Shown: positions 1 to 64,000 of the stretch, one piece after another
How the letters are laid out: the number at the start of each line of letters is the position of its first letter
How positions within the stretch are numbered: position 1 is the first letter of the stretch
NCBI GenBank assembly: GCA_020637495.1
Contig: JACJVV010000001.1
Coordinates: forward strand, 205,082-269,081
Reading direction: 5' to 3'
Source of the DNA: Candidatus Woesearchaeota archaeon
GTDB lineage: Archaea; Nanobdellota; Nanobdellia; Woesearchaeales; JACJVV01
DNA: 64,000 nt
Notes under the pieces: generated by a model
The model's input: the letters and a program-made list of their open reading frames with translations, nothing else
Databases searched by the model: none
What the model was told of the DNA's origin: nothing
Program-made: the position numbers and the translations under genes

Positions 1-1047
1 ACGACAGCAAGATCAGCACCTCTATCATTTAGGATCTTCTTTATCTCCAATGCTGGACTCTCGCGAAGATCACCTACATTCGGCTTGTAGGAGAGACCGA
101 GAAGACAGACTTTTGTGCCTTTAATCTTTTTACCTATTTCAGCCAATGAGTTCTCAAGCTTTTGTACAGTATACTCAGGCATGCTGTTATTGACGTCCCT
201 GGCCATCTGAAGAAATGAATGTTCAAACCCCATATCCCTTGCCTTCTGAATAAGATAGTAAGGATCTACTGGAATGCAATGACCACCTACACCACAGCCT
301 GGGAAATGAGGCATAAAAGCAAATGGCTTGTTCGATGCCGCGTTTATTATCTCGATTATATCAAGACCCATAAGATCAAAAGATTTTGCAAGCTCATTTA
401 CATATGCGATATTGATGTCACGGAATGTGTTCTCAATCACCTTTGATGCTTCAGCAGCTTTCAAGCTAGATACCACATTTATATCAGCATCTATAAAGGA
501 ACTATAGAATTTTTTGGCAAAAGCTGCAGATTCTGAAGAAGAAGCTCCAATATTTCTGGGGATATTATATACATTATATTTCTTGTTTCCAGGATCAATC
601 CTTTCTGGACAATGTGCAACATTGAAATCTTCATTGCACCTCAGTCCTGATCTCTCTAAAGCAGGAATGAGAACTTCATCACATACCCCTGGGTTTACAG
701 TAGATTCAAGTATTATCAATTGTCCTTTTTTCAGGAATGGGAGAATAGAATCTGTCGCACTCTCAATGCAGGATAAATCAGGAAGCTTATTCTCTTTTAT
801 TGGAGTAGGAACAGCTATTATGATCAGGTCAGATGAATCAATCTTGCTGAAGTCCGTAGATGCAGATAGGGATATCTCCTTGATGTCCTTCTCTGCTTGC
901 TTGTCTTCAACTGGGGATTTTTTCTGGTTTATCAGATCAACTTTCTGTTTGCTCAGATCAATCCCTATCACCTCATGTTCTGTCTTTTTTGCGATAGCAC
1001 AAGCTAATGGAAAACCGACATAACCCATCCCTATAATGGATACCTTC
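1..1047 (-). CDS. Nucleotide-sugar dehydrogenase (UDP-glucose/GDP-mannose dehydrogenase family), C-terminally truncated by the window edge
   Basis: Not in the ORF track because it runs off the window. Reverse-complement translation from the ATG at 1045-1047 gives MKVSIIGMGYVGFPLACAIAKK..., a Rossmann NAD-binding N-terminus, then GHCIPVDPYYL and LGLSYKPNVGDLRESPA motifs typical of this family. The + strand ORF 514..1023 is its antisense shadow. Confidence 0.8.
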
Positions 1048-1050
1048 ATT

Positions 1051-2364
1051 TTATCTATATTCATTTTTTATTAAAACTTGTTCATATTTTTTAGCCAAGC
1101 TATCGTAGCTGAACTCTTTTATTTTTGATTTTTTACCATTATATAAAACATTCCCTGTTTTTTTATATTCAGAATATGCTCTTGATAGTATCTTGCTACA
1201 CGTTGATGGATCATTGCAAGAATAACCTGCACCAGTATATTCAAGCAGTTCATGCATGATGTTATCCTTGACGCCACCTGACATGATTATAGGACGACCT
1301 GATGCAAGATATTCAAAGAACTTGCCTGGTATGACCCCTTTCTCTTTGTCATCATCCCAGTCCATCAACATAAGCATCTGGCTTTCTGATTGTTTTTTTA
1401 CAACCTCTTCTTTAGGCATCATACCATACTGCACAACATTTATTTTTAGTGCATCACCCATCTTTGCTATCTTTGGATAAAAAGGTCCGAATAATCTCAG
1501 CCCAATAGGCAGATTGCATCTTGAGATCCCTTCCATGATCATGCTAGGATCCTGCCTGCCCCAGTAAATGCTACCAGTATATGTGATTGTAAAATCTTTA
1601 GTGAGCTTTATTCTTGGTCTTGAGAATTCTTCTTCATCATATCCATTCGTTATAGCATGGATATCTTGGCTGTACCTTATTTTCAGATCGGATGCCCAAT
1701 GTCGTGTTACTGTGACAAGTGCATCAGCTTGCTTCAATGTTCTCTTCTCAAGCATCCGATCAAGATATCGCCTGATCCCATACGGATAATAATGATTATT
1801 TGACCATGGATCGCGAAGATCTGCAACCCATCTGATATCGTGTTTTTCCTTAAGTCTCAAAGCGATAAGGTGAGCAGTCGCTGGAGAGGAGCTGCTTATC
1901 ATGTGATTTATCTTGTACTTCTTTATTATCTTTGAAGCAATATCTATCGCTGGTTTTCTCCAAAAACGTTCCCAATCTGGATAAGCAAAGAAAAAACCTA
2001 AGATCCCATAAAGGAGTTTGAAAAGCTTTCCTTTCAGGACTGCAGCAAATGTAGGAATCAATGTTCTCTTTTCTGTTGAAGATGAATTGATGTTTTTATT
2101 TGAAAGATTTTTCTTTTTCTTGGACTTGCTTCTTAATGAGAATCTCTTAAAAATCTCTAATGGTCTGAAATAATCAACCTCAACTACCTCGATCTTATTC
2201 TTCTTGAAGAATTCTCGAGAGGGGACCTGACCTCTTCCAAAATCATCGCCTATAGTTCCTGTGAGTATTATCGGTCTCCAGCCATTTCGTGCCAAATATT
2301 TTGCAATGCCCGGAATCCTAGGGCATGCATGATACAGGTCTGCAATGATTAGTATAGTTCTCAT
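1051..2364 (-). CDS. Glycosyltransferase family 4 (group 1 GT) with an internal Lys/Ser-rich insert
   Basis: The C-terminal EYLASGRPIIMSGGVKDN...LLEYTGAGYS matches the GT1/GT4 EX7E region. Start is placed at MRTILIIADL, which overlaps the upstream stop as ATGA (2361-2364). Confidence 0.75.
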   Translation of the reverse strand: MRTILIIADLYHACPRIPGIAKYLARNGWRPIILTGTIGDDFGRGQVPSREFFKKNKIEVVEVDYFRPLEIFKRFSLRSKSKKKKNLSNKNINSSSTEKRTLIPTFAAVLKGKLFKLLYGILGFFFAYPDWERFWRKPAIDIASKIIKKYKINHMISSSSPATAHLIALRLKEKHDIRWVADLRDPWSNNHYYPYGIRRYLDRMLEKRTLKQADALVTVTRHWASDLKIRYSQDIHAITNGYDEEEFSRPRIKLTKDFTITYTGSIYWGRQDPSMIMEGISRCNLPIGLRLFGPFYPKIAKMGDALKINVVQYGMMPKEEVVKKQSESQMLMLMDWDDDKEKGVIPGKFFEYLASGRPIIMSGGVKDNIMHELLEYTGAGYSCNDPSTCSKILSRAYSEYKKTGNVLYNGKKSKIKEFSYDSLAKKYEQVLIKNEYR

Positions 2365-3095
2365 CTTGTTGTTATAATTGCTCCGAAACGCTGCCAGTTC
2401 ATGTCTGGCCAATCATCATCCTTTATTTTCTGAATAATAACCTCTCGCTTATATTTCTTAAAAAGTTTCCTGTAATCCCTTACCCAAAGATTATTATGTT
2501 GTTCGCCTTTTGGACCTATATTACTATCCTGCCATTCAAGCAATACTATCCCTTTTTTTGATATACGTAACATCTCACATAATATACTGTCAATCTTATC
2601 AGGTCCTATATATATCAATACAGCGTCGCTAAAGACAACATCAAAACTATTATCCTCGAATCGTTTCATCACATCAGCCTTGCCCACTATAAGGTCAGTA
2701 TTCTTGTCTTCTCTGAATAAATTCCTCCCATGCTGAATAGCTTCAGGATTGATATCTATCCCAGTAAGCTTAACCTTAGGGTATTTTTTCCTGAGAAGAG
2801 ATAAATTAGGCCCACAATTACAGCCGATTTCAAGGACTGAGCCAGGTTTTAACTTTGATATACCATCAATTAATATCTTCCTATGGGGATGCTTGAGTGA
2901 TTTCTCATATCCTTTAATCCAGTCAGATCTCTCTTTCTTATGCCTATTTTCCCATTCATTCTCCCAGGCCGATGTTCCAATGAATATCTGCTTTATCCTG
3001 ACCATACGAGTAGAATAGTATATCCTCTGCAGGAAAGAATAAATTCTTGGGTGCTTCCTTATTTTTTCAAGAATGGTCCCAGATGATCTATTCAT
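2361..3095 (-). CDS. Class I SAM-dependent methyltransferase
   Basis: Motif I VLEIGCNCGPNL, motif II DVVFSDAVLIY. The ATGA start/stop overlap with the upstream aminotransferase indicates translational coupling. Confidence 0.7.
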   Translation of the reverse strand: MNRSSGTILEKIRKHPRIYSFLQRIYYSTRMVRIKQIFIGTSAWENEWENRHKKERSDWIKGYEKSLKHPHRKILIDGISKLKPGSVLEIGCNCGPNLSLLRKKYPKVKLTGIDINPEAIQHGRNLFREDKNTDLIVGKADVMKRFEDNSFDVVFSDAVLIYIGPDKIDSILCEMLRISKKGIVLLEWQDSNIGPKGEQHNNLWVRDYRKLFKKYKREVIIQKIKDDDWPDMNWQRFGAIITTR

Positions 3096-4225
3096 TTGAA
3101 AAAGACCTTGACTTTATCGATCACATAGTCAACTTCTTCATCAGTCATCTCTGGATACATCGGCAAGGATACTACCTCGTTGCTTATTGCAACAGTCTCT
3201 GGAAGATCAAAATGGTCCAGCTTGAGAGGTTTCTGCAGGTGGTTAGGTACGATCCATGAGATCAGATAACCTATGTTATTGCTTTTCAGATATGCTGTGA
3301 ATTCATCACGTCGCTTTGTACGTACAACATAATTCTGATAAACATCAAAATTAGGAGAATCTGAAGGTGCTGGCATAATACCTAGATCAGCTATGTCCTT
3401 AAAGGCATCATCATACTTCTGTGCTATCTCTCTTCTTCTTGATACCCAATCATCAAAGTGCTTGAATTTTGCTGATAGCAATGCTGCATGCAGATTGTCA
3501 AGCCTTGTGCAATAACCATAGCAATTTATCACCTTGACATCATCCACTCGTCCATTATCCCTCAACGCTCGGAGCTTGAATGCCAAAGCATCATCATTGG
3601 TGCAGACAATACCACCATCACCTGCCGTACCAAGCATCTTTGCAGGGTAGAAAGAGAATATGGATGTATCTCCGAATGAACCTGTGTGTTTTCCATTGAA
3701 TTTTGAACCAAGGGCCTGAGCTGCATCCTCTATAACTTTAAGATTATGCTTCTTAGCAAGTTCCATTATCTTGCCCATATCAGCTGCTCTTCCGTTGAGA
3801 TGCACTGGGATTATCCCTTTTGTCTTCGAAGTAATTGCTGCTTCAACCTTTGTCACGTCAATATTATAATCTTTAGCTACGTCAACTAGCACAGGAGTCG
3901 CTCCGCATTGTGCTATAGCACCAATAGTAGCAACAAAAGTATGCCCAACAGTTATTATCTCATCTCCAGGTTTCCAGCCTAGTGCATGCGCTGAGATGTA
4001 GAGTGCATCTGTACCGCTATTCACACCGATTGCATGCTTAACACCTATGTAATCTGCTATCTCCCTCTCAAAATCTTCAAGATGCTTTCGCATGATGAAA
4101 TCACCGTTCGACATTATACCTTCCCATACTGCGTCAAGTTCTGATTTCAATTGTTGATACTGCCTTTTGAAATTCACGAATGGAACTCCTGTTATTTTTT
4201 CACTCTCTATTATCGTGTTCGTCAT
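3092..4225 (-). CDS. DegT/DnrJ/EryC1/StrS-family PLP-dependent sugar aminotransferase
   Basis: FVNFKRQY...GVNSGTDALYISAHALGWKPGDEIITVGHTFVATIGAI...SFYPAKMLGTAGDGGIV are family hallmarks, including the lysine-bearing SFxxxK region. Confidence 0.85.
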   Translation of the reverse strand: MTNTIIESEKITGVPFVNFKRQYQQLKSELDAVWEGIMSNGDFIMRKHLEDFEREIADYIGVKHAIGVNSGTDALYISAHALGWKPGDEIITVGHTFVATIGAIAQCGATPVLVDVAKDYNIDVTKVEAAITSKTKGIIPVHLNGRAADMGKIMELAKKHNLKVIEDAAQALGSKFNGKHTGSFGDTSIFSFYPAKMLGTAGDGGIVCTNDDALAFKLRALRDNGRVDDVKVINCYGYCTRLDNLHAALLSAKFKHFDDWVSRRREIAQKYDDAFKDIADLGIMPAPSDSPNFDVYQNYVVRTKRRDEFTAYLKSNNIGYLISWIVPNHLQKPLKLDHFDLPETVAISNEVVSLPMYPEMTDEEVDYVIDKVKVFFK

Positions 4226-5199
4226 TTTATCATCTCTTGTATCTTTTCTTTAATCTTGTCTGATCTAATATAATATACCTCTTCAAGAACTGAGCTTGCT
4301 GGAGCATGACAATCAGGGAGAGTCAGTCTATGTATAGGCTGTTTAAGATATGAAAATGCCTTTTCAGACGCTATCGCTGATACTTCAGCAGCAACCCCTG
4401 CATGTCTCCATGCTGCATCTACCACAAGCAACTTACCTGTCTTCTTGACGGAGGTGATTATCGCATCTTCATCTATAGGTTTGATCGTACGTAGATCAAT
4501 GATCTCTATATCAATCCCTTTATCTGCTAATTCCTCAGCAGCAACTAACGCTTGCGATACCATATAAGATGTCGCAACAATCGTGAGGTCTTTTCCCTCC
4601 CGTATTATATTTGCTTTTCCTATAGGAACTTCGTACATCTCTTCAGGCACGTCGCCTTTCTCATTGTAAAGCCATCTATCGTCTATATATATCACTGGAT
4701 TATTATCTTTGACACTGGATACCAAAAGCCCTTTCGCATCATATGGTGTGCTAGGCATCACCACTTTTATCCCTGGGATATGCATATACATTGCCTGTGA
4801 TGCCTGTGAATGCTGTGCACCCTGCTCACCACCACGGTTTATTATACTACGTATAGTTACTGGAACATTCGATTTTCCGCCAAACATATAGTTGGCTGCT
4901 GATGCTGAGTTTATTATCTGATCCATGGCAAGATACATGAAATCCATCCTTGGATGCACCATTATAGGGCGCATACCTGCCATCGCTGCGCCTATAGTGA
5001 TTCCTGTGATGCCATTCTCAGAAATTGGAATATCTATGATACGTTCCTCTCCATACTTATCAAAGATTCCTTTCATGCTGTTGCCAACATACCAAGGGCT
5101 CTTTACCCCAATACCCATGACAAATGTATCTGGGGATGATTCTAGCAACTGGTCAAAAGCTTCCTTGATTGCGTCGGCATATGTTATCTCTCTTACCAT
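4222..5199 (-). CDS. Thiamine-diphosphate-dependent 2-oxoacid dehydrogenase E1 component, beta subunit
   Basis: Transketolase-like pyrimidine-binding and C-terminal domains (ITYADAIKEAFDQLL, GIGVKSPWYV...GITGITIGAAMAGMRPI, VVMPSTPYDAKGLL). Confidence 0.8.
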   Translation of the reverse strand: MVREITYADAIKEAFDQLLESSPDTFVMGIGVKSPWYVGNSMKGIFDKYGEERIIDIPISENGITGITIGAAMAGMRPIMVHPRMDFMYLAMDQIINSASAANYMFGGKSNVPVTIRSIINRGGEQGAQHSQASQAMYMHIPGIKVVMPSTPYDAKGLLVSSVKDNNPVIYIDDRWLYNEKGDVPEEMYEVPIGKANIIREGKDLTIVATSYMVSQALVAAEELADKGIDIEIIDLRTIKPIDEDAIITSVKKTGKLLVVDAAWRHAGVAAEVSAIASEKAFSYLKQPIHRLTLPDCHAPASSVLEEVYYIRSDKIKEKIQEMIK

Positions 5200-5245
5200 T
5201 TTTATCTTCGGGCAATGTTAAATTATTCTTTTTTTATCGGCCTTT

Positions 5246-6214
5246 TTAATCAGCATAAATATCATCAAGCAATGTAGCTGGATCAGGTTTGCTGCTTTCT
5301 CTTGCAAACCTGAATGCTTGCTTTACCTCATCATCAACTTCTAACTCAATATCTCTTATCTCAGAATCTAACAACCCTGAAAGTATATCTTTGTTTAGCA
5401 ATGGATCCTTTGCTTTCCATGAATCAATCTCTTGAGCTGTTCTCAAACCTTTATCAATATCAAGCAATGGACCAACATGGCCTTTCCATCTGAAGGTCAT
5501 GCATTCGATGAAAGTAGGGCCTTGGCCATCTCTTGCGCGCTCTGCTGCTTCTTTCACTTTTGAATACACTTCTATCACATCGTTCCCGTCAATCTGAAAG
5601 CTAGGCATGTATGGTTCTGTCTTTAGGTACATATCATCAATGGGTTGTCTTTCTGATAATTTCATATGGGCAGCAGCATTATTATTTTCGCATATCATTA
5701 TTAGTGGGAGTTTCTTGAGTGATGCGAAATTCACTATCTCAGAGAAGACTCCTTCTTCTGTTGCTCCTTCACCAAAAAAAAGCAATGTAACTTTCTTGTC
5801 ATCTCTTAGTTTTGAGGAGAGTGCGACGCCTGCTGCAGGCGCTATCTGTCCTGCAACTATTGCTGTGCTCCCGAACAGATTAACTTCAGGAGAGATAAGG
5901 TGCATCGAACCCCCTCGTCCTTTGCAGCAGCCTGTTGATTTGCAGAATATCTCTGCAACCATTTTCTTTGTGTCTCCACCTTTTGCAATATAATGCCCAT
6001 GACCACGATAGAAAGCAAAAGCATAATCCTCTTTCTCAACAGCACGGCATGCGCCAACTGCTATCGCTTCTTGACCTATATAGAGATGACAAGGAGTCTT
6101 GATCTCTTTATCCTCAGATACGTCAGATATTGCTTCTTCAAACTTCCTTATCCTAAGCATATCCTTGTAAAAAGCAAGGGACTGTTCTTTTGATATCTTT
6201 AGGTTCGTTTTCAT
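5246..6214 (-). CDS. Thiamine-diphosphate-dependent 2-oxoacid dehydrogenase E1 component, alpha subunit
   Basis: YRGHGHYIAKGG and the TPP-binding GDG-N motif FGEGATEEGVFSEIVNFASLKKLPLIMICENN. Confidence 0.8.
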   Translation of the reverse strand: MKTNLKISKEQSLAFYKDMLRIRKFEEAISDVSEDKEIKTPCHLYIGQEAIAVGACRAVEKEDYAFAFYRGHGHYIAKGGDTKKMVAEIFCKSTGCCKGRGGSMHLISPEVNLFGSTAIVAGQIAPAAGVALSSKLRDDKKVTLLFFGEGATEEGVFSEIVNFASLKKLPLIMICENNNAAAHMKLSERQPIDDMYLKTEPYMPSFQIDGNDVIEVYSKVKEAAERARDGQGPTFIECMTFRWKGHVGPLLDIDKGLRTAQEIDSWKAKDPLLNKDILSGLLDSEIRDIELEVDDEVKQAFRFARESSKPDPATLLDDIYAD

Positions 6215-6259
6215 TTCAATTTTTCCAGTAATTCCGATATAATAAATCCTGTGAGAGCA

Positions 6260-7714
6260 TCATAGTTTATTCACTTCACTTGGGTCTTTGAATGTAGGTA
6301 CAATGCCTTTGAGCATGCTGACTAATTCTGATGACTCTAGTTTACCGGTTGTGCATTTTTTTATAAGCTCTTTTGTATGCCCTATGAAATCTGCATGATC
6401 AAAATCTTCATCTTTTGTAACTATGAATATCTTATTGTTTTTTGTAGCATCCGTATGTTCAACTTCTGTCAGAGGCTCTTCATAGAGCTTCTCTCCTGGC
6501 CGAAGACCTACATATCTTATCTCGACATCCTTATCAGGCTCTTTTCCTGAAAGCCTTATCATCCATCTTGCAAGATCCTCTATCTTTATTGGTTCACCCA
6601 TGTCAAGCACGAAGACCTCATCGCCTGTACCCATAACCCAGCATTGGAGTACAAGCTGAGCTGCCTCGTCTATAGTCATGAAATACCTTACTATATCCTT
6701 ATGTGTTATAGTGACATACCCTTGCTGAATCTGTTTCCTGAACGTAGGGATAACGCTTCCATTACTTGCAAGCACATTGCCGAATCGGACTGCCATGAAT
6801 TTTGTCCTCTTACTCTGCTCTTTTGCAACCTGTGAATAATAATGCATCAATTTCTCTGTTACACGTTTTGTCGCGCCCATGACATTTGTTGGATTCACTG
6901 CTTTATCTGAGCTTATCAGTATGAAGCTTTCACAATCATGCTCAAGAGAAAGCTCAAAAAGATTCTTTGTACCAAGTACATTATTCTTTACCGCTTCAAC
7001 AGGATTATGCTCCATGAGAGGCACATGCTTGTATGCAGCTGCATTGAATATTATGTCTGGTTTGGATTCTTGAAAAATCAATCCAATCCTTGCTCTTTCC
7101 TGTATATTTGCAATTACATATTTAACTTTTGTAGTGCATGGTTCCTCAAGGTTTCTGGCTACAGTTGCAAGCCTGTCCTGAAGATAGAATGTCCCATTCT
7201 CCCACCAATCTACTGCGATAAGCTGCTTAGGGTTGAGGCTAAGAAGTTGTGAACATAGTTCGCTGCCGATTGAACCAGCCGCACCAAATACCATGACTGT
7301 CTTCCCTCTTATCTTTGATTTTGCAGGTTCAAAGTCCTGCCGATATATACTTCTTCCCACTAGGTCCTCTACCTGAATCTGACGGACCTGCTCTAAGTTC
7401 ACTACACCATTGACTATCTCTGATATCCTAGGGACAATGTTTATCTTGACTGGTTGATCCCTGCAATTCTGAATTATCTTACGCATCAATGCGCCATTTC
7501 CAGATGGTATTGCTATGAATACTATGCGTATGTCATTCTGGTTTATTATCTCAGGAAGACTATCAACATTGCCTAATATAGGGAGACCGCAATATTCACC
7601 TTTCTTATCATCATCTAAAAAACCTTTTACAGTAATGGATTTTGAATTAGAACTGAGACTCTCTAAAAGTTCTCGGCCTGCTCCTCCTGCTCCTATTATG
7701 AGTGCGTTTTCCAT
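6260..7714 (-). CDS. NDP-sugar 4,6-dehydratase/epimerase of the CapD/PglF/WbpM (polysaccharide biosynthesis protein) family
   Basis: N-terminal Rossmann LIIGAGGAGRELL, a second NAD site VMVFGAAGSIGSELC, YKHVPLME, and FGNVLASNGSVIPTFRKQIQQG. Start is placed at MENALIIG (7714); the track ORF extends 21 codons further upstream. Confidence 0.8.
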   Translation of the reverse strand: MENALIIGAGGAGRELLESLSSNSKSITVKGFLDDDKKGEYCGLPILGNVDSLPEIINQNDIRIVFIAIPSGNGALMRKIIQNCRDQPVKINIVPRISEIVNGVVNLEQVRQIQVEDLVGRSIYRQDFEPAKSKIRGKTVMVFGAAGSIGSELCSQLLSLNPKQLIAVDWWENGTFYLQDRLATVARNLEEPCTTKVKYVIANIQERARIGLIFQESKPDIIFNAAAYKHVPLMEHNPVEAVKNNVLGTKNLFELSLEHDCESFILISSDKAVNPTNVMGATKRVTEKLMHYYSQVAKEQSKRTKFMAVRFGNVLASNGSVIPTFRKQIQQGYVTITHKDIVRYFMTIDEAAQLVLQCWVMGTGDEVFVLDMGEPIKIEDLARWMIRLSGKEPDKDVEIRYVGLRPGEKLYEEPLTEVEHTDATKNNKIFIVTKDEDFDHADFIGHTKELIKKCTTGKLESSELVSMLKGIVPTFKDPSEVNKL

Positions 7715-7865
7715 GAAACCCCCTTTGAAATTGCAACAAAAGTACCTTAAAATTGCAATATAAGTCCAATATAACATGACTAGATAATTGATTTATAAAT
7801 TTTAGTCTTCCAAAGAAGATAAAATTACGCTTAAGGCACTAGGAAATAGAACTAAAAAAGAAAAA

Positions 7866-8333
7866 TCAGTTCCCTGTCGTGAAATAAGGGACACCTAGAT
7901 TCTCATAGACCATCTGTCTTTCTGAAAATAGCGTATGGTATGGTTGCTCACCATAACATTCTCTATAATATCCTTCTGAGTTCATCAGGTCTCTGCTATT
8001 GATACCATCTTTTAATATCACCCTTTTGCATGAGGCACTATTATCCTCGATTTTAGCAAGATGTTTTGAGAGCCTATATACAGTATCATATTTGATCTTG
8101 TCAGAAAGCTTCACATAGCTTCTGGTAGGAGTTCTAGTCTCACCATATGTATTACAATCATCCTGCTCAGCAATCTGAGAAGGAGCATCTGCATCTGAAA
8201 TAGTTTGGTACACCGCCCCAACATGATATAATGATATCTGATTATTAGGGTAATTCTCAATAGCAACTGCTGAAACTGAGAATACAACTAGCATAAAAAA
8301 CATCAAACTAGCAAGTAGAGCATTCTTTTCCAT
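7866..8333 (-). CDS. Small secreted or membrane-anchored hypothetical protein
   Basis: Signal-peptide-like N-terminus MEKNALLASLMFFMLVVFSVSAVA. TATA-like tatataaa lies upstream of the neighbouring + gene, not this one. No family recognised. Confidence 0.4.
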   Translation of the reverse strand: MEKNALLASLMFFMLVVFSVSAVAIENYPNNQISLYHVGAVYQTISDADAPSQIAEQDDCNTYGETRTPTRSYVKLSDKIKYDTVYRLSKHLAKIEDNSASCKRVILKDGINSRDLMNSEGYYRECYGEQPYHTLFSERQMVYENLGVPYFTTGN

Positions 8334-8477
8334 CCATCATCACCTCTGAATAATGCTAAATCCGTAGATGATGTTAATAAAGCTTTGGTTGTCGTCATGT
8401 GAAGGGTATAAATCTGCATCAAAAGAGGGTAAATACCCAGGGAAATCTATATAAATGCTATCAGAGTGTAGGTTTTC

Positions 8478-9104
8478 ATGGCAAAAAAAGAAGGTAATGA
8501 AGGACAAATAACTGAAAAAAAGAGTGATTCTGAAAGACTTGAAGAAGGACAGATATTGACAAGGATCATATTAGAGATGCTTGGAGGACCAAAAAACCAT
8601 ATAGAGAAGACTATGGTTGATTATGTTGAAAGCATAAAAAACCATGCGGACTATGATATCATCAAAGAATATATCTCAGATAGCAATGAGCAAGAGGATA
8701 AAAAACTATTTTCATTGTATGCAGAGCTTGAGATATGGTTCAAGGATGCCGAAAAACTATTGGCATTCTGTTTTGATAGTCTACCTTCAAGCATAGAGAT
8801 AATCGAACCAGAGGAATTCAAGTTCAAGTCAAATCAATTTGCTGGATTGCTCAATGACCTTCAGGCAAAACTGCATTTCCTTGACATGTCGCTCAAGAAC
8901 CATAAAGCAGACAAGACAGCTGCAGCACATACATTCAAGACACTGACTGAGAATTTCATAGGTTATTGCCTCAAGAATGGAATGAATGACGCAAAGGGAA
9001 TTGCAAAAACAATAGGTATCGCTGAAGACAAGACTATAAAGATGCTGGATGATCTTGCATCAAAGAGCATCATCAAAAAAGATAACAATAAATATTCTTT
9101 GTGA
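8478..9104 (+). CDS. Hypothetical protein in the position where scpA (kleisin) would be expected
   Basis: 208-aa ORF ending 1 nt before the scpB start. No recognisable motif; weak TATA tatataaatg about 25 nt upstream. Confidence 0.4.
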   Translation: MAKKEGNEGQITEKKSDSERLEEGQILTRIILEMLGGPKNHIEKTMVDYVESIKNHADYDIIKEYISDSNEQEDKKLFSLYAELEIWFKDAEKLLAFCFDSLPSSIEIIEPEEFKFKSNQFAGLLNDLQAKLHFLDMSLKNHKADKTAAAHTFKTLTENFIGYCLKNGMNDAKGIAKTIGIAEDKTIKMLDDLASKSIIKKDNNKYSL

Positions 9105-9105
9105 G

Positions 9106-10473
9106 ATGGATGAGATACTAAGAAAAAAGATTGAAGCCATACTTTTCTCTATTGGGAAGAAGATCCATATAGATGAACTCCTCAGAATGATAAAGGAGAA
9201 GGACAAAGCAAAAGTGGTTACTTGTCTTATCGAGCTCAAGCAGAAATACAATGATAGTGAAGAGAATTCACTTATGATCCTACAAGATGGAGATTATTGG
9301 AAACTTACCATCAAAGACCAATATATCGATGTGGCAAAAGAGATAGGCGTAGAGACTGAACTCAGCAAGACTGTCATGGAGACTCTTGCAGTGATCGCCT
9401 ATAAATATCCAATCCTTCAAAGTGACGTGATAAAGATACGGACAAATAAAGCCTATGATCACATGAAGGAACTAGAAGAATTAGGATACATAATGCGAGA
9501 GAGATATGGAAGGACTAAAAGGATAAAATTGACCCAGAAATTCTTCGAATATTTTGATCTTCCACCAGATAAGTTAAGAGAGAAATTCCATAATGTAGAG
9601 GAGATGGAAAAAGTTATCTCAGATAAGGAGAACCAGATACATGAGATAAATGAGAAGAAGAAAGAGCTTATTGAACAACAAGATAGGGAGTCAAAAGCCC
9701 TTGAAGGAAGGAATATCTACATGGAGAACCTAGGGCCGACAGAAGTCATAAGGCATGATGAGAATGGGATAGATGTCATTGAGGGTGAAAAATTAGGCCA
9801 ATTAGAAGTGTTCGAAGAGCTCAATGTTCCAAAGAATGATATTAATACTGAGGAAGAAGAGAGAGAAGAAAAAGAGACACCTAGATTAGAGGTAGTAGAT
9901 GAGGACCAAGTAGGAATAGTAAGGAGTGAAGAAGATGAGGATGTAGAGAAAAAAGAAACATCTGAAGATGATGGAAACGATGAGTCGATCAAATCTGAAG
10001 AGGGTGCCAGTCATGATATTGACACAGAAAATATAGATAATGATCAAGGAAATGAAAATGACATACAGGATGAAGGTACCCCTAATGAGCATGCGAAACC
10101 AGACATATCCAATATTGACGAGAATATGAGTAATCTTGAATCAATCCAGAAAGAGCATGCTGCAAATGAACATGAAGAAGAGATCTCAAAAATACAGGAT
10201 GCAAAAGATAATATGAACTCAGGCAGAGAAATCAACCATGATGAGAATGTAGTGAAGAGTAAAGAGGAAGATAAAGAGGAAGATGTCAAAATCGAAAGCA
10301 GGGACTACAACATCCACAGAAAAAAAGAAGAGCTAGACGAAGATAAGCTTTTCAACATGGAAGGTATCCCAAAGGAGATAATGGATAAGATAGAGGAGAG
10401 AGCTGAAGAGATAGTCCATGGTGATGAGGAGAAAGGATTTGAAGAGCCTTTAGATAAATCTTCTGAAGATTGA
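9106..10473 (+). CDS. scpB: Segregation and condensation protein B (ScpB) homologue with a roughly 250-aa acidic low-complexity C-terminal tail
   Basis: Tandem winged-helix signature of ScpB: ILRKKIEAILFSIGKKIHIDEL and TLAVIAYKYPILQSDVIKIRTNKAYDHMKELEELGYIMRE...KFFEYFDL. The tail after residue 200 is E/D/K-rich. Confidence 0.65.
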   Translation: MDEILRKKIEAILFSIGKKIHIDELLRMIKEKDKAKVVTCLIELKQKYNDSEENSLMILQDGDYWKLTIKDQYIDVAKEIGVETELSKTVMETLAVIAYKYPILQSDVIKIRTNKAYDHMKELEELGYIMRERYGRTKRIKLTQKFFEYFDLPPDKLREKFHNVEEMEKVISDKENQIHEINEKKKELIEQQDRESKALEGRNIYMENLGPTEVIRHDENGIDVIEGEKLGQLEVFEELNVPKNDINTEEEEREEKETPRLEVVDEDQVGIVRSEEDEDVEKKETSEDDGNDESIKSEEGASHDIDTENIDNDQGNENDIQDEGTPNEHAKPDISNIDENMSNLESIQKEHAANEHEEEISKIQDAKDNMNSGREINHDENVVKSKEEDKEEDVKIESRDYNIHRKKEELDEDKLFNMEGIPKEIMDKIEERAEEIVHGDEEKGFEEPLDKSSED

Positions 10474-10477
10474 AAAA

Positions 10478-10639
10478 ATGGTTACAAAATATTTCTTAGT
10501 CAGATGCAAGAAATGCAACAATAGCATGAAATACATGACTTCTGGACCAAATGATGAGTTATCAAAAAAGACAAAAAGATGCGTCTATTGCGGACATACA
10601 TTTAGAGTGAAAGAGGGCATTATCAAAGAGATCAAATAA
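10478..10639 (+). CDS. 53-aa C4 zinc-ribbon protein (unannotated small ORF)
   Basis: MVTKYFLVRCKKCNNSMKYMTSGPNDELSKKTKRCVYCGHTFRVKEGIIKEIK has CxxC...CxxC. Below the ORF-track length cutoff; lies in the scpB-gyrA intergenic region. Confidence 0.45.
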   Translation: MVTKYFLVRCKKCNNSMKYMTSGPNDELSKKTKRCVYCGHTFRVKEGIIKEIK

Positions 10640-10822
10640 AGCATAAAAGTTGATCTTTTAAATACACTATCACCAAAACATATATAAAGGGACCAGGATA
10701 CTATTTTCTAGACGGTGAATGACCTTTTTCTGGGGTCACTTTTGAAGCCATAAAACAACAAAAAAATAGACTGAATCTTAGGTTCAAGAAGGCATACAAA
10801 ATAAAGAAAAATAAAGGAAAGA

Positions 10823-13405
10823 ATGAGCGAAGACATAGAAGAAAAGACAGCTGATGATGCTGAGAATATAATCCCCAAAGAGATAGAAGAGGATATGAAA
10901 GAGGCATATCTAAATTATGCCATGTCCTCAATCATAGGCAGGGCCTTGCCTGATATAAGGGATGGTCTAAAACCAGTACATAGAAGGATCCTTTATGCCA
11001 TGCACGATATGGGAATGGCGCATAACAAGCCATTCAGGAAGAGTGCAAGGATTGTAGGAGAAGTATTAGGTAAATATCATCCACATGGAGATAGTGCAGT
11101 ATATGATAGCATGGTGAGAATGGTCCAGGATTTTGCATTGAGATATCCGTTGATAGATGGTCAAGGTAATTTTGGCAGCATAGATGGCGATAATGCTGCA
11201 GCGATGCGTTATACTGAAGCTAGGATGAAGAATGTAGGAGAAGAGCTGCTTAAGGATATAGAGAAAAAAACAGTCACATTCAGGGATAACTTTGATAATA
11301 GCCTAAAAGAACCCACTGTCCTGCCTTCTGCATTCCCTAACTTGCTAGTCAATGGAAGCACCGGTATTGCTGTAGGGATGGCAACAAACATCCCACCTCA
11401 TAATATGTCAGAGATATGCGATGCTGTGATCATGACAATAAAGAAGCCCGATGTTGATGCTTCAGATTTGATGAAAGTAGTAAAAGGACCAGATTTTCCA
11501 ACTGGTGGTATGATACTTGGAGAAACAGGCATTAAGAACGCATATCATTATGGACGTGGAAAAGTCAAGGTAAGAGCCAAGATAGAGATTGAGGAAACTC
11601 AGAAAAGAAGAGCATTAATAGTCGAGGAAATCCCATATCAAGTAAACAAAAGCCTGCTTCTTGAACAGATTGCTGACCTTGTAAAAGAGAAAAAAGTTTT
11701 AGGCATTGATGATCTCCGTGATGAGTCAGATAAAAAAGGAATGAGAGTAGTCATAGAACTGAAAAAAGATGCAAATGAGGAAGTGATAAAGAACCAGCTA
11801 TTCAAATATACTAATCTGCAGGTGACATTCGGGATAATAAATCTTGCAATAGTCAACAATGAACCGAAGATATTGAGCCTTAAGGGCATGATAAGCCATT
11901 ATATCAAACATCGAAAGATAATAGTCACAAGAAGAACACAATTTGATCTGGAGAAGGCTGAGGAAAAAGCCCATATCCTAGAAGGATTGATAATAGCATT
12001 GAATGATATCGACGCTGCTATTGAACTCATCAAGAAAGCTGGATCTGCGCAGGATGCAAGAGAAGGCTTGATGAAGAAGTATAGCATCACTGAGAAACAG
12101 GCAACAGCAATACTTGATATGAAACTCCAGAGGCTGACATCACTTGAACAGGATAAGATAAGGGATGAACATTCGAAACTCATGGAGCTTATCAAGAGCT
12201 TAAAAGAGATACTTGCAAGCGAGCAGAGGATAATGGATATCATCGTAAATGAGCTTGAAGATCTGAAGCAGAGATATGGTGATGGAAGAAGGACACAGAT
12301 CGTCCAGGGACTAGAGAGTGATGAGGATATCGACATAGAGGATCTGATAGACAAGGAAGAGATGGTCATCACAATAACAAATAGCGGATATATCAAAAGA
12401 ATCGCTTTAAGCACATACAAACAGCAGAAACGTGGCGGAAAAGGAATAATCGCTACAGGGACAAAGGCTGAGGATGAAGTCAATGATGTATTCGTTGCAA
12501 ATACGCATGATTACATCCTATTTTTCACGGATAAAGGAACTGTCCAATGGAAGAAAGTCTATCAGCTCCCTGAGGCATCAAGAGTTGCAAAAGGCACATC
12601 AATCGCAAATCTCCTTGAGCTTGACAAAGATACAAATATCTCATCATACATACCTATCTCAGAATTCAAAGAAGATCATTATTTAGTAATGGTCACAAAG
12701 CAGGGAATCGTGAAGAAGACAAACTTATCTGCATACTCAAAACCAAGGAAAGGAGGCATAATCGCTATAAACCTGACAGATGGAGATGAGTTGATAGATG
12801 TATTGCTTACCGATGGTAATAGGCAGATCCTCATAGCGACTGCAAATGGTATGGCTGTAAAATTCAACGAGGCAGATGTCAGGGCAGTAGGCAGGAATTC
12901 CATAGGAGTAAGAGGTATAAAACTTAAAGGCGATGATGGAGTGATAGGGGCAGTAATCGCAAGAGAGCATCTATCATTACTTACTGTTACTGAGAATGGT
13001 TATGGAAAAAGAACAAAGATAAGAGATTATAGATTAATTAACAGGGGTGGAAGCGGTGTCATCAACATAATAACAAATGACAGGAACGGGAAAGTTGTTT
13101 CCATCAAGGAAGTTGATGACGATAATGACATATTATTCATATCAAGACATGGTATTGCCATAAGAATCCCTGCAAAGGATGTTTCAGTCATAGGAAGGAA
13201 TACTCAAGGCATGAGATTGATGAAATTGAAGAGTGAAGATGATAAGGTTGTTGGCGCTACAAAGATAGTCTCTGAAAAAGAGGAAGAACAAGCACTAGTC
13301 AGGGGAGAAGCTGAGAAAAAAGAGAAGATTGAAGAGATAGAGAATAAATTGGAACAAGAGAGCACAGACCTTGTTAATGACATGGATTTTGTAGATAAGG
13401 ATTGA
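10823..13405 (+). CDS. gyrA: DNA gyrase subunit A
   Basis: [34 protein letters not shown], the active-site region [30 protein letters not shown], and the C-terminal beta-pinwheel repeats. AGGAAAG SD-like motif upstream. Confidence 0.95.
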
Positions 13406-13427
13406 TCATATTTGTTTTGAGGTTATT

Positions 13428-14510
13428 ATGGATAAACTGAAATGCATCGGGTTCTGTGGGTTTGGTGTTGAAGATGTCCTTGAAAATGATATCAGGGAGA
13501 TCCTAGGAAAGAAGGTCAAGGTAGAGAAGAATGAAAGATGTTGCATCTTCGAAGCTAATAAAGAGGATATCGCAAGATTTGCATTCATGTGTCAGAGTAT
13601 AGAAAAAGTAGGAGTTCTGCTCAAAAATGGTGAGATTGGGGACATACCAGAGATAGACGTATCAGACATTAAATTCGACATAAAAACCACTTTCTACGTC
13701 GATTGCAGCATAGCAGGAACGAAACCTTACAAAAGCAATGATGTAGTCATGAACGTATCAGAACAGATGATGAAAACGACAAAGAAGAAGGCAGTCTACA
13801 AAGATGCAGGGATTGAGTACAACATTGAGATCATAGGGAATAAATACTTTTTCACAATAAATCTGAGCTCTAAAGAACTCAGCAATAGGGATTACAAGGT
13901 ATTTGCAAACAAGACCTCGTTAAGAGGAACTATAGCATATGCATTATGCAGGATGGCTGATATAAAAGATGGTGAGAAGGTACTTGATCCATTCTGCAGA
14001 AGCGGTGAGATAGGGATAGAGCTGATACATAATGTAATAGGGAAATCCGTCAATCATTATGCAAAGGATAAGTTCCTCTTCAGCAAGATTGACTGGGAAG
14101 TGAAGCTTGATGATGAGGACAAAGACAGCAAGGTCGAAGTAAACCTTTCAGATGCAGGGATGCCTAATATCAAGGCTGCAGAGAAGAATGCAAAGATTGC
14201 AGGAGTCAATAAGAAACTCAATTTCTCAAGAATATTGATTGAGGATCTTGACCTGAAATATGAGAATATAGATAAAATAATAACAAGGCTCCCTACCCCT
14301 GGAAAAGAGACAAAGGGCAAGATACTGCATATATTCAGGCAATTCTTCGAAGTATCTAAAAAGATTTTAAAACCCAAAGGCATTATCCTATGCATTGGCA
14401 CTAATATTGAGGATGCCATAGATATCGCTAAACATAATGATTATGTATTATTGGAAAAAAAGGAGGTGATGCAAGGAAAGGAAGTAATGAGGGTGTATAA
14501 ATTTGGCTAA
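13428..14510 (+). CDS. THUMP-domain RNA methyltransferase (Trm14/RlmL-like, UPF0020 family)
   Basis: N-terminal THUMP-like region, then LRGTIAYALCRMADIKDGEKVLDPFCRSGEIGIE (motif I of N2-G/N6-A RNA methylases). The expected (D/N)PPY motif appears as RLPTPG, so catalytic status is uncertain. Confidence 0.65.
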   Translation: MDKLKCIGFCGFGVEDVLENDIREILGKKVKVEKNERCCIFEANKEDIARFAFMCQSIEKVGVLLKNGEIGDIPEIDVSDIKFDIKTTFYVDCSIAGTKPYKSNDVVMNVSEQMMKTTKKKAVYKDAGIEYNIEIIGNKYFFTINLSSKELSNRDYKVFANKTSLRGTIAYALCRMADIKDGEKVLDPFCRSGEIGIELIHNVIGKSVNHYAKDKFLFSKIDWEVKLDDEDKDSKVEVNLSDAGMPNIKAAEKNAKIAGVNKKLNFSRILIEDLDLKYENIDKIITRLPTPGKETKGKILHIFRQFFEVSKKILKPKGIILCIGTNIEDAIDIAKHNDYVLLEKKEVMQGKEVMRVYKFG

Positions 14511-16497
14511 GCTAGCATCAATACTAAAGAAAATAAGATATTATCTAACAGAATTCTCAGCTCCATTAATTGCATCAGGGATGATTGCATGGGGCACATC
14601 ACATTTTTTCAATCTTAAACCTGCAAATGAAGGAAAAACTATTCATGAAATGCGTCAGGCTGGAAGGATAATTAATTATTCCAAATGCATTGATGATTTG
14701 TGTGATGAAACGGATGAACATATTCATATATATGAAACAGACCCAATAACAAAAAAAATTACAAAGCTACCTGATTTGATATATACTGGAAAATCTGTAG
14801 CAAAACAAGTAGCTGAAAAAACTGCAAATCCAATCTTGATATTTGGTGGAATAATGCTGCTTTACTCTTACAGGCACAGAAAGAAGAATCCATTCATCCA
14901 AGAGAGAAATATTCTTGAAGATATACAATTATATGCAAGTGATTTAACATATAGCATTCTTGCTATCGGGATGCTGTCTCCTGTTTGGATGCATACTGAT
15001 GGAGAAGTCAAGATAAAACTAATAGTAGGAGGAATAGCTGGAGGAATAGGATATAGTACTAATTATACTATTCCAAGAATGGTCAGAAAAAGAATAAAGT
15101 TAGGATACCAAAATTTAGATTTTATTACTGCACCTATAAAAAAATTATGGTTATTAGATTCATATAAAAAAGGTGTGAGTGATGCAATAAATGAGAATGA
15201 TCTAAATAAAGCAGTTAATGAAGCATATCAACTTTCTAAATCCCGTAGCTATCTCAACGAAAGGGAGAAAAAATATGCACAATCAATCATGATGAAAACC
15301 CACGATATCAGACAAGCAGTTAAATCACTATACAGGCTTTTTTCATCAACTGAAAATAAGCACCTATTAAATTTGATTGATGCAGTTTCAAGTTTCTCTA
15401 TAAATTATCAAGTATATCTAGACATAATGAAAGAGGATATGCCTGATAAAGTTGAATATCAAATTATGAGTTTTGCATTGTGCAGTGATGCCGATAAGAA
15501 AGAACAGATTGCTACAGCTATCTATAGAGATAGGAAAAATAAAGGAAAACTTATCAATGTTTCAAAACAAACAAAAAATAAAGTCTATCTTATGGATTGT
15601 GATAGATTAGGGATGACTTTTGCAATCAAAGAAGCAGATGTTGATGAACTAAACAATGAAGTTAAGCAGACATTAGCAATTGATCATAACAAAATTATCG
15701 AATGTTCTGGTTCTATAGTTAATATTGAAAATCTTGTACTTATGGAAGAATTCAGACAAGAAAATTTAGGGTTATTGTGGTATTCTTTTGTTCAAGGTGT
15801 AAGTGGAAGTGATTATTTACATAGTAATGATCTAGATAGGGGAGTTTCTATTTTAAGGAATATATTGAGATTAAATGGCATTGTTTCAAAATATGGTATT
15901 GATCAAGAGGAAGAAAATATTGAAGGAAAAATAAGAAGAGATATAGATAACAGCATGTTTTCTGAAAGACATAAAGGGATTTTTCATGATTCAGTTGGGT
16001 TCCTGACAAAATATGCACACATATTGCCATTACAGTATGATAGAGATGGAAATCCAGATAACCAAATAATAACAGGGGAAAAGATAACACTTATTGATCT
16101 TGACAAGCGTAAGAAAAGCAATATCGCATACTCTGCTGTAAAGACACTAGAGCAAGATACAGTCTTGCCATATGATGAAAGAGGATGGGAAATAAGAAAT
16201 AGATTAATACCATATTATATTGAATCTGCTGGATTTGAAGGAAAGATGCATGATAGGGAACTTTTATGCAATCATCATACGGCTGTTCCATTGAAAGCTA
16301 TAAGTTATTCAGCTTTTGCTAAAGACAAAGAAGGCAGAATGCAAACAATTCTAAGATTTTGCCAAAGTGCTGAATTTGCGTTAGCTAAAATGCTCCAGGA
16401 TTTCAGGAGCTTTTATTCAGATCAAGAGATAATGCAAGCTCAAGCTGTAAGAGAAGTATTTAAAGAACATTTGGCTGGTTCTCAACAAACTATATAA
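14503..16497 (+). CDS. Large uncharacterised protein, N-terminal multi-pass membrane anchor plus roughly 450-aa soluble domain
   Basis: 664 aa with hydrophobic segments in the first roughly 200 aa (LIASGMIAWGTSHFF, ILIFGGIMLLY, ILAIGMLSPVWM, LIVGGIAGGIGY) and no recognisable motifs. Overlaps the upstream methylase by 8 nt. Confidence 0.5.
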   Translation: MAKLASILKKIRYYLTEFSAPLIASGMIAWGTSHFFNLKPANEGKTIHEMRQAGRIINYSKCIDDLCDETDEHIHIYETDPITKKITKLPDLIYTGKSVAKQVAEKTANPILIFGGIMLLYSYRHRKKNPFIQERNILEDIQLYASDLTYSILAIGMLSPVWMHTDGEVKIKLIVGGIAGGIGYSTNYTIPRMVRKRIKLGYQNLDFITAPIKKLWLLDSYKKGVSDAINENDLNKAVNEAYQLSKSRSYLNEREKKYAQSIMMKTHDIRQAVKSLYRLFSSTENKHLLNLIDAVSSFSINYQVYLDIMKEDMPDKVEYQIMSFALCSDADKKEQIATAIYRDRKNKGKLINVSKQTKNKVYLMDCDRLGMTFAIKEADVDELNNEVKQTLAIDHNKIIECSGSIVNIENLVLMEEFRQENLGLLWYSFVQGVSGSDYLHSNDLDRGVSILRNILRLNGIVSKYGIDQEEENIEGKIRRDIDNSMFSERHKGIFHDSVGFLTKYAHILPLQYDRDGNPDNQIITGEKITLIDLDKRKKSNIAYSAVKTLEQDTVLPYDERGWEIRNRLIPYYIESAGFEGKMHDRELLCNHHTAVPLKAISYSAFAKDKEGRMQTILRFCQSAEFALAKMLQDFRSFYSDQEIMQAQAVREVFKEHLAGSQQTI

Positions 16498-16505
16498 ATG
16501 AAATA

Positions 16506-16805
16506 TTGATTTCTCTGTATATGGAAGTTGATAAGGAATTACTGGAAAAAGTAGCATCTGTAGCAAGATTAAAGCTTACTGATAAGGAGATCGATAAGTT
16601 TGCGCCTCAGATGAAAGAGATATTGGATTTCTTCGGGAAATTGCAAGAAGTAGATACTGAAGGAATAAGACCAAGTTTCCAGCCTATTGAGATAAAGAAC
16701 AGGCTACGTGAAGATGTAATTGTAAATTCGTTAAGCCAGGAAGATGCATTAAGAAATTCTTCTCTAAAGAAGGATGGTTATTTCAAAGGACCTAAAGCTG
16801 TTTGA
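16506..16805 (+). CDS. gatC: Asp/Glu-tRNA amidotransferase subunit C
   Basis: DKELLEKVASVARLKLTDKEIDKFAPQMKEILDFFGKLQEVDTEGI matches GatC. The actual start may be the internal MEVDK. Confidence 0.8.
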   Translation: MISLYMEVDKELLEKVASVARLKLTDKEIDKFAPQMKEILDFFGKLQEVDTEGIRPSFQPIEIKNRLREDVIVNSLSQEDALRNSSLKKDGYFKGPKAV

Positions 16806-16827
16806 CTAAAATATATCAAAGGATAAA

Positions 16828-18168
16828 ATGAGCCACGAAAAAGAAGCTTTGGAAGAAGCAAAGAAGATAAATGAAGAGTATCATTATCTTAACACTATCA
16901 CCGATAAGCCTCTGGAAGGGCATATGCATCAAGGAAAATTGTCAGGATATACTGTCAGTGTCAAAGATGCGATCTGCGTAAAAGATGTAGAGACTACAGG
17001 GGGAAGCGCCATCCTTGATGGATACAAGCCAGTAATTGATTCTACTGTATCAAAAAAAGTAAAATCGCAAGGTGGACTTATCATAGGGAAAACAGCACAA
17101 GATGCATTCGGATTTGGTGGGTTCAGCGTCAATGTTGGCATAGGAAAGAAGATACCGTTGAATCCATTTGACAAGGAAAGGGCATGTGGTGGAAGTTCTG
17201 GGGGATGTGCTGGTTTCACTGCAAAAACAAATCTCAAGCATGTAAGCCTAGCAGAAAGTACAGGAGGAAGCATTGTCTGTCCTGCCAGTTTCTGTGGTGT
17301 TGTTGGGTTATGTCCTACATATGGAAGAGTATCAAGATATGGTCTTCTTGATTATGGAAATTCACTTGACAAAATAGGACCTATGGGCAAGAATGTCAAG
17401 GATACAGCACTGCTCCTAGAGGTAATATCTGGATTTGACAGCAAAGAGAGCACTTGTGCAGATGTAGAGGTGGATGAATATAGTTCTTTTGTCGGAAAAG
17501 ATGTCAAAGGGATGAAAATTGCGCTAATAAAAGAATGCTTCGGTAAGGGCGTAAATGAGAAAGTTGCTGAACAAGTTAATCAAGCGATTGAGAAATTGAA
17601 AGAGAAAGGAGCAGTTATTGAAGAGGTTTCTCTGCCGTTAGTATCTGAGTATGGACTAGCTGTATATTATATCCTTGCAATGTGTGAAGCATCAACCAAC
17701 CTTGCAAAATACTGTGGAATACGTTATGGAAAGATGAAAGATTGTACAGGCAAGGGGTTCAATGAATATTTCTCTGAGATAAGGAGTGAGAACCTGAATG
17801 AGGAGAGCAAACGTAGAATAATGATAGGGACATTCGCAAGGATGGCAGGATTCAGGGATGCATATTACATCAAGGCTGCAAAGATAAGGACAAAAATAAT
17901 CTCAGAATACAAAGAACAATTCGAGAAATATGATGCATTGATATGTCCTACAATGCCTGTCATCGCACCAAAATTCTCTGAGATAGAGAAGATGACCCCT
18001 TTAGAGAATTACATGATGGATATCCTTACTGTCGGACCAAATTTAGCTGGATTGCCACATATTACAATACCAACTGGAAAAGTAGATGGAATGCCTGTTG
18101 GGACAATGCTCATAGCTGATCATTTTGAAGAGAAGAAATTAGTCCAGTTGGGGAGTGCATTAGAATAA
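16828..18168 (+). CDS. gatA: Asp/Glu-tRNA amidotransferase subunit A (amidase signature enzyme)
   Basis: Amidase signature GGSSGGCAGF with the catalytic Ser-cisSer-Lys context; operon with gatC. Confidence 0.9.
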   Translation: MSHEKEALEEAKKINEEYHYLNTITDKPLEGHMHQGKLSGYTVSVKDAICVKDVETTGGSAILDGYKPVIDSTVSKKVKSQGGLIIGKTAQDAFGFGGFSVNVGIGKKIPLNPFDKERACGGSSGGCAGFTAKTNLKHVSLAESTGGSIVCPASFCGVVGLCPTYGRVSRYGLLDYGNSLDKIGPMGKNVKDTALLLEVISGFDSKESTCADVEVDEYSSFVGKDVKGMKIALIKECFGKGVNEKVAEQVNQAIEKLKEKGAVIEEVSLPLVSEYGLAVYYILAMCEASTNLAKYCGIRYGKMKDCTGKGFNEYFSEIRSENLNEESKRRIMIGTFARMAGFRDAYYIKAAKIRTKIISEYKEQFEKYDALICPTMPVIAPKFSEIEKMTPLENYMMDILTVGPNLAGLPHITIPTGKVDGMPVGTMLIADHFEEKKLVQLGSALE

Positions 18169-18752
18169 TGACTAAAATAAAAGAAATCAAGCTTGAGACT
18201 GAGAGATTGATACTTAGAAAGCCATCTGTTGCAGAATGGGATTTTGTGTACAACAATATAACAAAGAACAAAGATTATCCAAGATTCACAACTATCCCTA
18301 TGCGATATACGAAAGAGATGGCGAAAACATGGGTTAAGAAAGTTAGAAAAGAATTTGGAAATGAGAGTTATGTATTCTTTATGACGTTAAAAGAAACTAA
18401 AGATCCAATAGGGAATATGGGATTTAATGAGATAGATAAGAATACTAACACTGCTAAGATAGGATACATCACGTCTAAAGAGTATAGAAGAAAAGGATAC
18501 ACCTCAGAAGCATGTAAGGCCTTAATTGATTTTGGATTCAAGGTATTAAAATTAAATAGGATCAGGATAGAGCATGTCCCTGATAATGAAGGAAGCAAAA
18601 GAATAATCAAGAAAATGGGATTCAAATGCATAGGTCATGAGAGGCAATGCATAAAATCAGGAGATGGAAAGCTAAGGGATCATTTATCCTATGATATGCT
18701 TAGAAATGAGTGGAACCCCAACAAAGTCAGATTAAATAAAAAGATAAAATGA
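18168..18752 (+). CDS. GNAT-family N-acetyltransferase (RimJ/RimL-like)
   Basis: Acetyl-CoA motif A RRKGYTSEACKALIDFGF. Overlaps the gatA stop by 1 nt and the gatB start by 4 nt. Confidence 0.75.
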   Translation: MTKIKEIKLETERLILRKPSVAEWDFVYNNITKNKDYPRFTTIPMRYTKEMAKTWVKKVRKEFGNESYVFFMTLKETKDPIGNMGFNEIDKNTNTAKIGYITSKEYRRKGYTSEACKALIDFGFKVLKLNRIRIEHVPDNEGSKRIIKKMGFKCIGHERQCIKSGDGKLRDHLSYDMLRNEWNPNKVRLNKKIK

Positions 18753-20158
18753 AATTCACAACAGACATAGTAATAGGACTTGAAATCCACATCGAGCTAA
18801 ATACAAATACAAAGTTATTCTGTGGATGTGCCACAAAAGGTTCAGACGAACCCAATAGTAGAGTGTGCCCTGTATGTCTTGGGCATCCAGGAAGCAAACC
18901 TGTGCTGAACAAAAAAGTTGTCGAATTTGCAACAAAGTTAGGATTAGCAATGAATTGTAAAATAGATAAGGAGTTAGTTTTCAGCCGTAAATCATATTTC
19001 TATCCTGATCTGGCAAAGAATTACCAGATCACACAATATGAGCAACCATTGTGCAAGAATGGATCAATGAAATTAAGCAATGGAAAGACTATAGGGATAA
19101 CAAGAATCCATGTCGAGGAAGATCCTGCTGCATTAGTCCATCCAGGGAGCATACATGGAAGCAATTATGTCCTCATTGATTATAATAGATCAGGTAATCC
19201 TTTATGTGAAATTGTTACTGAACCTGATATGGCTTCGCCTGAAGAAGCAAGGGAATTCATGAACAAATTGATCACAATACTGGAATATTTGGAGATATTT
19301 GATCCTGATGCAATAATAAAGGCTGATGCTAACGTCTCAGTGAAGGAATCAGGCTATATCCGAAGCGAGATAAAGAATATCACCGGATTCAAGGAGATAG
19401 AAAGAGCACTAAACTATGAAGTACAACGTCAGAAGAGAGCTGTTGCAGATGGTGAGAAGCTTATACAAGACACAAGAAGCTGGGATGCTGAGAAAGGCAT
19501 GTCAAGCAGGTTAAGGACAAAGGAGACTGAGGATGATTATGGTTACATCATAGATCCAGATCTCGTAATAACTGATATCACAGATGAATTTGTTAAAAAT
19601 ATTAAGGATAATATGCCTGAACTTGCTGACGAGAAGATGGAAAAATTCAAGGAACATGGCATAGCTGATGACAATGCAGAGATAATATCGAAGAATAAGG
19701 ATCTAGCTAAGGTGTATGAATTGCTTGTAAAAGAAATCGATGCAGATAAAGTTTCAAAATGGGCAAGAAGGGACCTTATGAAGGCTGCAAATTACCATAA
19801 GAAGAATGTGGCTGATTTAGACCTAGAAAAAGTTGTGCCTAAATTTGTTTCTGTATTGAAAGCTGAAATCTCTGGTGAAATAAATGCAAAAATCGCTTTC
19901 ATGGGAACTTCAAGCATTGTAGAGGATCCTGAGTTTGATGTGGATAAATATATTGGTGATAACAAGAGCCAAGGGGATGATTCGGCTATAGAAGGATTTG
20001 TCAAGGAAGTCATCTCTGAGCAGAAAGAGAATGTCAGCAAGTACAAGGCTGGCGAAGGGAAAGTTCTTAATTTCTTGGTTGGACAAGTAATGCGAAAAAG
20101 CCAAGGTAAGGCTGACGCTGGGAAGATAAAGGAATTGCTTATCAAGTGCTTACAATGA
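18749..20158 (+). CDS. gatB: Asp/Glu-tRNA amidotransferase subunit B
   Basis: GLEIHIELNTNTKLFCGC...PVCLGHPGS and the C-terminal GatB/YqeY domain. Confidence 0.9.
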   Translation: MKFTTDIVIGLEIHIELNTNTKLFCGCATKGSDEPNSRVCPVCLGHPGSKPVLNKKVVEFATKLGLAMNCKIDKELVFSRKSYFYPDLAKNYQITQYEQPLCKNGSMKLSNGKTIGITRIHVEEDPAALVHPGSIHGSNYVLIDYNRSGNPLCEIVTEPDMASPEEAREFMNKLITILEYLEIFDPDAIIKADANVSVKESGYIRSEIKNITGFKEIERALNYEVQRQKRAVADGEKLIQDTRSWDAEKGMSSRLRTKETEDDYGYIIDPDLVITDITDEFVKNIKDNMPELADEKMEKFKEHGIADDNAEIISKNKDLAKVYELLVKEIDADKVSKWARRDLMKAANYHKKNVADLDLEKVVPKFVSVLKAEISGEINAKIAFMGTSSIVEDPEFDVDKYIGDNKSQGDDSAIEGFVKEVISEQKENVSKYKAGEGKVLNFLVGQVMRKSQGKADAGKIKELLIKCLQ

Positions 20159-20991
20159 ACGGTATAATATTCGCATTTGCATCTGCTTTCTTTCTTGGGA
20201 TAATGCGTCTTCTGCATAAATACAATGTACATGATGAATGCCCTATAAGCTACAGCTTCTTAGGAGAATTCTTCTCCATGATACTCTTAATACCTATGTT
20301 GGTTATCTTCTTTGAGCTTCCGAGTGAACCTATAGCATGGGTAATCGCCTTGCTTTCAGGAATATTATGGTCGATAACATTGATAGCATCAAATTATGCA
20401 TTCAAGAACCTATCATCATCGCTTAAGATAATTATCCATCAGTCAAGACTGATCATTATCGTGATTGCAGGATATTTCATATTCAACGATTCAATCGGAT
20501 GGAATCAACTTATTGCCATAGGACTCATAATAACAGGAATTATAATCATAGCAAATCCGAAGAATATAGAATGGAGCTGGAAAGGATTTGCATTGACTGT
20601 ATTAGGGGCTTTCTGCTCTGCTCTTGCGTTGAGTTCAGAAAAATTTGTACTGAATTATTTCACTCCTGAATCTTATATAGGCATATCGTTCATGCTGCCT
20701 GCCTTGATATTATCGCCTTTTGCCTTGCAGAGACAGAATGAGATTAAGAGAATTATTAAGAACAGATTTCGTACTATATTAGCTGCCTGTCTTTCGGGTG
20801 TTTTAGCCACATACTTCATTTATAGAGCATACAACAGTGAGAATATATCAGTCGTAATACCAATAATAGAATCAAGCATACTTGTGACAGTAGTAGGAGG
20901 CATAATCCTATTGAAAGAGAGACAAGATATATTAAGGAAGATAATAGGGGCAGTTATCGTGCTTGCCGGTGCAATATTAGTTGCAATGTGA
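20146..20991 (+). CDS. EamA/DMT-superfamily permease
   Basis: 281 aa, roughly 10 hydrophobic helices in two halves, typical of duplicated EamA domains. Confidence 0.6.
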   Translation: MLTMNGIIFAFASAFFLGIMRLLHKYNVHDECPISYSFLGEFFSMILLIPMLVIFFELPSEPIAWVIALLSGILWSITLIASNYAFKNLSSSLKIIIHQSRLIIIVIAGYFIFNDSIGWNQLIAIGLIITGIIIIANPKNIEWSWKGFALTVLGAFCSALALSSEKFVLNYFTPESYIGISFMLPALILSPFALQRQNEIKRIIKNRFRTILAACLSGVLATYFIYRAYNSENISVVIPIIESSILVTVVGGIILLKERQDILRKIIGAVIVLAGAILVAM

Positions 20992-20998
20992 GAAACTT

Positions 20999-21742
20999 TC
21001 ACTCTTTGCATTTATCCCACATGAACAGGAAGAATTTTCTGTAGCCATCAGCTAATTGCTGGGATTTCATGACAAACATCAACGGTTCTTTGTGAAGCTT
21101 CCCTGGTTCAACACCAACAAATGTAACAACGTAAGGACCGAATATATCAATAGCAGTTGTCGATGAGTAACCTTTTGGAAAGAATCTGTAAGGCTTGCCT
21201 ACCATCTTGAGTATCTCTGACTTTCCTGATTTTATCTCATGATCAAATATATGCATGAATTTTATTCCAAGTTTTTTTCTTTCTCGTTGGAAATGAGGAA
21301 GATAATGTTTTAGTCTCTCATCAAGCCAGAATGCCTTTGCACCTATGAAATAAACTGTCTCCTTTGTTTTAAGGATATCACGAAGATAATTCTTGAACCC
21401 TTGAATTCCTTTGTAGGTATATGCTTCAGCTGGTTCTTCTACTGCAAGAAATTTCTGCTGAAGTTCTGGAAGTTTTTGAGATATCCTCTCCTCTTTCTCC
21501 TTTATCATGTCTAACAAATGTATAGGGTTTGTTGGTTTGAAATTCTTCTCACCCTTGACAAATACTTCAGAAACAAGACCTTTCTCATTCAGCTTTGAAA
21601 GACTGTCATATGCATTCCTTCTATGAACTTTGCTTCTGATTGAGATTGCCTGTACAGAAGATTCTCCAATATCCAGCAATGCTTCATAAACCTTTGACTC
21701 ATTCAGGCTTAATCCCATTTCTAGGAATAATTCTTCATACAT
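20999..21742 (-). CDS. TrmB-family transcriptional regulator (divergent paralogue)
   Basis: N-terminal wHTH ESKVYEALLDIGESSVQAISIRSKVHRRNAYDSLSKLNEKGLVSEV plus a C-terminal TrmB-type domain. Confidence 0.6.
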   Translation of the reverse strand: MYEELFLEMGLSLNESKVYEALLDIGESSVQAISIRSKVHRRNAYDSLSKLNEKGLVSEVFVKGEKNFKPTNPIHLLDMIKEKEERISQKLPELQQKFLAVEEPAEAYTYKGIQGFKNYLRDILKTKETVYFIGAKAFWLDERLKHYLPHFQRERKKLGIKFMHIFDHEIKSGKSEILKMVGKPYRFFPKGYSSTTAIDIFGPYVVTFVGVEPGKLHKEPLMFVMKSQQLADGYRKFFLFMWDKCKE

Positions 21743-21905
21743 ACATCTGATTAGGCACTATAGATTTATATTATTTGTGCATTTTGGTGGTATTTGCCAC
21801 CACAATAATTTAAGTATTTTGTGCGTTTTGCTTACAATAAGAGGTATTCTAGAGTCAGTTTGCTAACGAGATGAAATGAAGTAGCAATAGCTATGGAGGG
21901 ATAAA

Positions 21906-22160
21906 ATGAGCTTAAATGAATTTATTGGAAAAAGCGAGACAATGGAAGATATTTTTCAAAAAGCAAAAAATGAGAACTGGACAATAACTGCCGGTGTTAT
22001 AGAGGTAGAATCTGCTGAAGTCCTTGAAGCAAGAAAAGAATTTGCAATAGTAAGAAATAGAAAGCCAGAATATCTGGAAGACACAAATATGAATGCATTT
22101 GTGCTTCCCTATGGGAGCAGCAATGGTTATGGATTTCATAAAAAGGATCCTCATTGGTGA
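21906..22160 (+). CDS. Hypothetical small protein
   Basis: 84-aa ORF divergent from the TrmB-like gene. No motif recognised. Confidence 0.3.
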   Translation: MSLNEFIGKSETMEDIFQKAKNENWTITAGVIEVESAEVLEARKEFAIVRNRKPEYLEDTNMNAFVLPYGSSNGYGFHKKDPHW

Positions 22161-22166
22161 TTAAAA

Positions 22167-22469
22167 ATGCGATACAAAATGAAATGTAACATAAATGGTG
22201 TAAAATTTCAATATAAAGGAAATACACTCGAAGATGCAGTCGATAGAATAGATGTAGAATATAAAAAAGGGATTAAGAAACAAAAAATCCACTCATGTCT
22301 TAGCCTTTTAGCTGATATAGGTATAGGATACTTGGCATCCAAGTATGAAGGATGTCTTGAAGTAAAAATATTAGCTTATGCTGGCATAATGACTTTTATT
22401 GGAAAAGATCTGACTGATCTTTCTGCTGCTTATTTAGCCAATTATAATCCCATCAAAAGGAATGGCTAA
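22167..22469 (+). CDS. Hypothetical small protein
   Basis: 100-aa ORF 6 nt downstream of the previous one. No motif recognised. Confidence 0.3.
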   Translation: MRYKMKCNINGVKFQYKGNTLEDAVDRIDVEYKKGIKKQKIHSCLSLLADIGIGYLASKYEGCLEVKILAYAGIMTFIGKDLTDLSAAYLANYNPIKRNG

Positions 22470-23671
22470 TTTTTAATTATGTCAATATCATTAAGAAGTC
22501 TATCTTCATATGTGGTATTTGTCTCGCCTTCATTCTTCTCTGAAGAGAGAACTTTGATCATCTGCATTATGATTCCTTTTTCCTGAGAAGGATCTATCCC
22601 TTCAATCTTGACTTGACCTATATGCTCACTTATCACATCTTCCTCAAGAAGTTCTGGTTTGAAATCCTTCTTTATCTCCTCGAAATCAGAAGATGTCACA
22701 GAAGAGGTATTCTTCATGACAAAATATGCGTCCTTGCCATGTATTACATTTATGACAGATTTCAGGTCAATATCCATCAATTTTCCAAGCTTTAGCTTGC
22801 CTGATAATTTAATAAGGACAATCTTTCCTTTGAAGTCATTATCGACTGAAAATCTCTTCAGTTCTGAGGTGACCTGTTCAGGAGTCTTATTGTTGCAATC
22901 TATCTCAACATCGAGAACTTGCTTAAGCTCAAGCTTCTTGCATGATATGTTCCCATTATCATAGATATAATAAGTCCCATACCTTAACTTCTGAAGTTCT
23001 GAGAATGAGTTAGGGAATATAGGTCCAGGATAGATGACATTCTTGTATCCTTCCAGATTCTTATGCTCAACTATGTGGACATGCCCTCCTGCATAATAAT
23101 CAAAACCTTTCGGCAACAATGAGATTGGGGAAGATTCCATCTTAGCCATTGCTTCTGGCTTTAGCTCGTCGATAGCTGAGTGAAATAGGAATATCTTGAA
23201 ACCTGGGTTGTTAAGATTAGATGTATCTAGAGATTCATAATATGACCTCTCCAACATGTTCTTCTTACCTAACATCCCTGTAAGTAATGCTCCAGTCTTT
23301 TTATCTTCCGTCAGAATAAGCTGGATCTTGCCATTATCTAGCTGCTTCGCCTTGACAACATTGATCATCAGATCAGCCTGCTCAAGAACATCTAACATGG
23401 TTTTTCCTGTAGGGGAATAATCATGGCTTCCAGGAATCATATAAACAGGGATGTTTTTCTGCTTAAGCTTCTTCAGATGCTTAACAGTCTCTTTGATATA
23501 GTCGATATTTGGAAGAGAGGTATTGAATAGATCACCTGCTATTATGGCAAAATCAACCCCTTGAATTATTGATTCATCGATTGCCTTACCAAAAGCTTCA
23601 AGTCCTAAGCGAGACATCGCAGGCTCTTTCCAGCCGCCAATGTGGACGTCTGCCATATGGATAAATTTCAT
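22466..23671 (-). CDS. Mre11/SbcD-family DNA repair nuclease (calcineurin-like phosphoesterase)
   Basis: Phosphoesterase motifs in order: MADVHIG (I), IAGDLFN (II), IPGSHDYS (III), FLFHSA (IV), AGGHVHIVEH (V). No rad50-like gene adjacent. Confidence 0.7.
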   Translation of the reverse strand: MKFIHMADVHIGGWKEPAMSRLGLEAFGKAIDESIIQGVDFAIIAGDLFNTSLPNIDYIKETVKHLKKLKQKNIPVYMIPGSHDYSPTGKTMLDVLEQADLMINVVKAKQLDNGKIQLILTEDKKTGALLTGMLGKKNMLERSYYESLDTSNLNNPGFKIFLFHSAIDELKPEAMAKMESSPISLLPKGFDYYAGGHVHIVEHKNLEGYKNVIYPGPIFPNSFSELQKLRYGTYYIYDNGNISCKKLELKQVLDVEIDCNNKTPEQVTSELKRFSVDNDFKGKIVLIKLSGKLKLGKLMDIDLKSVINVIHGKDAYFVMKNTSSVTSSDFEEIKKDFKPELLEEDVISEHIGQVKIEGIDPSQEKGIIMQMIKVLSSEKNEGETNTTYEDRLLNDIDIIKN

Positions 23672-23705
23672 AAGAATAAAATAAGAATAGATGATTTATA
23701 TTATT

Positions 23706-24101
23706 TTAGGAACTGTGGTATTTTTTATAATATTCCTGGATAATCTCTTTTGAATGAAAGGCAGTCTTTAATCCTTTGACCTCCTCCAAAGAAAAGAATC
23801 TAGCGTCTTCACCATCAAACTCGTCAGGGATGATAAAGCCATCATCAATCATCCTGAATACATGAACCTCATAACCATCATAATCATAGTTACCCATATA
23901 CCCTGGATTATCTAAGCAATAATGGAGTTCTTCTTTGATCTCACGTCTTATGGCTTGCTCTTTAGTCTCACCAAGTTCAAATTTTCCTCCAAAGAGCCCC
24001 CAACACATAGGAAATAGCTTAGAATCTTTCCGTCTTAATTGCAGTAAAACTTTACCATCTTTCTCAAGGACCAATGCACATGTTTTAAGTTCATGAGACA
24101 T
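23706..24101 (-). CDS. NUDIX hydrolase
   Basis: Nudix box GGKFELGETKEQAIRREIKEELH (GX5EX7REUXEEXGU). Confidence 0.8.
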   Translation of the reverse strand: MSHELKTCALVLEKDGKVLLQLRRKDSKLFPMCWGLFGGKFELGETKEQAIRREIKEELHYCLDNPGYMGNYDYDGYEVHVFRMIDDGFIIPDEFDGEDARFFSLEEVKGLKTAFHSKEIIQEYYKKYHSS

Positions 24102-24116
24102 CCTATATCCATCTAA

Positions 24117-25865
24117 TTATTTTAGAAGTATTTCCAAAGCTGCTGAATATGCTGGTCTAGCTATGAATACGCCGATAAACAATCCTGCCAAAGTCGTTAT
24201 TGCAAAGCCCATCAAAAGACCTGCGCCTGCAAATATCAAAGGGATCATTGCTGCTGCTGTGGTGAAGAATGCGACCAGGATAATGCTGAAAGCACGTTTA
24301 ATTTTCTGAAGCCATGTCAATGATTCGCTAGTCTTATTCAATGTCTCATCAGTGATAATAATCAAGTGATCAACTCCTGTACCTACAACTATAATTATAC
24401 CTGCAATTGATGCAAGATCAAGATTCCATCCAATCAAAGCTGCGAATCCTAAAACTAGGACTAATTCTGAAACAAGTGTTGCCCCCATTGAAAGGACTAT
24501 TGATATTTTCCTGTATACAATGAAGACAACTATCATTACTGCAAGCAATGCAACAAGACCTACTAAGATTGCATTGTTTAGGAATTCTTTACCTAATGAA
24601 GGCGATATCGTGTCTGTTTTGATGACTTCCAAGGTCACAGGCAAAGAACCTGTTATTAAAAGTGTTTGAAGACGCCTCATCTCTTTCAAAGCATCAACTC
24701 TTGCTTCTTCCTGGTTCCTTCCTACACCTGAACCTGTTATCTGGATATCAGTAACTGCTCTACCCTTAAGATCAGCGCCTATATTCAATGATTCTGTATA
24801 TGAATCATCAAGGAAAAAGTCAAGCTGTGCACTCAAGAACTGATTATCAGTAGGTATAGCTTGTCCCGTTTCATCAACTGCAACTACAGATAACGTCTCT
24901 GTTATCTTAGCCTGCCTTTCTGCTGCTTCAGGTGACAATATTATTCCGAAATAAAACCTGCATGACCAAGTGCCATTTGATTGTACATTGCAGCCGTATC
25001 TTGGATCAATGCCTGAACGATCAGCTGTCCTCAAGACAGTCTTGATATCATTACCGCCAGCGAACACAGTCTGGTTTGCAATCCTTGCTTCAAATTTACC
25101 TTGTTGTGAAACAAGAGATTTCACTTCATCCTGATTTATACCGGGTATTTCTATCAGTATAAACTTCTCACCTGCAAGATCAACTGTCTGTGTAACCTTT
25201 ATATCTGCAAGTCCATAGACATTAAGCCTTTGCTTTAAGCTCAACAAAAGAATCTCAAAATCATCATCAGATATATCTTCAGATGGTTTCATAATAACTC
25301 TTGTTCCACCTGCTAAATCAAGCCCTTTCTTAAGGTTTGAGAATGGTGCTTCCTTGACCTGCAATCCAAGAGGTTGTATCCCTGTAATATTTTCTATGGT
25401 CTTATTTTTATCTACCTTTTCTTCAACTGTCTTGTTCATATATGTCCCTGAAGCCTCATCATAGACTTCTTTAGTTATGTTCACAAGCACTGTCTCAAGA
25501 TCAGGCAGAGTAGTTACAGTAACTTCAGGAAGTATATCCAAGATATATGTCTGTTCATTTGTCACTACGCGAACTGTCTGGTATGGTTCCATTGAATTTA
25601 TCTCATCAATTACTGAATAATAATCATCAATCGTAGAGATTTCTTTGCTCAATATGGAAGTTATCACTTCCCTACCTCTAGGAGCAGTATTAGGATTTGG
25701 AGAATTCATACCCGCAATATGTGCTGAAGTGTTAGCTTGAACAGTCGTTATAGCTACACCTTGAGGATTGAAATCAGGATTAATGGAGACAATAGAGAAT
25801 ATTAAGAATACTATCAATAGGATAATCCTCCAGTTTGACATTAATTTCTTGAATTTCTGATTCAT
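24117..25865 (-). CDS. secD: Protein-export membrane protein SecD
   Basis: 582 aa; N-terminal TM, large extracytoplasmic domain, C-terminal 6-TM SecDF core (LVSELVLVLGFAALIGWNLDLASIAGIIIVVGTGVDHLIII). Confidence 0.85.
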   Translation of the reverse strand: MNQKFKKLMSNWRIILLIVFLIFSIVSINPDFNPQGVAITTVQANTSAHIAGMNSPNPNTAPRGREVITSILSKEISTIDDYYSVIDEINSMEPYQTVRVVTNEQTYILDILPEVTVTTLPDLETVLVNITKEVYDEASGTYMNKTVEEKVDKNKTIENITGIQPLGLQVKEAPFSNLKKGLDLAGGTRVIMKPSEDISDDDFEILLLSLKQRLNVYGLADIKVTQTVDLAGEKFILIEIPGINQDEVKSLVSQQGKFEARIANQTVFAGGNDIKTVLRTADRSGIDPRYGCNVQSNGTWSCRFYFGIILSPEAAERQAKITETLSVVAVDETGQAIPTDNQFLSAQLDFFLDDSYTESLNIGADLKGRAVTDIQITGSGVGRNQEEARVDALKEMRRLQTLLITGSLPVTLEVIKTDTISPSLGKEFLNNAILVGLVALLAVMIVVFIVYRKISIVLSMGATLVSELVLVLGFAALIGWNLDLASIAGIIIVVGTGVDHLIIITDETLNKTSESLTWLQKIKRAFSIILVAFFTTAAAMIPLIFAGAGLLMGFAITTLAGLFIGVFIARPAYSAALEILLK

Positions 25866-26857
25866 TTTTTCGCGTTCTCTTTATGCTCTATATATAATCT
25901 TAAGATTCCTACATTCTGGATCCAGGTGTTTATCTGGTCAACTAGTATTCCTATGAACAATATCACCATAATCTGCCTTATTATATCTGATGAAGTTATC
26001 ATCAAGGCAATAGCAATAGCAACTATTGTTGTCGCATTCATCATGACACCTGTCTTGAATGCAGAATATACCCTGCTGAGCAATGAACCTTCTGAACGTT
26101 TCAACACTCTAGTCGTAAGAAGTATATCAGTGTCAACTGAATAACCTATAAGCATAAGCAATGCTGCAAGGCCTGCTGTTGAGAATTTAATTCCAAGAAG
26201 ATTAGCAATTGCCACTGTTATTGTTATATCTGAGAATGCTGCTAATATTACTGCAATACTTGGAATGAAAGTCCTGAAAGTTATTGATACGATCAGTGCC
26301 ATAAGAATAAATGAACATAATAATGCGATCATTGCTTGATTAAAGAATGACTGGCCAATATTAGCACCTACACCTTCAAGAGAATAATCTTCAAATGTGA
26401 CCTGTGACCTTATTGCTTCTAATAATGAATCTATTGATCCCTGATCATTTAGGTTTATATCTGACTCAATTATTGTCCCTATAGTCCTTCCACCAGATTG
26501 AATATTCCTTATATTGATATTGAAACCATTAGATTGCAGATATTCCTGCAGTGATTCAATATTTATATCGACATTCTCTATTGTTATTGAAATTCCTCCT
26601 TTGAGAGAAATATCTTTTGCGATGAAATCACCAGTAGTTGCCGTTTGAAAACCTATCTGGAATATCGCTAGTAATAGCATTATCAATGGTAAAAGCAGTA
26701 AAAACTTGTAATGATTTACATATGCATTCAAGAAAGGATTCTTTATAGATCTCTGTTTGGGAACATCAGAAACTTCTGTCTGTTCTTTTATACTTGAATC
26801 TTGTGAAAAAGATGATTTTTTCTTGTTCTTAAGTCTCTTCTCTGCGCGTTTAGTCAT
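25862..26857 (-). CDS. secF: Protein-export membrane protein SecF
   Basis: 331 aa with SecF-type 6-TM core (GYSVDTDILLTTRVL). 4-nt overlap with secD. Confidence 0.85.
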   Translation of the reverse strand: MTKRAEKRLKNKKKSSFSQDSSIKEQTEVSDVPKQRSIKNPFLNAYVNHYKFLLLLPLIMLLLAIFQIGFQTATTGDFIAKDISLKGGISITIENVDINIESLQEYLQSNGFNINIRNIQSGGRTIGTIIESDINLNDQGSIDSLLEAIRSQVTFEDYSLEGVGANIGQSFFNQAMIALLCSFILMALIVSITFRTFIPSIAVILAAFSDITITVAIANLLGIKFSTAGLAALLMLIGYSVDTDILLTTRVLKRSEGSLLSRVYSAFKTGVMMNATTIVAIAIALMITSSDIIRQIMVILFIGILVDQINTWIQNVGILRLYIEHKENAKK

Positions 26858-27191
26858 TTTGTAAAGAAAGTATGGCTTCTGCCAAATCTCCGTTTGCGTT
26901 TTCTATTGCTTCCTTAGCCTTTTCCTCATCAACATTTGCCTGATCCATGACAGTCTTAATATCATCATCATTTATTTCGGGCTTAGTATCAAGCGATTGT
27001 TCTACAGGGGTCCCTGTAATCTGGTATGATTCTTGTCCCATCATGTTGACTTTTGCAACTTGTGGATTCGTAAAAACAAGAGCACCATCAGCAGTCTTGA
27101 TTATTACTTCAGTAGCTTCAATATCTACCTGAGAAACGCCCATGCGCTTCATCATTTGCTTCATCTGCCTTGGATTTACTCCTGGAATCAT
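26850..27191 (-). CDS. Nascent polypeptide-associated complex protein (archaeal alpha-NAC)
   Basis: MIPGVNPRQMKQMMKRMGV...EATEVIIKTADGALVFTNPQV NAC domain plus a C-terminal UBA-like DDDIKTVMDQANVDEEKAKEAIENANGDLAEAI. Confidence 0.85.
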   Translation of the reverse strand: MIPGVNPRQMKQMMKRMGVSQVDIEATEVIIKTADGALVFTNPQVAKVNMMGQESYQITGTPVEQSLDTKPEINDDDIKTVMDQANVDEEKAKEAIENANGDLAEAILSLQND

Positions 27192-27266
27192 TTGAATACC
27201 TTAAATATATATATTTTAATTGCTATTTCCAAAAATATATTTGATAACTGATATTTTCAAGGATAA

Positions 27267-27455
27267 CTATCCTAGATTCTGAATCCCCAATGCGCCATAA
27301 CCAAACATGTGAAGAGCTATTATTATCAAAATAACAAGTATTATGATAATTATAACGCTAGCTGGTTTGATGTGGAATTTACTTTTAGATTCATCGAAAT
27401 AACGTGTAATACCTGCGCCTGACATAGGCATATTGATTCTGTTGTCTTTTGCCAT
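27267..27455 (-). CDS. Preprotein translocase subunit Sec61-beta (archaeal SecG)
   Basis: 62 aa; MAKDN...SGAGITRYFDES then a single C-terminal TM, the canonical Sec61-beta architecture. TATA ttttataaaa about 28 nt upstream. Confidence 0.75.
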   Translation of the reverse strand: MAKDNRINMPMSGAGITRYFDESKSKFHIKPASVIIIIILVILIIIALHMFGYGALGIQNLG

Positions 27456-27486
27456 TTTTGTTATAATTGAATGTTGTTTTATAAAA

Positions 27487-27793
27487 TATAGGGAGAGTTA
27501 AGCCACCTTCTGTAGGATGCTTGTAGTGCATAAGCACTGATCATCCTTGCTAGCATTTAACTTAGCCTCATTTGAGTTGCACTGACAGGGGCTCGCCGTT
27601 TCAACTTTCATTGCTTAAGTCTGCTGTTCATTGTTGATGTCGCCATCATTTTACAGCTTTCATCCCGTATAGACAATGAAGTTCGTTTCTGGGCGGTTGC
27701 CTTCCATTTCTGGAACTTATCTTGCAATAAGCAGTCAAACTTAGTGGGTGGACTTTCCTCAGTTTCCCGAAAGCTAACTCATCCCCCTATGGT
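27487..27793 (-). ncRNA. rnpB: RNase P RNA
   Basis: ORF-free, comparatively GC-rich block. Minus-strand reading contains CR-I GAGGAAAGTCC and CR-V ACAGAAGGTGGCTTA. The P4 halves GTCCACC/GGTGGC carry compensatory changes relative to the canonical CCGG. Terminal P1 helix ATAGGGGGATGAGTTA / TAACTCTCCCTAT. TATA TTTATAAATA about 25 nt upstream of the 5' end. Ends approximate to a few nt. Confidence 0.6.
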
Positions 27794-27854
27794 TACGAAG
27801 AAATCAAGACTATTTATAAATGTTATTGATGTGATAAATCAGACATAATGGAGC

Positions 27855-28127
27855 CTAATTCAATCCGAAAGAATCTGTAAATTCTATTATCATCTTATAC
27901 TTATTAAGATATTCAAACCCTTGTGGGGTTATACTATATGTCTTACCTGAAGAAGTATTATTCTCAATTATAAATCCGCTATCCATAAGCTCTTTTAGAT
28001 ATTCGTTCATCATCTTATGAGAAAGGTTGGACTTATACAATATATGAGTTGGCTTTATAGTGCCGTTCTTATTTGATATCGCCTTGAGTATATCATAAAT
28101 GATCTCAAGCCTGTTTCTCTTTCTCAT
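27855..28127 (-). CDS. Winged helix-turn-helix DNA-binding protein (HTH_45-like archaeal regulator)
   Basis: RLEIIYDILKAISNKNGTIKPTHILYKSNLSHKMMNEYLKELMDSGFIIE...YSITPQGFEYL matches the small archaeal wHTH family. Confidence 0.6.
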   Translation of the reverse strand: MRKRNRLEIIYDILKAISNKNGTIKPTHILYKSNLSHKMMNEYLKELMDSGFIIENNTSSGKTYSITPQGFEYLNKYKMIIEFTDSFGLN

Positions 28128-28774
28128 TTTTTGATAATTGTCACCAGATTGAATAGTATGAGTATATAGGCAACAAGCTCTATAAAGTGATAGATCACAT
28201 ATGACATCGCTGATTTCATTGTGAATATATATGTCAAGTCAGCTATGAATAAAAATGTAAAAGCGACCATTATCAATGCAGTATGCAAGTTGGGATTCTT
28301 GAAGAAATTCCCTAAGTAAAATGCAAAGATATATGCAAGCAATACTGAAGATAAGACAAAATAGACATGAGGAAAATTCAATGAGAACATGAAAGGAAGT
28401 GCTGAGATTAATATTAACAACGAATAAAGTTTAGGAGATTTCGTCTTAAATGTCATATATACCAAAGTAACAAGCCCCAATAAATAGAGGATCAGGTGAA
28501 TGTAGAGTTGAACGTAATACCACATAACAGGATCCCATTTTGTAATCTCGCAGAATGACTCATGAAGATTAAAGCAGTTTCCTGCATTGAATATAGCAAG
28601 AATAGCATATGAGAAAGCAATGAATAAGAATCCAAAGCCAAGCAGCTTGGAGTTATTTGACTTAGTAAGCTTAAATATCTTGAATGCAAGAAGACTTACT
28701 AAAAGAGTAACAACTGCAAAAATAGCTTCTGTCAAAGCATCGTATCCTATAAACCAATTAGGTACTACAAACAT
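28124..28774 (-). CDS. Polytopic integral membrane protein, hypothetical
   Basis: 216 aa, 6-7 hydrophobic helices. 4-nt overlap with the downstream wHTH gene (operon). Confidence 0.45.
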   Translation of the reverse strand: MFVVPNWFIGYDALTEAIFAVVTLLVSLLAFKIFKLTKSNNSKLLGFGFLFIAFSYAILAIFNAGNCFNLHESFCEITKWDPVMWYYVQLYIHLILYLLGLVTLVYMTFKTKSPKLYSLLILISALPFMFSLNFPHVYFVLSSVLLAYIFAFYLGNFFKNPNLHTALIMVAFTFLFIADLTYIFTMKSAMSYVIYHFIELVAYILILFNLVTIIKK

Positions 28775-29045
28775 CCATATTAAATACCATCTTGAATTTT
28801 TAAAAGTTATGGATTTATTTTCTAGAATAGATGTGGATAATGTATTAATAAAGGTAATGTGTTCTAATATCTAATCAATATAAATAATCAACTCAACCCA
28901 GAGGTGAAAAAAATGCTTTATCAAGACAAAGTTGGAAACCTTTACATGCCAGATCAAGTAGAAGAACTATCTACTTGGGAAATTGAAGATCTTGGAATAC
29001 ATGTAGCAGAAGAATGGTAAAAGAGATATGAAAACTAAGAATCAA

Positions 29046-29435
29046 TCAACTCTTTACCAACTCATCAAAAGTGAAGCCTTTAAGCTGGGCATCATCTAAA
29101 CCTATAGAGAATCCCCCTTTAGTCTCTTTTAGGTCTTCCAGGGAGAAAAAAAACCACCCTTTTCCCTGGAATTTTATTCCTACCCAAGCCTCAGAACCAA
29201 ACTGGAATGCGAAGGTCTTTAGATCTTCAATTTCTTGTTTTGGAAAATATTTCCTCTTTTCTTTTGTAGCTTTAACCTCAATCGCTACTTTTCTCATAGA
29301 ATTTCCCGCAATAATATCTGGACAAGGATATCTTGAACTTCCGCTTCCTGCTGCCCGGAAAGCAGCCCAATTGGCATCCTGAAGCATGTGTATCAAATCA
29401 CGCTCAGCTGTAGTACCTTTCTGCTTAGTGTTCAT
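29046..29435 (-). CDS. hjc: Holliday junction resolvase Hjc
   Basis: KGTTAERDLIHMLQDANWAAFRAAGSGSSRYPCPDIIAGNSMRKVAIEVKATK matches the Hjc catalytic core (E, PD, EVK). Confidence 0.85.
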   Translation of the reverse strand: MNTKQKGTTAERDLIHMLQDANWAAFRAAGSGSSRYPCPDIIAGNSMRKVAIEVKATKEKRKYFPKQEIEDLKTFAFQFGSEAWVGIKFQGKGWFFFSLEDLKETKGGFSIGLDDAQLKGFTFDELVKS

Positions 29436-29549
29436 CCAATAAATTTAGAGAAATAGGTTTATTAATGTTTTCTGCATAGATGTCCTATGGTAGAAGTAAA
29501 TCATATTATTGAGGAAAAATTTAAAAATGACAGCATTGTATTTTGTTGC

Positions 29550-29771
29550 ATGTCTATCTCAAAATCTTCAAGGCTATTGCCTTTAGCAACAATGGAGAAC
29601 CTGATGCTTGAAGCAGGAGCAGAAAGAGTAAGTGAAGATGCAAAAAAAGAATTAAAATCAATACTTGAAGGATATGCTACAGATATCGCTGAAAAATCAA
29701 TAAAATATGCGAAACATGCAGGCAGGAAGACCATAAAAAGTGAAGACATCAAGCTTGCGCTAAAGAATTAA
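29550..29771 (+). CDS. Archaeal histone (HMf-type histone fold)
   Basis: LPLATMENLMLEAGAERVSEDAKKELKSILEGYATDIAEKSIKYAKHAGRKTIKSEDIKLALKN aligns along the HMfB histone fold. Start placed at MSISKSS; the track ORF starts 21 codons earlier. Confidence 0.85.
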   Translation: MSISKSSRLLPLATMENLMLEAGAERVSEDAKKELKSILEGYATDIAEKSIKYAKHAGRKTIKSEDIKLALKN

Positions 29772-30342
29772 GATCTTTTTCTAATTGTTCGTTTGAAATA
29801 AAAAGTATCGCCTTAAAACCCAATCTTGATGCTGCTAGAATATTCTTCTCTTTATCGTCGACGAATATGCTTTCTTCGGCTAAGATATCAGCATCATGCA
29901 GCATCAATTCAAAGAAAGAAGAATTAGGTTTTGTCATCTTATATTCACATGAGAAATATATGCCTTTGAAATTATCCAATAAAGAAGAGAAATCATTCTT
30001 CAATATCTCTACGTTCTTTGGATTGTTATTTGATAGTATATAAAGGTTAAATATCTTAAATTTATTCAATTTTGACACAAGGTTTGAGTTCCATTTTATT
30101 GCTGACTTAAAAGCAAGATCAATCTTTTCAGATGAATCTTCTACACCCATGTTGACTATCGCAGTACAAAAATCTAAATAAGAAAGTTTGCCGCTATCCA
30201 TCTGGCAAACAAGACCATCGACCCTATCCACATCAAGCACATGTTCAGATATCTTCTGCAATTCAGCCACTAAAGAAGGCGTATAACGACCTATAGTAAG
30301 CACACCTCCCCAATCAAATATCAGATTCTTTATCGTCATCAT
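29749..30342 (-). CDS. HAD-superfamily hydrolase (subfamily IA-like)
   Basis: N-terminal LIFDWGGVLT (DxG motif I) and a C-terminal FVDDKEKN motif IV. Confidence 0.7.
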   Translation of the reverse strand: MMTIKNLIFDWGGVLTIGRYTPSLVAELQKISEHVLDVDRVDGLVCQMDSGKLSYLDFCTAIVNMGVEDSSEKIDLAFKSAIKWNSNLVSKLNKFKIFNLYILSNNNPKNVEILKNDFSSLLDNFKGIYFSCEYKMTKPNSSFFELMLHDADILAEESIFVDDKEKNILAASRLGFKAILFISNEQLEKDLNSLAQA

Positions 30343-30349
30343 TCCTTTA

Positions 30350-31267
30350 CTAAACCTTGATTTTCATAAAATCAAAACCAGCATAACTCTCTGGGAATAT
30401 ATCACGTGCCTCTTCCTCTAATTCTGAGACGTCGCTATATCTTTGACTAAAATGAGTCATCACAAGTTTTTTAGCATTTGCTTCATGTGCTATCTGGGCA
30501 GCCTGCTTAACACTCATATGCTTATACTGATCAGCCTTGTCTACGTGCTTATCTAAGTAAGTGGCTTCGCTTATTACAACATCGGCATCTTGTGCAAGAA
30601 TTATAGTATTCTTCACATAAGCTGTATCCATGATAAAAGCGATAACTTTTCCCGGTACAAGATAAGTCAACTCATCTGATGAATAACTCTTCCCTTTAAA
30701 CTCAATTGATCTACCATCCTGTAATTTACCAAGCAATGGTCCTTCTGGAATCCCTAATTTAGATGTTTTTGATGTCGAGATTCTACGTTTATCCTTCTCT
30801 ACAAACCTATACCCTAAAGTAGGTATGCCATGGTCCAATGATATCGCTTGAAGATAATAATTTGGTGATTCATAGAACGTCTCAAGCTTGTCCTTGTCTT
30901 TTGGGATTATCTCTGTTATTTTCAGATTTAATCTTGAGATGTTACCGAAATATGTTGAATTCATCAGCATCTCAAACCGCTTTTTAGTCTCTTTAGGGCC
31001 AAATATCTCAATAGTAGTTCCTTCCGTATTATTGCTTATCGTCTGTATCAAACCTAGCATTCCTGCAACATGATCGCCATGCCAATGGCTTATCAATATC
31101 TTCTTGACCTTGTTCCTATTGATATTGGCAATATTCATCTGACGTTGTGTACCCTCGCCACAATCAACCAATATACCCTCACCATTAAAATCTAGAAAAA
31201 AGCTTGTAACATTCCTTTCCTTTGTAGGAACCATGCAAGATGTCCCCAATAATGTCAATTGGATCAT
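30350..31267 (-). CDS. rnz: Ribonuclease Z (tRNA 3'-processing endonuclease, metallo-beta-lactamase fold)
   Basis: MIQLTLLGTS...ILVDCGEGTQRQM...ILISHWHGDHVAGMLGL (HxHxDH). The length is that of short-form RNase Z. Confidence 0.85.
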   Translation of the reverse strand: MIQLTLLGTSCMVPTKERNVTSFFLDFNGEGILVDCGEGTQRQMNIANINRNKVKKILISHWHGDHVAGMLGLIQTISNNTEGTTIEIFGPKETKKRFEMLMNSTYFGNISRLNLKITEIIPKDKDKLETFYESPNYYLQAISLDHGIPTLGYRFVEKDKRRISTSKTSKLGIPEGPLLGKLQDGRSIEFKGKSYSSDELTYLVPGKVIAFIMDTAYVKNTIILAQDADVVISEATYLDKHVDKADQYKHMSVKQAAQIAHEANAKKLVMTHFSQRYSDVSELEEEARDIFPESYAGFDFMKIKV

Positions 31268-31329
31268 GTCATCCCTGAACCAGACAGCATTTAAAAACTT
31301 TTATAAATCCTCAAAGGACTTTAAAATCC

Positions 31330-31995
31330 ATGCCAAGAAAGAAGATAGCTTCGGAAACAAAGGAGAGAAAAGCAAAGAAAACTGAGTCTAAGCCTTCAAA
31401 TAAAGAGGATAAGAAAAAGTCTGCCAAAAATCAAAAAGAGATTGAGAGTGAAACGGTTTCTAAGAGAAAGACTGAGAAGATTGAAGCTTTCTTCCTTAAT
31501 GACAGCATCGTAACAGAATGTTCCAATGAAGCAAGATTGCTATATGAAAAATCAAGATTCGGAACTTTGCTTGAAGATGGTAGAGTCCAATTAACATTGA
31601 TTGAAGGCTACCATCTATTGGATAAGGATAAGATCGATCTCAGACAAGGCAAGAGATTATTAGGCAAAGAAGAATTTAGGAAAAAATGCATCAGGCTTGA
31701 GAAAAATTTCTGGACAAGATACATAGTTTATGCTGATTTCAGGAATCGAGGATATATAATCAAAACTGCATTAAAATTCGGCGCAGATTTCAGAGTATAT
31801 GACAAAGGTGTAAAACCGGGAGAAGATCATGCACGATGGATAGTATATCCTGTCAAAGAGACGGACTCCTTGACATGGTATGAATTTGCAGCCAAGAATA
31901 GAGTTGCACATTCAACCAAGAAAAGGCTATTAGTAGGAGTAGTTGATGAAGAGAATTCTGTAACGTACTATGAAATAAAATGGACTCGCCCATAA
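31330..31995 (+). CDS. endA: tRNA-splicing endonuclease catalytic subunit (EndA) with an N-terminal Lys/Glu-rich extension
   Basis: YIVYADFRNRGYIIKTALKFGADFRVYDKG...HARWIVYPV is the EndA catalytic-domain signature. Confidence 0.8.
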   Translation: MPRKKIASETKERKAKKTESKPSNKEDKKKSAKNQKEIESETVSKRKTEKIEAFFLNDSIVTECSNEARLLYEKSRFGTLLEDGRVQLTLIEGYHLLDKDKIDLRQGKRLLGKEEFRKKCIRLEKNFWTRYIVYADFRNRGYIIKTALKFGADFRVYDKGVKPGEDHARWIVYPVKETDSLTWYEFAAKNRVAHSTKKRLLVGVVDEENSVTYYEIKWTRP

Positions 31996-32480
31996 AACAG
32001 ATTAATGAGTTCAAGGATGACTTGAGATCTGTAATAGGGGTCTTCCTAAAACTTGTTGATATGTATGAGCATGATAATGACAATATCAGCAAAGCATTGC
32101 CTGCATTCAGGAAATATCTTGAGGATTTCAATTTAAGATACCAAGGCATAGAGATAATTGTAGAGTATGATGATTTCACAAAAGATGACCTGAAAATACT
32201 CCTTAATAACTATGAGAGCAAGGATGAGATAATCACGAAATTCAAAGTGAATTTCCCCATTGTAGCAAAAAATAACCTTAAATATGGCAAACTCCAGTTT
32301 TTTGTCGATTATACGCACTTAAAAGACGGCATAAATTACAATATAGACCTGCTTGCAGGACTTGCAATGGAGAAAGGGGTTAGCAAAGAAAAGCTAAAGA
32401 TGCCTGTTGAGCTTGAACTTATATCCTTAGAGATAGGTGAGAACTTTAGCAATGCTGATCAAGGAATGGCAAACAAATAG
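31980..32480 (+). CDS. Hypothetical protein
   Basis: 166-aa ORF overlapping the endA stop by 16 nt. No motif recognised. Confidence 0.35.
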   Translation: MDSPIKQINEFKDDLRSVIGVFLKLVDMYEHDNDNISKALPAFRKYLEDFNLRYQGIEIIVEYDDFTKDDLKILLNNYESKDEIITKFKVNFPIVAKNNLKYGKLQFFVDYTHLKDGINYNIDLLAGLAMEKGVSKEKLKMPVELELISLEIGENFSNADQGMANK

Positions 32481-32542
32481 ATTGACCTGATACAGACAGC
32501 AGAGGAATAAAAAATATAAACAATATAGTTCTAATATATTTA

Positions 32543-33538
32543 ATGTCAGAACAAAAGATAGTGAGTTTTCTCAAAGAGAACGGTCCAAGTACTCCTGCCA
32601 AATTGGCTAAACATCTTGGTATAAGCCAATTGTTTGCATCAGCCATGCTTGGAGAAGTCGCCTCTAAAGGAGCTGTAAAGATAAGCTCGCTGAAGATAGG
32701 GGGTGGTTCTCCCTTATATTATCTCAAAGAAGATGCAGAGAAACTTCAGATATTCGCAAATAATCTTAATTCAAAAGATAAGCAGGCATTTGAATTATTG
32801 AGGAATGAGAAAGTACTCAGGGATATAAAGCAAACACCTATAGTGAGGATCTCTCTGAGAACAATAAAAGATTTTGCAATACCTTTAACTATAATAAGAG
32901 ATAAGCAAAAAGAGACATTCTGGAAATGGTATATGTTGGATGATAAAGATGCTGAGGGTGTCATAAGAGAAATATTCGAAAAAGAAGAAGGAAGACTCCA
33001 ATCTGCTGATGTTGAAAAAACAGACCAAGCTAAAGCTGCAACACCTACCTTAGACAAGAAAAAAGAGACCCTAACAAGCATAGACAGCCATATAGTTGAG
33101 CCTATTGAAAAACAGAAGAAAAAGATCGAAGATAAACCAGTGCCTAAAAAGGTCAACGAACCAAAATTGACAGATTTCAACACTTACAATGCAGAAGAGA
33201 TGATCACTGAATTCCAAAGAACATGCCAGACATCGTTCGGTAAGAAGATTATTGCCTACTATAGTGAAAAAGGAATAAAAATCTTGAAATTTGAACAAAT
33301 AAAGAAGAATAAAGAATTCAGCTTTATACTGAATGTTCCATCTTCGGTAGGAAACTCAAAGTTCTATTGCAAAGCTGTGGACAAGAAAAAAATAAATGAG
33401 ACTGATCTTGCACTAGTGGTAGTCGAAGGCCAACATAGGCAATTACCTCCATTATTCTTAACAACTGGTGAGATGAGCAAGAAAGCAATTGAACAAAGAG
33501 AAGCATTATTCAAAGATCTGAACATAATAAAATTATAG
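32543..33538 (+). CDS. Hypothetical protein with an N-terminal winged-helix domain
   Basis: FLKENGPSTPAKLAKHLGISQLFASAMLGEVASKGAVKISSLKIGGGSPLYYL is wH-like. Charged linker, then a C-terminal domain of unknown family. Confidence 0.4.
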   Translation: MSEQKIVSFLKENGPSTPAKLAKHLGISQLFASAMLGEVASKGAVKISSLKIGGGSPLYYLKEDAEKLQIFANNLNSKDKQAFELLRNEKVLRDIKQTPIVRISLRTIKDFAIPLTIIRDKQKETFWKWYMLDDKDAEGVIREIFEKEEGRLQSADVEKTDQAKAATPTLDKKKETLTSIDSHIVEPIEKQKKKIEDKPVPKKVNEPKLTDFNTYNAEEMITEFQRTCQTSFGKKIIAYYSEKGIKILKFEQIKKNKEFSFILNVPSSVGNSKFYCKAVDKKKINETDLALVVVEGQHRQLPPLFLTTGEMSKKAIEQREALFKDLNIIKL

Positions 33539-33557
33539 TGGATTAGAATACATCAAA

Positions 33558-34583
33558 ATGGGAATAGCTCTGAAAGAATTAATTTCTGGAAAGGAAGTTG
33601 ACATCAAGATGTTAACAGGAAAAATAATATGCATAGATGCACCGATGATACTTTATCAATTCCTTACTACAATCAGACAAGCTGATGGGAGCTATTTCAC
33701 TGACCAGAATGGAAATGTAACGTCACATCTAATAGGAATAAACTCGAGGATAGGAAAGCTATTGCAGTATGGATTGAGGTTAGTTTTTGTCTTTGATGGG
33801 AAACCTCCTGAGCTAAAAGCACAGGAGATAGAGAGGAGAAAGGAAGGTAAGAAAGAGGCTGAAACAAAATACAAGATAGCTATGGAAAGAAAAGATTTCA
33901 GTGAGATGAGGAAATATGCTTCAAGAAATGTTAAAGTAACTAAGGATATAATAGAAGAAACAAAAGAGCTGGTAGATGCATTCGGCATACCTATAATCGA
34001 AGCACCGAGTGAAGCAGAAGCACAAGCAAGCCATATGGTGAAGAAAGGAGATGCATATGCTGTTGCTACGCAAGATGCAGATACTTTGATGTTCGGTTGT
34101 CCAAGAGTGCTAAAAAACCTTTCATTAGTAGGGAAGCACAAGAAGAACAATAAACTAGATTACCAAACATATAAGCCTGAACTAATAGAATTATCAGAGG
34201 TACTAAATGAGCTTGGTGTAGATCATGAACAATTTGTACTCCTATCAATTCTTATCGGAACAGATTTCAACCCAGGTGGAATCAAAGGGATAGGTCCTAA
34301 AAATGCACTTAAGCTAGTAAAAGAATATCGAAATAAGGAAAGATTAATTGAATCATTAAAAGATAAGATTGAATTCGATTTTGAAGAAGTATACAGGACG
34401 GTCAAGAATGTACCAGTAACAGATGATTATCAATTAGAATGGAAAAAAGTCGATCAAAAAAGAATCAACGGGCTTCTTGTAGAAAAGCATAATTTCTCTG
34501 AAGAAAGAGTAAAAAAGATACTTGATCAATTAACCGAACAGACTGAAGCAAAGAAACAGACAAGTTTGGGGGCATTCATATGA
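33558..34583 (+). CDS. fen: Flap endonuclease 1
   Basis: GIALKELISGKEVDIKMLTGKIICIDAPMILYQFLTTIRQADG...LVFVFDGKPPELK, the N and I nuclease domains and the HhH, characteristic of archaeal FEN1. Confidence 0.9.
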   Translation: MGIALKELISGKEVDIKMLTGKIICIDAPMILYQFLTTIRQADGSYFTDQNGNVTSHLIGINSRIGKLLQYGLRLVFVFDGKPPELKAQEIERRKEGKKEAETKYKIAMERKDFSEMRKYASRNVKVTKDIIEETKELVDAFGIPIIEAPSEAEAQASHMVKKGDAYAVATQDADTLMFGCPRVLKNLSLVGKHKKNNKLDYQTYKPELIELSEVLNELGVDHEQFVLLSILIGTDFNPGGIKGIGPKNALKLVKEYRNKERLIESLKDKIEFDFEEVYRTVKNVPVTDDYQLEWKKVDQKRINGLLVEKHNFSEERVKKILDQLTEQTEAKKQTSLGAFI

Positions 34584-35407
34584 AGCCAATGAAATTACGC
34601 GACATATTAGCAAAGAAACTGACAAAGAAAGAGATGGAATTCATGACGACCAGCTTTGATATAGTCGGAGATATTGCTGTCATCGAAATAAAGCCAGAAC
34701 TCGAAAAGAAGGAGAAAATCATAGGAGAAGCAATATTAGCTATGCATAAGAATATAGTCACTGTATGCAAAAGAGTAGGACTCCATTCAGGCAAGTTCAG
34801 GACACAGAAGCTGAGGATAATTGCTGGAAAAAGAAGCAAAGAAACTGTACACAAAGAATCAGGATGCAGATTAAAACTGCATGTTGAAAAATGCTATTTT
34901 TCTGTTCGTTCAGGGACTGAAAGATTAAGGATTGCTTCAATGATTAAACCTAAGGAAGATATATTAGTAATGTTTTCAGGCATAGGGCCTTTTGTCTGTG
35001 TGATAGGGAAGAATTGCAAGTATAATAGCATTACAGGTATTGAACTAAACCCTATTGCCCATAAATATGCAGTTGAGAATGTCGAGATGAACAAGATCAA
35101 ATCTGTTAAGATGGTGTTAGGTGATGTCCGTGAGGTCGTACCTAAAATGTCTAAGTTTGATAGGATTGTAATGCCATTGCCTAGAACTGCTGAGGAATTC
35201 CTAAATACAGCACTGACTGTTGCAAAGAAAGGTACAATTATCCACCTATATGGTTTTTTAGGAGAGGAAGAATTTGAGGAACATAAGAAAAAGATCATTT
35301 CTATTTGTAAAGATAATGGTTTCAAGATAAAGATCAAAGATTTAATTAAATGTGGACAGTTTAGCCCTAAGGTGTTTAGGATATGTGTTGATTTCGAGGT
35401 AATATAA
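34580..35407 (+). CDS. tRNA (guanine37-N1)-methyltransferase Trm5 / Met-10+ family
   Basis: FDIVGDIAVIEIKPELEKK...VLVMFSGIGPFVCVIGKN...GIELNPIAHKYAVENVEMNKI (SAM motif I plus the NPPY-equivalent region). Confidence 0.8.
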   Translation: MKPMKLRDILAKKLTKKEMEFMTTSFDIVGDIAVIEIKPELEKKEKIIGEAILAMHKNIVTVCKRVGLHSGKFRTQKLRIIAGKRSKETVHKESGCRLKLHVEKCYFSVRSGTERLRIASMIKPKEDILVMFSGIGPFVCVIGKNCKYNSITGIELNPIAHKYAVENVEMNKIKSVKMVLGDVREVVPKMSKFDRIVMPLPRTAEEFLNTALTVAKKGTIIHLYGFLGEEEFEEHKKKIISICKDNGFKIKIKDLIKCGQFSPKVFRICVDFEVI

Positions 35408-35628
35408 TGGATATGTTCTTCACTATAATTGGTGCTGTAGGTCTTATCTTGATAACTTATGGGATAGTTACTAAAGGAAGAAAACTACAGGATTATCTTG
35501 ATATCTTGGGAGGGATATGCCTTGAGATATACAGTATCCATATAGGGAATGTGATCTTCATTGTATTACAACTTGTTTTTACAGGAACCGCAATTTGGGA
35601 TTTCTTCAGAAAAAGAAAATCACGTTAA
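35407..35628 (+). CDS. Small two-helix membrane protein, hypothetical
   Basis: 73-aa ORF starting at the trm5 stop; two hydrophobic helices. Confidence 0.3.
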   Translation: MDMFFTIIGAVGLILITYGIVTKGRKLQDYLDILGGICLEIYSIHIGNVIFIVLQLVFTGTAIWDFFRKRKSR

Positions 35629-35934
35629 TGTGTATCTATCTTCAAGGTTCACTTTTAGTTTTGAGAGAACAGGGTTTGGGACAGAATCCCTTACCTTAGC
35701 AACATGTGAATCTGGAAGTATATCTTTCAGGAATCTTATGATCTCATCTACTTCTTCTCCTTCAGGCACTGCAAACCTTACAGTATTATCCATATCTGAT
35801 GTATTTTCTGCAAGAATATTCCTCTCATTCTGCAAACAATATTTCCTTATCCTTCCCCTTAGCATTACATTCTTGATTATGGATTTATCTGTAGTAATTT
35901 CGTAGATATCCCATTTAATTATTGGTATATACAT
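35620..35934 (-). CDS. Hypothetical protein
   Basis: 104-aa ORF 112 nt downstream of pheT on the same strand. No motif recognised. Confidence 0.3.
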   Translation of the reverse strand: MYIPIIKWDIYEITTDKSIIKNVMLRGRIRKYCLQNERNILAENTSDMDNTVRFAVPEGEEVDEIIRFLKDILPDSHVAKVRDSVPNPVLSKLKVNLEDRYTLT

Positions 35935-36046
35935 TTTTGTATGCTTTTTGATCAGTTCACATGCTCAGAAGTTACTCTTTGATGTCATCGGATTTCTCCT
36001 CTAATGGTGTTCACATCTTCACAGCATCTTGTGTGATCAATGAATG

Positions 36047-37696
36047 CTAAATCAATCTATGCAATTCTGTAATATTCAACTCAAAGGTAGATACAGGATA
36101 TTCTATTGCAAAGTTTTCCAGGACTTGTGGATGAACCTCTCCAATAGTGCCTATCTTTTTCCCTCTAAATATTATCTCACCAGATCTACCCTCTAGGAAT
36201 TGTTTTGTGGATAATTCAGATAGTTCGTATTTTATATCTAGGTTTGAAAATATATAATCTAATATCTGTTTTATATCAGTGAAATTAGCCTTCTCTTCAC
36301 AAAGAGCGACTGCGAGCTTCAATTCTTCCTTTATTCCAGTATCCTCTTTTGCTGATCTTGAAAAAACTGTCCCCAAATCAAATATCCTTTGAGGATATTC
36401 ATTATGCCTATTCCTTGCCAATATATCCAACAGTGAACATATCATGGAACTTCTAACACTATCAAATCCCTCAGATAATGAATTTGAAAGCATGATTGGC
36501 TTTGATGCAAGGAATTTCTTCTCTACAGCCTCGCTACTTGTTATATTGTATGAATAAACCTCTGTGAGCTTAAGACCTATCAACAAATCAACAATCTTCT
36601 TCGCAAATGATTCAATCTTGCTTTCTTGTCCGATTGTTGCTACTTTAGGTATAGTCTCCTCAAAATTCTCATATCCATATGCTATTGCAATATCTTCCAC
36701 CAAATCAATTTGATGTAACACATCCGCCCTATAAGAAGGTACAAGAATTTTCCTTTTTGAGTTATCATAACCATATCCCATTTTTGAAAGCAGCACCACT
36801 ATTTCTTTCTCCTTTAAATCAAGACCTAATCTTTTGTTTATGTAATCAACATCAAAAGACATCTTTGAAGGTAGTAGATTTGGAGAGGTTATTTTTTTGT
36901 CTGGATATATTAACTCAATAGAGTAGGTCTCACCACCCATATCTGATAATGCAGTAACTATCATGTTAAGGCATTTAGCAAGTACATCATAGTCAAAACC
37001 AGAACATTCGATGAAGACATCCTTTGTCTCTTCAGATACTTTGCCTACATCATGACTGTTTATGATAGGTGGCATTGATAATATCTTATTGTCGGCATCC
37101 TTGAAGAATGGGAATTTAGATTGCCCTTCTAATAGATGACCATAATCTCGTCCAGTTGGATGCTGTGATAAGACTTGTAATCCTGTCATCTCACGTTTTG
37201 CTTCCAATGGTAGGAATCTCACTTTTTTTGGATCTTCAGCAAAGAAAGTTATCGGAAACCTTATCTTTTCCATAGGATAAACGCCTATAGCGACTTTCTT
37301 CCTGTTCCTTCCATAGGATACATGGAGTTTTTCTTGTATCTGGATTACTTCCCTTATTTTCTCGTCATCAAACTTAATGTTCTTTACGATAGCACATGCT
37401 GTATAAGGCCTTACCTTTGATACTGATTTGTCGATGATTACTTTTTCCCCTGATTTTTTGATATCATAACCCCTCAGACCTGTCTTCTCGCCAATGAATG
37501 AGGAAAATGCTCTTGCAAATCCTTGTTCTGAAAGCATATCTGGACGATTAGGGAATATCTCAACATTTATCTCATTCCCCTCGATACTTTCCAAATCAGT
37601 CCCAAGCATAGAAATACGATCTTTTAATTCATCTATTCTGAGTTTCTTGCCTACTAATTTCTCGAATACAGTTTTGTTTAGTGTTACTGTCGGCAT
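36047..37696 (-). CDS. pheT: Phenylalanine--tRNA ligase beta subunit (archaeal type)
   Basis: MPTVTLNKTVFEKLVGKKL...FPNRPDMLSEQGFARAF B3/4 and B5 domains; the 549-aa size is typical of archaeal PheT. Confidence 0.9.
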   Translation of the reverse strand: MPTVTLNKTVFEKLVGKKLRIDELKDRISMLGTDLESIEGNEINVEIFPNRPDMLSEQGFARAFSSFIGEKTGLRGYDIKKSGEKVIIDKSVSKVRPYTACAIVKNIKFDDEKIREVIQIQEKLHVSYGRNRKKVAIGVYPMEKIRFPITFFAEDPKKVRFLPLEAKREMTGLQVLSQHPTGRDYGHLLEGQSKFPFFKDADNKILSMPPIINSHDVGKVSEETKDVFIECSGFDYDVLAKCLNMIVTALSDMGGETYSIELIYPDKKITSPNLLPSKMSFDVDYINKRLGLDLKEKEIVVLLSKMGYGYDNSKRKILVPSYRADVLHQIDLVEDIAIAYGYENFEETIPKVATIGQESKIESFAKKIVDLLIGLKLTEVYSYNITSSEAVEKKFLASKPIMLSNSLSEGFDSVRSSMICSLLDILARNRHNEYPQRIFDLGTVFSRSAKEDTGIKEELKLAVALCEEKANFTDIKQILDYIFSNLDIKYELSELSTKQFLEGRSGEIIFRGKKIGTIGEVHPQVLENFAIEYPVSTFELNITELHRLI

Positions 37697-37725
37697 TTTT
37701 TATGTCATCTCTTGATCAATTGTCA

Positions 37726-39264
37726 TTATTTCCATATCTTGACTTCTTTTATTGTCTTTATATCATTATCATAAAGCTTCCTTATATCATCAAATCCATA
37801 GTATTGCATGATCCCTCTTTCAAGCCCTTGCCCCCATGCAAGTACAGGAACTTCAATCCCCAATAATGGTTTCACTAATTCTGGCCGGAATATTCCTGCT
37901 CCTCCTAATTCAATCCATTCCTTCTTCTCTGGATGAAAAACATCAACTTCTAAGCTTGGTTCTGTGTAAGGGAAATGTGCTGGTCGCATCCTGACTTTTT
38001 CAAAACCTAGTTTCTGATAAAATTCTCGAAGATATCCTTTCAGATGCTTCAATGTCGCATTAGGATCAATGACGATCCCTTCAACCTGATGGAATTCGAA
38101 AAGATGTTTCCATGTCAATGATTCATTCCGGAACACTTTGTTGACAGAGAAGAATTTAGCAGGTAAATCTTCTGGTTTGAGATTTGCAATTGTCCTCGCT
38201 GAAAGAACAGTCGTATGGGTACGTAATAAGTTAACTGATGCTTCATCTTCACTCCATTTTCCGCCCCATCCTCTGCTTCCTGTATCTCCTCCAGTCTCGT
38301 GGATTGCTTTGATCTTCGCTTTAAGTCCTGCAGGTAGTTTTGCTTTTGCAGGATCTTTTATGTAGAATGTGTCCTGTTCAGTCCTTGCTGGATGATCCTG
38401 TGGAACGAACAATGCATCTAAATCCCAAAAAGCTGATTGTATAAGATTCCCTTCCATCTCTTTGAAGCCTAGTTCAAGCCAGACTTTCTTGATGTAATCA
38501 ATACTTTGTCTCACAAAGTGTCTCTTTCCTCCAGAAATCTTAGGCACATTGATCTTGATATCATAATGCCTAAATCTGTTATCCTTCCAGTTTCCAGATT
38601 TGAGCATCTCATGAGTTATGCTGTCTTCATAATTAACGCTTAATGAAGATTTGTCTTGCAGGAGCTCTTCTGCTTTTGGTTTGAGAGAAATCGTAATAAT
38701 GAGCTGTGAATCTAGTTTGATTATCTGTCTTCTTTTTGATAAATTGTCATATGCAAACCTCTCCTCATCTTTCAATGCTGAAAGCTCTATCGGGAAGGAT
38801 TTATTCAAGAATTGCTCCTCTAAACTTTCCTTTTCCAATATTTTTTTTCCTTGTGGGGCAATCTTTGCAAAAAGTCTCTTATCTTTGTTTTCTGTCGATA
38901 TAGCAACCTTGCTCTTGAGTGCACCAAGAGAAACACCTGCTTCTTGCTGAGAGAGACCTGCTTCTTGCTGAATATCATCCAATGAAACAAAATCTTCAGG
39001 AGTCTTGTTAAGAACTTTCAGAAATCTCATCTCAGGAAGGCCGTCTTTTGCATATAGCAAGCCATTGTCATCAAGAGCAATCATCTCTCTCCTAGACTTG
39101 TTTATTGTAAGAATATCCTTGTTAGAGAGCCATTGTAATGCACGCATTACCTCAACATCCTTAAGCTTTGTCTGTTCCATCAACTCTTCAAAAGAAACAT
39201 TGTCCTTCAGGAAAGGAATAACTTTACGTTCAAGAGGATGAAGTTGGTCAGCTATCATTATCAT
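37726..39264 (-). CDS. pheS: Phenylalanine--tRNA ligase alpha subunit (archaeal/eukaryal type)
   Basis: Class II aaRS motifs, FRPELVKPLLGIEVPVLAWGQGLERGIMQYYG at the C-terminus; N-terminal wH repeats. Confidence 0.9.
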   Translation of the reverse strand: MIMIADQLHPLERKVIPFLKDNVSFEELMEQTKLKDVEVMRALQWLSNKDILTINKSRREMIALDDNGLLYAKDGLPEMRFLKVLNKTPEDFVSLDDIQQEAGLSQQEAGVSLGALKSKVAISTENKDKRLFAKIAPQGKKILEKESLEEQFLNKSFPIELSALKDEERFAYDNLSKRRQIIKLDSQLIITISLKPKAEELLQDKSSLSVNYEDSITHEMLKSGNWKDNRFRHYDIKINVPKISGGKRHFVRQSIDYIKKVWLELGFKEMEGNLIQSAFWDLDALFVPQDHPARTEQDTFYIKDPAKAKLPAGLKAKIKAIHETGGDTGSRGWGGKWSEDEASVNLLRTHTTVLSARTIANLKPEDLPAKFFSVNKVFRNESLTWKHLFEFHQVEGIVIDPNATLKHLKGYLREFYQKLGFEKVRMRPAHFPYTEPSLEVDVFHPEKKEWIELGGAGIFRPELVKPLLGIEVPVLAWGQGLERGIMQYYGFDDIRKLYDNDIKTIKEVKIWK

Positions 39265-39312
39265 GCTTAGTTGTTAAAAGGTTTATAAAAATTGTGCAGA
39301 AAAAATAAAAGA

Positions 39313-39331
39313 AATTGTAGAAAATCTACAA
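39313..39331 (-). terminator. Hairpin plus T-tract downstream of the TrmB-family gene
   Basis: ATTGTAG-aaaat-CTACAAT palindrome immediately after the stop, followed on the minus strand by TTTCTTTTATTTTTTCT. Confidence 0.3.
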
Positions 39332-40147
39332 TCATTTGGCTTTGACTTCAGCTTTCTTCATCCCTTTCCATGCAACCTCAAATAAAGTCTGCAAAGCAGA
39401 AGCGAAGAAAGGAGTGTTTACCCATATACCAATATCATAAGTAGGGTGCACTTCTTCGTCATCTAATACCATGAATACAAGTTCTTTACCATCTACAATG
39501 ACAAATCTTGCCTTAGCTTCGGTATTCCTGACTTCAGCAACACTTGCTACATCTTTGACAGCTGCCATATTCTGTTTTGTGATTGGAGCAGCAATCCTTA
39601 TCTTAACACCACGTTTCTTTAGCTTCTCAAAGACAGGTTTAAGCCCTTCAATCTTTCTCATAAGACCTTGAGATGTTGTCATAATCTCTACTGTGCTTTC
39701 TGCATTCCTTATTGTCAATTCAAGATGATTGTAAAGATTGTGCCTTCCGCGTAGACTTCCTGACAAGTCTGTAGGTTCCACGAGTTCAACACCTTGAGAA
39801 TGCAATGTGTTCAATTCATCAAGAAGTTCATTATCCTTAAGTTCTTCAAGTCTCTTGATCCTTTCATCTGCCTCGATCTTCATATTCTTCTTGACTCGTT
39901 CTACAACTTCCTGAGGCGGGATTGCAATATATTTGATAGGTTTACCTAGCTTCATAACGACAAAACCCTTCTTCTCAAGGCTCTCAAGAACATCATATGA
40001 CCGTGATCTTGGAACATTTGCGATATCGCTCAATTCACCTGCTGTAGAAACTCCTCTGGACAATAGAGCTGCCCATATCTTTACCTCGTAAAGGTTGAGT
40101 GAAAAAAAACGTCTTAGCTTGCTTAAAAATTCCTCTTTAACAATCAT
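39332..40147 (-). CDS. TrmB-family transcriptional regulator (paralogue 1)
   Basis: wHTH LYEVKIWAALLSRGVSTAGELSDIANVPRSRSYDVLESLEKKGFVVMKLGKPIKYIA. Full-length alignment with the paralogue at 46657-47466. Confidence 0.8.
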   Translation of the reverse strand: MIVKEEFLSKLRRFFSLNLYEVKIWAALLSRGVSTAGELSDIANVPRSRSYDVLESLEKKGFVVMKLGKPIKYIAIPPQEVVERVKKNMKIEADERIKRLEELKDNELLDELNTLHSQGVELVEPTDLSGSLRGRHNLYNHLELTIRNAESTVEIMTTSQGLMRKIEGLKPVFEKLKKRGVKIRIAAPITKQNMAAVKDVASVAEVRNTEAKARFVIVDGKELVFMVLDDEEVHPTYDIGIWVNTPFFASALQTLFEVAWKGMKKAEVKAK

Positions 40148-40452
40148 TTTGTACCTTCCCCCTTTTTTATTGCTGTTGGTTGTTGTCCCAACACGACAAT
40201 AAAAAAATTGTACTACTATTAATATGTTACGGTTTTTACCTATCGTATAGTTACTAAAATGGAAATTAATGTATTTTGATTAACTCCACCCTTGTGACAA
40301 TAGGTTACTATAAGGTGAAGTATGTTTATAAAAATTTAGATTGTCCAAATTGGAGATTCAAAATCATAATTTGAGCTAATCAAAAGCACAGTAGCAATGA
40401 AGCAGAAGATTATATAGGTATAGATGCTGAAAAAAAGAATTAACTTTATATA

Positions 40453-41037
40453 ATGCTATTGTTTGAATTGAGAGTAATAATGGCAGGCTCTGAGTTTGAT
40501 GGAATGTGGGATGGATTTAATGTCCTTGGTGAATTTATCTCAGGATTATTCAAAAGTGAAAATACTCTTGCATTATATTTTGTCGTTCTGCTACTAATGA
40601 CTGTAGTGATCTGGAGCATACTCAAGGTCATTTTGAGCAAAGTCCCGATATTCAAAGGAGAAGGAGATGCGACATTAAATGCTCCAGGAAATATCATAGC
40701 ATGGTGCATATCCCTACTCACCATCATATCTATCGGATGGCAGATGAGAGAGAAGGGTGGTCCAGAATATATGATAGAAGCATTGACAGGCCCTTATGGA
40801 AATATCGTCATGTTTGCAGCTATGATAATACTTGCATATAGCACATATCAAGGAATGGAAGATCAAGATAAATGGTCAAGAATACTATATTCATTTGGAC
40901 CAGCATTAGCTATATATTTCTGGTTTACAAGTTATAGTGCAAGAGGTATGAGCCCTGTGGCATTCCTATTTGCATTTTTCTTGCTTGTCATTTTCATAAT
41001 CGGGATATTCCAGAAAGTCAAAGGAGATTACTACTAA
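40453..41037 (+). CDS. Polytopic membrane protein, hypothetical
   Basis: 194 aa, about 5 hydrophobic helices. 1-nt gap to the next ORF. Confidence 0.45.
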   Translation: MLLFELRVIMAGSEFDGMWDGFNVLGEFISGLFKSENTLALYFVVLLLMTVVIWSILKVILSKVPIFKGEGDATLNAPGNIIAWCISLLTIISIGWQMREKGGPEYMIEALTGPYGNIVMFAAMIILAYSTYQGMEDQDKWSRILYSFGPALAIYFWFTSYSARGMSPVAFLFAFFLLVIFIIGIFQKVKGDYY

Positions 41038-41038
41038 A

Positions 41039-41956
41039 ATGGCATTCGAAAGCATGGTATCAATGGCTGAAGTGGTTTTCATGCTGATAGTAGTATATGC
41101 TTTCTGGAGAAAAATACGTAGAGGAAAAGGAAGAGGAGCAGAAGTTGCAAGGATAAAGGATTCTCAAATGGAAGACAGAGCAAATAGGCACCTTATGGAA
41201 GATGAGCAGAAATTTGTGCAAATAGCTCCTAAAGTTGAGGCTGCTGAGAAAAAAGAAGAGCATGAGATGAGTGAACTTTCCCATATAGTAGATTCATTGC
41301 ATACTAAAGTGCAACTTGAAAGGACACGGATAGTGCCTATAGTGCAAAAGATGTTGGCTGCAGAAAGCCATGAACATCTCAAAGAAGCTGGAGAAGGAAT
41401 ACCTGAAGCAGGTGAGATAGAAAAGATATGCACTGAAGAGAATCATCTTATTGACATGGTATGGAAATTACTTCTTGAATCAAATCATATAAGCAAGAGA
41501 GTAGTTGATTTTGTTTCGCATGAGGACAAAGTGTTGCATAAAGACATACATAAAATCGACGTTGCTGAACGTGAACTAAAAGCTGAAGGCGGAGAGAGCC
41601 ATGTTGAGGCAAAACGAGTACATGAAGAGAATAGAGAGATAAGAAGAGAAGAGAATGAACTAGAAGGTCTTATGACCATAGAGAAGAAGATACTGCATGA
41701 ATTACAGTCTACAAGAAGAAAATGCCGTTTCATCACACATATGAATGATGATGTCATAAGACTGGTAAGATCACATAAAGATAGGGTTTCTGAACAAAAA
41801 GCCATAGCGGAAAGAGTAGGTAAAGACATACATAGGAAAGCAGATGCGATTGCTGATATAGTTTTGAGTGTTAAAGTGTTGCAGTCATATGAAAAAGATG
41901 CAATAGGAGAAACTGAAAAAGCAATTCAGGAAGCAAGGAAGGTAGAAAAAGCATAA
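41039..41956 (+). CDS. Membrane-anchored, His/Glu/Lys-rich predicted coiled-coil protein, hypothetical
   Basis: N-terminal TM MVSMAEVVFMLIVVYAFW, then about 280 aa of charged heptad-like sequence with more than 20 His (HEHLKE, HKDIHKID, SHVEAKRVHEEN). Confidence 0.45.
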   Translation: MAFESMVSMAEVVFMLIVVYAFWRKIRRGKGRGAEVARIKDSQMEDRANRHLMEDEQKFVQIAPKVEAAEKKEEHEMSELSHIVDSLHTKVQLERTRIVPIVQKMLAAESHEHLKEAGEGIPEAGEIEKICTEENHLIDMVWKLLLESNHISKRVVDFVSHEDKVLHKDIHKIDVAERELKAEGGESHVEAKRVHEENREIRREENELEGLMTIEKKILHELQSTRRKCRFITHMNDDVIRLVRSHKDRVSEQKAIAERVGKDIHRKADAIADIVLSVKVLQSYEKDAIGETEKAIQEARKVEKA

Positions 41957-42135
41957 AAATCTTGTTGGAATTCTTTTTATTATTAAAAATAATTAATGAA
42001 AAAGTATTAAATACACTTATAAGACCCTAATTATGAATATAATCTCCATATGAAATCAAAGGGGCACTAGAGTTTAAAAATATATATCCTAAAATGGTTA
42101 TTTTCAAAACGAAGTATTTAAATATGAAAGCCTCT

Positions 42136-42149
42136 TTTTATTTATAAAT
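42136..42149 (+). promoter_or_regulatory. TATA box/BRE-like promoter of tbp
   Basis: ttttatttataaat about 35-45 nt upstream of the tbp start codons. GGGGGT SD-like element 6 nt before the second ATG. Confidence 0.4.
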
Positions 42150-42184
42150 TCCTTTAAAAAGGAAATATACTTGGGGGTATGCAA

Positions 42185-42739
42185 ATGGCAAAACCAGAAC
42201 CAAAAAATATCAGAATTGTAAATATTGTTGTATCAACTTCTTTTGAAAAAGCTATTCCGCTTGAAAAGATGGCTGCTACACTCTCTAATACAGAGTATAA
42301 TCCAGAACAGTTCCCTGGGTTGGTCATTAGGATAAAGGAACCTAAGACTTCTGCATTAATCTTTTCGTCAGGAAAAATTGTCTGTACAGGTGCAAGAACA
42401 ATGGAAGAGGTTGATGAAAGCATCAAGCAGATAATAAAGAGTCTTGAAAAAATAAATGTGAAGATAACAATCAAACCAGAGATCACCATACAGAATATAG
42501 TCGCTTCAGGAGAGATAGGTATAATATTGAATCTTAATGAGCTTGCAATGAAGCTTGAAAACACAGAATATGAACCAGAGCAATTCCCAGGATTGGTATA
42601 TAAGCTGAGGGATTGTCAAGCAACATTCCTGCTGTTCAGCAACGGAAAAATTGTCTGCACTGGAACAAAATCTGACGAAGATATAGGCATTGCTGTTGAC
42701 AAGTTGATTGAAAACCTGAAGAAAGTCAACAAGAAATAG
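42185..42739 (+). CDS. tbp: TATA-box binding protein
   Basis: Two direct repeats: NIVVSTSFEKAIPLEKMAATLSNTEYNPEQFPGLVIRIKEPKTSALIFSSGKIVCTGA and NIVASGEIGIILNLNELAMKLENTEYEPEQFPGLVYKL...NGKIVCTG. The alternative start is ATG 42179. Confidence 0.9.
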   Translation: MAKPEPKNIRIVNIVVSTSFEKAIPLEKMAATLSNTEYNPEQFPGLVIRIKEPKTSALIFSSGKIVCTGARTMEEVDESIKQIIKSLEKINVKITIKPEITIQNIVASGEIGIILNLNELAMKLENTEYEPEQFPGLVYKLRDCQATFLLFSNGKIVCTGTKSDEDIGIAVDKLIENLKKVNKK

Positions 42740-42749
42740 ATAGCGATCT

Positions 42750-42770
42750 TCCAAGGAAAACCCCCTTGGA
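42750..42770 (+). terminator. Stem-loop plus pyrimidine-rich tract after tbp
   Basis: TCCAAGG-aaaaccc-CCTTGGA 11 nt after the TAG, followed by cattgttcattttgcttc. Confidence 0.3.
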
Positions 42771-42903
42771 CATTGTTCATTTTGCTTCATTAGCACTGGA
42801 CAAGTACAGATAAACTATTTTAATGATAGTGTAAGCTATATTCAAGTAATGGAAAGGGTTAGAAAAAATTCAGCAAGAATCTGCTGGAAGGTAAAAGAGG
42901 AAA

Positions 42904-44910
42904 ATGGAAGTACAGACCCAAATAAGAGTTCTGCAGGAGTTTCTAGAGAGACATTACCATTCTAAGCTTCTTGATGCAATAAGCAAAGGGGATAGATCAT
43001 TGAAAATTAATTTTGCACTCCTGGCAAAATTCAACCCTGAGATTGCGGATATACTTCTTGATCAGCCTGAAGAAACCTTAAAAGCATTAGAGATTGCTGT
43101 AGAACAGTTCGACCTTCCAAACCAGATAAAGAACTTCACCATCAGGATAGATAATCTTCCTCGTACGCAAAGAGTTCTTTTGAGAGATATAAGAAGTGAA
43201 CACCTCGGTAAATTCCTATGGTTCGAGGGTGTAGTAAGGCAGAAGAGCGACGTAAGGCCACAAGTGACTGCCGCAAGATTTGAATGTCCTAGTTGCGGTA
43301 ACATCATACCTGTATTGCAATTGGATAAGCAATTCAAAGAACCCAGCAAATGCGGATGTGGAAGAAAAGGAAAATTCAATCTCCTTTCTAAGGAATTAAT
43401 TGATGCTCAGCACCTTAAATTAGAAGAATTAAGCGAAGACCTCGAGGGAGGAGACCAGCCAAAAAGAATGAACATATTCCTAAAGAATGATTTGGTCTCA
43501 CCTATCAATGAAAAGAAAACAAGTCCTGGTAGTGCAATAAAGGTTATGGGTGTCGTCAAAGAAGTCCCTGTAATAATGAGGACTGGATCAAAAAGCACGG
43601 TGTTTGATCTATTGATAGAGGCCAATAATATCGAAGCAATACAAGAAGATTATACTGATATAAAGATCTCAAAAGAAGATATCAAGAAGATAAAAGAAAT
43701 AGGGAGGGATCCAAATCTCTACCAAAAGATGATATCTTCTGTAGCTCCAAGCATATATGGCCATGAGCTGATAAAAGAGGCATTAGTGCTCCAATTAATG
43801 GGTGGCGTAAGGAAGCAAAGAAAAGATGGAGTAACAACTAGAGGGGATATTCATGTATTATTAGTAGGGGACCCTGGAAGCGGTAAATCACAGATGATAA
43901 GACGTGTACAGAAAGTAGCTCCAAAAGGAAAGTATGTCTCAGGAAAAGGGGCTTCAGGAGCAGGTCTCACTGCATCTGTCGTAAAGGATGAATTCCTGCA
44001 AGACTGGGCTCTTGAGGCTGGAGCATTAGTGCTCGCAAATAAAGGTATGTGCTGCATAGATGAACTTGACAAGATGTCAAGAGACGATACTAGCGCGATG
44101 CACGAAGCATTAGAGCAGCAGACAGTCACTATATCAAAGGCGAACATTCAGGCAACATTAAGGTCAGAAACAACTGTCTTGGCTGCAGCAAACCCCAAAT
44201 TCGGAAGATTCGATCCTTATAGCACAATAGCTGAGCAGATAAATCTTCCCGTCACACTGATCAACAGATTTGATTTAATTTTTCCAGTAAGGGATATGCC
44301 TGATGAGAAGAAAGATTCACAGCTCGCATCATTCATATTAAAAGTTCACCAGAATCTGAGTGTTGCAGAATCACCTTTAGATACTGAATTCCTAAGAAAA
44401 TATGTAGCCTATGTTAGACAAAATGTGTTCCCTAACCTGACTGATTCAGCAATTGAAGAGCTGAAGAAATATTATCTGCAGATGAGAAATTCTGGAAATT
44501 CAAAAAGCGTGCCTATCACAGCAAGACAGTTGGAGGGCCTTGTAAGATTAGCTGAAGCAAATGCCCGTCTACGGCTAGCTGATAAGATAACAAGGACTGA
44601 TGCACAAAAAGCAGTAAATCTTGTGCATCATTGCCTAAAACTTATCGCATTTGATGAAGAGACAGGAACTTTTGATGTAGATAGAATCGCAACAGATACA
44701 CCTGGTTCACAGAGAAACAAGATATTGACAATAAAAGAAATAATAAATGATCTTGAAGGGAAGATTGGGAAAACAATACCAATGGATGATATAGAAGAGA
44801 TGGCAAGAGAGAAAGGCCTCAATGATGAGGATATAACAGAAGTCGTCGACAAATTAAAGAGAAGCGGTGATATCTTTGAACCAAAAAGAGGTTTTATTCA
44901 AAAGATTTAA
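42904..44910 (+). CDS. mcm: MCM replicative helicase
   Basis: Zn finger CPSCGN...CGCG; Walker A GDPGSGKSQM; Walker B/MCM box CCIDELDKM; arginine finger SRFDLIF; C-terminal wH. Confidence 0.95.
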   Translation: MEVQTQIRVLQEFLERHYHSKLLDAISKGDRSLKINFALLAKFNPEIADILLDQPEETLKALEIAVEQFDLPNQIKNFTIRIDNLPRTQRVLLRDIRSEHLGKFLWFEGVVRQKSDVRPQVTAARFECPSCGNIIPVLQLDKQFKEPSKCGCGRKGKFNLLSKELIDAQHLKLEELSEDLEGGDQPKRMNIFLKNDLVSPINEKKTSPGSAIKVMGVVKEVPVIMRTGSKSTVFDLLIEANNIEAIQEDYTDIKISKEDIKKIKEIGRDPNLYQKMISSVAPSIYGHELIKEALVLQLMGGVRKQRKDGVTTRGDIHVLLVGDPGSGKSQMIRRVQKVAPKGKYVSGKGASGAGLTASVVKDEFLQDWALEAGALVLANKGMCCIDELDKMSRDDTSAMHEALEQQTVTISKANIQATLRSETTVLAAANPKFGRFDPYSTIAEQINLPVTLINRFDLIFPVRDMPDEKKDSQLASFILKVHQNLSVAESPLDTEFLRKYVAYVRQNVFPNLTDSAIEELKKYYLQMRNSGNSKSVPITARQLEGLVRLAEANARLRLADKITRTDAQKAVNLVHHCLKLIAFDEETGTFDVDRIATDTPGSQRNKILTIKEIINDLEGKIGKTIPMDDIEEMAREKGLNDEDITEVVDKLKRSGDIFEPKRGFIQKI

Positions 44911-44964
44911 AATTTCATCCTAATTCATGAAACAAATTACTAAGATATTATTTGGGGGCAAATA

Positions 44965-45612
44965 ATGGAAGAGGAAAGAAAAGCAGAAAGACAAACTGCA
45001 AAAATAGTATCCATAAAAGAGATAAGTACTGGAAAATACTTAAAACAGGAAGGTTGGGAGCCTAACTATATACTTACAAGGTCCAATGAGAAGGTTTCTA
45101 GAGCGAATGTAATAGGTGTAGTAGTCACTGTTCCTGAAAATTCAAGCTCGGCATTCATAGATGATGGGACAGGAAAGATAGAATTGAGAAGCTTTGATGG
45201 AGGTCCTAATTTCAGCAATATCACAATAGGAGATATACTCATAGTGATTGGAAGACCAAGAGAATATAACAATGAGATATATATCAATGCTGAGGTAATC
45301 AGAAAAATCGAGAATAAAGGGTGGCTGGAGTTTAGGAAGAAAGAGATTGCCCTTAAGAATCTACATGCTGGTGAGGATATTGAACAAGAGAACGAACAGG
45401 TCAAAGATGAAAATGTTGAACCTCAAAAAATTGAAGAGATAGATTTGATTGATTCCTTGCTAATGAAGATCAAAGAACTAGATAAAGGTGAAGGATGTAA
45501 TATAGAGGAACTAGGCGAAACTTTTGAGAATGCCGATGATATAGTAAGCCAATTACTCCTAAGAGGAGAAATCTTTGAGATTGCACCAGGTAGAGTGAAA
45601 GTCCTCGAATAG
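44965..45612 (+). CDS. OB-fold protein with C-terminal winged helix (RPA32/Stn1-like), hypothetical
   Basis: OB pattern VSRANVIGVVVTVPENSSSAFIDDGTGKIELRSF...GDILIVIGRP; C-terminal EELGETFENADDIVSQLLLRGEIFEIAPGRVKVLE resembles an RPA32 wH. Directly downstream of mcm. Confidence 0.45.
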   Translation: MEEERKAERQTAKIVSIKEISTGKYLKQEGWEPNYILTRSNEKVSRANVIGVVVTVPENSSSAFIDDGTGKIELRSFDGGPNFSNITIGDILIVIGRPREYNNEIYINAEVIRKIENKGWLEFRKKEIALKNLHAGEDIEQENEQVKDENVEPQKIEEIDLIDSLLMKIKELDKGEGCNIEELGETFENADDIVSQLLLRGEIFEIAPGRVKVLE

Positions 45613-45669
45613 ATAATATTCTTACGAAACTTTATTTATATGAATAATTGGTCGATAATCTTAAATCAT

Positions 45670-46539
45670 TCATAACCGACATATAAACAGAGGAGTAACA
45701 AAAACTTCTATGATAGTCGCTATGAATACTACTCCTATTGATATCAGAATCAATGTGGTCGCATCAATCATTATCTTCTCAAACTCTTTTGTGCCAAAAT
45801 TATGCTTCACTAATGCAACAGAAATAATTCCCCCGGCAAGACCTGCAATGAAATATGCAAGTATTTCAGGAATCCCATGTGTGAGATAGCGCGTCAATGC
45901 ACATCCTGTCCCTTGCATCACTGCAACAGCAATACTTCCAGTAGTGGCGCCGATTATTGTCATTGCATATTTACCTGCCGCTAATCCTATAACAGATGCA
46001 TTCCAAGTTATGATGAAGATTGCACCTGCACCAAAAACAAATGAGAAAAGGATGCAGAAGATCATCACTTTTATATTATTCTCAAATATATTTACAGCAT
46101 AATCTAAGGTAATACTAACTTTATTATCGATCGCCTTCCCATTGATTGATCTTATCGTATCAGATTGGACCTGAAAGATAGACTCTGAGTTAACTCCCAT
46201 TCCTGGAAAAGACGAGAAGATCATGTACCAAAGCATAAAGGCAAACATCATCCCTATGAATAGGAAAATAAAAAATGATATAGCTTTTGAATGCTCTTTA
46301 AGCAATCCTCTCTCACCCTTCTCTGTTGAGACATCCTTCTGTTCCTCATAAATCATTGTCAGATAGAACAATGGCACAAAAAACAATGTCGTCAAAGCCA
46401 CTATTGCAAGACTTGCATGATTCGGGAAGATGTAATTCCCAAGAAATATTGCTATGCTTGAGCATATAAATCCAAGCAGCAAAGTGACCCAAGGGTATCT
46501 CTCTGCAGATTTTGGGCTGAGTAATGATTCAAATACCAT
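45670..46539 (-). CDS. Polytopic membrane protein (DUF95/SpoIIM-like, tentative)
   Basis: 289 aa, 6-7 hydrophobic helices. Family assignment is weak. Confidence 0.4.
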   Translation of the reverse strand: MVFESLLSPKSAERYPWVTLLLGFICSSIAIFLGNYIFPNHASLAIVALTTLFFVPLFYLTMIYEEQKDVSTEKGERGLLKEHSKAISFFIFLFIGMMFAFMLWYMIFSSFPGMGVNSESIFQVQSDTIRSINGKAIDNKVSITLDYAVNIFENNIKVMIFCILFSFVFGAGAIFIITWNASVIGLAAGKYAMTIIGATTGSIAVAVMQGTGCALTRYLTHGIPEILAYFIAGLAGGIISVALVKHNFGTKEFEKIMIDATTLILISIGVVFIATIIEVFVTPLFICRL

Positions 46540-46608
46540 GAATCAATTCTAGAATAGCGTATTTATATTGTTTTAGTTTTTATCATAGCTTACGCTAAGT
46601 GGAAAAAA

Positions 46609-46644
46609 CCTGGAAAAAACCCCCAGAGGAGATTTTTTCCAGGA
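46609..46644 (-). terminator. Strong hairpin plus T-tract downstream of TrmB paralogue 2
   Basis: 11-bp arms CCTGGAAAAAA ... TTTTTTCCAGG with a 14-nt loop; on the minus strand followed by TTTTTTCCAC. Confidence 0.35.
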
Positions 46645-46656
46645 AAAAGAGGTGAT

Positions 46657-47466
46657 CTAAAGTTTGTTCAATGGTGTCAATTTCTTCCAATTCAGAGCAA
46701 ATAAACTTGACATAGTTGCTGCAAAAAATGGTGAGTTGACCCACACACCAGAATCATAATTTGGATGCACATCGGCATCATCTACCAACATAAACGTCAA
46801 TTGATTATCATCGACGATAATAAATCTTCCAAGATTCGCATCAGAGTTCCTAACATCTGCATATTCTGAAAGTTTTTTTGCTGCTTCCATATTATCTTTT
46901 GTGATAGGAGCGACAATCTGTATCTTAACACCATTTTCTTTAGCCCTATAGAGAGCACGTCTAAAGCTTTCAGCTTTCCTATTAAGACCGTCTTTTGTGG
47001 TGACAATGGTGATTGACTTTTCAGCAGATTTCATCATTGATTCAAGATGGGTATATAGGTTATTTCTTCCTTTGAAACTTCCAGAAAGCTCTGATGGATC
47101 GACCATGTCGATACCTTTTGAATGTAATAGATTTAGTTCCTTAAGCATCTCACTGTCCCTAAGATTGTCCAGGCTCTGGCTGCTGTGTTCAGCTTCTTCC
47201 ATAATCCTTTGCTTAACTCTCTCCAGAACATCAGATGGCTTAACTGCAATATATTTGATAGGTTTTCCAAGCTTCATAACAACAAAGCCTTTTTTCTCAA
47301 GACTCTCAAGAACATCGTAAGATCTTGATCTTGGAACATTTGCGATATCACTTAATTCGCCTGCAGTAGAAACACCTCTTGACAGCAATGCTGCCCATAG
47401 CTTAGCTTCATATGAATTCAGTCCAAGCACGTTTAGCTTATTTAAAAATTCTTTTTGAACAATCAT
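46657..47466 (-). CDS. TrmB-family transcriptional regulator (paralogue 2)
   Basis: MIVQKEFLNKL...AKLWAALLSRGVSTAGELSDIANVPRSRSYDVLESLEKKGFVVMKLGKPIKYIA is identical over about 50 aa to paralogue 1 and collinear over the full length. TATA tttataaa about 30 nt upstream. Confidence 0.8.
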   Translation of the reverse strand: MIVQKEFLNKLNVLGLNSYEAKLWAALLSRGVSTAGELSDIANVPRSRSYDVLESLEKKGFVVMKLGKPIKYIAVKPSDVLERVKQRIMEEAEHSSQSLDNLRDSEMLKELNLLHSKGIDMVDPSELSGSFKGRNNLYTHLESMMKSAEKSITIVTTKDGLNRKAESFRRALYRAKENGVKIQIVAPITKDNMEAAKKLSEYADVRNSDANLGRFIIVDDNQLTFMLVDDADVHPNYDSGVWVNSPFFAATMSSLFALNWKKLTPLNKL

Positions 47467-47653
47467 TAATACCACCACAATAGTTGTTTATAAATGCCCC
47501 CTTCTTTTTCCCATATAACCCAATATCAATGAAAATGGCCCTGGTATATTTAAATATTTCGCTTATTTAGTATTTTAAAGTAGTAACACTATTAGGATAT
47601 TTTAATAGAATCAAGCTAAGTATATAAATAGATAAGATTATAGTAAAGCCTAT

Positions 47654-47920
47654 ATGAAGAACTTGCATATAATGGTGGAAGGTAGAGTACAAGGTGTAGG
47701 TTATAGGTATTTTGTGAGATCTAAAGCTTTTAAATACAATATTAGAGGCACTGTGCAGAATACAAAGGATAAAAAAGTAGAGATATACTGCCAAGGAGAG
47801 GATGATCGCATAGAAATGTTCATCATGGAGCTTTATAAAGGCCCACCTTTAGCAATGATATTGAAAATGGATATAAACAATTCTATTAATGAAGAATTCA
47901 GTGATTTCAGAATAATGTAA
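47654..47920 (+). CDS. acyP: Acylphosphatase
   Basis: HIMVEGRVQGVGYRYFVRSKAFKYNIRGTVQN matches the V-x-G-x-VQGV-x-FR and G-x-V-x-N acylphosphatase signatures. Confidence 0.8.
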   Translation: MKNLHIMVEGRVQGVGYRYFVRSKAFKYNIRGTVQNTKDKKVEIYCQGEDDRIEMFIMELYKGPPLAMILKMDINNSINEEFSDFRIM

Positions 47921-47975
47921 AGAAAAAATTTCTGTTCTATCCTATGTAACTAGGAGAGACCTTATCTTGAAAACA

Positions 47976-50900
47976 TCATATAAACTTAGCTAATCCTTCC
48001 TGTATCTCTTTTTCCTTCCCAAAAACACTATCTACTCTCTCTTGTGTCAATTCTATAGTTTGCTTAAGATATGCAGGTACGTTAAAATTCTCAGCAAGTT
48101 CCACTGAAGGGCCCAGATATTTAACTACACTACCTTCTGAGATAGTGAATAATAGTTTCCCACCACACTTAGAACATTTTCCTATAAGAGGAGGTCTGTC
48201 AAATTTTGAATTGCATTGCACACAACGGAATTGCTGCAGTGAAAATTTACGAAGATTACCTTTAATATCCTTAAGGAAATGCTTCTGTATAACCATTGTT
48301 GCTACATTCGATGCATTGACGGCTCGTATCTTCTTCGCAAGGTTCATCTGCCCATCCAGCTTCTCCTTCATTGAGGGCAATACTTTATATGCAGAGATCT
48401 TCGGACCGGTATTGATATTCCCCACCGGGTGAGTTGAATGAAAACCTTCATATTGCTTCTCAGTATTGAGACGGTCTTTAAGCTGTTCAACTTTAACATC
48501 CCATGGCATCTTGAACTCTTGAGCTGCTTTGTAAAGATCAAGAGGGTAACGTTTTACGACATCAAGACCGTGAACTTGATCATCCACTTCTGAAGGGATT
48601 ATCTTTGTCGAGAGTACGAGAGGAGCGTCCATTGTCCTTGTACCCCGTTTATCCGGAAGATATTGCCTTGAGAAGTTCAAGAAGGCGTCCATAAGCATTA
48701 TGAAACATGCTTCATCGCCATCACAGTCTCTTCTAACAGCTGCATGCATCATCGGATGTGCAGCCATCACTTGATTCTTTGAGAAACCTATAACCCTACC
48801 TATAGTCCCGCAGGAGATGTGGGGTGCAAGGCAGATTATCAACGAACCGACAATGTCCTGCTTGGAATTAAAATTGTAATATTTCTTCTGATTATATAAC
48901 CGTACCAAAAGCTCATCTACAAAATTTCCAGTCTTAAACATAACATCATCTGCCTGCTCTTCCAATGCATTCTCTCCAGCAGGTACGACAACATCTTGTG
49001 GGAAAAGCTCTACGACTTGATCATGATGCTCTAGCTTCTCTCCATTAATGTCATGCGTATAACCTAAGTCCTTAAGCTTCTCGATCGTAGTTCCGATCTC
49101 TTTTGGCTTAAATGCAGTCAATGGAGTCTCGGACATGTCATATCTTGTTGTCCCATCCTTATTTACATAAATCTCATACTTTGCTCTCAAGAACCCTTTA
49201 ATCAGATGTTCAGGTATATGGTCCTTATTCGATGTACCTTTAACACCTTTTATCAAATCAGGATAAACCTTACTGTTTAGTATCTTCAAACTAGAATCTA
49301 CATATTCCTTTATGCTTATCGTCATTGTCTTGTAAGTCTTAGCACCCTCATCAATCTGCAATGGGGCTGAATCTGCCATTATCTCTTTGTTCACATTAGG
49401 ACAAAAATATAATCTTCTTGATTTTCCTCCGCAAAGATGGCAATTCTTATAGATGGTCTTCTTCTTGCAACTCTCACAATAGTATAGTGGAAAACTGCTG
49501 GTAACCTCACCTTTTTCTATTGAGGATTGGAAACTTTTCAGACGACCACCTTCATCCCCTACAGGAAAAAGCACTTGAGGAGAACCTTGTAATTTTCGCA
49601 TCTTTGCCTTTTCTGGCCTACCCATCCTTGCACCTACAAAAGTACCTGCTTTATCCCTTATCTCCACATCAGACAGAATGTTTATCAGTTCAAGGACAGT
49701 CTTATCAGGGTACTTTAATATTAAATTCTCATGCAAAGCCTTATCTGCCGGGTTAAGCAGTTGGAAGGTATGAGCTATAGAATTGGCTACATTATCCTGT
49801 ATCACTATGAACTCTGTAGACATCAGAAGATGGGGTATTCCTGCATTCTCAAGTATTATTTTTATCCTCTCTGAAAAATTGATCACTATACTCTTAAGCT
49901 TATCAGTCTGTGTGTCGTCATAATAGTTGAATTTAGCAGATTGAAAAGATAGTAGGATACTTTTCAAATCATCTTTTGACATTGAAGTATAGAAGTAGAT
50001 ATATTCAGGATGAAGTGGCAATCCAAGCTTTATTGACAGTGATAATGCTTCATTGAAAGTTGGCTTGTGATGAAAAAAATCATCTAATAGTTGTGAAAGA
50101 CGTTCTTCAGGAATATCCACTACAGAAGATAGTTTATGCACATCCACTATCCCGGAGAGATCAATCACTTTCTTTTCAAGCTCCTGAACCCACCACTCTT
50201 CACAATATCCCAATGGCACAAGTGAATGACCATTCTCTGAAAAATCACCATAATTTATCAGCATATCTCCAAGAAAAAGTATCTTCTTCACTCTCCTTAT
50301 CATATCCTTATTCTCTTTTGTTATACGGACTACTGAATCATCTTCCAATAAAACTGTGGGACCATCTACACATTCGCAAACCGTGACAGAAGACGCTTTT
50401 CCAGGTCTTTCTATCTTGAGTTGAGTACCATAAACAATAAAGTTGTCAAGAGTTGATAGTGTAAGCGGATTAATGCCTACACATGAGAATCCAGAGGTCC
50501 TTGTTCTTCCCATCCTTATCCTGAACCCACCATATGCCATAGGATAAGTTAATACTGGCCTTCCTGCAACCATATCATTAATGAATGTATAGTTAGGAGA
50601 TATACCTTTAGACTCTTTCTTCTTCGCTCCTCGTGCTTTTACTTTCTTCTGCAGATCAAGAAAATCTTTCAGGAATGTCCAATCTATACCAAGATCCTTC
50701 CCCCATATGCTAAGTCGTTTCCATAACTTAGGTGCTTTCTGGCATAATCCTTCACCTATGACTAAGCATATTCCTCCTCGTATCAGATTAGTCTCTATCC
50801 TTGGCTGATCCTTATAGTTTGAAATCTCAATCCTCTCTGTTGGATCCCCATCCACCTCAAGAGGAAGATGCTTAACCATAAACTTTATCTCCTCTTCAGA

Positions 50901-51527
50901 AGGCAGATACTGTAGATTAGTAATCCTGTCATGATAATCATATAATTCCGTCACTGCCCTGTTAATCTCTCCTTCTGTAGGATCATATTTTGCATATCCT
51001 AAGGTCGTTGCAACATAATCTGAGAGTACAACTGATAGGGCAGCAGCAGTGCCTCCAGCTCCACGAATAGGACCTGCATAAAAACATGCGATATATTCTT
51101 TGCCATCATGGGTTTTCTTAATCTTTGCCTCTACAAATCCTTCAAGAGGCGCTGAAACAATCCCTCCAGTCAGGTAAGTGAATCCTGTGCGTATCCCAAT
51201 CTCAATAGCTTCTTTCCTATCCTTAAACTTACAGAATCTTTCCTGAGCCACCTCTCCTGCAATTCTGAACCCGACTCGCCAATCCAGAGGGGAATATTCA
51301 CTCTCTAGCTCTACAATCCTCGGGACAACATTGGAATCCTGCATCTGGGGAGCAACAGCAGAGATCAAACCAATTACACGTTCTGCCATATTCTTTGCGA
51401 TTGGTATGTCCACCTTATCCTCAGGATCGAAGCCTTTTGCCCTTGCATTGTTTGCTATCTTCAGAGTCCTGGTAGTCTCGTTCTCTAAATTCTCAAAATA
51501 TTTCTGGAGTTTCTTTGAAGCCATCAT
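47976..51527 (-). CDS. DNA polymerase II (PolD) large subunit DP2
   Basis: 1183 aa with the DP2 cysteine clusters (CESCKKKTIYKNCHLCGG, CVQCNSKFDRPPLIGKCSKCGG) and the conserved catalytic core. No intein. Confidence 0.95.
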   Translation of the reverse strand: MMASKKLQKYFENLENETTRTLKIANNARAKGFDPEDKVDIPIAKNMAERVIGLISAVAPQMQDSNVVPRIVELESEYSPLDWRVGFRIAGEVAQERFCKFKDRKEAIEIGIRTGFTYLTGGIVSAPLEGFVEAKIKKTHDGKEYIACFYAGPIRGAGGTAAALSVVLSDYVATTLGYAKYDPTEGEINRAVTELYDYHDRITNLQYLPSEEEIKFMVKHLPLEVDGDPTERIEISNYKDQPRIETNLIRGGICLVIGEGLCQKAPKLWKRLSIWGKDLGIDWTFLKDFLDLQKKVKARGAKKKESKGISPNYTFINDMVAGRPVLTYPMAYGGFRIRMGRTRTSGFSCVGINPLTLSTLDNFIVYGTQLKIERPGKASSVTVCECVDGPTVLLEDDSVVRITKENKDMIRRVKKILFLGDMLINYGDFSENGHSLVPLGYCEEWWVQELEKKVIDLSGIVDVHKLSSVVDIPEERLSQLLDDFFHHKPTFNEALSLSIKLGLPLHPEYIYFYTSMSKDDLKSILLSFQSAKFNYYDDTQTDKLKSIVINFSERIKIILENAGIPHLLMSTEFIVIQDNVANSIAHTFQLLNPADKALHENLILKYPDKTVLELINILSDVEIRDKAGTFVGARMGRPEKAKMRKLQGSPQVLFPVGDEGGRLKSFQSSIEKGEVTSSFPLYYCESCKKKTIYKNCHLCGGKSRRLYFCPNVNKEIMADSAPLQIDEGAKTYKTMTISIKEYVDSSLKILNSKVYPDLIKGVKGTSNKDHIPEHLIKGFLRAKYEIYVNKDGTTRYDMSETPLTAFKPKEIGTTIEKLKDLGYTHDINGEKLEHHDQVVELFPQDVVVPAGENALEEQADDVMFKTGNFVDELLVRLYNQKKYYNFNSKQDIVGSLIICLAPHISCGTIGRVIGFSKNQVMAAHPMMHAAVRRDCDGDEACFIMLMDAFLNFSRQYLPDKRGTRTMDAPLVLSTKIIPSEVDDQVHGLDVVKRYPLDLYKAAQEFKMPWDVKVEQLKDRLNTEKQYEGFHSTHPVGNINTGPKISAYKVLPSMKEKLDGQMNLAKKIRAVNASNVATMVIQKHFLKDIKGNLRKFSLQQFRCVQCNSKFDRPPLIGKCSKCGGKLLFTISEGSVVKYLGPSVELAENFNVPAYLKQTIELTQERVDSVFGKEKEIQEGLAKFI

Positions 51528-53188
51528 TTAAGCTCATCTCCTGGAACAGGATTTGTTTCTTTATCATTGCCAGCATCTTTTTCTTTATTCTCCTCTTCAC
51601 TCTCAAAATTTAATATCGTGACTTTACGTGTCTTAAGATTGACTACAGGGACCCGTGATGGCTCAGGATGATGCCCTACCTTGACTTGGAATGAAGTTGT
51701 TGATTGCCAACAGCTTCCACAGATCATCGTCACATTTCTGTAATTGCTCACTGCTGTCTTATGTATATGGCCTGTTATAAAAAAATCAGGTATATCTTCA
51801 ATCACTAGTGCATCACAATTCTCTTCAGGTATAAACAAAGTGGAAGTGTATGCTGGCGCTAAATGTCTTCTTTTGAGTAAAAATTTCATTATCAAATCAG
51901 CCCTATCATAACCACCGCTCAATCTTAAAGAGTCTACATTAGCTACATAATAATCAAAACTATATCCGTGGTACATGAGTATGTCAAAGCCTGAAAAACT
52001 TTCATCTGAACAGATATTGATAACTGCTGGATTAGATACCATTGTCACATTCTCAATATCATATAGTGATTTTGCATATTTCTTGCTAAGGACGGGTTGA
52101 GGCTCAGACAGACGGACAGCATCATGATTACCAGGGCAGATTATCACAGGAATATGCTTAGGTATCTGTGATATTAATTCAGCAGCCTCTTCATATTGCT
52201 CATATATATCCAGAAGTTCAAGTTCATCTTCCTGATTTGGATAAATTCCTACACCATCGACTATATCGCCGGCTATGAAAACATGGGTAACTTTCTTTGC
52301 TATCTCTCTCTGCCTTTCAGTTCCTGTCTCTTGTTTTAACCATGAAAGGAATTTCTTCAAATCGTCTTTCAAAAAATATTTTGAACCTGCATGTATATCT
52401 GAAAGAAATACAATGTAATCATCCTTGTCATATTTTTTGAATTCCTTATCCAATGGGATATCTGGTTGTATAATATTGTTTGAGAATAAGATATTGTCGC
52501 CGTTCGTCCCTAAGACACCTACAATCTCATCTTCAACCAGATCATTTGCAATCTCAAAGAGATCTTTATTATTCTTATTTATGAGTACCTTTATCTCGCC
52601 AGTTAGATCTTCAATTGTAACAATCAGATTTCCATTCTTGGTTATATCTTTCCCACGCACAAGCCCGATTATTGCAACCGTCTCCCTATCTTTCTTTGCC
52701 TTTAACCTTGCTATTGAGAGTATATTCTCAAGCTCTTTTCTCTTACGGAGAAGCGATTCTAGCTGTTTATACCTTGAAGAGAAATAAGACACAAAATGCT
52801 CAACACTTCTTTTCTGGGGGATAAGATCAAATGATTTTTTAACTATAAAACCTGACCTGTTTTTATTTTTGTCTGAAACACTTTGTGCATACTGCAAATT
52901 ATCTTTTTCTTCCGAAAAGGAATCTTCTTTTTCTAGGATATTTCTTTTACTTATTTGAGATTTACCATTATTAATCCCTATTTCTCCACCATCTATTAAA
53001 GCCTCTTTTTTCTTATTTTTTTCAATCAGTTTTTGAATATACTCAATACCAGGATCAGACTCGAGAGAACTATACACATCATCAACCAACTGATTATCCT
53101 CAAAATCAGAAATCAAGTCTGGGGAAATTAAACTGTTACTTCTCAGGAAATATTTTATTATCTCTTTTTTCTTCTCGAATGTGTCCAT
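51524..53188 (-). CDS. DNA polymerase II (PolD) small subunit DP1
   Basis: OB plus calcineurin-like phosphoesterase domain: VFIAGDIVDGVGIYP...VIICPGNHDA...GHIHKTA. 4-nt overlap with DP2. Confidence 0.9.
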   Translation of the reverse strand: MDTFEKKKEIIKYFLRSNSLISPDLISDFEDNQLVDDVYSSLESDPGIEYIQKLIEKNKKKEALIDGGEIGINNGKSQISKRNILEKEDSFSEEKDNLQYAQSVSDKNKNRSGFIVKKSFDLIPQKRSVEHFVSYFSSRYKQLESLLRKRKELENILSIARLKAKKDRETVAIIGLVRGKDITKNGNLIVTIEDLTGEIKVLINKNNKDLFEIANDLVEDEIVGVLGTNGDNILFSNNIIQPDIPLDKEFKKYDKDDYIVFLSDIHAGSKYFLKDDLKKFLSWLKQETGTERQREIAKKVTHVFIAGDIVDGVGIYPNQEDELELLDIYEQYEEAAELISQIPKHIPVIICPGNHDAVRLSEPQPVLSKKYAKSLYDIENVTMVSNPAVINICSDESFSGFDILMYHGYSFDYYVANVDSLRLSGGYDRADLIMKFLLKRRHLAPAYTSTLFIPEENCDALVIEDIPDFFITGHIHKTAVSNYRNVTMICGSCWQSTTSFQVKVGHHPEPSRVPVVNLKTRKVTILNFESEEENKEKDAGNDKETNPVPGDELK

Positions 53189-53277
53189 GCAGCAATCCCC
53201 ATAACATATACATATCTTATAAAAATCAGGTCTGTAAATCCTTCCCCTTTTAACAACTGATAATTAACAACAGATAA

Positions 53278-54492
53278 TTATACATTCAATGAATCTTTAA
53301 GTATCTGTTTTATCTTAACTTTTGATTCATCTGGTATAGATAAGTTAACCTCTCTTGTCCTCCCATACCTTCCTTTTGAGATTATCTTCCCTGTAATTAA
53401 CCCGAGCATATCAAATTCAGCAATAATATCAGAAACACGACGTTGTGTTAATGGTCTAATTGATGTCTCAATACATATTCCTTTGTAGTATTCATATATT
53501 TCTCCTGTAAATATTACTTTCTGTCTTTTATCTGCAATTTTTAAAATGCTATAAAGAACAATCTGATGCTGCTTAGGTTGAGTAGATACCAAATCTATTA
53601 TCCTATCCTTCTCTATCTTCGATTCTGCAAGATCAAGATGTGAGATCATTACTTTCTTACTACCTTCTCTTTCAGCAATCTCGCCTGATACCCGTAAAAG
53701 CTCAAGCGCTCTCCTTGCGTCACCATGATCGCGAGCAGCATAAGCTGCACATTTCTCTATCAAGCCTTGTTCAATAACACCATCTACAAATGCAATATCG
53801 CTTCTTTTTTTCAATATTGATTTGAGCTGAAGAGCATTATATGGTGAAAAAATAAGCTCTTCCTCACTCAAAGAACTCTTGACTCTAGGATCAAGATTAT
53901 CTGAAAATAGTAGGTCATTTGATATACCTATTATAGAGATCTGAGCTTTTTTAAGTTCAGTATTCAATCTTGTCAGATTATATAATATCTCGTCCCCTGC
54001 CTTTTTTACTAATTGATCTATCTCATCGAGGACTAGTATTATAATCTGCTGCTCTTGATCTATTATGTTTATGAATATCTTATATATTTCATCTGTGGGG
54101 AGCCCTGTCGGAGGAACTTCTTTTCCCAATTCCCTTATCAGTTGTGCAATTATCCTATACTCTGTATCTGCAATCTTTTTTAATTTACAATTTATATAAA
54201 GAATTTTTAATGGTATATTATGTGCTTGTGATGTTTCATTAAGCTGGTTCATAGTATATTGTATAGTGAGTGTTTTTCCTGTACCAGTTTTCCCATATAT
54301 AAATATATTAGATGGTTTTTCATTTCTTAAAGCTGATGCTGAAATTTCAGCAATCGTATTAATTTCCTTATCGCGATGTTCTATTGTATCAGGCATATAG
54401 TTTGATTGAAGAAATTGCTTTTGATGAAAAACTGGCTTGTTTTTCATGTATTTTTCAAATACATGAGATAATTGTTTGCTGTTTTTTTCCAT
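53278..54492 (-). CDS. cdc6: Orc1/Cdc6 replication initiator
   Basis: Walker A IYGKTGTGKTLT, Walker B IIILVLDEID, sensor and lid regions, and a C-terminal wH. Confidence 0.9.
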   Translation of the reverse strand: MEKNSKQLSHVFEKYMKNKPVFHQKQFLQSNYMPDTIEHRDKEINTIAEISASALRNEKPSNIFIYGKTGTGKTLTIQYTMNQLNETSQAHNIPLKILYINCKLKKIADTEYRIIAQLIRELGKEVPPTGLPTDEIYKIFINIIDQEQQIIILVLDEIDQLVKKAGDEILYNLTRLNTELKKAQISIIGISNDLLFSDNLDPRVKSSLSEEELIFSPYNALQLKSILKKRSDIAFVDGVIEQGLIEKCAAYAARDHGDARRALELLRVSGEIAEREGSKKVMISHLDLAESKIEKDRIIDLVSTQPKQHQIVLYSILKIADKRQKVIFTGEIYEYYKGICIETSIRPLTQRRVSDIIAEFDMLGLITGKIISKGRYGRTREVNLSIPDESKVKIKQILKDSLNV

Positions 54493-54493
54493 C

Positions 54494-54504
54494 TTCCATT
54501 GGAA
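54494..54504. promoter_or_regulatory. Mini-ORB (origin recognition box) dyad abutting the cdc6 start
   Basis: TTCCATTGGAA perfect dyad 2 nt upstream of the cdc6 ATG, between the putative TATA (tttaaata) and the start. Confidence 0.45.
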
Positions 54505-54551
54505 ATCAAGCTCTTTAAATAATTTATTGTTGTTCTTTATCTGAATCTTTT

Positions 54552-54579
54552 ACCCCACCCTTTTATTTCCTATGGAAAT
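54552..54579 (-). promoter_or_regulatory. ORB element (reverse orientation) at the left border of the origin
   Basis: Minus strand reads ATTTCCATAGGAAAT-aaaa-GGGTGGGG, a dyad followed by a G-string as in euryarchaeal ORBs. Confidence 0.5.
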
Positions 54580-54848
54580 AAAAAAAAAGATGTAACATGG
54601 TTTTTTTGATCAATCTATAATCACCATTAGAAAAGAGAAAATATAGATTAGGATTCATTCTTTTTTTATTTTTTTATTTTTTAACTTGATTTTTTATTTA
54701 TTTATTATTTTTAATATATAAAATAATATAATATAATATATATAATATATAATAAATAATACAATATATATAATAAAAAGCTTAAAAAAATAATTTTTTT
54801 CTTTTTCTTAATTTTCTTTTTTTTAATGCTCTCCAAAAAAATATTAAT
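54580..54848. repeat. Roughly 270-bp, nearly pure A/T block with (ATA/TAT)n microsatellite-like repeats; the presumed duplex unwinding element
   Basis: More than 90 percent A+T, runs such as ataatataatataatatataatatataataaataatacaatatatataat. Flanked by inverted ORB elements. Confidence 0.55.
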
Positions 54849-54872
54849 GTTCCATGGGAAATGGAGGGGACA
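54849..54872 (+). promoter_or_regulatory. ORB element (forward orientation) at the right border of the origin
   Basis: GTTCCATGGGAAAT-gga-GGGGAC, the same dyad-plus-G-string structure as 54552-54579 but inverted relative to it. Confidence 0.5.
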
Positions 54873-54979
54873 CTAACATTGTTATTGAAACAACAATTAC
54901 TTTTTCTAATAATATATTATATTCAACTTTTTATTTTTATTTCAATAGTTTTATATATGGATGTCTAATCAACTTTATT

Positions 54980-55381
54980 ATGGATTATACTCAATTATTG
55001 AAACGGGCACGAGAAGGACTTCCTGAAATAGTTTCTGTAAGGGAAAGGTTTGAAGTGCCAAAAGTGAAAGGACACTTACAAGGAAATAGAACTGTTATTA
55101 GTAATTTTTCTATGATCTGTAGCACTTTAAGACGACAACCACAACATATTTTAAAATATCTCCTTAAAGAGCTAGCAACTTCAGGTGAGATAAAAAATAA
55201 TTTACTAGTCTTTAATAGGAAACTATCATCATTAGCAATAAATCAAAAAGTTCGTCAATATACTAATATGTATGTGCTTTGCACAGAATGTGGGAAACCA
55301 GATACAAAAATCCTAATTGAAGGCAATATAAGTTATCTTAAATGTCAAGCCTGTGGCGCAAAACATCATATCAAAAATTAA
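54980..55381 (+). CDS. Translation initiation factor aIF2 beta subunit
   Basis: MDYTQLLKRAREGLPE...ERFEVPKVKGHLQGNRTVISNF...LLKYLLKELATSGE and the C-terminal zinc ribbon CTECGKPDT...CQACG. The track ORF start at 54854 would run into the origin and is rejected. Confidence 0.85.
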   Translation: MDYTQLLKRAREGLPEIVSVRERFEVPKVKGHLQGNRTVISNFSMICSTLRRQPQHILKYLLKELATSGEIKNNLLVFNRKLSSLAINQKVRQYTNMYVLCTECGKPDTKILIEGNISYLKCQACGAKHHIKN

Positions 55382-55494
55382 TTTTTTTTCTAAAATATCT
55401 TCTAATTTTATATAATAAAAAAAAGATTATCCTATAGAAAAGTTTATAAAAGTCGTCCCTTAGTATTGAAATACTTTCAAAAGGAGGTACAAAA

Positions 55495-55728
55495 ATGGTT
55501 GAAGAAACCCTATTAAGACTTACATTAGCAATTATTATCGGTACTCTTGCTGCTATCGTATACAGTTTGAGAATACTTGTTCTTGTTGAGAGAAGAATAG
55601 CAAGAATGGATCTTAACATCGAAAGAATGACACAAAGAATTGCTGCTGAAGAACTAAAGATTGAAGCTGAAGAGAAGAAGATTGAAAAGCAATTGACTAG
55701 TGGTTCTGCTAAAAAAAGACGTAGATAA
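55495..55728 (+). CDS. Small membrane-anchored coiled-coil protein, hypothetical
   Basis: 77 aa; TM LTLAIIIGTLAAIVYSL, then a charged helix and KKRRR tail. GGAGGT SD-like motif 6 nt upstream of the ATG. Confidence 0.4.
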   Translation: MVEETLLRLTLAIIIGTLAAIVYSLRILVLVERRIARMDLNIERMTQRIAAEELKIEAEEKKIEKQLTSGSAKKRRR

Positions 55729-56247
55729 TCATTCTTTATTTTTCATTTCTTTTTCTATATCAGTTATCTCTTTTTTTATATCATTAATCTTTTTAGAATT
55801 GTCTTCTTGATTTAGCAATTCTCCACATTCTGGACATCTATATTCAAAATTTGTAGCTTGTTCAAAATCTATCCTTAAACATTGGTTTATACATGAAAAA
55901 AATTGACCTGCTTCCTCACGTGAAAGCCTATCTTTAAGTGTCTCAAGTTTTTTCTTTTTGAGATCTCCAGAGAGGTATTTTATACGTTCAAGATTCAATG
56001 ACCAATAATATATATACCATCCTTTCTTCTTGTCTTTTTTCCTGATGAAATCTACGAGATTTTGGTTATATAATCTATAAAGTTGATTCCTTATTACATC
56101 AACTGGAATCTTTATTTTAGAGGATATCTGAAATTCTGAACTATTTTTTGAAGTTTTTAGATAATCTACTAAGGGTATTATATCTTCACCTACAGCTTCA
56201 GCTATAACATCCTCTACTATTTTTTTGGTTAACTTAACCTCTCCCAA
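55729..56247 (-). CDS. tfe: Transcription factor E (TFE-alpha, TFIIE-alpha homologue)
   Basis: Winged-helix signature KKGWYIYYWSLN plus a C-terminal zinc ribbon CINQC...CPECG. Confidence 0.85.
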   Translation of the reverse strand: MGEVKLTKKIVEDVIAEAVGEDIIPLVDYLKTSKNSSEFQISSKIKIPVDVIRNQLYRLYNQNLVDFIRKKDKKKGWYIYYWSLNLERIKYLSGDLKKKKLETLKDRLSREEAGQFFSCINQCLRIDFEQATNFEYRCPECGELLNQEDNSKKINDIKKEITDIEKEMKNKE

Positions 56248-56477
56248 ATGCTATCACTCCTGATTTCATTTTTTTGACCTTATAAATTTTATGGTATTTT
56301 TTGGATCTATTTTAACTGGTTATAATCCTTTTATTTTAATTTCTGCCTTGAATAATTCTAATTTATATCTTTAAAGGACTTAAATACCTTAGATAAAGCA
56401 TTACTCCTCATTTAACCTCTAAAATAATAAGTAACTTATTTTGTTACTACTATTTAATGAGTTATTAATTAAGGAGC

Positions 56478-57020
56478 TTATATATAAACTTTTCTATATT
56501 CTCCTTGGTTTATGAGGTCCAGGTATAAATCTTCACTCATAAATTTCTCCTTTACAATCTCATCTATCATATAGAAAACCTGTTTTGACCTAATCAAGAA
56601 TTTATCTTCTATTTCTTCGATAAACTCTTCTAATTCCTTCACATTTCTGAAGATCACTTCAGCCATATAGTCGAATCCATTATTTATCTTATATAATGCA
56701 TTTATATTCTGATGATGAGCTGCCATCGAATAGAAACCTTCTTTTGTCTTTTTTGGACATTTTACACATATTGTAGCTCTTGCATTGAATCCAAGCTTCT
56801 CAAAGTTTATCAAGGAAACATGCCTACTTATTATACCGTCAGAATTTGTTTTTATCCTATCAAAAATTGTGGATATCGGAATATTTGTAGATTTACTTAT
56901 CTTTGTCAATTGTGCTCTTGCATTCTTTCTTAACTCAACTAAAATCTGCATATTCTTATTTATGTTTTTCTTTTCCATTCTGAACGACCTCATTATATTT
57001 TTTCTTATCGCACTATTCAC
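56478..57020 (-). CDS. Lrp/AsnC-family transcriptional regulator
   Basis: HTH ILVELRKNARAQLTKISKSTNIPISTIFDRIK plus a RAM domain (ATICVKC...YMAEVIFRNVKELEEFI). Start likely at an internal Met. Confidence 0.8.
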   Translation of the reverse strand: MNSAIRKNIMRSFRMEKKNINKNMQILVELRKNARAQLTKISKSTNIPISTIFDRIKTNSDGIISRHVSLINFEKLGFNARATICVKCPKKTKEGFYSMAAHHQNINALYKINNGFDYMAEVIFRNVKELEEFIEEIEDKFLIRSKQVFYMIDEIVKEKFMSEDLYLDLINQGEYRKVYI

Positions 57021-57131
57021 GATAGAAGATACATTGTCTAATATAATTATATAATTATTTTATAGGAAATATAATTATTATATATTTAATATAACCATAA
57101 TCTTTATAATATAATAAAATAATTACATTGT

Positions 57132-58010
57132 ATGGTTAAACGAAAACTAGTGAAGCAAGGCAATGGGGCTTTGACACTAACATTACCCTTCAACTGGCTA
57201 TCTCAGAATAATCTTGAAAAAGGCGATTATCTAAACTTGACAGAGGCAGGTAGTGACCTGATTCTTTCTGTGGAAGGAGAGAAATCAGGAAAGGAATATG
57301 AGATTCTTATTTCAAATGATAGGCCATTTTTCAAACGATACTTAAGGAGCTGCTATGTTCTAGGATATGATAAAATTACACTAAGTTCTTCTCATCTGTT
57401 ACCAATTGCGCTGATAAAAAAAGCGATAAGTTCTTTGATCGGTTATGAGATAATCGAACAATCTTCAAAGCGATGCATTGTGGCTGTTGTAGCGTTGCCT
57501 TCCGATGAGAATTTTGATAGCGTCTTGAAACGTATATTTTTCATGGTCGAATCTATGCTTAATGAGATAATTGGTTCTTTAAAAGATCCAAATTCAAACC
57601 TGAAAGATATCGCTGAGATGGAAGAGTCCATCAACACTTTTGTCGATTTTTGTCTTAGGATATTGAATAAAAAAGGATATTCTAATTTCCATAAAACTCC
57701 ATACTTATATCAGATACTATCAAATCTTGAAGTATGTGGAGATGCATTGAGGGATTTCTGCCTTTATCACATGAAATCAGAAAAAGATGTCGAAAAAACA
57801 ATTCATATCCTAAATGATATCTATAAATATATGTCTTCTATCAGATCACTTTTCTATAAATATGAAATGTCTTCTATACAGAAAGTCAAAGAAATGAGAG
57901 TTGGAATAATAAAAAAATTAAGAAGTGATGGAAATGCCAGTCCTGACATATATCTGTTAGTGCAGATGTTACACCAGATGGAAGGCGCTTTGGATCCTCT
58001 CAACAACTAA
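57132..58010 (+). CDS. AbrB/SpoVT-domain protein with PhoU-like C-terminal helical repeats (archaeal phosphate-uptake-regulator-like)
   Basis: N-terminal swapped-hairpin VKQGNGALTLTLPFNWLSQNNLEKGDYLNLTEAGSDLIL. C-terminal helical repeats resembling PhoU (VLKRIFFMVESMLNEII...; YLYQILSNLEVCGDALRD). Confidence 0.5.
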   Translation: MVKRKLVKQGNGALTLTLPFNWLSQNNLEKGDYLNLTEAGSDLILSVEGEKSGKEYEILISNDRPFFKRYLRSCYVLGYDKITLSSSHLLPIALIKKAISSLIGYEIIEQSSKRCIVAVVALPSDENFDSVLKRIFFMVESMLNEIIGSLKDPNSNLKDIAEMEESINTFVDFCLRILNKKGYSNFHKTPYLYQILSNLEVCGDALRDFCLYHMKSEKDVEKTIHILNDIYKYMSSIRSLFYKYEMSSIQKVKEMRVGIIKKLRSDGNASPDIYLLVQMLHQMEGALDPLNN

Positions 58011-58047
58011 AGGATATTGTTCTTGCTTTTCCTATCATATGATATTC

Positions 58048-58257
58048 TTATATGATAATCTCTTCCATCAGGCTGTCAACTTTGGTCTCCATCCTTCCAT
58101 TTGTTTTGTCAACAACAGCTTCATAATACTCTATAGGCCTTATATCACTGATTATTGTCTGGTGAAGGATTAGATTACTATCCTGCACACGTCTGATCCT
58201 TGTTTGGATCAATGGCATTTTTTTAAGATGTTCCACTTTTTTTTCTGATAAACTCAT
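58048..58257 (-). CDS. Hypothetical small protein
   Basis: 69-aa ORF downstream of the NFACT-N-like gene. No motif recognised. Confidence 0.25.
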   Translation of the reverse strand: MSLSEKKVEHLKKMPLIQTRIRRVQDSNLILHQTIISDIRPIEYYEAVVDKTNGRMETKVDSLMEEIII

Positions 58258-58405
58258 TTATATCACCATCTAAAAATATTAATCCCAGAAATATATCTTT
58301 ATCTATTCCATAATTGAATTAATTCCGACACTCTCAAAAATTTTTCATCAGTCTAACTGTTTTTTTTGTTATCTATAAGAAGAAATTTTTTTATATTCAG
58401 AATAA

Positions 58406-59434
58406 TCAATCAATTTTTAATATTAATCTTCCTTTCTTTTCATCTATCGATCTAATAATATTATTATCCTTAAGCTTTTTCTTTATATCAGTCCACGTCA
58501 TTTCTTTCTTTGCTTTATTGATAGCATCGATAACAGTTTGGACCTTATTATAATTTTGATAGATCAGATCACCTTTCTTATTGCATTCATCTATTATCTG
58601 TTCCTGTTTTTCAATAGTTGCCTTCTGCATTTCCAGTATCTTCTCTGTTTTCGATTTGTTTTCAATATGTTCTTTTTCCTTGACTTCCTTCTCTTCAAGA
58701 ATCGCTCTTTCCGTCAACTTTTTATCAAGCAATGAATTGATTTTCATATCTTTATCCAATAAATCCTTTAAGATTTTTGCTAATCTATATGGATCCACTT
58801 CTTTTGGCCTACTTTCTTTTGGGATTCCCATCTCAGAACATATTATTTCTGCATATATCCCTCCAAATCCAACTTCTTTTGCAAGAAAGGTCACAATGCT
58901 ATCCATCATAGTCTTCCTGAGCTCTTCACTTAGATTAGGGTCATTAATTATATTTATCTTCCTTTCAGGAGGGATATAATCCTTTCCACTTTTGATTATC
59001 CTATCTTTCCATGTCTGGTGAGTCATAGGATAAATTATCTTCATATCCTTATTACATAAGATAATATTTCCATTACTGAATAACTCACAAATCAAGAAAT
59101 ATGACTGATCTTTCTTGGAGAATTCTATTCTAAGAACTCGTTCGAACCCAATCTGTTCAATATTTTGTAAAATTGCATTCCTGAGATATTTTCTTGTTAT
59201 TGTACAGAACTGTTGAGGCTTTACTGGCATCTCCTCTTTAAATGATGTTATGTATATGAAATTAGGCAGTGATATCTTCAAGAATCTTTTTCCTTGGCCT
59301 TTTATATAGAGTTGTAATATAAGTATATTATCTTTCTGGTATATATTTTCAACTTTTGAATTCTGAAGTATGCTAAATTCCTTAAGCAGATAATACAAAT
59401 CTAAAGCTGACAGTTCTTTGGGTATTTTCTCCAT
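58406..59434 (-). CDS. NFACT-N (FbpA/Tae2/RqcH N-terminal) domain protein, short form
   Basis: LSALDLYYLLKEFSILQNSKVENIYQKDNILILQLY matches NFACT-N, followed by a coiled coil. It ends without the NFACT-R/DUF814 domain. Confidence 0.5.
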   Translation of the reverse strand: MEKIPKELSALDLYYLLKEFSILQNSKVENIYQKDNILILQLYIKGQGKRFLKISLPNFIYITSFKEEMPVKPQQFCTITRKYLRNAILQNIEQIGFERVLRIEFSKKDQSYFLICELFSNGNIILCNKDMKIIYPMTHQTWKDRIIKSGKDYIPPERKINIINDPNLSEELRKTMMDSIVTFLAKEVGFGGIYAEIICSEMGIPKESRPKEVDPYRLAKILKDLLDKDMKINSLLDKKLTERAILEEKEVKEKEHIENKSKTEKILEMQKATIEKQEQIIDECNKKGDLIYQNYNKVQTVIDAINKAKKEMTWTDIKKKLKDNNIIRSIDEKKGRLILKID

Positions 59435-59453
59435 ATTGCAATGGTTATTTTTT

Positions 59454-60047
59454 TTAATTAATAAATCTTGACATTATTTTAATGCTTTCTTCTGTTTGTG
59501 AAGCCTTGAATAGGAATGCATTAATGCCTAGCTCATTTGCTGCTTCCACATTAATCTCCTCATCATCAAAATAGACTATATCTTCTGCTTTAACACCTAT
59601 GTCTTTGAGAACTTCAAGATAGAATCGTTTATTTGGCTTCTTCTCGCCAATCATACTGCTTGAATATATTTTTGTAAAATATTCAGACATATTTTTCTCT
59701 AAAAATCCAGTCCTATATTTCTCATTGTTCGTTACCATGAAGAACTTATTATGACAATTATTATTCTCTATGAACTTAATCAGCTCTTCATTTATTACAA
59801 ATTCAGAATTAAACCATAAATCAAGAAACCTGTCAACACCGTCATTCCAGTTCCAGTCATGTAGGTATGGTTGTAATTCTTCCTTTAGGTCCTTGGCACC
59901 AATTATGCATTCCTTAAACGGACCTGTGAAGAAGGGCAGCATTTTTTCAATAGGGACGTCATATTTGTTTGAATAAAATTTACTGAACTGTTCTCCGAGA
60001 ATAATGACGCCATCACAGTCAAAAAGAAATATCATCTTATGATTCAC
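59454..60047 (-). CDS. HAD-superfamily hydrolase
   Basis: IFLFDCDGVII motif I, MVTNNEKY region, VYFDDEEINVEAA motif IV. Confidence 0.65.
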   Translation of the reverse strand: MNHKMIFLFDCDGVIILGEQFSKFYSNKYDVPIEKMLPFFTGPFKECIIGAKDLKEELQPYLHDWNWNDGVDRFLDLWFNSEFVINEELIKFIENNNCHNKFFMVTNNEKYRTGFLEKNMSEYFTKIYSSSMIGEKKPNKRFYLEVLKDIGVKAEDIVYFDDEEINVEAANELGINAFLFKASQTEESIKIMSRFIN

Positions 60048-61234
60048 TTATCCTGCTTGTCTTTGTCTACGATCTCACCAGGAATAGTTGAGAGACCTGG
60101 CCATATCTTTCTTCCAGGATATATCAGTGTTGCAATACCTGTATGGACCATGTTTCCGAGGAATGCTCCAAGTTTTCTTCTTCCTGAATCTACTTTAATA
60201 CCCCTGACAATCGTCTTATGGCTGTTTCCATCATGCCTATAGTCAGCAGTTATTGTTCCTGCCCCAATATTTACATCTTCACCAATAACAGAGTGTCCAA
60301 TATAGCAATGGTGTTTTGCCTTAGAGTTCTTCATGAATACACAATCATACACTTCTCCTCCTATATGGCAATTGTCCATTATAACGGTATCTGGTCGTAT
60401 ATGTGCATTCGGACCTATGACACAATTTTTCCCAATAAAAACTGGTCCTTCTATGTAAGCCCCTGACATAATCCTTGAATTCTCACCTATATTGATATCA
60501 CCTTTCAATGTCACTCCATCTTCTACATCTCCAGAGATTATGTTTGGCTTCTCTCGTTTCAGCAAATCTATGTTTGCTTCAAGATAATTCCAAGGATATA
60601 CAATAGGTATCCAGAGATCTTTTACTTCAATAATTTTGAATTTTTCAAGGTGCCTTATAGCTGATGTGAGCTCAATCTCTCCACGTTCTGATTTTTCACA
60701 TTTTTCTAATATCTCAAATATTTCTGATGGAAGCAAATAACACCCAATATTTGCAAGGTTACCTATGGCATTTTTTGGTTTCTCAACCAGTTCAATCATG
60801 TTCTTCTCTTTATCTGTCCTATAAATCCCAAAATTCTCAGGAGTTTGTACATTTTTTGCCAATGCTCCATTATCATATCTGCAAAGATTCTTAATATCTT
60901 CTTTTGAGTACAAATCATCCCCATTCATGACGATGAATTTCCTTTCATTATTCAACACTTCTTTACACATCAATAATGCATGGCCTGTGCCTAACTGCTC
61001 TTTCTGTTCGACATAAATTAATCTTATACCTTTATACTCATGACCTAAATAGCTAATAATCTTATCTTTCATGAATCCTACAACAATGATTATCTCATCT
61101 ACGATTCCATTAACTTGATCGAGATTACGTTCAATTATAGTCTTCTCCAGGACATTAAGCAACGGTTTTGGCGTTTCTACTGTCAGTGGATAAGTTCTAG
61201 TAGATTTTCCTGCACACATCATGATAGCTTTCAT
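60044..61234 (-). CDS. glmU: Bifunctional sugar-1-phosphate nucleotidylyltransferase/acetyltransferase (archaeal GlmU-like)
   Basis: N-terminal MKAIMMCAGKSTRTYPLTVETPKPLL nucleotidyltransferase signature plus C-terminal left-handed beta-helix hexapeptide repeats. Confidence 0.8.
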   Translation of the reverse strand: MKAIMMCAGKSTRTYPLTVETPKPLLNVLEKTIIERNLDQVNGIVDEIIIVVGFMKDKIISYLGHEYKGIRLIYVEQKEQLGTGHALLMCKEVLNNERKFIVMNGDDLYSKEDIKNLCRYDNGALAKNVQTPENFGIYRTDKEKNMIELVEKPKNAIGNLANIGCYLLPSEIFEILEKCEKSERGEIELTSAIRHLEKFKIIEVKDLWIPIVYPWNYLEANIDLLKREKPNIISGDVEDGVTLKGDINIGENSRIMSGAYIEGPVFIGKNCVIGPNAHIRPDTVIMDNCHIGGEVYDCVFMKNSKAKHHCYIGHSVIGEDVNIGAGTITADYRHDGNSHKTIVRGIKVDSGRRKLGAFLGNMVHTGIATLIYPGRKIWPGLSTIPGEIVDKDKQDK

Positions 61235-62577
61235 ATACCAATCTCCTCAGTTATAGATTTTGCAATCTTTATAGCGATATTTCTTGCCTTATCCTCATCT
61301 TTTGCTTCAACCATGACCCTACAAAGATTTTCTGTTCCAGAATATCTTACAATTATTCTACCTTCATTTTCAAGCTCTTTCTGTGACTCATCTATCAAAG
61401 CATATGCTTTTAGGTCATTTATTTCTTTCTTCTCCTTTACCTTGACATTAATTAATTCTTGAGGATATACTTGCATGCCATCTGACAATTGTGATAAAGG
61501 TATTTTATATTCCTGAATTATTTTTGCAATGTTTAATCCTGTGATGATCCCGTCCCCAGTTGTTACATAATCTGATAATATGATGTGGCCTGATTGCTCT
61601 CCACCAAGATTTATACTCTTTTTTTTCATCTCCTCTATCACATACCTATCCCCAACTTTAGTTTCGATATAATCTATTCCCTTATTGTTCAAGAATTCCT
61701 TCAAGCCTAAATTTGACATGAGTGTGATCACAATCTTATTGGATCTTAACATTTTTTTATTATTGAGATCTTCAGCTAACATGGCTAGTATATGGTCACC
61801 AGTCAATATATTTCCCTTCTCATCACAGACTATTATCCTATCAGCATCACCATCTAATGCTATTCCAAAATCAGCCTTATTATCCACTATTATTTTAGAT
61901 ATTTTTCCAGGATATAGGGCACCACATCCTTTATTTATATTCTCACCGTCAGGTTCTGTATTCACAGCTATTATTTCAGCACCAAGCTCTGAGAATATAC
62001 TTGGTGCAACATTATATGCTGCACCATTCGCACAATCAATAACAATCCTTAGTCCTTCAAGAGAATAAGATTTGATAGATGATTTCGCAAATTCTATGTA
62101 TCTTCCTAATGCCTCATTAACACGTCTTGCTTTTCCAATCTTAATATTACCATCATGATCTATCCCATCAATCTCTTTCTCAATTTCAAGTTCAATCTCA
62201 TCAGGCAGCTTATAACCATCAGATCCGAATACCTTTATGCCATTATCTTCTGCAGGATTATGAGATGCACTAATCATTATCCCTGCATCAGCATTCATAG
62301 ATTTTGTCAGATGTGCCACTGCTGGCGTAGGCATAGGGCCAACTAGCAATACATCCACTCCTTGGCTGACAATACCTGCCTCAAGAGCTGATTCGAACAT
62401 ATAACCGCTCACTCTAGTATCTTTTCCAATTATGACCTTGTACTCTTTTTTATTCTCGGATCGTTTGAGGAACCTTGCCAATCCTTGGCCAAATCTTAAT
62501 GCAAATTCTGCAGTCATAGGGTATACATTTGCTTTTCCCCTTATTCCGTCTGTCCCAAAATATCTTTTCTCTTCCAT
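61231..62577 (-). CDS. glmM: Phosphoglucosamine mutase / phosphohexomutase
   Basis: Active-site GIMISASHNPAEDNGIKV, metal-binding DGDADR, sugar-binding GEQSGH. Confidence 0.85.
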   Translation of the reverse strand: MEEKRYFGTDGIRGKANVYPMTAEFALRFGQGLARFLKRSENKKEYKVIIGKDTRVSGYMFESALEAGIVSQGVDVLLVGPMPTPAVAHLTKSMNADAGIMISASHNPAEDNGIKVFGSDGYKLPDEIELEIEKEIDGIDHDGNIKIGKARRVNEALGRYIEFAKSSIKSYSLEGLRIVIDCANGAAYNVAPSIFSELGAEIIAVNTEPDGENINKGCGALYPGKISKIIVDNKADFGIALDGDADRIIVCDEKGNILTGDHILAMLAEDLNNKKMLRSNKIVITLMSNLGLKEFLNNKGIDYIETKVGDRYVIEEMKKKSINLGGEQSGHIILSDYVTTGDGIITGLNIAKIIQEYKIPLSQLSDGMQVYPQELINVKVKEKKEINDLKAYALIDESQKELENEGRIIVRYSGTENLCRVMVEAKDEDKARNIAIKIAKSITEEIGI

Positions 62578-62657
62578 TTTTTTTGAATCCTCTGAAAAAC
62601 ATATATTTCCTATGCCTAACTATCAAGTAATATTATCTTGTCCAATAACTTGCAAAT

Positions 62658-64000
62658 TCATTTAACAGTCACAGATTTAGCTAAATTTCTTGGCTTATCT
62701 GGATTACATCCTCGTTTCAATGCCAGATGATATGCTAAGATCTGGATCGGGATTATCATTGCAATAGGATTTGCATGCCCAAGCTCCCCTATCTTGATAA
62801 ATTCATCATATACCTCATTCTCTTTTGAGTTAATGCCTATCATATATCCTCCCCTGACTTTTATCTCGGAGGCATTACTAATAATCATATCCCTTGTCGC
62901 TTCTGTTGTTAACACAATGCAAGGAGTTCCTTTTTCAATAAGTGCGATAGTACCATGCTTAAGCTCTCCTCCTGGAAAACCTTCGGCGTGAATATAGGAA
63001 ACTTCTTTTATCTTCAATGCGCCTTCCAATGCAGAAGGGTATGCAAGATCCCTACCAATCAAGAACATTGAATTCTCCTCTTTTATCTTCTCAGCTATTT
63101 TCTCAAGCAATAAAAAATTGTTATCAATTATCTTTGTAACCTCTTCACCTGCTTTTCTTATTAGTTCTTTTGCTTTCTCTTCTTTGTCTACTATAGCATG
63201 CGCGAGAAGCAACAATATCGCAAGCTGGCTGGTATATGATTTAGTAGACAAGACACAGATTTCAGGTCCGGCATTCATCATTATATTCTTGTCTGACATT
63301 CTCGTTATAGTGGATCCCATCACATTCACTATCGAAACCACTTTCGAACCTTTCTCTTTTGCAGTCTTTATAGCGTCGATAAGATCCGCTGTCTCTCCAG
63401 ATTGTGATATTGCAACAACTACAGTCTTATCTGTCAGATAATCTTTATAATTCCTGAATTCTGATGCGATTGTAACATTTACATGACGTTTTGCGACATG
63501 TGTAAATACATATGAAGCAGAAACTGCAGCATGATAGCTTGTTCCACATCCAACAAAGAATATTCCGAAGGCATTTTTTAAAATATCACTGACCTCTTCT
63601 ACCAAGCTAGATGGCTGTTGTATGCTTTTCACGATAGTATTCTTTTGTTCATGGATCTCTTTGAGCATGAAATGTGCATATTCACCTTTTTTTGCTTGGT
63701 CAATATCCCAGTTTATGTGCTGTATTTCTTTCTTAATTATTTTATTATCAATGATGTCCCTGAACACAATGTCTTCTTTAATTATTCCATACTCATTATC
63801 TTCAATGTAATAAACTTCATTTGTGTATGATAGAAATGCAGGAACATCAGATGCAGCGAAGAATTCTTTTTCTCCACTCCCATCTGAGGTCTCCTTCATT
63901 CCTATGACCAGAGGTGATTCTTTTCGAGCAAAAAATATACCTTCTTCATCTTCATGCATCCCCACAATCGCAAAACTACCCTTTATCTTCAATATTGTTT
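62658..64000 (-). CDS. glmS: Glutamine--fructose-6-phosphate aminotransferase (GlmS), N-terminus beyond the window edge
   Basis: Two SIS domains and the C-terminal ...GCNPDKPRNLAKSVTVK. The upstream part belongs to the class II glutaminase domain, which continues past 64000. Confidence 0.85.
   Translation of the reverse strand, partial: TILKIKGSFAIVGMHEDEEGIFFARKESPLVIGMKETSDGSGEKEFFAASDVPAFLSYTNEVYYIEDNEYGIIKEDIVFRDIIDNKIIKKEIQHINWDIDQAKKGEYAHFMLKEIHEQKNTIVKSIQQPSSLVEEVSDILKNAFGIFFVGCGTSYHAAVSASYVFTHVAKRHVNVTIASEFRNYKDYLTDKTVVVAISQSGETADLIDAIKTAKEKGSKVVSIVNVMGSTITRMSDKNIMMNAGPEICVLSTKSYTSQLAILLLLAHAIVDKEEKAKELIRKAGEEVTKIIDNNFLLLEKIAEKIKEENSMFLIGRDLAYPSALEGALKIKEVSYIHAEGFPGGELKHGTIALIEKGTPCIVLTTEATRDMIISNASEIKVRGGYMIGINSKENEVYDEFIKIGELGHANPIAMIIPIQILAYHLALKRGCNPDKPRNLAKSVTVK

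Follow-up and report, generated by a model that had tools for sequence, protein, structure and literature searches.

In the biosynthesis of actinomycete antibiotic sugars, enzymes of the alphaKADH2 group (aldgamycin, paulomycin, trioxacarcin, avilamycin, kibdelomycin) transfer a C2 acetyl branch from pyruvate onto keto sugars (PMC12247030, PMC4753412, PMC9306805). They are two-subunit E1 pairs resembling pyruvate dehydrogenase (PDH), without E2/E3, and lie beside an NDP-sugar 4,6-dehydratase: AviB1/AviB2 for avilamycin, Pau11/Pau12 for paulomycin, AlmDI/DII for aldgamycin, EvdU5/EvdS3 for everninomicin and KbDH-alpha/beta for kibdelomycin. In the proposed reaction, pyruvate donates an acetyl equivalent to the keto sugar, giving a tertiary alcohol (PMC12247030, PMC4753412, PMC10338323), and the branch ketone is afterwards reduced, methylated, oxidized or transaminated (PMC12247030, PMC9306805). 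KbDH-alpha/beta couples pyruvate to cyclic ketones in vitro (Krug et al. 2024, as cited in PMC12247030). It takes pyruvate only, and the group seems to be specialized for C2 branches (PMC12247030); the amycolose of kibdelomycin bears a 1-aminoethyl branch (PMC10055692). These are secondary-metabolite sugars of Gram-positive hosts, mostly dTDP-linked 2,6- or 3,6-dideoxy hexoses branched at C3 or C4, an exception being eurekanate, for which UDP-4-keto-xylose is the proposed acceptor.

YerE, ErwE and MyGE (yersiniose, erwiniose) also join a 2-oxo acid to a 4-keto-deoxy NDP-sugar by thiamine diphosphate (ThDP)-dependent carboligation, giving a C4-branched sugar of surface polysaccharides whose side-chain ketone is then modified (PMC9306805). 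YerE, a flavoprotein with a single chain, belongs to the acetolactate-synthase/decarboxylase superfamily and uses CDP-3,6-dideoxy-4-hexulose. The literature assigns sugar branching in lipopolysaccharide (LPS) to YerE-type enzymes and that in antibiotics to E1 pairs (PMC4753412, PMC12247030). The E1 subunits of the PDH and acetoin dehydrogenase complexes are PdhA/PdhB and AcoA/AcoB, and acetoin:DCPIP oxidoreductase forms tertiary alcohols in vitro (PMC12247030). A further point of comparison is the Campylobacter Pgl pathway to di-N-acetylbacillosamine (PglF, PglE, PglD, PglC).

The locus described here, in a 64-kb stretch of archaeal DNA (the window), breaks this division between LPS and antibiotic enzymes. 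As judged from sequence, the likeliest role of its stand-alone, PDH-like E1 pair, an alpha/beta heterotetramer where YerE is a single chain, is to equip a 4-keto amino sugar with a two-carbon branch. The combination of a PglF-like dehydratase with E1 alpha/beta has not previously been reported for surface glycans and is present in many uncultured bacteria. It mirrors the antibiotic sugars, in which an acetyl branch is added and then reduced, methylated or transaminated.

Organization of the operon

The operon comprises at least seven genes, all on the minus strand, the dehydrogenase gene being cut at the window edge.

7715..7799, minus strand: putative promoter and 5' leader of the operon (read in the sequence; archaeal promoter consensus)
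6260..7714, minus strand: PglF/CapD-like UDP-HexNAc 4,6-dehydratase, 484 aa (Polysacc_synt_2, E 4.9e-108; MCB9358492)
5246..6214, minus strand: ThDP-dependent E1 alpha subunit, 322 aa (PF00676, E 1.8e-61; MCB9358491)
4222..5199, minus strand: E1 beta subunit, 325 aa (Transket_pyr and Transketolase_C; MCB9358490)
3092..4225, minus strand: DegT-family PLP aminotransferase, 377 aa (PF01041, E 2.9e-108; MCB9358489)
2361..3095, minus strand: class I SAM-dependent methyltransferase, 244 aa (Methyltransf_25/11/31; MCB9358488)
1051..2364, minus strand: GT-B, GT4-like glycosyltransferase, 437 aa (Glyco_transf_4, E 1.8e-10; MCB9358487)
1..1049, minus strand: NDP-sugar 6-dehydrogenase, 349 codons present (UDPG_MGDP_dh; TIGR03026, 385 bits)

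Pfam and NCBIfam searches confirm the gene order and domains of the original prediction. Six of the translations are identical to a run of NCBI proteins, MCB9358487 to MCB9358492, from a 712,229-bp Candidatus Woesearchaeota contig, which confirms the starts at 7714 and 2364; with the archaeal replication genes found in the window, they bear out the predicted archaeal host. Four of the six junctions had been read as ATGA overlaps. Three truly are (E1 beta/DegT, DegT/methyltransferase and methyltransferase/glycosyltransferase), but the glycosyltransferase-dehydrogenase junction is TAAaATG, with the dehydrogenase ATG at 1049, 1 nt past the preceding stop. Gaps of 45 nt and 46 nt separate the dehydratase from E1 alpha and E1 alpha from E1 beta. 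As the dehydrogenase gene runs past the window start, the operon may be longer than seven genes.

Upstream of the dehydratase gene, a putative TATA-like element, TTTATAAA, lies at 7792-7799, and a Shine-Dalgarno-like GGGGG run (7719-7723) is placed 4 nt ahead of the ATG at 7714. This layout favors the start at 7714, in agreement with the NCBI call, over an in-frame ATG at 7777. A GlmS/GlmM/GlmU-like operon is present elsewhere in the window.

The dehydratase is a soluble form lacking the N-terminal membrane segment and has a CoA_binding_3/PglD_N Rossmann domain besides Polysacc_synt_2. Its top solved relative is the retaining C. jejuni enzyme PglF/WlaL (5bjw, 249 bits); the inverting FlaA1/PseB (2gn4) reaches 130 bits. 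The alignment (ISSDKAV...NVMGATKR) shows the S/T-D-K triad, with Met replacing the Tyr of SDR enzymes. We propose that it provides a 4-keto-6-deoxy acceptor.

The aminotransferase retains its Lys (in FSFYPAKML). It is closest among solved structures to 7b0d (327 bits), followed by QdtB (278), DesV and WbpE (~230 bits), and is no PglE orthologue (116-119 bits; PseC, 126 bits). Being far from the C4-aminating PglE and PseC fits a branch model, because the branch would block C4. The E1-adjacent DegT enzymes, that of the window among them, are monophyletic, and appear to be a subfamily that is dedicated to the E1 pair and travels and co-evolves with it. DegT enzymes are known chiefly for ring ketones, so that the model has to assume that this one aminates an exocyclic methyl ketone.

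The methyltransferase matches the pseudaminic-acid-associated methylase family TIGR03587 weakly (68.8 bits, cut-off 112), and an orthologue (52% identical) occupies the same position in locus L003. For the glycosyltransferase, Pfam detects the N-terminal GT4 domain alone; a full-length homologue (34% identical, E 1e-72) lies beside the module of locus L089, and the enzyme is a candidate for transferring the modified sugar. The dehydrogenase has the N-terminal, central and beginning of the C-terminal UDPG_MGDP_dh domains, its nearest equivalogs being UDP-ManNAc dehydrogenase and TviB, all under cut-off. It is outside the conserved core, and its probable product is a HexNAc uronic acid that would enter the same glycan.

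The E1 pair and its relatives

The E1 subunits share the fold and cofactor motifs of PDH and acetoin E1, and their nearest solved structures are the human and Geobacillus PDH E1. E1 alpha has the ThDP motif FFGEGAT...ENNN, with Glu where Asp is usual, a variant also found in 7 E2-linked pairs, and E1 beta retains the catalytic Glu (PISEN) and His (QHSQ). E1 beta clears the NCBIfam cut-off for the PDH E1 beta subfamily (328 vs 321 bits), whereas E1 alpha scores under both PDH equivalog cut-offs (305 bits against 393.85 for TIGR03182).

Relatives were compared in the 80 best genome loci with an E1 alpha relative and in loci fetched for individual homologues. In class I loci, E1 alpha and E1 beta are followed by E2 (lipoyl, E3_binding, 2-oxoacid_dh), with or without E3. 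Class II has the order [PglC-like Bac_transf]-E1 alpha-E1 beta-DegT-[methyltransferase and/or class I/II aminotransferase]-PglF, bracketed genes being optional, and class III contains heptose-activation-type (GmhA/HldE-like), SDR, radical-SAM and Zn-ADH genes. Neighbor-joining trees of both subunits, built without support values, place classes II and III in one clade and class I in the other. The window pair groups with L003 within the sugar clade, and its E1 beta clusters with the DegT/PglF-linked class II pairs. An E2 and an E3 of class I loci, used as tblastn queries, found no match in the 64-kb window or in the sugar-clade loci, and no E2/E3 was found within ~10 kb of any sugar-clade E1 pair. 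Three basic residues of E1 beta, H82, R84 and R122, are specific to the sugar clade (F, F and I in E2-linked pairs) and adjoin ThDP/active-site segments; we count the part that they may play as support for the sugar reading. To judge by its sequence, the pair is of the sugar-locus type and not a stray central-metabolism pair. The original prediction had called an E1 pair in a sugar cluster unusual, which overstates its rarity in metagenomic data: among the 80 best genome loci with an E1 alpha relative, some 32 are sugar loci.

The core of PglF-like dehydratase and E1 alpha/beta is found again on two archaeal-style contigs and across many bacterial phyla, and this conservation across domains ties the pair to its flanking sugar genes, as do its separation from the E2-linked clade in both trees and the lack of E2/E3 in the window. 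The partner is usually DegT, sometimes an aldo-keto reductase or none, and also a methyltransferase. L003 encodes STT3/AglB, GT4, PglF, E1 alpha, E1 beta, DegT and methyltransferase, L091 has GT4-PglF-E1 alpha-E1 beta-DegT, and in L090 an aldo-keto reductase occupies the DegT position. Where contigs are long enough, PglF with E1 alpha/beta is therefore the most constant pairing, and the neighbor that would act on the ketone varies, a pattern that matches the varied fates of the branch ketone in alphaKADH2 sugars (PMC12247030, PMC9306805). Bacterial versions carry a PglC-like phosphoglycosyltransferase, fused once to E1 alpha (Bac_transf::E1 alpha, L006), which implies a reducing-end sugar as the product.

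Proposed sugar and alternative readings

What might the operon make? On balance, and with some reserve, we favor a 6-deoxy-HexNAc that carries a C-branch, an amino group and a methyl group and is destined for a surface glycan or N-glycan. UDP-GlcNAc would be supplied by the GlmS/GlmM/GlmU-like enzymes and converted by the PglF-like dehydratase to UDP-2-acetamido-2,6-dideoxy-4-hexulose. The E1 alpha2beta2 enzyme, acting alone without E2/E3, would decarboxylate pyruvate on ThDP, and the hydroxyethyl-ThDP carbanion would attack the C4 ketone to give a tertiary alcohol that bears an acetyl branch at C4. The coupled DegT enzyme would turn the branch ketone into a 1-aminoethyl group, as in kibdelomycin amycolose, followed by N- or O-methylation; the GT4-like enzyme would transfer the finished sugar, and the dehydrogenase would produce a uronic acid partner sugar. 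The predicted C-branched, methylated amino sugar draws support from the E1 clade, synteny, the DegT subfamily and the literature, and the computational tests that could have spoken against a sugar role all came out favorably. What we infer is the product itself, together with the donor (pyruvate), the acceptor position (C4), the sequence of reactions and the sites of amination and methylation. We know of no glycan with such a branched sugar from any of these organisms.

By family, context and literature, the window pair is most likely comparable to the alphaKADH2 enzymes. Unlike theirs, its acceptor would be a UDP-linked 2-acetamido sugar made by a PglF-type enzyme, its product would enter a cell-surface glycan, its hosts comprise, besides an archaeon, many bacteria that are Gram-negative or of candidate phyla, and its bacterial versions are tied to a PglC-like initiating phosphotransferase. 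The locus shares with Campylobacter Pgl the PglF-type dehydratase, a DegT-family aminotransferase and, in bacterial relatives, the small PglC-like enzyme; it differs in having E1 alpha/beta and a methyltransferase with no PglD acetyltransferase, and the archaeal version lacks PglC.

It is conceivable, if unlikely, that the E1 pair is a sugar carboligase using another 2-oxo acid (hydroxypyruvate, 2-oxobutyrate), or that DegT acts on a ring carbon and the product is something other than a 4-C-(1-aminoethyl) sugar. Roughly half the bacterial class II loci encode an additional class I/II aminotransferase as a possible source of a special 2-oxo acid, YerE-like enzymes have a wide donor range (PMC9306805), and the best solved relatives of the window DegT are C3-type aminotransferases. 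However, the apparent C2 specialization of alphaKADH2 enzymes and the acceptance of pyruvate only by KbDH (PMC12247030) argue for pyruvate, neither a 3,4-ketoisomerase nor a further aminotransferase is encoded in the window, and after C4 branching the branch carbonyl would be the sole remaining ketone. Less probable still is a DegT separate from E1, which with the WbpA-like dehydrogenase and genes past the window edge would lead to a 3-amino uronic acid (WbpA/B/E), leaving PglF, E1 alpha/beta and the methyltransferase as a branch pathway of their own. WbpE is among the solved relatives of DegT, the operon is cut at the WbpA-like gene, L089 has PglF-E1 alpha-E1 beta-methyltransferase with no aminotransferase called in the stretch examined, and L090 holds a complete WbpA/B/D/E-like set beside its E1 module, with a DegT 44% identical to that of the window. 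That WbpE-like DegT nevertheless falls outside the E1-adjacent clade, bacterial class II loci have DegT directly after E1 beta with no dehydrogenase homologue within ~10 kb of DegT/E1, and the window DegT start overlaps the E1 beta stop.

We give very little credence to an E1 pair that replaces PglD, N-acetylating from pyruvate, without acetyl-CoA, a bacillosamine-like 4-amino sugar made by PglF and DegT. The module does resemble PglF/PglE/PglC, with E1 alpha/beta where PglD is missing, and DPANN archaea have limited acetyl-CoA metabolism (see PMC5994134). Yet the E1-adjacent modules of L089 and L090 keep PglF and E1 without an aminotransferase (the sole L090 DegT sits in the separate WbpA/B/D/E-like set), the window DegT is not PglE-like, oxidation of hydroxyethyl-ThDP to acetyl-ThDP needs an oxidant while the neighborhood encodes neither a flavin nor a lipoyl partner, and ThDP-dependent N-acetylation of sugars has, to our knowledge, no precedent. 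Just as improbable is an ordinary catabolic pyruvate or acetoin dehydrogenase E1 merely lying inside a sugar operon, its E2/E3 elsewhere in the genome. The E1 beta score and the closest solved structures point that way, and 'pyruvate dehydrogenase' use is reported in some Woesearchaeota (PMC5994134, PMC8421398). Against it stand the low E1 alpha scores, the clade-specific changes near the active site, the absence of E2/E3 in 64 kb, a clade never followed by E2 among the loci examined, the ATGA coupling to DegT, and a PglF/DegT synteny shared by archaea and many bacterial phyla, in one case with the fusion to a sugar phosphotransferase.

An operon with an E1 pair beside a PglF-type dehydratase

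The operon consists of seven co-directional minus-strand genes running from 7714 down to the start of the window, in the order of the original prediction, as established by ORF listing, strand reading and Pfam/NCBIfam annotation:

6260-7714, minus strand: PglF/CapD-like Polysacc_synt_2 dehydratase (Pfam/NCBIfam)
5246-6214, minus strand: E1 alpha (PF00676)
4222-5199, minus strand: E1 beta (Transket_pyr and Transketolase_C)
3092-4225, minus strand: DegT (PLP) aminotransferase (Pfam/NCBIfam)
2361-3095, minus strand: class I SAM methyltransferase (Pfam/NCBIfam)
1051-2364, minus strand: GT4-like glycosyltransferase (Pfam/NCBIfam)
1-1049, minus strand: NDP-sugar dehydrogenase, cut by the window edge (Pfam/NCBIfam)

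Six of the translations are identical to the consecutive NCBI proteins MCB9358487 to MCB9358492 (Candidatus Woesearchaeota archaeon, 712-kb contig), which confirms the start codons. Four junctions had been described as ATGA overlaps; by sequence reading three of them are (E1 beta/DegT, DegT/methyltransferase and methyltransferase/glycosyltransferase), while the fourth, from glycosyltransferase to dehydrogenase, reads TAAaATG with a 1-nt spacer. Gaps of 45 and 46 nt lie ahead of E1 alpha and E1 beta, respectively. With such small corrections, drawn from the ORFs, Pfam/NCBIfam and NCBI protein identity, the original observation holds as a whole. A TATA-like TTTATAAA at 7792-7799, upstream of the ATG at 7714, and a GGGGG run 4 nt 5' of this ATG fit the consensus of a promoter and a ribosome-binding site and are the putative signals of the operon. 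Just upstream, a 155-aa ORF (7866-8333, minus strand) without a Pfam match begins with a hydrophobic, signal-like N-terminal segment; its product may be secreted or located on the surface, and could be a target of glycosylation.

E1 alpha matches PF00676 (E = 1.8e-61) and E1 beta matches PF02779 and PF02780 (E = 1.9e-30 and 3.8e-40) in Pfam. The ThDP/Mg binding motif of E1 alpha, G(E)G...NN, is intact, as are the catalytic Glu (PISEN) and His (QHSQ) of E1 beta. Glu replaces Asp in the GEG motif, a variant also present in seven E2-linked pairs and in three pairs of the sugar clade (the sugar-type loci described below). This rules out the variant as a mark of an inactive E1 alpha, and its occurrence in the E2-linked pairs makes the motif likely to be functional. 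The nearest solved structures to both subunits are those of pyruvate dehydrogenase (PDH) E1. E1 alpha scores under the NCBIfam PDH equivalog cut-offs (TIGR03182, 305 bits versus 393.85; TIGR03181, 191 versus 411), and E1 beta exceeds only that of the broad subfamily model NF006667 (328 versus 321). A search of 5.8 billion proteins yielded thousands of E1 alpha relatives at about 50% identity, one of them fused to a Bac_transf sugar phosphotransferase. H82, R84 and R122 of E1 beta are among the positions that are fixed in the sugar clade and different in the E2-linked loci; these residues adjoin the segments with the catalytic His and the Phe that stacks on ThDP, and may bind the nucleotide diphosphate. 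The sugar-clade enzymes probably accept UDP-sugars.

The PglF-like gene lies immediately upstream of E1 alpha. Its product, without a membrane anchor, resembles the retaining UDP-GlcNAc 4,6-dehydratases of the PglF type (5bjw, 249 bits), with the S/T-D-K and Met motifs conserved. Compared with the C4 aminotransferases PglE (structures 1o61 and 4ztc, 116-119 bits) and PseC, 7b0d (327 bits), QdtB (278 bits), DesV and WbpE are much nearer relatives of the DegT protein. The operon shares a PglF-type dehydratase with the Pgl bacillosamine pathway but differs from it in that the DegT is not of the PglE type and no PglD-type Hexapep protein is detected in the operon by Pfam.

Gene contexts of related E1 pairs

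E1 alpha relatives were sought in one genome for each species; the ORFs of the best 80 loci were clustered and annotated through Pfam searches of the cluster representatives, mapped back to the loci. Three contexts are distinguished. Class I is the classic complex, E1 alpha-E1 beta-E2 with or without E3, where E2 sits directly after E1 beta. Class II has the order [PglC-like]-E1 alpha-E1 beta-DegT-[methyltransferase and/or class I/II aminotransferase]-PglF, surrounded by glycosyltransferases, flippases and exporters. In class III the pair lies amid heptose-activation-type (GmhA/HldE-like), SDR, radical-SAM, methyltransferase and Zn-ADH genes. Sugar-type loci make up about 32 of these best 80. 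In neighbour-joining (NJ) trees of both subunits, which carry no support values, classes II and III fall together in a single clade (the sugar clade), separate from that of class I; the window pair groups with locus L003 inside the sugar clade, away from the E2-linked pairs, and in the E1 beta tree it adjoins class II. Pfam detected no lipoyl E2, no E3 and no related protein among 37 window ORFs, which include most of those of at least 250 aa, and tblastn with one E2 and one E3 query from related loci gave no match in the whole 64-kb window. Around the sugar-clade pairs, too, no E2 or E3 lies closer than about 10 kb.

The association of the E1 pair with a 4,6-dehydratase is conserved (L003, L006, L012, L015, L027-29, L037, L076 and L089-92), and PglF with E1 alpha/beta is the constant pairing wherever contigs reach far enough to show it. 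L003, presumed to be archaeal, encodes STT3/AglB, GT4, PglF, E1 alpha, E1 beta, DegT and a methyltransferase (Pfam), and its PglF-E1 alpha-E1 beta-DegT-methyltransferase core is common to the window at 52-64% identity. L091 reads GT4-PglF-E1 alpha-E1 beta-DegT (Pfam), and L092 and L006 read PglC-E1 alpha-E1 beta-DegT-(methyltransferase)-PglF. In L006-L008, a PglC-like Bac_transf phosphoglycosyltransferase is fused to E1 alpha (protein P0112, 555 aa) and followed by E1 beta-DegT-methyltransferase-PglF and Wzc/Wza-like export genes, a fusion that ties the E1 pair to the initiation of the glycan.

What varies is the ketone-modifying neighbour, which may be an aminotransferase or a reductase or be missing; a methyltransferase usually accompanies the module. 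L089 has PglF-E1 alpha-E1 beta-methyltransferase without an aminotransferase on the stretch covered, the variant position (3772-4554) holding a methyltransferase only, and beside the module lies a homologue of the window GT4 (34% identical). L090 has methyltransferase-PglC-aldo-keto reductase-E1 alpha-E1 beta-PglF, where the methylglyoxal-reductase-like aldo-keto reductase (7040-7984) occupies the place of DegT. Such variants imply that the branched sugars form a related family whose side chains are keto, hydroxy or amino. In roughly half of the class II loci from bacteria, the module also includes an extra class I/II (aspartate/methionine-type) aminotransferase (for example in L037, 13069-14247, and in L015, L019, L027, L029 and L034), which might provide either the 2-oxo acid donor or the amino donor.

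The heptose-type context occurs in the same E1 clade (L017, L018, L020, L023-25, L030, L031, L035, L044, L045 and L077), with GmhA-like SIS proteins, HldE-like kinase/adenylyltransferases, SDR dehydratases, a methyltransferase, Zn-ADH, and radical-SAM and B12-radical-SAM enzymes around E1 alpha/beta; it suggests that C-branched heptoses, or sugars related to them, are made. A tblastn search of plasmids with E1 beta found a class III-like cluster in a cultured organism, on Solidesulfovibrio magneticus RS-1 plasmid pDMC1 (L093, 26336-33320), with radical SAM, kinase, SDR, DegT and nucleotidyltransferase genes. The same search gave an E1 alpha/beta pair at 43-44% identity on Streptomyces griseofuscus pSGRIFU1 (L094, 137096-139142), its neighbours being genes for an NRPS condensation-domain protein, ACPs and ketosynthases and not sugar genes; it is another use of the E1 fold outside a complex. 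No AviB-type sequence was among the matches of this plasmid search.

A proposed route to C4-branched amino sugars

According to a 2025 review, E1 alpha/beta enzymes named alphaKADH2 (AviB1/B2, Pau11/12, KbDH-alpha/beta) add a C2 acetyl branch from pyruvate to keto sugars at C3 or C4, in the pathways for aldgamycin, kosinostatin, paulomycin, trioxacarcin, avilamycin, everninomicin and kibdelomycin, and the branch ketone is later reduced, methylated, oxidised or transaminated (PMC12247030). About 120 such gene clusters are known (PMC12247030), and KbDH-alpha/beta has been assayed in vitro (PMC12247030). The amycolose of kibdelomycin bears a 1-aminoethyl branch (PMC10055692), and the role of AviB1/B2, Pau11/12 and EvdU5/S3 is still worded as proposed (PMC4753412, PMC10338323). 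By family, gene context and literature description, the window pair resembles these enzymes: it is a two-subunit E1 with the ThDP motif and catalytic Glu/His intact, encoded with an NDP-sugar 4,6-dehydratase and a ketone-tailoring enzyme. It differs in the precursor proposed for the E1-type logic, a UDP-HexNAc, and in its setting: surface-glycan loci from an archaeon and many bacterial phyla.

A C-branched or otherwise unusual methylated amino sugar, as originally proposed, is supported as the best reading by the sugar clade, the conserved PglF-E1-DegT synteny and the local lack of E2/E3. PglF would form UDP-4-keto-6-deoxy-HexNAc, E1 alpha/beta would place an acetyl branch from pyruvate at C4, DegT would aminate the branch ketone, the methyltransferase would methylate the branched amino sugar and the GT4-like enzyme would transfer it. 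We consider this scheme as a whole slightly more probable than not.

Could the same genes be read otherwise? An E1 of the same type with another donor or another amination site is a lesser possibility. DegT and the dehydrogenase could instead form a separate WbpA/B/E-like route, which appears improbable: DegT is near WbpE in sequence, but in the DegT tree all E1-adjacent DegTs, that of the window included, form one clade, and the WbpE-like DegT of L090 falls outside. Very little weight falls on the E1 pair as a substitute for PglD, performing N-acetylation from pyruvate. The sole Hexapep domain among the 37 window ORFs scanned by Pfam belongs to a GlmU-like protein (60044-61234). L089 and L090 retain PglF and E1 alpha/beta without an aminotransferase in the E1-adjacent module, and the reading is rejected for this reason. 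An ordinary catabolic E1 is just as hard to credit. Unlike the E1 of 2-oxoacid (pyruvate/acetoin) dehydrogenases, the window pair has no E2/E3 locally, its E1 alpha stays under the equivalog cut-offs and the pair falls outside the E2-linked clade (NJ). Both of these last readings are contradicted by L089/L090 and by the clade and synteny data.

In the literature, branching of the E1 type is ascribed to antibiotics of Gram-positive bacteria, and LPS is taken to rely on single-chain enzymes of the YerE type (PMC4753412, PMC9306805, PMC12247030). E1-type branching of UDP-HexNAc in surface-glycan loci is not described in the literature searched, and a search on acetoin dehydrogenase in O-antigen clusters gave nothing relevant. 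On the best-supported reading, what is known from antibiotic sugars appears here in a new, PglF-linked surface-glycan form. It is conceivable, if somewhat short of an even chance, that DPANN archaea, along with a broad array of uncultured bacteria (Gram-negative and candidate-phylum), make undescribed C4-branched 2-acetamido-6-deoxy sugars through a dedicated module of PglF, E1 alpha/beta and a tailoring enzyme; examples would be a 4-C-(1-aminoethyl) sugar, the N-methyl form of it, and variants whose acetyl branch is reduced or unmodified. The product would often be the sugar at the reducing end of N-glycans or surface glycans. If this is true, it would be the first case in Archaea of ThDP-dependent C-branching of a sugar and would overturn the split between actinomycete antibiotics (E1-type) and LPS (YerE-type). 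The proposed route predicts a new type of monosaccharide for archaeal and bacterial surface glycans and names the four or five enzymes required for its synthesis in vitro. ThDP enzymes forming chiral tertiary alcohols are wanted in biocatalysis (PMC12247030), and their small set would be extended to a large, phylogenetically broad clade. Surface glycans likely matter for the attachment of DPANN cells to hosts.

The E1 alpha/beta genes of reduced DPANN/CPR genomes can be misread as "pyruvate dehydrogenase", and E1-only pairs in glycan operons should not be scored as pyruvate oxidation. In Woesearchaeota reconstructions, some lineages make acetyl-CoA by "pyruvate dehydrogenase" (PMC5994134, PMC8421398); if such calls rest on E1 alpha/beta alone, these pairs would be false positives.

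Surroundings of the operon

The rest of the window holds archaeal housekeeping genes (GyrA, ScpB, GatA/B, SecD/F, FEN1, PheRS, MCM, PolD DP1/DP2 and Cdc6) and no tRNAs. Five ORFs of 208-664 aa match no Pfam family at E<=1e-5 (8478-9104, 14503-16497, 32543-33538, 41039-41956 and 57132-58010). At the far end lies a presumed supply operon:

59454-63992, minus strand: UDP-GlcNAc supply operon (HAD hydrolase, GlmU-like, GlmM-like and GlmS-like)

The GlmU-like protein combines NTP_transferase and Hexapep domains, the GlmM-like protein is a phosphoglucosamine mutase and the GlmS-like one, with two SIS domains, is cut by the window end. They would provide UDP-GlcNAc, presumably the precursor for the PglF-like enzyme.

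The 54-58 kb stretch of the window is low in GC (0.27-0.30). A replication origin probably lies in an extremely AT-rich intergenic stretch (54500-54950) directly next to cdc6/orc1 (53278-54492) and the genes for PolD DP1/DP2; the stretch contains low-complexity repeats only, with no clear origin recognition boxes. The ScpB homologue (9049-10473, plus strand) bears a highly acidic, low-complexity C-terminal extension of about 300 aa.

What the first reader, a model, noticed from the sequence alone, without database searches (positions are those of the whole stretch)
13428..16497. THUMP methylase with an atypical catalytic motif, translationally coupled to a 664-aa unknown membrane protein
The two ORFs overlap by 8 nt. 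The methylase has a recognisable THUMP region and SAM motif I, but the usual (D/N)PPY motif reads RLPTPG, so it may bind substrate without methylating. The downstream protein has about four N-terminal transmembrane helices and a 450-residue soluble domain with no motif I recognise. An RNA-modification-like enzyme coupled to a large membrane protein does not correspond to any described pairing.
Basis: partly seen in the sequence, partly recalled or inferred. Interest (0 to 1): 0.55.

Follow-up and report, generated by a model that had tools for sequence, protein, structure and literature searches.

The report
Divergent Trm14-like gene beside membrane kinase
Two adjacent genes of an uncultured Woesearchaeota archaeon encode a tRNA-methylase-like protein whose catalytic motifs have drifted and a very fast-evolving membrane-anchored kinase of the antibiotic/choline-kinase type. 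They are neighbours only in one small clade, so nothing yet shows that they work together.

Summary
Both ORFs are real. They overlap by 8 nt, and motif IV of the methylase reads RLPTPG where P. furiosus Trm14 has NLPYG.

**Methylase.** It has a full Trm14-type fold (TM 0.80 to PfTrm14). Its divergent motifs are not special to this gene. All 80 Woesearchaeota/Nanoarchaeota relatives examined lack the motif IV aromatic residue, and most lack the first Gly of motif I. The deeply conserved partner of this family is gyrA upstream, not the 664-aa gene.

**Distribution.** The family is tiny: 21 representatives among 1.84 billion proteins. It evolves very fast, at 20-29% identity where GyrA is 75-82%.

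**Pairing.** The methylase-kinase pair occurs in 8 of 11 informative kinase contexts, all in one clade with conserved ScpB-GyrA-methylase-kinase-GatCAB order. It is absent from 76 other methylase loci, and the overlap is not conserved.

**Verdict.** Two separately interpretable genes in a clade-specific gene order. Functional coupling is unproven.

The parts
13428..14510 (+). Trm14/UPF0020-like THUMP methyltransferase-fold gene (360 aa; H6503_01075)
   Evidence: Pfam PF01170 E 3.9e-20. NCBIfam Trm14_Arch aligns over residues 12-358 at 114 bits, below the 280-bit cut-off. AF2 model pLDDT 95.6. Foldseek TM 0.80/0.78 to PfTrm14 3TM5.
13428..13877 (+). N-terminal ferredoxin-like plus THUMP region (about residues 1-150)
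   Evidence: Full-length structural superposition on Trm14/TrmN. Weak RlmL_1st hit, E 0.0024. Pfam THUMP PF02926 itself does not hit this protein, but it does hit more distant relatives.
13881..13904 (+). Linker motif SNRDYKVF (R154 invariant; Y156 and F159 nearly so), equivalent to 'HKRPWRVY' of PfTrm14
   Evidence: Alignments.
13983..14021 (+). Motif I, LDPFCRSGEIGIE. R191 replaces the first Gly and E194 replaces the Thr of MCGSGT.
   Evidence: SAM-contact roles of S228 and T230 and the MxGxG motif are from PMC3367198.
14286..14303 (+). Motif IV position, R287-L-P-T290-P-G, in place of (D/N)-(P/L)-P-(Y/F/H)-G
   Evidence: Pairwise HMMER alignments to 3TLJ (NLPYG) and 3LDU (NPPYG). It sits at the end of predicted strand beta4, E281-287. 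Family table.
14489..14495 (+). GAGGGTG Shine-Dalgarno-like run 7 nt upstream of the TTG start of the second gene, inside the end of the methylase gene
   Evidence: Read directly from the sequence. Its function is inferred.
14503..14510 (+). 8-nt overlap of the two genes (TTG start ... TAA stop)
   Evidence: Not conserved in relatives.
14503..16497 (+). 664-aa membrane-anchored APH/choline-kinase-like protein (H6503_01080)
14554..15072 (+). N-terminal anchor. It has four weakly hydrophobic helices (residues 18-36, 103-122, 141-160, 169-190). A small, low-confidence beta-sheet insert (about residues 56-94) lies between helices 1 and 2.
15115..15540 (+). All-helical linker domain (about residues 205-346), no identified relatives
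   Evidence: AF2 secondary structure. Only sub-threshold Pfam DUF hits.
15550..16494 (+). Protein-kinase-like (APH/ChoK-type) phosphotransferase domain, residues 350-664
15628..15660 (+). K376 (beta3 'AIK' lysine) to E386 (helix C glutamate)
   Evidence: Invariant in the 6 syntenic proteins. Lys present in 13 of 15 domain sequences. Coordinates checked by translation.
16039..16098 (+). Catalytic loop D513-R-D515-G-N-P-D-N520 and the metal-binding D532 ('LIDLD')
   Evidence: D515 and D532 are invariant, and D513 and N520 are at least 90% conserved, in 21 sequences. The profile aligns this stretch with the catalytic loop and DFG region of PKA, residues 146-185. Coordinates checked by translation.
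10823..13405 (+). gyrA, the widely conserved upstream neighbour of the methylase family
16506..20158 (+). gatC, gatA, a GNAT acetyltransferase and gatB, downstream of the kinase gene in this clade

Best explanation
These are two separately interpretable genes sitting in a clade-specific, co-directional housekeeping cluster (MJ0538-like, ScpB, GyrA, methylase, kinase, GatC, GatA, GNAT, GatB).

**Gene 1.** It belongs to a Woesearchaeota/Nanoarchaeota-wide branch of the Trm14/COG0116 THUMP methyltransferase family. It keeps the complete NFLD-THUMP-Rossmann fold. It also keeps the ribose-binding acid of motif II (D242), the motif III Asp (D275) and the KRxYK linker. It has lost the canonical motif IV (N/D...aromatic) and, in this clade, the first glycine of motif I. 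The inferred consequence is that it still binds a structured RNA through its THUMP domain. It either methylates by a non-canonical active site or does not methylate at all. The gene is under purifying selection, so it is not a decaying pseudogene.

**Gene 2.** It encodes a four-helix membrane anchor, a helical linker and a cytoplasmic APH/choline-kinase-fold domain with all ATP/Mg2+ phosphotransfer residues intact. It is inferred to be an active ATP-dependent phosphotransferase held at the inner face of the membrane. A small-molecule or membrane-associated substrate is more likely than a protein substrate.

**The pairing.** The adjacency and the 8-nt overlap most likely reflect co-transcription in a compact genome, not a dedicated two-protein machine.

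**Shown:** folds, motifs, distribution and synteny. **Inferred:** activity, topology, substrate and the lack of coupling.
For: **Methylase.**
- Pfam UPF0020 E 3.9e-20.
- AF2 pLDDT 95.6.
- Foldseek TM 0.80 and E 6.5e-28 to PfTrm14, then TrmN and RlmL.
- Motif mapping onto 3TLJ and 3LDU.
- Family-wide loss of the motif IV aromatic in all 80 species loci, with sub-clade-specific but conserved replacements such as CRSGE with QLPAxG, or FSRDGV.
- 42-67% identity among the clade shows constraint.

**Kinase.**
- AF2 pLDDT 81.5, above 90 in the C-terminal domain.
- Homologue P0111 passes the Pfam APH gathering cut-off, and APH is the only family hit by several members.
- K376, E386, D515, N520 and D532 are conserved despite 20-29% overall identity.

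**Pairing.**
- The kinase gene follows the methylase in the window and in L001, L003, L005, L006, L007, L091 and L092.
- No kinase-family ORF lies within +/-8 kb of the methylase in the 76 non-clade loci returned by the search of species-representative genomes.
- The kinase occurs without the methylase in L088, L089 and L093.
- Junction spacing varies from -26 to +164 nt.
Against: - The methylase-kinase junction is never interrupted in the 8 clade genomes. The flanking junctions are broken by insertions: an epimerase between gyrA and the methylase in L003, DUF4234 or PNP/PRTase genes between the kinase and gatC in L003 and L007, and no gatC at all in L092. This hints at some selective linkage.
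- No interaction prediction or expression data could be obtained.
- The inference about methylase activity rests on motif logic alone. H263A in TrmN keeps 25% activity, and the literature notes that motif IV is not an acid-base catalyst (PMC3367198 and PMC3177210). An active enzyme therefore cannot be excluded.
- Membrane insertion rests on weak hydropathy in this protein.
- The kinase family search used a single sequence only, so fast-evolving relatives elsewhere could have been missed.
Confidence: 0.6

Rival explanations
1. Functional module. The Trm14-like protein has become an RNA-binding, non-methylating adaptor. It works physically with the membrane kinase, for example by being regulated through phosphorylation or by bringing an RNA to the membrane.
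For: - Adjacency is kept in 8 genomes, including L092 where the downstream gatCAB block is gone.
- Neighbouring junctions suffer insertions while this one does not.
- There is an 8-nt overlap here and a 26-nt overlap in L001.
- The catalytic motifs of the methylase are degenerate.
Against: - The kinase family occurs without the methylase in 3 of 11 informative contexts.
- 76 other methylase loci carry the same kind of degenerate motifs but have no such kinase within 8 kb.
- The two proteins evolve at very different rates, 42-67% against 20-29% identity. This is not what tightly interacting partners usually show.
- The overlap is not conserved.
Confidence: 0.13
2. The methylase is simply the lineage's ordinary, active tRNA m2G6 (or m2G67) methyltransferase Trm14 with a tolerated variant active site. 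Nothing about it is unusual functionally.
For: - Best structural match is PfTrm14 over the full length.
- Best NCBIfam model is Trm14_Arch.
- The motif II and III acids and the KRxYK linker are conserved.
- The literature says the exact role of motif IV is uncertain, that chordate homologues vary it, and that TrmN H263A keeps 25% activity.
- It is the only Trm14-like ORF in the 64-kb window.
Against: - The score is far below the Trm14 equivalog cut-off (114 against 280 bits).
- Both the Asn/Asp and the aromatic residue of motif IV are replaced. The Asn contacts SAM and lies between donor and acceptor; the aromatic stacks on the guanine.
- G227 is replaced by Arg and T230 by Glu in the SAM carboxylate/methionine pocket (roles).
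- Across 80 species the motif IV positions vary freely (N, Q, H, R, K, S, I, Y, F at the first position), which is unlike a conserved catalytic site.
Confidence: 0.3
3. The 664-aa protein is a receptor-type protein kinase. An extracytoplasmic loop senses a signal and the cytoplasmic kinase phosphorylates proteins. It is not a small-molecule kinase.
For: - The domain profile's best sequence matches in the PDB are Hanks-type kinases: PknB-like 4EQM at E 2.6e-4 and PKA at E 7e-3, in register at the catalytic loop.
- One member weakly matches Bud32, E 7.7e-4.
- The architecture is an anchor with an external loop followed by a kinase.
- One family member matches the TolB beta-propeller model (E 4e-6). 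This is probably the distant 1025-aa member P0125, whose kinase domain lies at residues 637-1014, but which member gave the match was not checked.
Against: - The only Pfam family passing its cut-off is APH.
- The helical C-terminal sub-domain is of the APH/ChoK type.
- The external loop is short and modelled with low confidence (pLDDT 49-69).
Confidence: 0.25
4. The 664-aa ORF is lineage-specific filler, meaning a decaying or non-functional gene.
For: - Very low GC3 (0.215 against 0.31-0.44 in neighbours) and extreme divergence.
- No Pfam hit for this sequence itself.
- Only 21 relatives among 1.84 billion representatives.
Against: - The full-length ORF is kept at 619-677 aa in at least 11 genomes.
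- The catalytic Lys, Glu, Asp, Asn and Asp, and further residues (R536, E550, R565, K598), are invariant or nearly so against a 20-29% identity background.
- The predicted fold is confident.
Confidence: 0.03

Closest known systems
Trm14 (archaeal tRNA m2G6 methyltransferase; P. furiosus 3TLJ/3TM4/3TM5, M. jannaschii MJ0438) and bacterial TrmN (3TMA), COG0116/UPF0020
   Same: Same three-part architecture (NFLD, THUMP, gamma-class Rossmann methyltransferase), with TM 0.80 over the whole chain. Shares the KR-x-(Y/W)-(K/R) linker, the motif II ribose-binding acid, the motif III Asp and the 'a..NA..AGV' helix.
   Different: Motif IV is RLPT instead of N(P/L)P(Y/H). Motif I is CRSGE instead of CGSGT. 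It scores 114 bits against the 280-bit equivalog cut-off. It belongs to a branch that is genetically tied to gyrA. No activity is known.
RlmL/RlmK (23S rRNA m2G2445/m7G2069) and uncharacterised COG0116 proteins 3LDU, 3LDG, 3K0B
   Same: Best sequence match in the PDB is 3LDU at E 1.1e-11, including the insertion between motifs I and II. Foldseek TM 0.72-0.78.
   Different: Those proteins keep NPPYG and CGSGT. RlmKL carries a second methyltransferase domain that is absent here.
APH / choline-ethanolamine kinase group of the protein-kinase-like superfamily (Pfam PF01636): APH(3')-Ia, APH(2'')-Ia, 3CSV, corramycin phosphotransferase, ChoK, LicA, homoserine kinase II, CcrZ
   Different: About 10-13% identity to any solved member. 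The window protein itself misses the Pfam model. The residue before the catalytic Asp motif is Asp (D-x-D-xxxx-N) rather than the usual His. The domain is preceded by a four-helix membrane anchor and a 140-residue helical domain not seen in the solved members listed. The substrate is unknown.
Membrane-associated or receptor kinases of prokaryotes (WaaP/RfaP heptose kinase; PknB/PknD-type Ser/Thr kinases)
   Different: PknB-type kinases have the kinase N-terminal and a single TM helix (from general knowledge, not tested here). In this protein the anchor is N-terminal with four helices, and the kinase is of the APH type.

Membership tests
Trm14/TrmN (COG0116 tRNA m2G6 methyltransferases) | N-terminal NFLD + THUMP RNA-binding domain | tested here: met
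   Full-length Foldseek superposition on 3TM5 and 3TMA, TM 0.73-0.80. NCBIfam Trm14_Arch aligns residues 12-358. Pfam THUMP PF02926 itself is not hit; RlmL_1st E 0.0024.
Trm14/TrmN (COG0116 tRNA m2G6 methyltransferases) | Rossmann-fold UPF0020 methyltransferase domain | tested here: met
   PF01170 E 3.9e-20, 72.8 bits against a cut-off of 22.3.
Trm14/TrmN (COG0116 tRNA m2G6 methyltransferases) | Motif I M/x-C-G-S-G-T (MxGxG) forming the SAM methionine/carboxylate pocket | tested here: not met
   F-C-R191-S-G-E194 aligns with M-C-G227-S-G-T230. CRSGE is fixed in the clade.
Trm14/TrmN (COG0116 tRNA m2G6 methyltransferases) | Motif IV (D/N)-(P/L)-P-(Y/F/H) | tested here: not met
   R287-L-P-T290 against N293-L-P-Y296. 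No aromatic residue at this position in any of 80 related species. Definition of the motif from PMC3367198 and PMC3177210.
Trm14/TrmN (COG0116 tRNA m2G6 methyltransferases) | Score above the curated equivalog threshold | tested here: not met
   NF040721 gives 114.1 bits against a cut-off of 280. NF040850 gives 57.7 against 480.
Trm14/TrmN (COG0116 tRNA m2G6 methyltransferases) | SAM-dependent formation of m2G6 (or m2G67) in tRNA | not testable with these tools
   Needs a biochemical assay.
APH/choline-kinase-like phosphotransferases (Pfam PF01636, protein-kinase-like fold) | Bilobal protein-kinase-like fold with a helical substrate-binding sub-domain | tested here: met
APH/choline-kinase-like phosphotransferases (Pfam PF01636, protein-kinase-like fold) | ATP-binding Lys (beta3) paired with the helix C Glu | tested here: met
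   K376 and E386 are invariant in the 6 syntenic proteins. Lys is present in 13 of 15 domain sequences.
APH/choline-kinase-like phosphotransferases (Pfam PF01636, protein-kinase-like fold) | Catalytic loop (H)-x-D-x-x-x-x-N and a downstream metal-binding Asp | tested here: met
   D515 and D532 are invariant and N520 is at least 90% conserved in 21 sequences. The stretch aligns with the PKA catalytic loop and DFG region. The residue two positions before D515 is Asp (D513), not His.
APH/choline-kinase-like phosphotransferases (Pfam PF01636, protein-kinase-like fold) | Sequence match to the Pfam APH model above the gathering score | tested here: inconclusive
   The window protein gives no hit. 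Family member P0111 (E 2.7e-31 to the window protein) gives 35.6 bits against a cut-off of 23.2, E 1.1e-8. 6 of 21 members hit at E <= 1.
APH/choline-kinase-like phosphotransferases (Pfam PF01636, protein-kinase-like fold) | ATP- or GTP-dependent phosphorylation of a hydroxyl substrate | not testable with these tools
   Needs an enzyme assay.
Hanks-type Ser/Thr protein kinases | Significant match to protein kinase domains, including an activation segment and APE motif | tested here: inconclusive
   The profile matches the PknB-like N-lobe at E 2.6e-4 and PKA at E 7e-3. Structural scores to protein kinases are lower than to APH/ChoK. The activation segment and APE motif were not examined.

The most novel reading that the evidence does not exclude
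The Woesearchaeota branch of Trm14-like proteins, which has lost the canonical catalytic motifs and is welded to gyrA behind the ScpB segregation gene in most genomes, may no longer be a tRNA methylase. It could be an RNA- or nucleic-acid-binding factor acting with the chromosome maintenance machinery. In this clade it would have recruited a rapidly evolving membrane-anchored APH-type kinase, giving a membrane-tethered regulatory trio. Its logic would resemble the APH-fold cell-cycle regulator CcrZ of Firmicutes.
Probability: 0.08. Interest if true: 0.75.

Novelty: new variant of a known kind. Interest (0 to 1): 0.38.

Why it matters
The finding assigns a fold and a likely chemistry to a protein annotated as hypothetical. 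It defines a very small, hyper-divergent family of membrane-anchored APH-type kinases restricted to a clade of DPANN archaea. In these organisms, fast-evolving membrane proteins are candidates for host interaction or for nutrient and lipid scavenging.

It also shows that the Trm14-like protein of a whole archaeal lineage has given up the signature motifs of amino-methyltransferases while remaining conserved and tied to gyrA. That is a concrete, testable case of either a pseudo-enzyme or an alternative active-site solution in THUMP methyltransferases.

It does not reveal a new kind of system, and the proposed methylase-kinase partnership remains unproven.

Tried and rejected
- **Word-indexed homologue searches.** Searches with the 664-aa protein and with a 6-sequence profile returned only the query itself, because the 8000-candidate limit was swamped. 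The exhaustive HMMER search was needed.
- **Locus searches.** I used the methylase alignment instead and scanned the flanks locally.
- **Structure prediction input.** The alignment of HMMER representatives was accepted.
- **AFDB fold search.** The afdb50 library was unavailable.
- **Direct family scans of the 664-aa protein.** Pfam and NCBIfam gave only sub-threshold, unrelated hits (DUF5968, DUF7660, GrdG), which I reject as noise. phmmer against the PDB gave nothing.
- **Promoter and terminator scan.** Counts were at shuffle level, and the sigma-70 model does not apply to an archaeon.
- **PADLOC.** No defence-system link was found. The mad2 hit of the methylase is generic methyltransferase similarity.
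- **Literature.** No paper links Woesearchaeota with THUMP, or DPANN with membrane APH kinases.
- **'ORF is filler' reading.** Considered and rejected because the catalytic residues are conserved.
- **Alternative ATG start at residue 27.** Considered and rejected, because the upstream residues align with relatives.


Full report

The window comes from a Candidatus Woesearchaeota MAG. The two ORFs are 100% identical over their full length to NCBI proteins H6503_01075 (360 aa) and H6503_01080 (664 aa). ORF 13428-14510 (+) and ORF 14503-16497 (+, TTG start) share 8 nt.

The TTG start is credible for two reasons. A GAGGGTG run lies 7 nt upstream. The 26 residues before the first in-frame ATG align with the N-termini of relatives.

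The two genes sit in a tight co-directional run: MJ0538-like, ScpB, GyrA, methylase, 664-aa protein, GatC, GatA, GNAT, GatB.

**2. The methylase.**

- Pfam places it in UPF0020/RMKL-like (E 3.9e-20).
- The best NCBIfam model is Trm14_Arch, aligned over residues 12-358. The score is 114 bits against a cut-off of 280.
- An AlphaFold model built on 36 homologues has pLDDT 95.6.
- Its nearest solved structures are P. furiosus Trm14 (TM 0.80, E 6.5e-28), TrmN, RlmKL and uncharacterised COG0116 proteins.

The NFLD-THUMP-Rossmann architecture is therefore complete, although the Pfam THUMP model itself is not hit.

HMMER alignments to 3TLJ and 3LDU place R287-L-P-T290-P-G opposite N293-L-P-Y296-G and N-P-P-Y-G. 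They place F-C-R191-S-G-E194 opposite M-C-G227-S-G-T230.

According to the Trm14/TrmN structure paper (PMC3367198):
- N293 contacts the SAM amino group and lies between methyl donor and acceptor.
- The aromatic residue stacks on the target guanine.
- S228 and T230 hold the SAM carboxylate.
- The motif II acid binds the ribose.

Here the ribose-binding acid (D242), S192, L165 and the motif III Asp (D275) are kept. N293, Y296, G227 and T230 are all replaced.

There are caveats from the literature. The TrmN H263A mutant keeps 25% activity, and the exact role of motif IV is described as uncertain. Loss of activity is therefore an inference, not a result.

**3. The motif change is family-wide.**

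A search of species-representative genomes returned 80 loci, nearly all Woesearchaeota/Nanoarchaeota. Together with the loci fetched earlier, 83 non-duplicate sequences including the window's own were aligned. In that alignment no sequence has an aromatic residue at the fourth motif IV position. The first position is N in only about 20 sequences and is otherwise Q, H, R, K, S, I, Y or F. The first Gly of motif I survives in about 20.

Sub-clades carry their own fixed variants. The window's clade has CRSGE with (Q/H)LPAxG, and the window's R287 and T290 are departures even from that. Another sub-clade has FSRDGV.

Conserved throughout are G13, E15, the KRxYK linker, LDPF...IE, the motif II Asp, LD-K and KNAKIAG. 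This pattern indicates a constrained protein with a remodelled pocket, not decay.

**4. The real conserved partner of this family is gyrA.**

Of 73 loci with enough upstream DNA, 58 have gyrA upstream on the same strand. In 50 of those it abuts the methylase frame directly, typically behind the MJ0538-like gene and ScpB. In five of the clade relatives the gyrA stop and the methylase start overlap by 4 nt. In the window they are 22 nt apart.

**5. The 664-aa protein.**

Word-indexed searches found only the query itself. An exhaustive HMMER scan of 1.84 billion representatives found 21 proteins, mostly 619-677 aa. The proteins downstream of the methylase in relatives are homologous to it (E 3e-19 and 7e-35).

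Alignments show the following conservation:
- K376, E386, D513, D515, N520, D532, R536, E550, R565 and K598 are invariant in the six syntenic proteins.
- D515, D532, E550, R565 and K598 are invariant, and D513, N520, R536 and K547 are at least 90% conserved, in all 21 sequences.

This is the Lys...Glu...D-xxxx-N...D signature of kinase-fold phosphotransferases.

The AlphaFold model (21-sequence alignment, pLDDT 81.5, above 90 in the C-terminal 300 residues) matches the following:
- APH(3')-Ia by Foldseek (E 8e-6, TMt 0.59).

At the sequence level:
- Family member P0111 passes the Pfam APH gathering cut-off (35.6 against 23.2 bits, E 1.1e-8).
- APH is the only Pfam family hit by several members, 6 of 21.
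- A profile of the C-terminal domain reaches PknB-like and PKA kinases at E 2.6e-4 to 7e-3, with the catalytic loop in register.

The soluble part is therefore a helical linker (about residues 205-346) followed by an APH/ChoK-type kinase domain (about residues 350-664) with an intact catalytic set.

**6. The N-terminal part.**

Four hydrophobic segments recur at equivalent positions in the window protein and five relatives. In the window protein they are at residues 18-36, 103-122, 141-160 and 169-190. Hydropathy is weak here (1.0-1.2) and clearer in relatives (up to 1.85).

Basic clusters (KKIRYY, RHRKK, RMVRKRIK) fall on the predicted cytoplasmic sides. By the positive-inside rule, which is established knowledge, this fits both termini, and therefore the kinase, being inside. 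No dedicated TM predictor was available, so the topology is an inference.

**7. Is the pairing meaningful?**

| Context | Loci |
|---|---|
| Kinase directly after methylase | window, L001, L003, L005, L006, L007, L091, L092 (8 genomes; methylase identity 42-67%) |
| Kinase-family gene without a methylase | L088, L089, L093 (3 contexts) |
| Uninformative | L090 (contig end) |
| Methylase without kinase within +/-8 kb | 76 other species-level loci |

The junction varies: -8 nt here, -26, +4, +25, +50, +80, +84 and +164 nt elsewhere. Translational coupling is therefore not a conserved property.

One point favours linkage. The methylase-kinase junction is never interrupted in the eight genomes, whereas neighbouring junctions have acquired inserted genes and L092 has lost the gatCAB block. 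With eight related genomes that share the whole gene order, this is weak evidence.

**8. An unexplained feature.**

In genomes where GyrA is 75-82% identical, GatA 70-77% and the methylase 42-67%, the kinase is only 20-29% identical. The genome closest by GyrA (L001) has the most divergent kinase, at 20.6%. The gene's GC3 is 0.215, against 0.31-0.44 in its neighbours. Possible explanations are rapid diversification or replacement by distant alleles. I could not distinguish between them.

**9. Mechanism, as far as the evidence goes.**

*Shown.* Gene 1 has a Trm14 fold with remodelled motifs I and IV. Gene 2 has an APH/ChoK fold with a complete phosphotransfer residue set behind a hydrophobic N-terminal region. 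The pair is clade-restricted.

*Inferred.*
- Gene 1 binds structured RNA through its THUMP domain. It either uses a non-canonical pocket or no longer methylates.
- Gene 2 is an active ATP-dependent kinase held at the cytoplasmic face of the membrane. A small-molecule or membrane-associated substrate is more likely than a protein substrate.
- The two genes are co-transcribed without forming a dedicated machine.

*Rivals.* These are a true functional module, an ordinary active Trm14, a receptor-type protein kinase, and a filler ORF. They are weighed in the structured fields, and the last is effectively excluded.

**10. Novelty and score.**

Both folds are known. Four things are new:
- A lineage-wide THUMP methyltransferase branch without the amino-methyltransferase signature, linked to gyrA.
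- A tiny, hyper-divergent family.
- Its architecture, which joins a four-helix anchor and a helical domain to an APH-type kinase.
- The clade-specific juxtaposition of this kinase with the methylase.

No paper in the searched library covers these. I rate this a new variant of known kinds with moderate interest of 0.38. The proposed unusual partnership is not established, but the component findings are concrete and testable.

Noticed in passing
window 10823-14510; loci L010-L087: The Trm14-like gene follows gyrA on the same strand in 58 of 73 Woesearchaeota/Nanoarchaeota loci with enough upstream DNA. In 50 of them it abuts gyrA directly, and in five clade relatives with called genes the two overlap by 4 nt. 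The usual order is MJ0538-like, ScpB, GyrA, methylase. This linkage is far more widespread than the one in the finding.
   Followed up: partly
window 14503-16497 compared with L001, L003, L005, L006, L007, L091, L092: The kinase-like gene is only 20-29% identical between genomes whose GyrA, GatA and GatB are 63-82% identical. It is most divergent (20.6%) in the genome closest by GyrA. Its GC3 is 0.215 against 0.31-0.44 in neighbouring genes. This suggests very fast evolution or allele replacement.
   Followed up: partly
L088 4610-7687 (P0125): A distant 1025-aa family member carries the kinase-like domain at residues 637-1014, behind a long N-terminal extension. One family member gives a TolB beta-propeller match (NCBIfam E 4e-6). 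This is probably P0125, but that was not checked. P0125 and P0127 are followed by a convergent 297-301-aa gene with a weak MazE/AbrB hit instead of lying next to a methylase.
   Followed up: partly
window 9049-10473: The ScpB homologue has a roughly 270-residue, strongly acidic (E/D/N-rich) low-complexity C-terminal extension. ScpB proteins of relatives are similarly long, at 504-560 aa.
   Followed up: no
window 18168-18752: A GNAT acetyltransferase gene is inserted between gatA and gatB, overlapping or abutting both. The same insertion is present in L001, L006 and L091. In L003 a MazG-like gene occupies that position.
   Followed up: no
window 54001-60000: GC content drops to 0.27-0.31, against 0.35-0.40 in the rest of the window.
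   Followed up: no
window 1-64000: ARAGORN finds no tRNA gene in the whole 64-kb window.
   Followed up: no

Follow-up and report, generated by a model that had tools for sequence, protein, structure and literature searches.

What is encoded by the GC-rich interval directly upstream of the Sec61beta gene in the window (the whole stretch of DNA that was analysed, 64,000 nucleotides long)? The first-pass annotation had read it as an RNase P RNA gene on the minus strand, at 27487-27793, within an ORF-free island of higher GC. RNase P, a universal enzyme, trims tRNAs at their 5′ ends. Checking the base composition, we found a GC content of 0.425-0.445 across 27500-27799 versus 0.27-0.33 in the flanks. 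No ORF of at least 40 aa covers the region; one 48-aa GTG ORF clips only its 3′ end. The island is thus as described.

Scanning Rfam 15 with cmscan, we found that the archaeal RNase P family, RF00373, matches 27486-27790 on the minus strand at 123.8 bits (E = 3.4e-34). This is 40 bits over the gathering score of 84, and the match is full length, covering model positions 1-288 of 288. The search that had been proposed for this locus therefore gave a clear positive result, and it moved the ends of the RNA by only a few nucleotides. RF00373 is the best member of its Rfam clan for this RNA and the sole gathering-score match in the whole 64 kb. The gene is as follows.

27486 to 27790, minus strand: RNase P RNA gene, 305 nt; RF00373 match, MFE z-score -4.1

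The minus strand of this interval reads AUAGGGGGAUGAGUUAGCUUUCGGGAAACU-GAGGAAAGUCC...ACAGAAGGUGGCUUA-ACUCUCCCUAUAU.

The interval might instead hold another structured RNA (an SRP RNA, a riboswitch or a snoRNA-like RNA) or a small protein gene. What speaks for this reading is limited to flanking Rfam matches at chance level (E ≥ 0.7) and the 48-aa ORF at the 3′ end. In a permissive Rfam scan of 26800-28500, no other family fell below E = 0.7 and no SRP RNA appeared, so the better SRP RNA match that had been named as grounds for rejecting the gene did not materialize. The 48-aa ORF (27391-27537, minus strand) covers only the last 50 nt or so of the RNA and runs out of frame over the Sec61beta gene; we judged it spurious. 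Together, the RF00373 match and the permissive scan refute this alternative, to which we leave next to no probability. We are highly confident that 27486-27790 encodes, on the minus strand, the catalytic RNA subunit of the ribonucleoprotein RNase P of an AT-rich DPANN archaeon near the Woesearchaeota MAGs. Any Rfam-based annotation would also detect this gene.

To compare the RNA with its relatives, we collected homologous loci in two ways. SecF was used as a query against a species-representative genome collection and gave two loci, both from Candidatus Woesearchaeota MAGs. The first (L001, 64% SecF identity) encodes an RNase P RNA in the corresponding place, with 125.3 bits on RF00373; in the second (L002, 43% SecF identity), none lies within 20 kb. 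Scanning metagenomes with the 15-mer of the conserved region CR-V of the window RNA gave 120 loci. About 105 of these were chance matches that lacked CR-I and were set aside. CR-I lay at the correct distance in 14 metagenome loci, and 11 of the 14 pass the RF00373 gathering score, with 132-169 bits. The other three had significant E-values and missed the gathering score because of large insertions.

2086 to 2507 of L108, plus strand: RNase P RNA with CR-I, CR-V and P19 and a large insertion in the S domain; 74.3 bits
388 to 781 of L061, plus strand: RNase P RNA with CR-I, CR-V and a branched P19 of about 90 nt; 54.3 bits
1370 to 1674 of L045, minus strand: RNase P RNA with CR-I, CR-V and P19; 44.8 bits

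Since relatives with larger insertions fall under the gathering score, standard pipelines would report some of these genomes as having no RNase P RNA.

The conserved regions CR-I to CR-V are all present in the window RNA. The first-pass annotation had located CR-I and CR-V, and both were recovered at 27760-27750 and 27513-27499, respectively. The RF00373 alignment and the comparison with relatives gave the following core, listed in the order of the RNA from its 5′ end where strands permit.

27779 to 27790, minus strand: 5′ strand of P1, AUAGGGGGAUGA; its outer 9 nt pair with 27488-27496, and four of the five P1 pairs tested changed on both sides
27773 to 27778, minus strand: 5′ strand of P2, GUUAGC; 6/6 pairs changed on both sides, 91% of cells paired
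27760 to 27769, minus strand: minimal P3, a 3-bp stem (CGG/CUG) with a GAAA loop, from the RF00373 alignment
27750 to 27760, minus strand: CR-I, GAGGAAAGUCC, invariant in all 13 homologues; the 5′ strand of P4 is 27755-27747, with bulged U27752
27584 to 27736, minus strand: specificity domain (P7, P8, P9, interrupted P10/11, CR-II, P12, CR-III); helices 5-11 all changed on both sides
27731-27716, minus strand: P8, CUUAU/AUAAG; 5/5 pairs changed on both sides
27715-27702, minus strand: P9, within the specificity domain
27690-27683, minus strand: CR-II, AGAAACGA, within the specificity domain
27603-27596, minus strand: CR-III, UGAAACGG, within the specificity domain
27577 to 27580, minus strand: end of P5 and J5/15, GCAA (invariant G211 C212 A213 A214), at the 'A anchor' position
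27555 to 27566, minus strand: CR-IV and J15/2, GCUAAGUUAAAU, largely invariant
27549 to 27554, minus strand: 3′ strand of P2, GCUAGC, with the covariation given for the 5′ strand
27499 to 27513, minus strand: CR-V, ACAGAAGGUGGCUUA; the 3′ strand of P4 is 27507-27500
27488 to 27498, minus strand: 3′ strand of P1, from the RF00373 alignment, RNAalifold and pair counting

The covariation set comprised 13 homologues (the Woesearchaeota MAG and metagenome contigs) aligned by MAFFT (alignment A1). Running RNAalifold on these 13 sequences, with no structure supplied, we recovered P1, P2, P5, P7, P8, P9, P12 and P15. Pairs were then counted on the RNAalifold structure with P4 added as a pseudoknot; the controls were partners slid by 1-3 columns and 500 shuffles. 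The canonical fold paired 92.1% of cells across the 13 homologues, compared with 31-45% when the partners were slid. Changes on both sides were seen at 51 of the 62 pairs, and none of the 500 shuffles reached any observed measure. P1, P2, P5/P7, P9 and P12 each contain pairs that changed on both sides. Covariation thus supports P1, P2, P5, P7, P8, P9, P12 and P15. The minimum free energy fold of the single sequence drew CR-V into a long P1 and missed P4 and P2; it was not adopted as the structure.

The P4 pseudoknot between CR-I and CR-V, with its bulged U, has 8 pairs, and 100% of its cells are paired in the 13 sequences. The earlier reading had claimed a compensatory substitution in P4. Such a change is genuinely there: A27749-U27505 replaces the c-g pair of the Rfam consensus (UCCcCCC / GGgGGc). 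In the homologue set, which was retrieved with the CR-V 15-mer of the window and so samples only RNAs sharing that P4 variant, 11 sequences have A-U at this pair and 2 have G-U, and P4 is otherwise invariant; because the search pattern fixed CR-V, the set does not assess P4 covariation independently.

The terminal P1 helix that had been drawn for this RNA stood in part. Its outer 9 bp (AUAGGGGGA / UCUCCCUAU) are borne out by the homologues. The inner extension GAGUUA/UAACUC is complementary in the window, but only 44.9% of its cells are paired among the homologues, which equals the shuffled mean of 45.8%. It also overlaps P2 (GUUAGC/GCUAGC) and the UUA of CR-V, and we rejected it.

P3 is 3 bp long in the window RNA, compared with 5 bp in the consensus and 3-11 bp in the relatives. 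In the specificity domain, P10/11 is interrupted: GG-CAA-CCGC is aligned to <<---<<<< of the model. P12 carries a GNRA loop and a K-turn-like AUGA...GA motif, in which A128-U129-G130 is invariant and A131 and G170 are nearly so. We take this motif to resemble the L7Ae-binding K-turn of other archaeal RNase P RNAs.

Besides its short P3, the RNA shows two real departures from the consensus, a P15 stub and a P19 hairpin, both overlooked in the first-pass annotation. The stub is as follows.

27567 to 27576, minus strand: P15 stub hairpin, CUC-AAAU-GAG, 10 nt; 3/3 pairs covary, 100% paired

In the RF00373 alignment, L15, P16, P17 and P6 are not present in the window RNA, and 35 model positions (L15/P16/P17) are deleted. 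Without a P17 loop, no P6 pseudoknot is possible. A stub P15 is common to 10 of the 16 RNAs examined, and its stems covary as CUC/GAG, GUC/GAC, GGCC/GGCC and GGUU/AACC; four of the 16 have a longer P15-P16. As it has no L15, the window RNA cannot base-pair with the 3′-RCCA of tRNA. In general searches with ARAGORN and at the Rfam gathering score, rather than searches directed at intron-containing or split tRNAs, we found no tRNA gene in the 64-kb window, where an EndA gene is present; the RNase P loci had none either. Only two tRNA genes were found, both in the more distant L002. CCA is encoded in neither, but two genes are too small a sample for a conclusion on encoded CCA, a point that bears on the missing L15.

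The second departure is a hairpin between the 3′ strands of P2 and P4.

27514 to 27547, minus strand: P19 hairpin, 34 nt; basal stem AGGAUG/CAUCCU, distal stem AGUGC/GCACU, loop UUAU

It starts one nucleotide after the 3′ strand of P2 and ends abutting the ACAGAA of CR-V. This position, between the P2 and P4 3′ strands, is the one defined for P19 (PMC6565675, PMC13022451). All 16 RNAs examined have a helix at this site, from 17 to about 90 nt long. Usually it has two tiers, a basal stem of 5-6 bp and a distal stem, separated by an internal loop that is asymmetric and A-rich. From the plain MAFFT alignment, RNAalifold independently recovered the basal stem, whose 5/5 pairs show compensatory changes. 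We also built a small covariance model of the P19 segment (R1) and aligned 15 RNAs to it. On this alignment, which is fitted to the model, 90.5% of cells are paired versus 23-47% when slid, both partners changed at 11 of the 12 pairs, and none of 500 shuffles reaches the observed covariation score.

The internal loop is A-rich on its 3′ side, where the window has UACAAG and many relatives have NAAAA. On the 5′ side, the basal stem is followed by a conserved A. A K-turn reading of this loop was dropped, as its 3′ strand lacks G-A. The loop may be a docking site for protein or RNA.

Is this helix the P19 of other RNase P RNAs? Position is the sole basis for treating the window helix as homologous to bacterial or eukaryal P19. 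Thus, the hairpin at 27514-27547 could be a lineage-specific expansion in J2/4 that is not homologous to bacterial, archaeal or eukaryal P19, with the gene still being an RNase P RNA. The wide range of hairpin lengths and the branching in L061 would fit such an expansion, and the Rfam archaeal consensus has a short single-stranded joiner at this site and no helix; nor is positional homology provable with the present data. Against it, the helix lies at exactly the same site in every RNA examined. A survey of 298 archaeal RNase P RNAs (2026) reports P19 in various clades, variable in length and sporadically lost; P19 extends the P2 stacking and was inferred to be ancestral (PMC12974513). In an older table, P19 is likewise entered for archaeal type A RNAs, and type M is listed as lacking it (PMC2858038). 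We consider a separate expansion unlikely and call the helix P19. The survey further describes independent deletions of P16 and P17 (with P6) in multiple archaeal lineages, and reduced P3 and P2 in some Nanoarchaeales (PMC12974513). P19 and the independent losses of P16/P17 are thus already described across archaea, and the window RNA is not a new kind of RNase P RNA.

We then looked at the signals that flank the gene.

27811 to 27820, minus strand: TATA box of the RNA gene, TTTATAAATA; the 8-mer starts 31 nt upstream of the modelled 5′ end
27477 to 27486, minus strand: TTTT run at the 3′ end of the RNA, merging into TATA-like TTTTATAAAA, about 30 nt before the Sec61beta ATG (27455)
27267 to 27455, minus strand: Sec61beta gene (PF03911, NF002318), the conserved downstream neighbour

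A TATA box upstream of the RNA had been claimed, and we located it at 27820-27811 with its 8-mer at -31. Most of the 13 homologues have a TATA-like box that starts at -31 to -34. It reads (A/T)TTTATAA in 7 homologues and is a close variant in most others; L017 and L118 are less clear. With the box at this distance, the primary transcript should start at the mature 5′ end or within a few nucleotides of it. The RNA is probably transcribed from this promoter of its own and would end at the oligo-T run directly after P1. A run of at least 4 Ts lies within 25 nt of the RNA 3′ end in 10/13 homologues, and the run in the window is likely an archaeal terminator.

The neighbouring gene, read earlier as sec61-beta, is indeed identified as such by its PF03911 and NF002318 matches. 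The earlier proposal that a second TATA box serves it is plausible from the position of TTTTATAAAA, whose distance of about 30 nt from the ATG would imply a leaderless Sec61beta mRNA. In at least 7 of the 13 loci (the window, L001, L106, L027, L084, L060 and L112), Sec61beta comes after the RNase P RNA, on its strand, with a spacer of 20-33 nt. Such a spacer is too short for a promoter that lies wholly outside the RNA gene, which argues for an overlapping terminator and promoter or for co-transcription. NAC follows Sec61beta in L001, L032, L084 and L065; in L032 and L065, Sec61beta is further from the RNA.

The synteny extends beyond this junction. Downstream of the RNA, on the same strand, lie Sec61beta, NAC, SecF and SecD. 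Upstream are genes for an Sso10a-family winged-helix protein, a membrane protein, Hjc, a histone, a HAD hydrolase and RNase Z, followed by a divergent tRNA-splicing endonuclease. L001 keeps the same gene block in the same order, HAD excepted. Three tRNA-maturation functions (RNase P RNA, RNase Z and EndA) lie within 4.5 kb (27486-31995), and this block is kept at 5462-9443 of L001.

30350-31267, minus strand: RNase Z (TIGR02651, 314.8 bits)
31330-31995, plus strand: tRNA-splicing endonuclease EndA (TIGR00324)
27855-28127, minus strand: Sso10a-family winged-helix protein (NF053610, 70 bits), directly upstream of the RNA
29487-29771, plus strand: archaeal histone with an N-terminal extension of about 25 aa
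29046-29435, minus strand: Hjc resolvase

The last three are chromatin and DNA genes that flank the RNA. Other information-processing genes of the window encode TBP (42179-42739, plus strand), TFE-alpha (55729-56247, minus strand), aIF2-beta (54854-55381, plus strand) and GatC (16506-16805, plus strand). In the metagenome locus L017 (155-7958, minus strand), about 2.8 kb separate the RNase P RNA (155-464) from a same-strand rRNA operon upstream of it (16S at 6486-7958, 23S at 3265-6191). This 16S could place that relative taxonomically.

These observations bear on whether the gene might be a decaying, non-functional copy, with tRNA 5′ processing left to another copy or to the protein-only enzyme HARP. 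The score of the window RNA is lower than that of some relatives, which reach 169 bits, and its P3 and P15 are minimal. However, none of the five conserved regions is disrupted, and P4 pairs in full. L001, L046, L108 and others retain this reduced architecture, with compensatory changes, and the promoter and synteny are conserved. HARP, moreover, is reported to be absent from all DPANN genomes examined (PMC6380272). A decaying copy is therefore highly improbable in our view. The gene is best regarded as an ordinary housekeeping gene for the essential tRNA 5′-processing ribozyme of an uncultivated DPANN archaeon, and the value of the finding lies mainly in annotation.

How might this RNA work? 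The P4 pseudoknot (CR-I/CR-V, with its bulged U) and CR-IV would form the active site, which binds metal ions and cleaves the 5′ leader off pre-tRNAs. The T-loop module of CR-II/CR-III would hold the tRNA elbow together with P8 and P9. The adenosine of J5/15 would stack on the end of the acceptor stem, as the 'A anchor' of J5/15 does on the tRNA acceptor end (PMC6565675). The RNA, which cannot pair with 3′-RCCA, should depend on the archaeal protein subunits. Its activity would rely on Pop5, Rpp30, Rpp21, Rpp29 and L7Ae, like that of type M and eukaryal RNAs; as for type M RNAs, no activity in trans is expected when the proteins are left out (PMC6565675, PMC13022451).

We scanned 20 small or mid-sized ORFs of the window and found no RNase P protein gene among them. 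These genes usually sit elsewhere in archaeal genomes, so their absence from the 20 ORFs is uninformative.

P19, lying between the P2 and P4 3′ strands, is predicted to stack on P2/P3. In Methanocaldococcus jannaschii, an artificial P19 at the same site made the holoenzyme, otherwise a dimer, monomeric and less active (PMC6565675). By analogy, the natural P19 predicts a monomeric holoenzyme here, in which the hairpin would block the formation of a two-RNA dimer; we offer the monomeric state as a hypothesis. A broader proposal, which we hold tentatively and think somewhat doubtful, is that Woesearchaeales-type RNAs combine a eukaryote-like catalytic domain with a P19 that makes the enzyme an obligate monomer, and that the spacing of RNase P RNA and Sec61beta may reflect co-transcription. 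An obligate monomer would be expected because P19 occupies the surface used by the second RNA in the M. jannaschii dimer. If this is true, the Woesearchaeales-type RNase P would be a living intermediate between the dimeric archaeal and the monomeric eukaryal enzymes. The clade supplies natural archaeal RNAs that bear P19 and lack L15, with which the dimer/monomer idea about P19 drawn from the M. jannaschii cryo-EM could be probed.

Where does the window RNA stand among the known RNase P RNAs? Type A is defined by P8, L15/P16/P17/P6 and an interrupted P10/11; type M is defined by the lack of P8 and of L15/P16/P17/P6 and by an uninterrupted P10/11 (PMC1874661). The window RNA has the P8 and the interrupted P10/11 of type A together with the missing L15/P16/P17/P6 of type M. 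With type A RNAs (Methanothermobacter thermautotrophicus, Pyrococcus) it shares CR-I to CR-V, P4, P1-P3, P5, P7-P9, the interrupted P10/11 and P12. P19 is likewise found in some type A members (PMC2858038, PMC12974513). Unlike the window RNA, whose P3 has only 3 bp, type A RNAs have L15, P16, P17 and P6 (PMC1874661).

With type M RNAs (M. jannaschii, Archaeoglobus), the window RNA shares a short P15 hairpin with a small terminal loop (PMC1874661, PMC6565675) and the absence of the 3′-RCCA-binding L15 and of P16, P17 and P6. Type M RNAs, in contrast, lack P8 and have an elongated, uninterrupted P10/11, and they are listed as lacking P19 (PMC2858038).

The bacterial type B RNA (Geobacillus stearothermophilus, PDB 2A64) resembles the window RNA in a P19 that extends the P2 stacking (PMC12974513). 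Its architecture is bacterial (P5.1, P10.1, P15.1 and P18), with one small protein, and apart from P19 the two molecules are unrelated.

Eukaryal nuclear RNase P RNAs (human H1, yeast RPR1) share with the window RNA the lack of L15 and a P19 between P2 and P4, which in the eukaryal RNAs is followed by J19/4 (PMC6565675, PMC13022451). In contrast to them, the window RNA is archaeal in sequence and in its S domain and has no extended P3 with an internal loop. Its protein set would presumably be the five archaeal subunits. In summary, the window RNA fits neither textbook archaeal type: it joins a type A specificity domain to a type M-like, eukaryote-like catalytic domain and carries P19.
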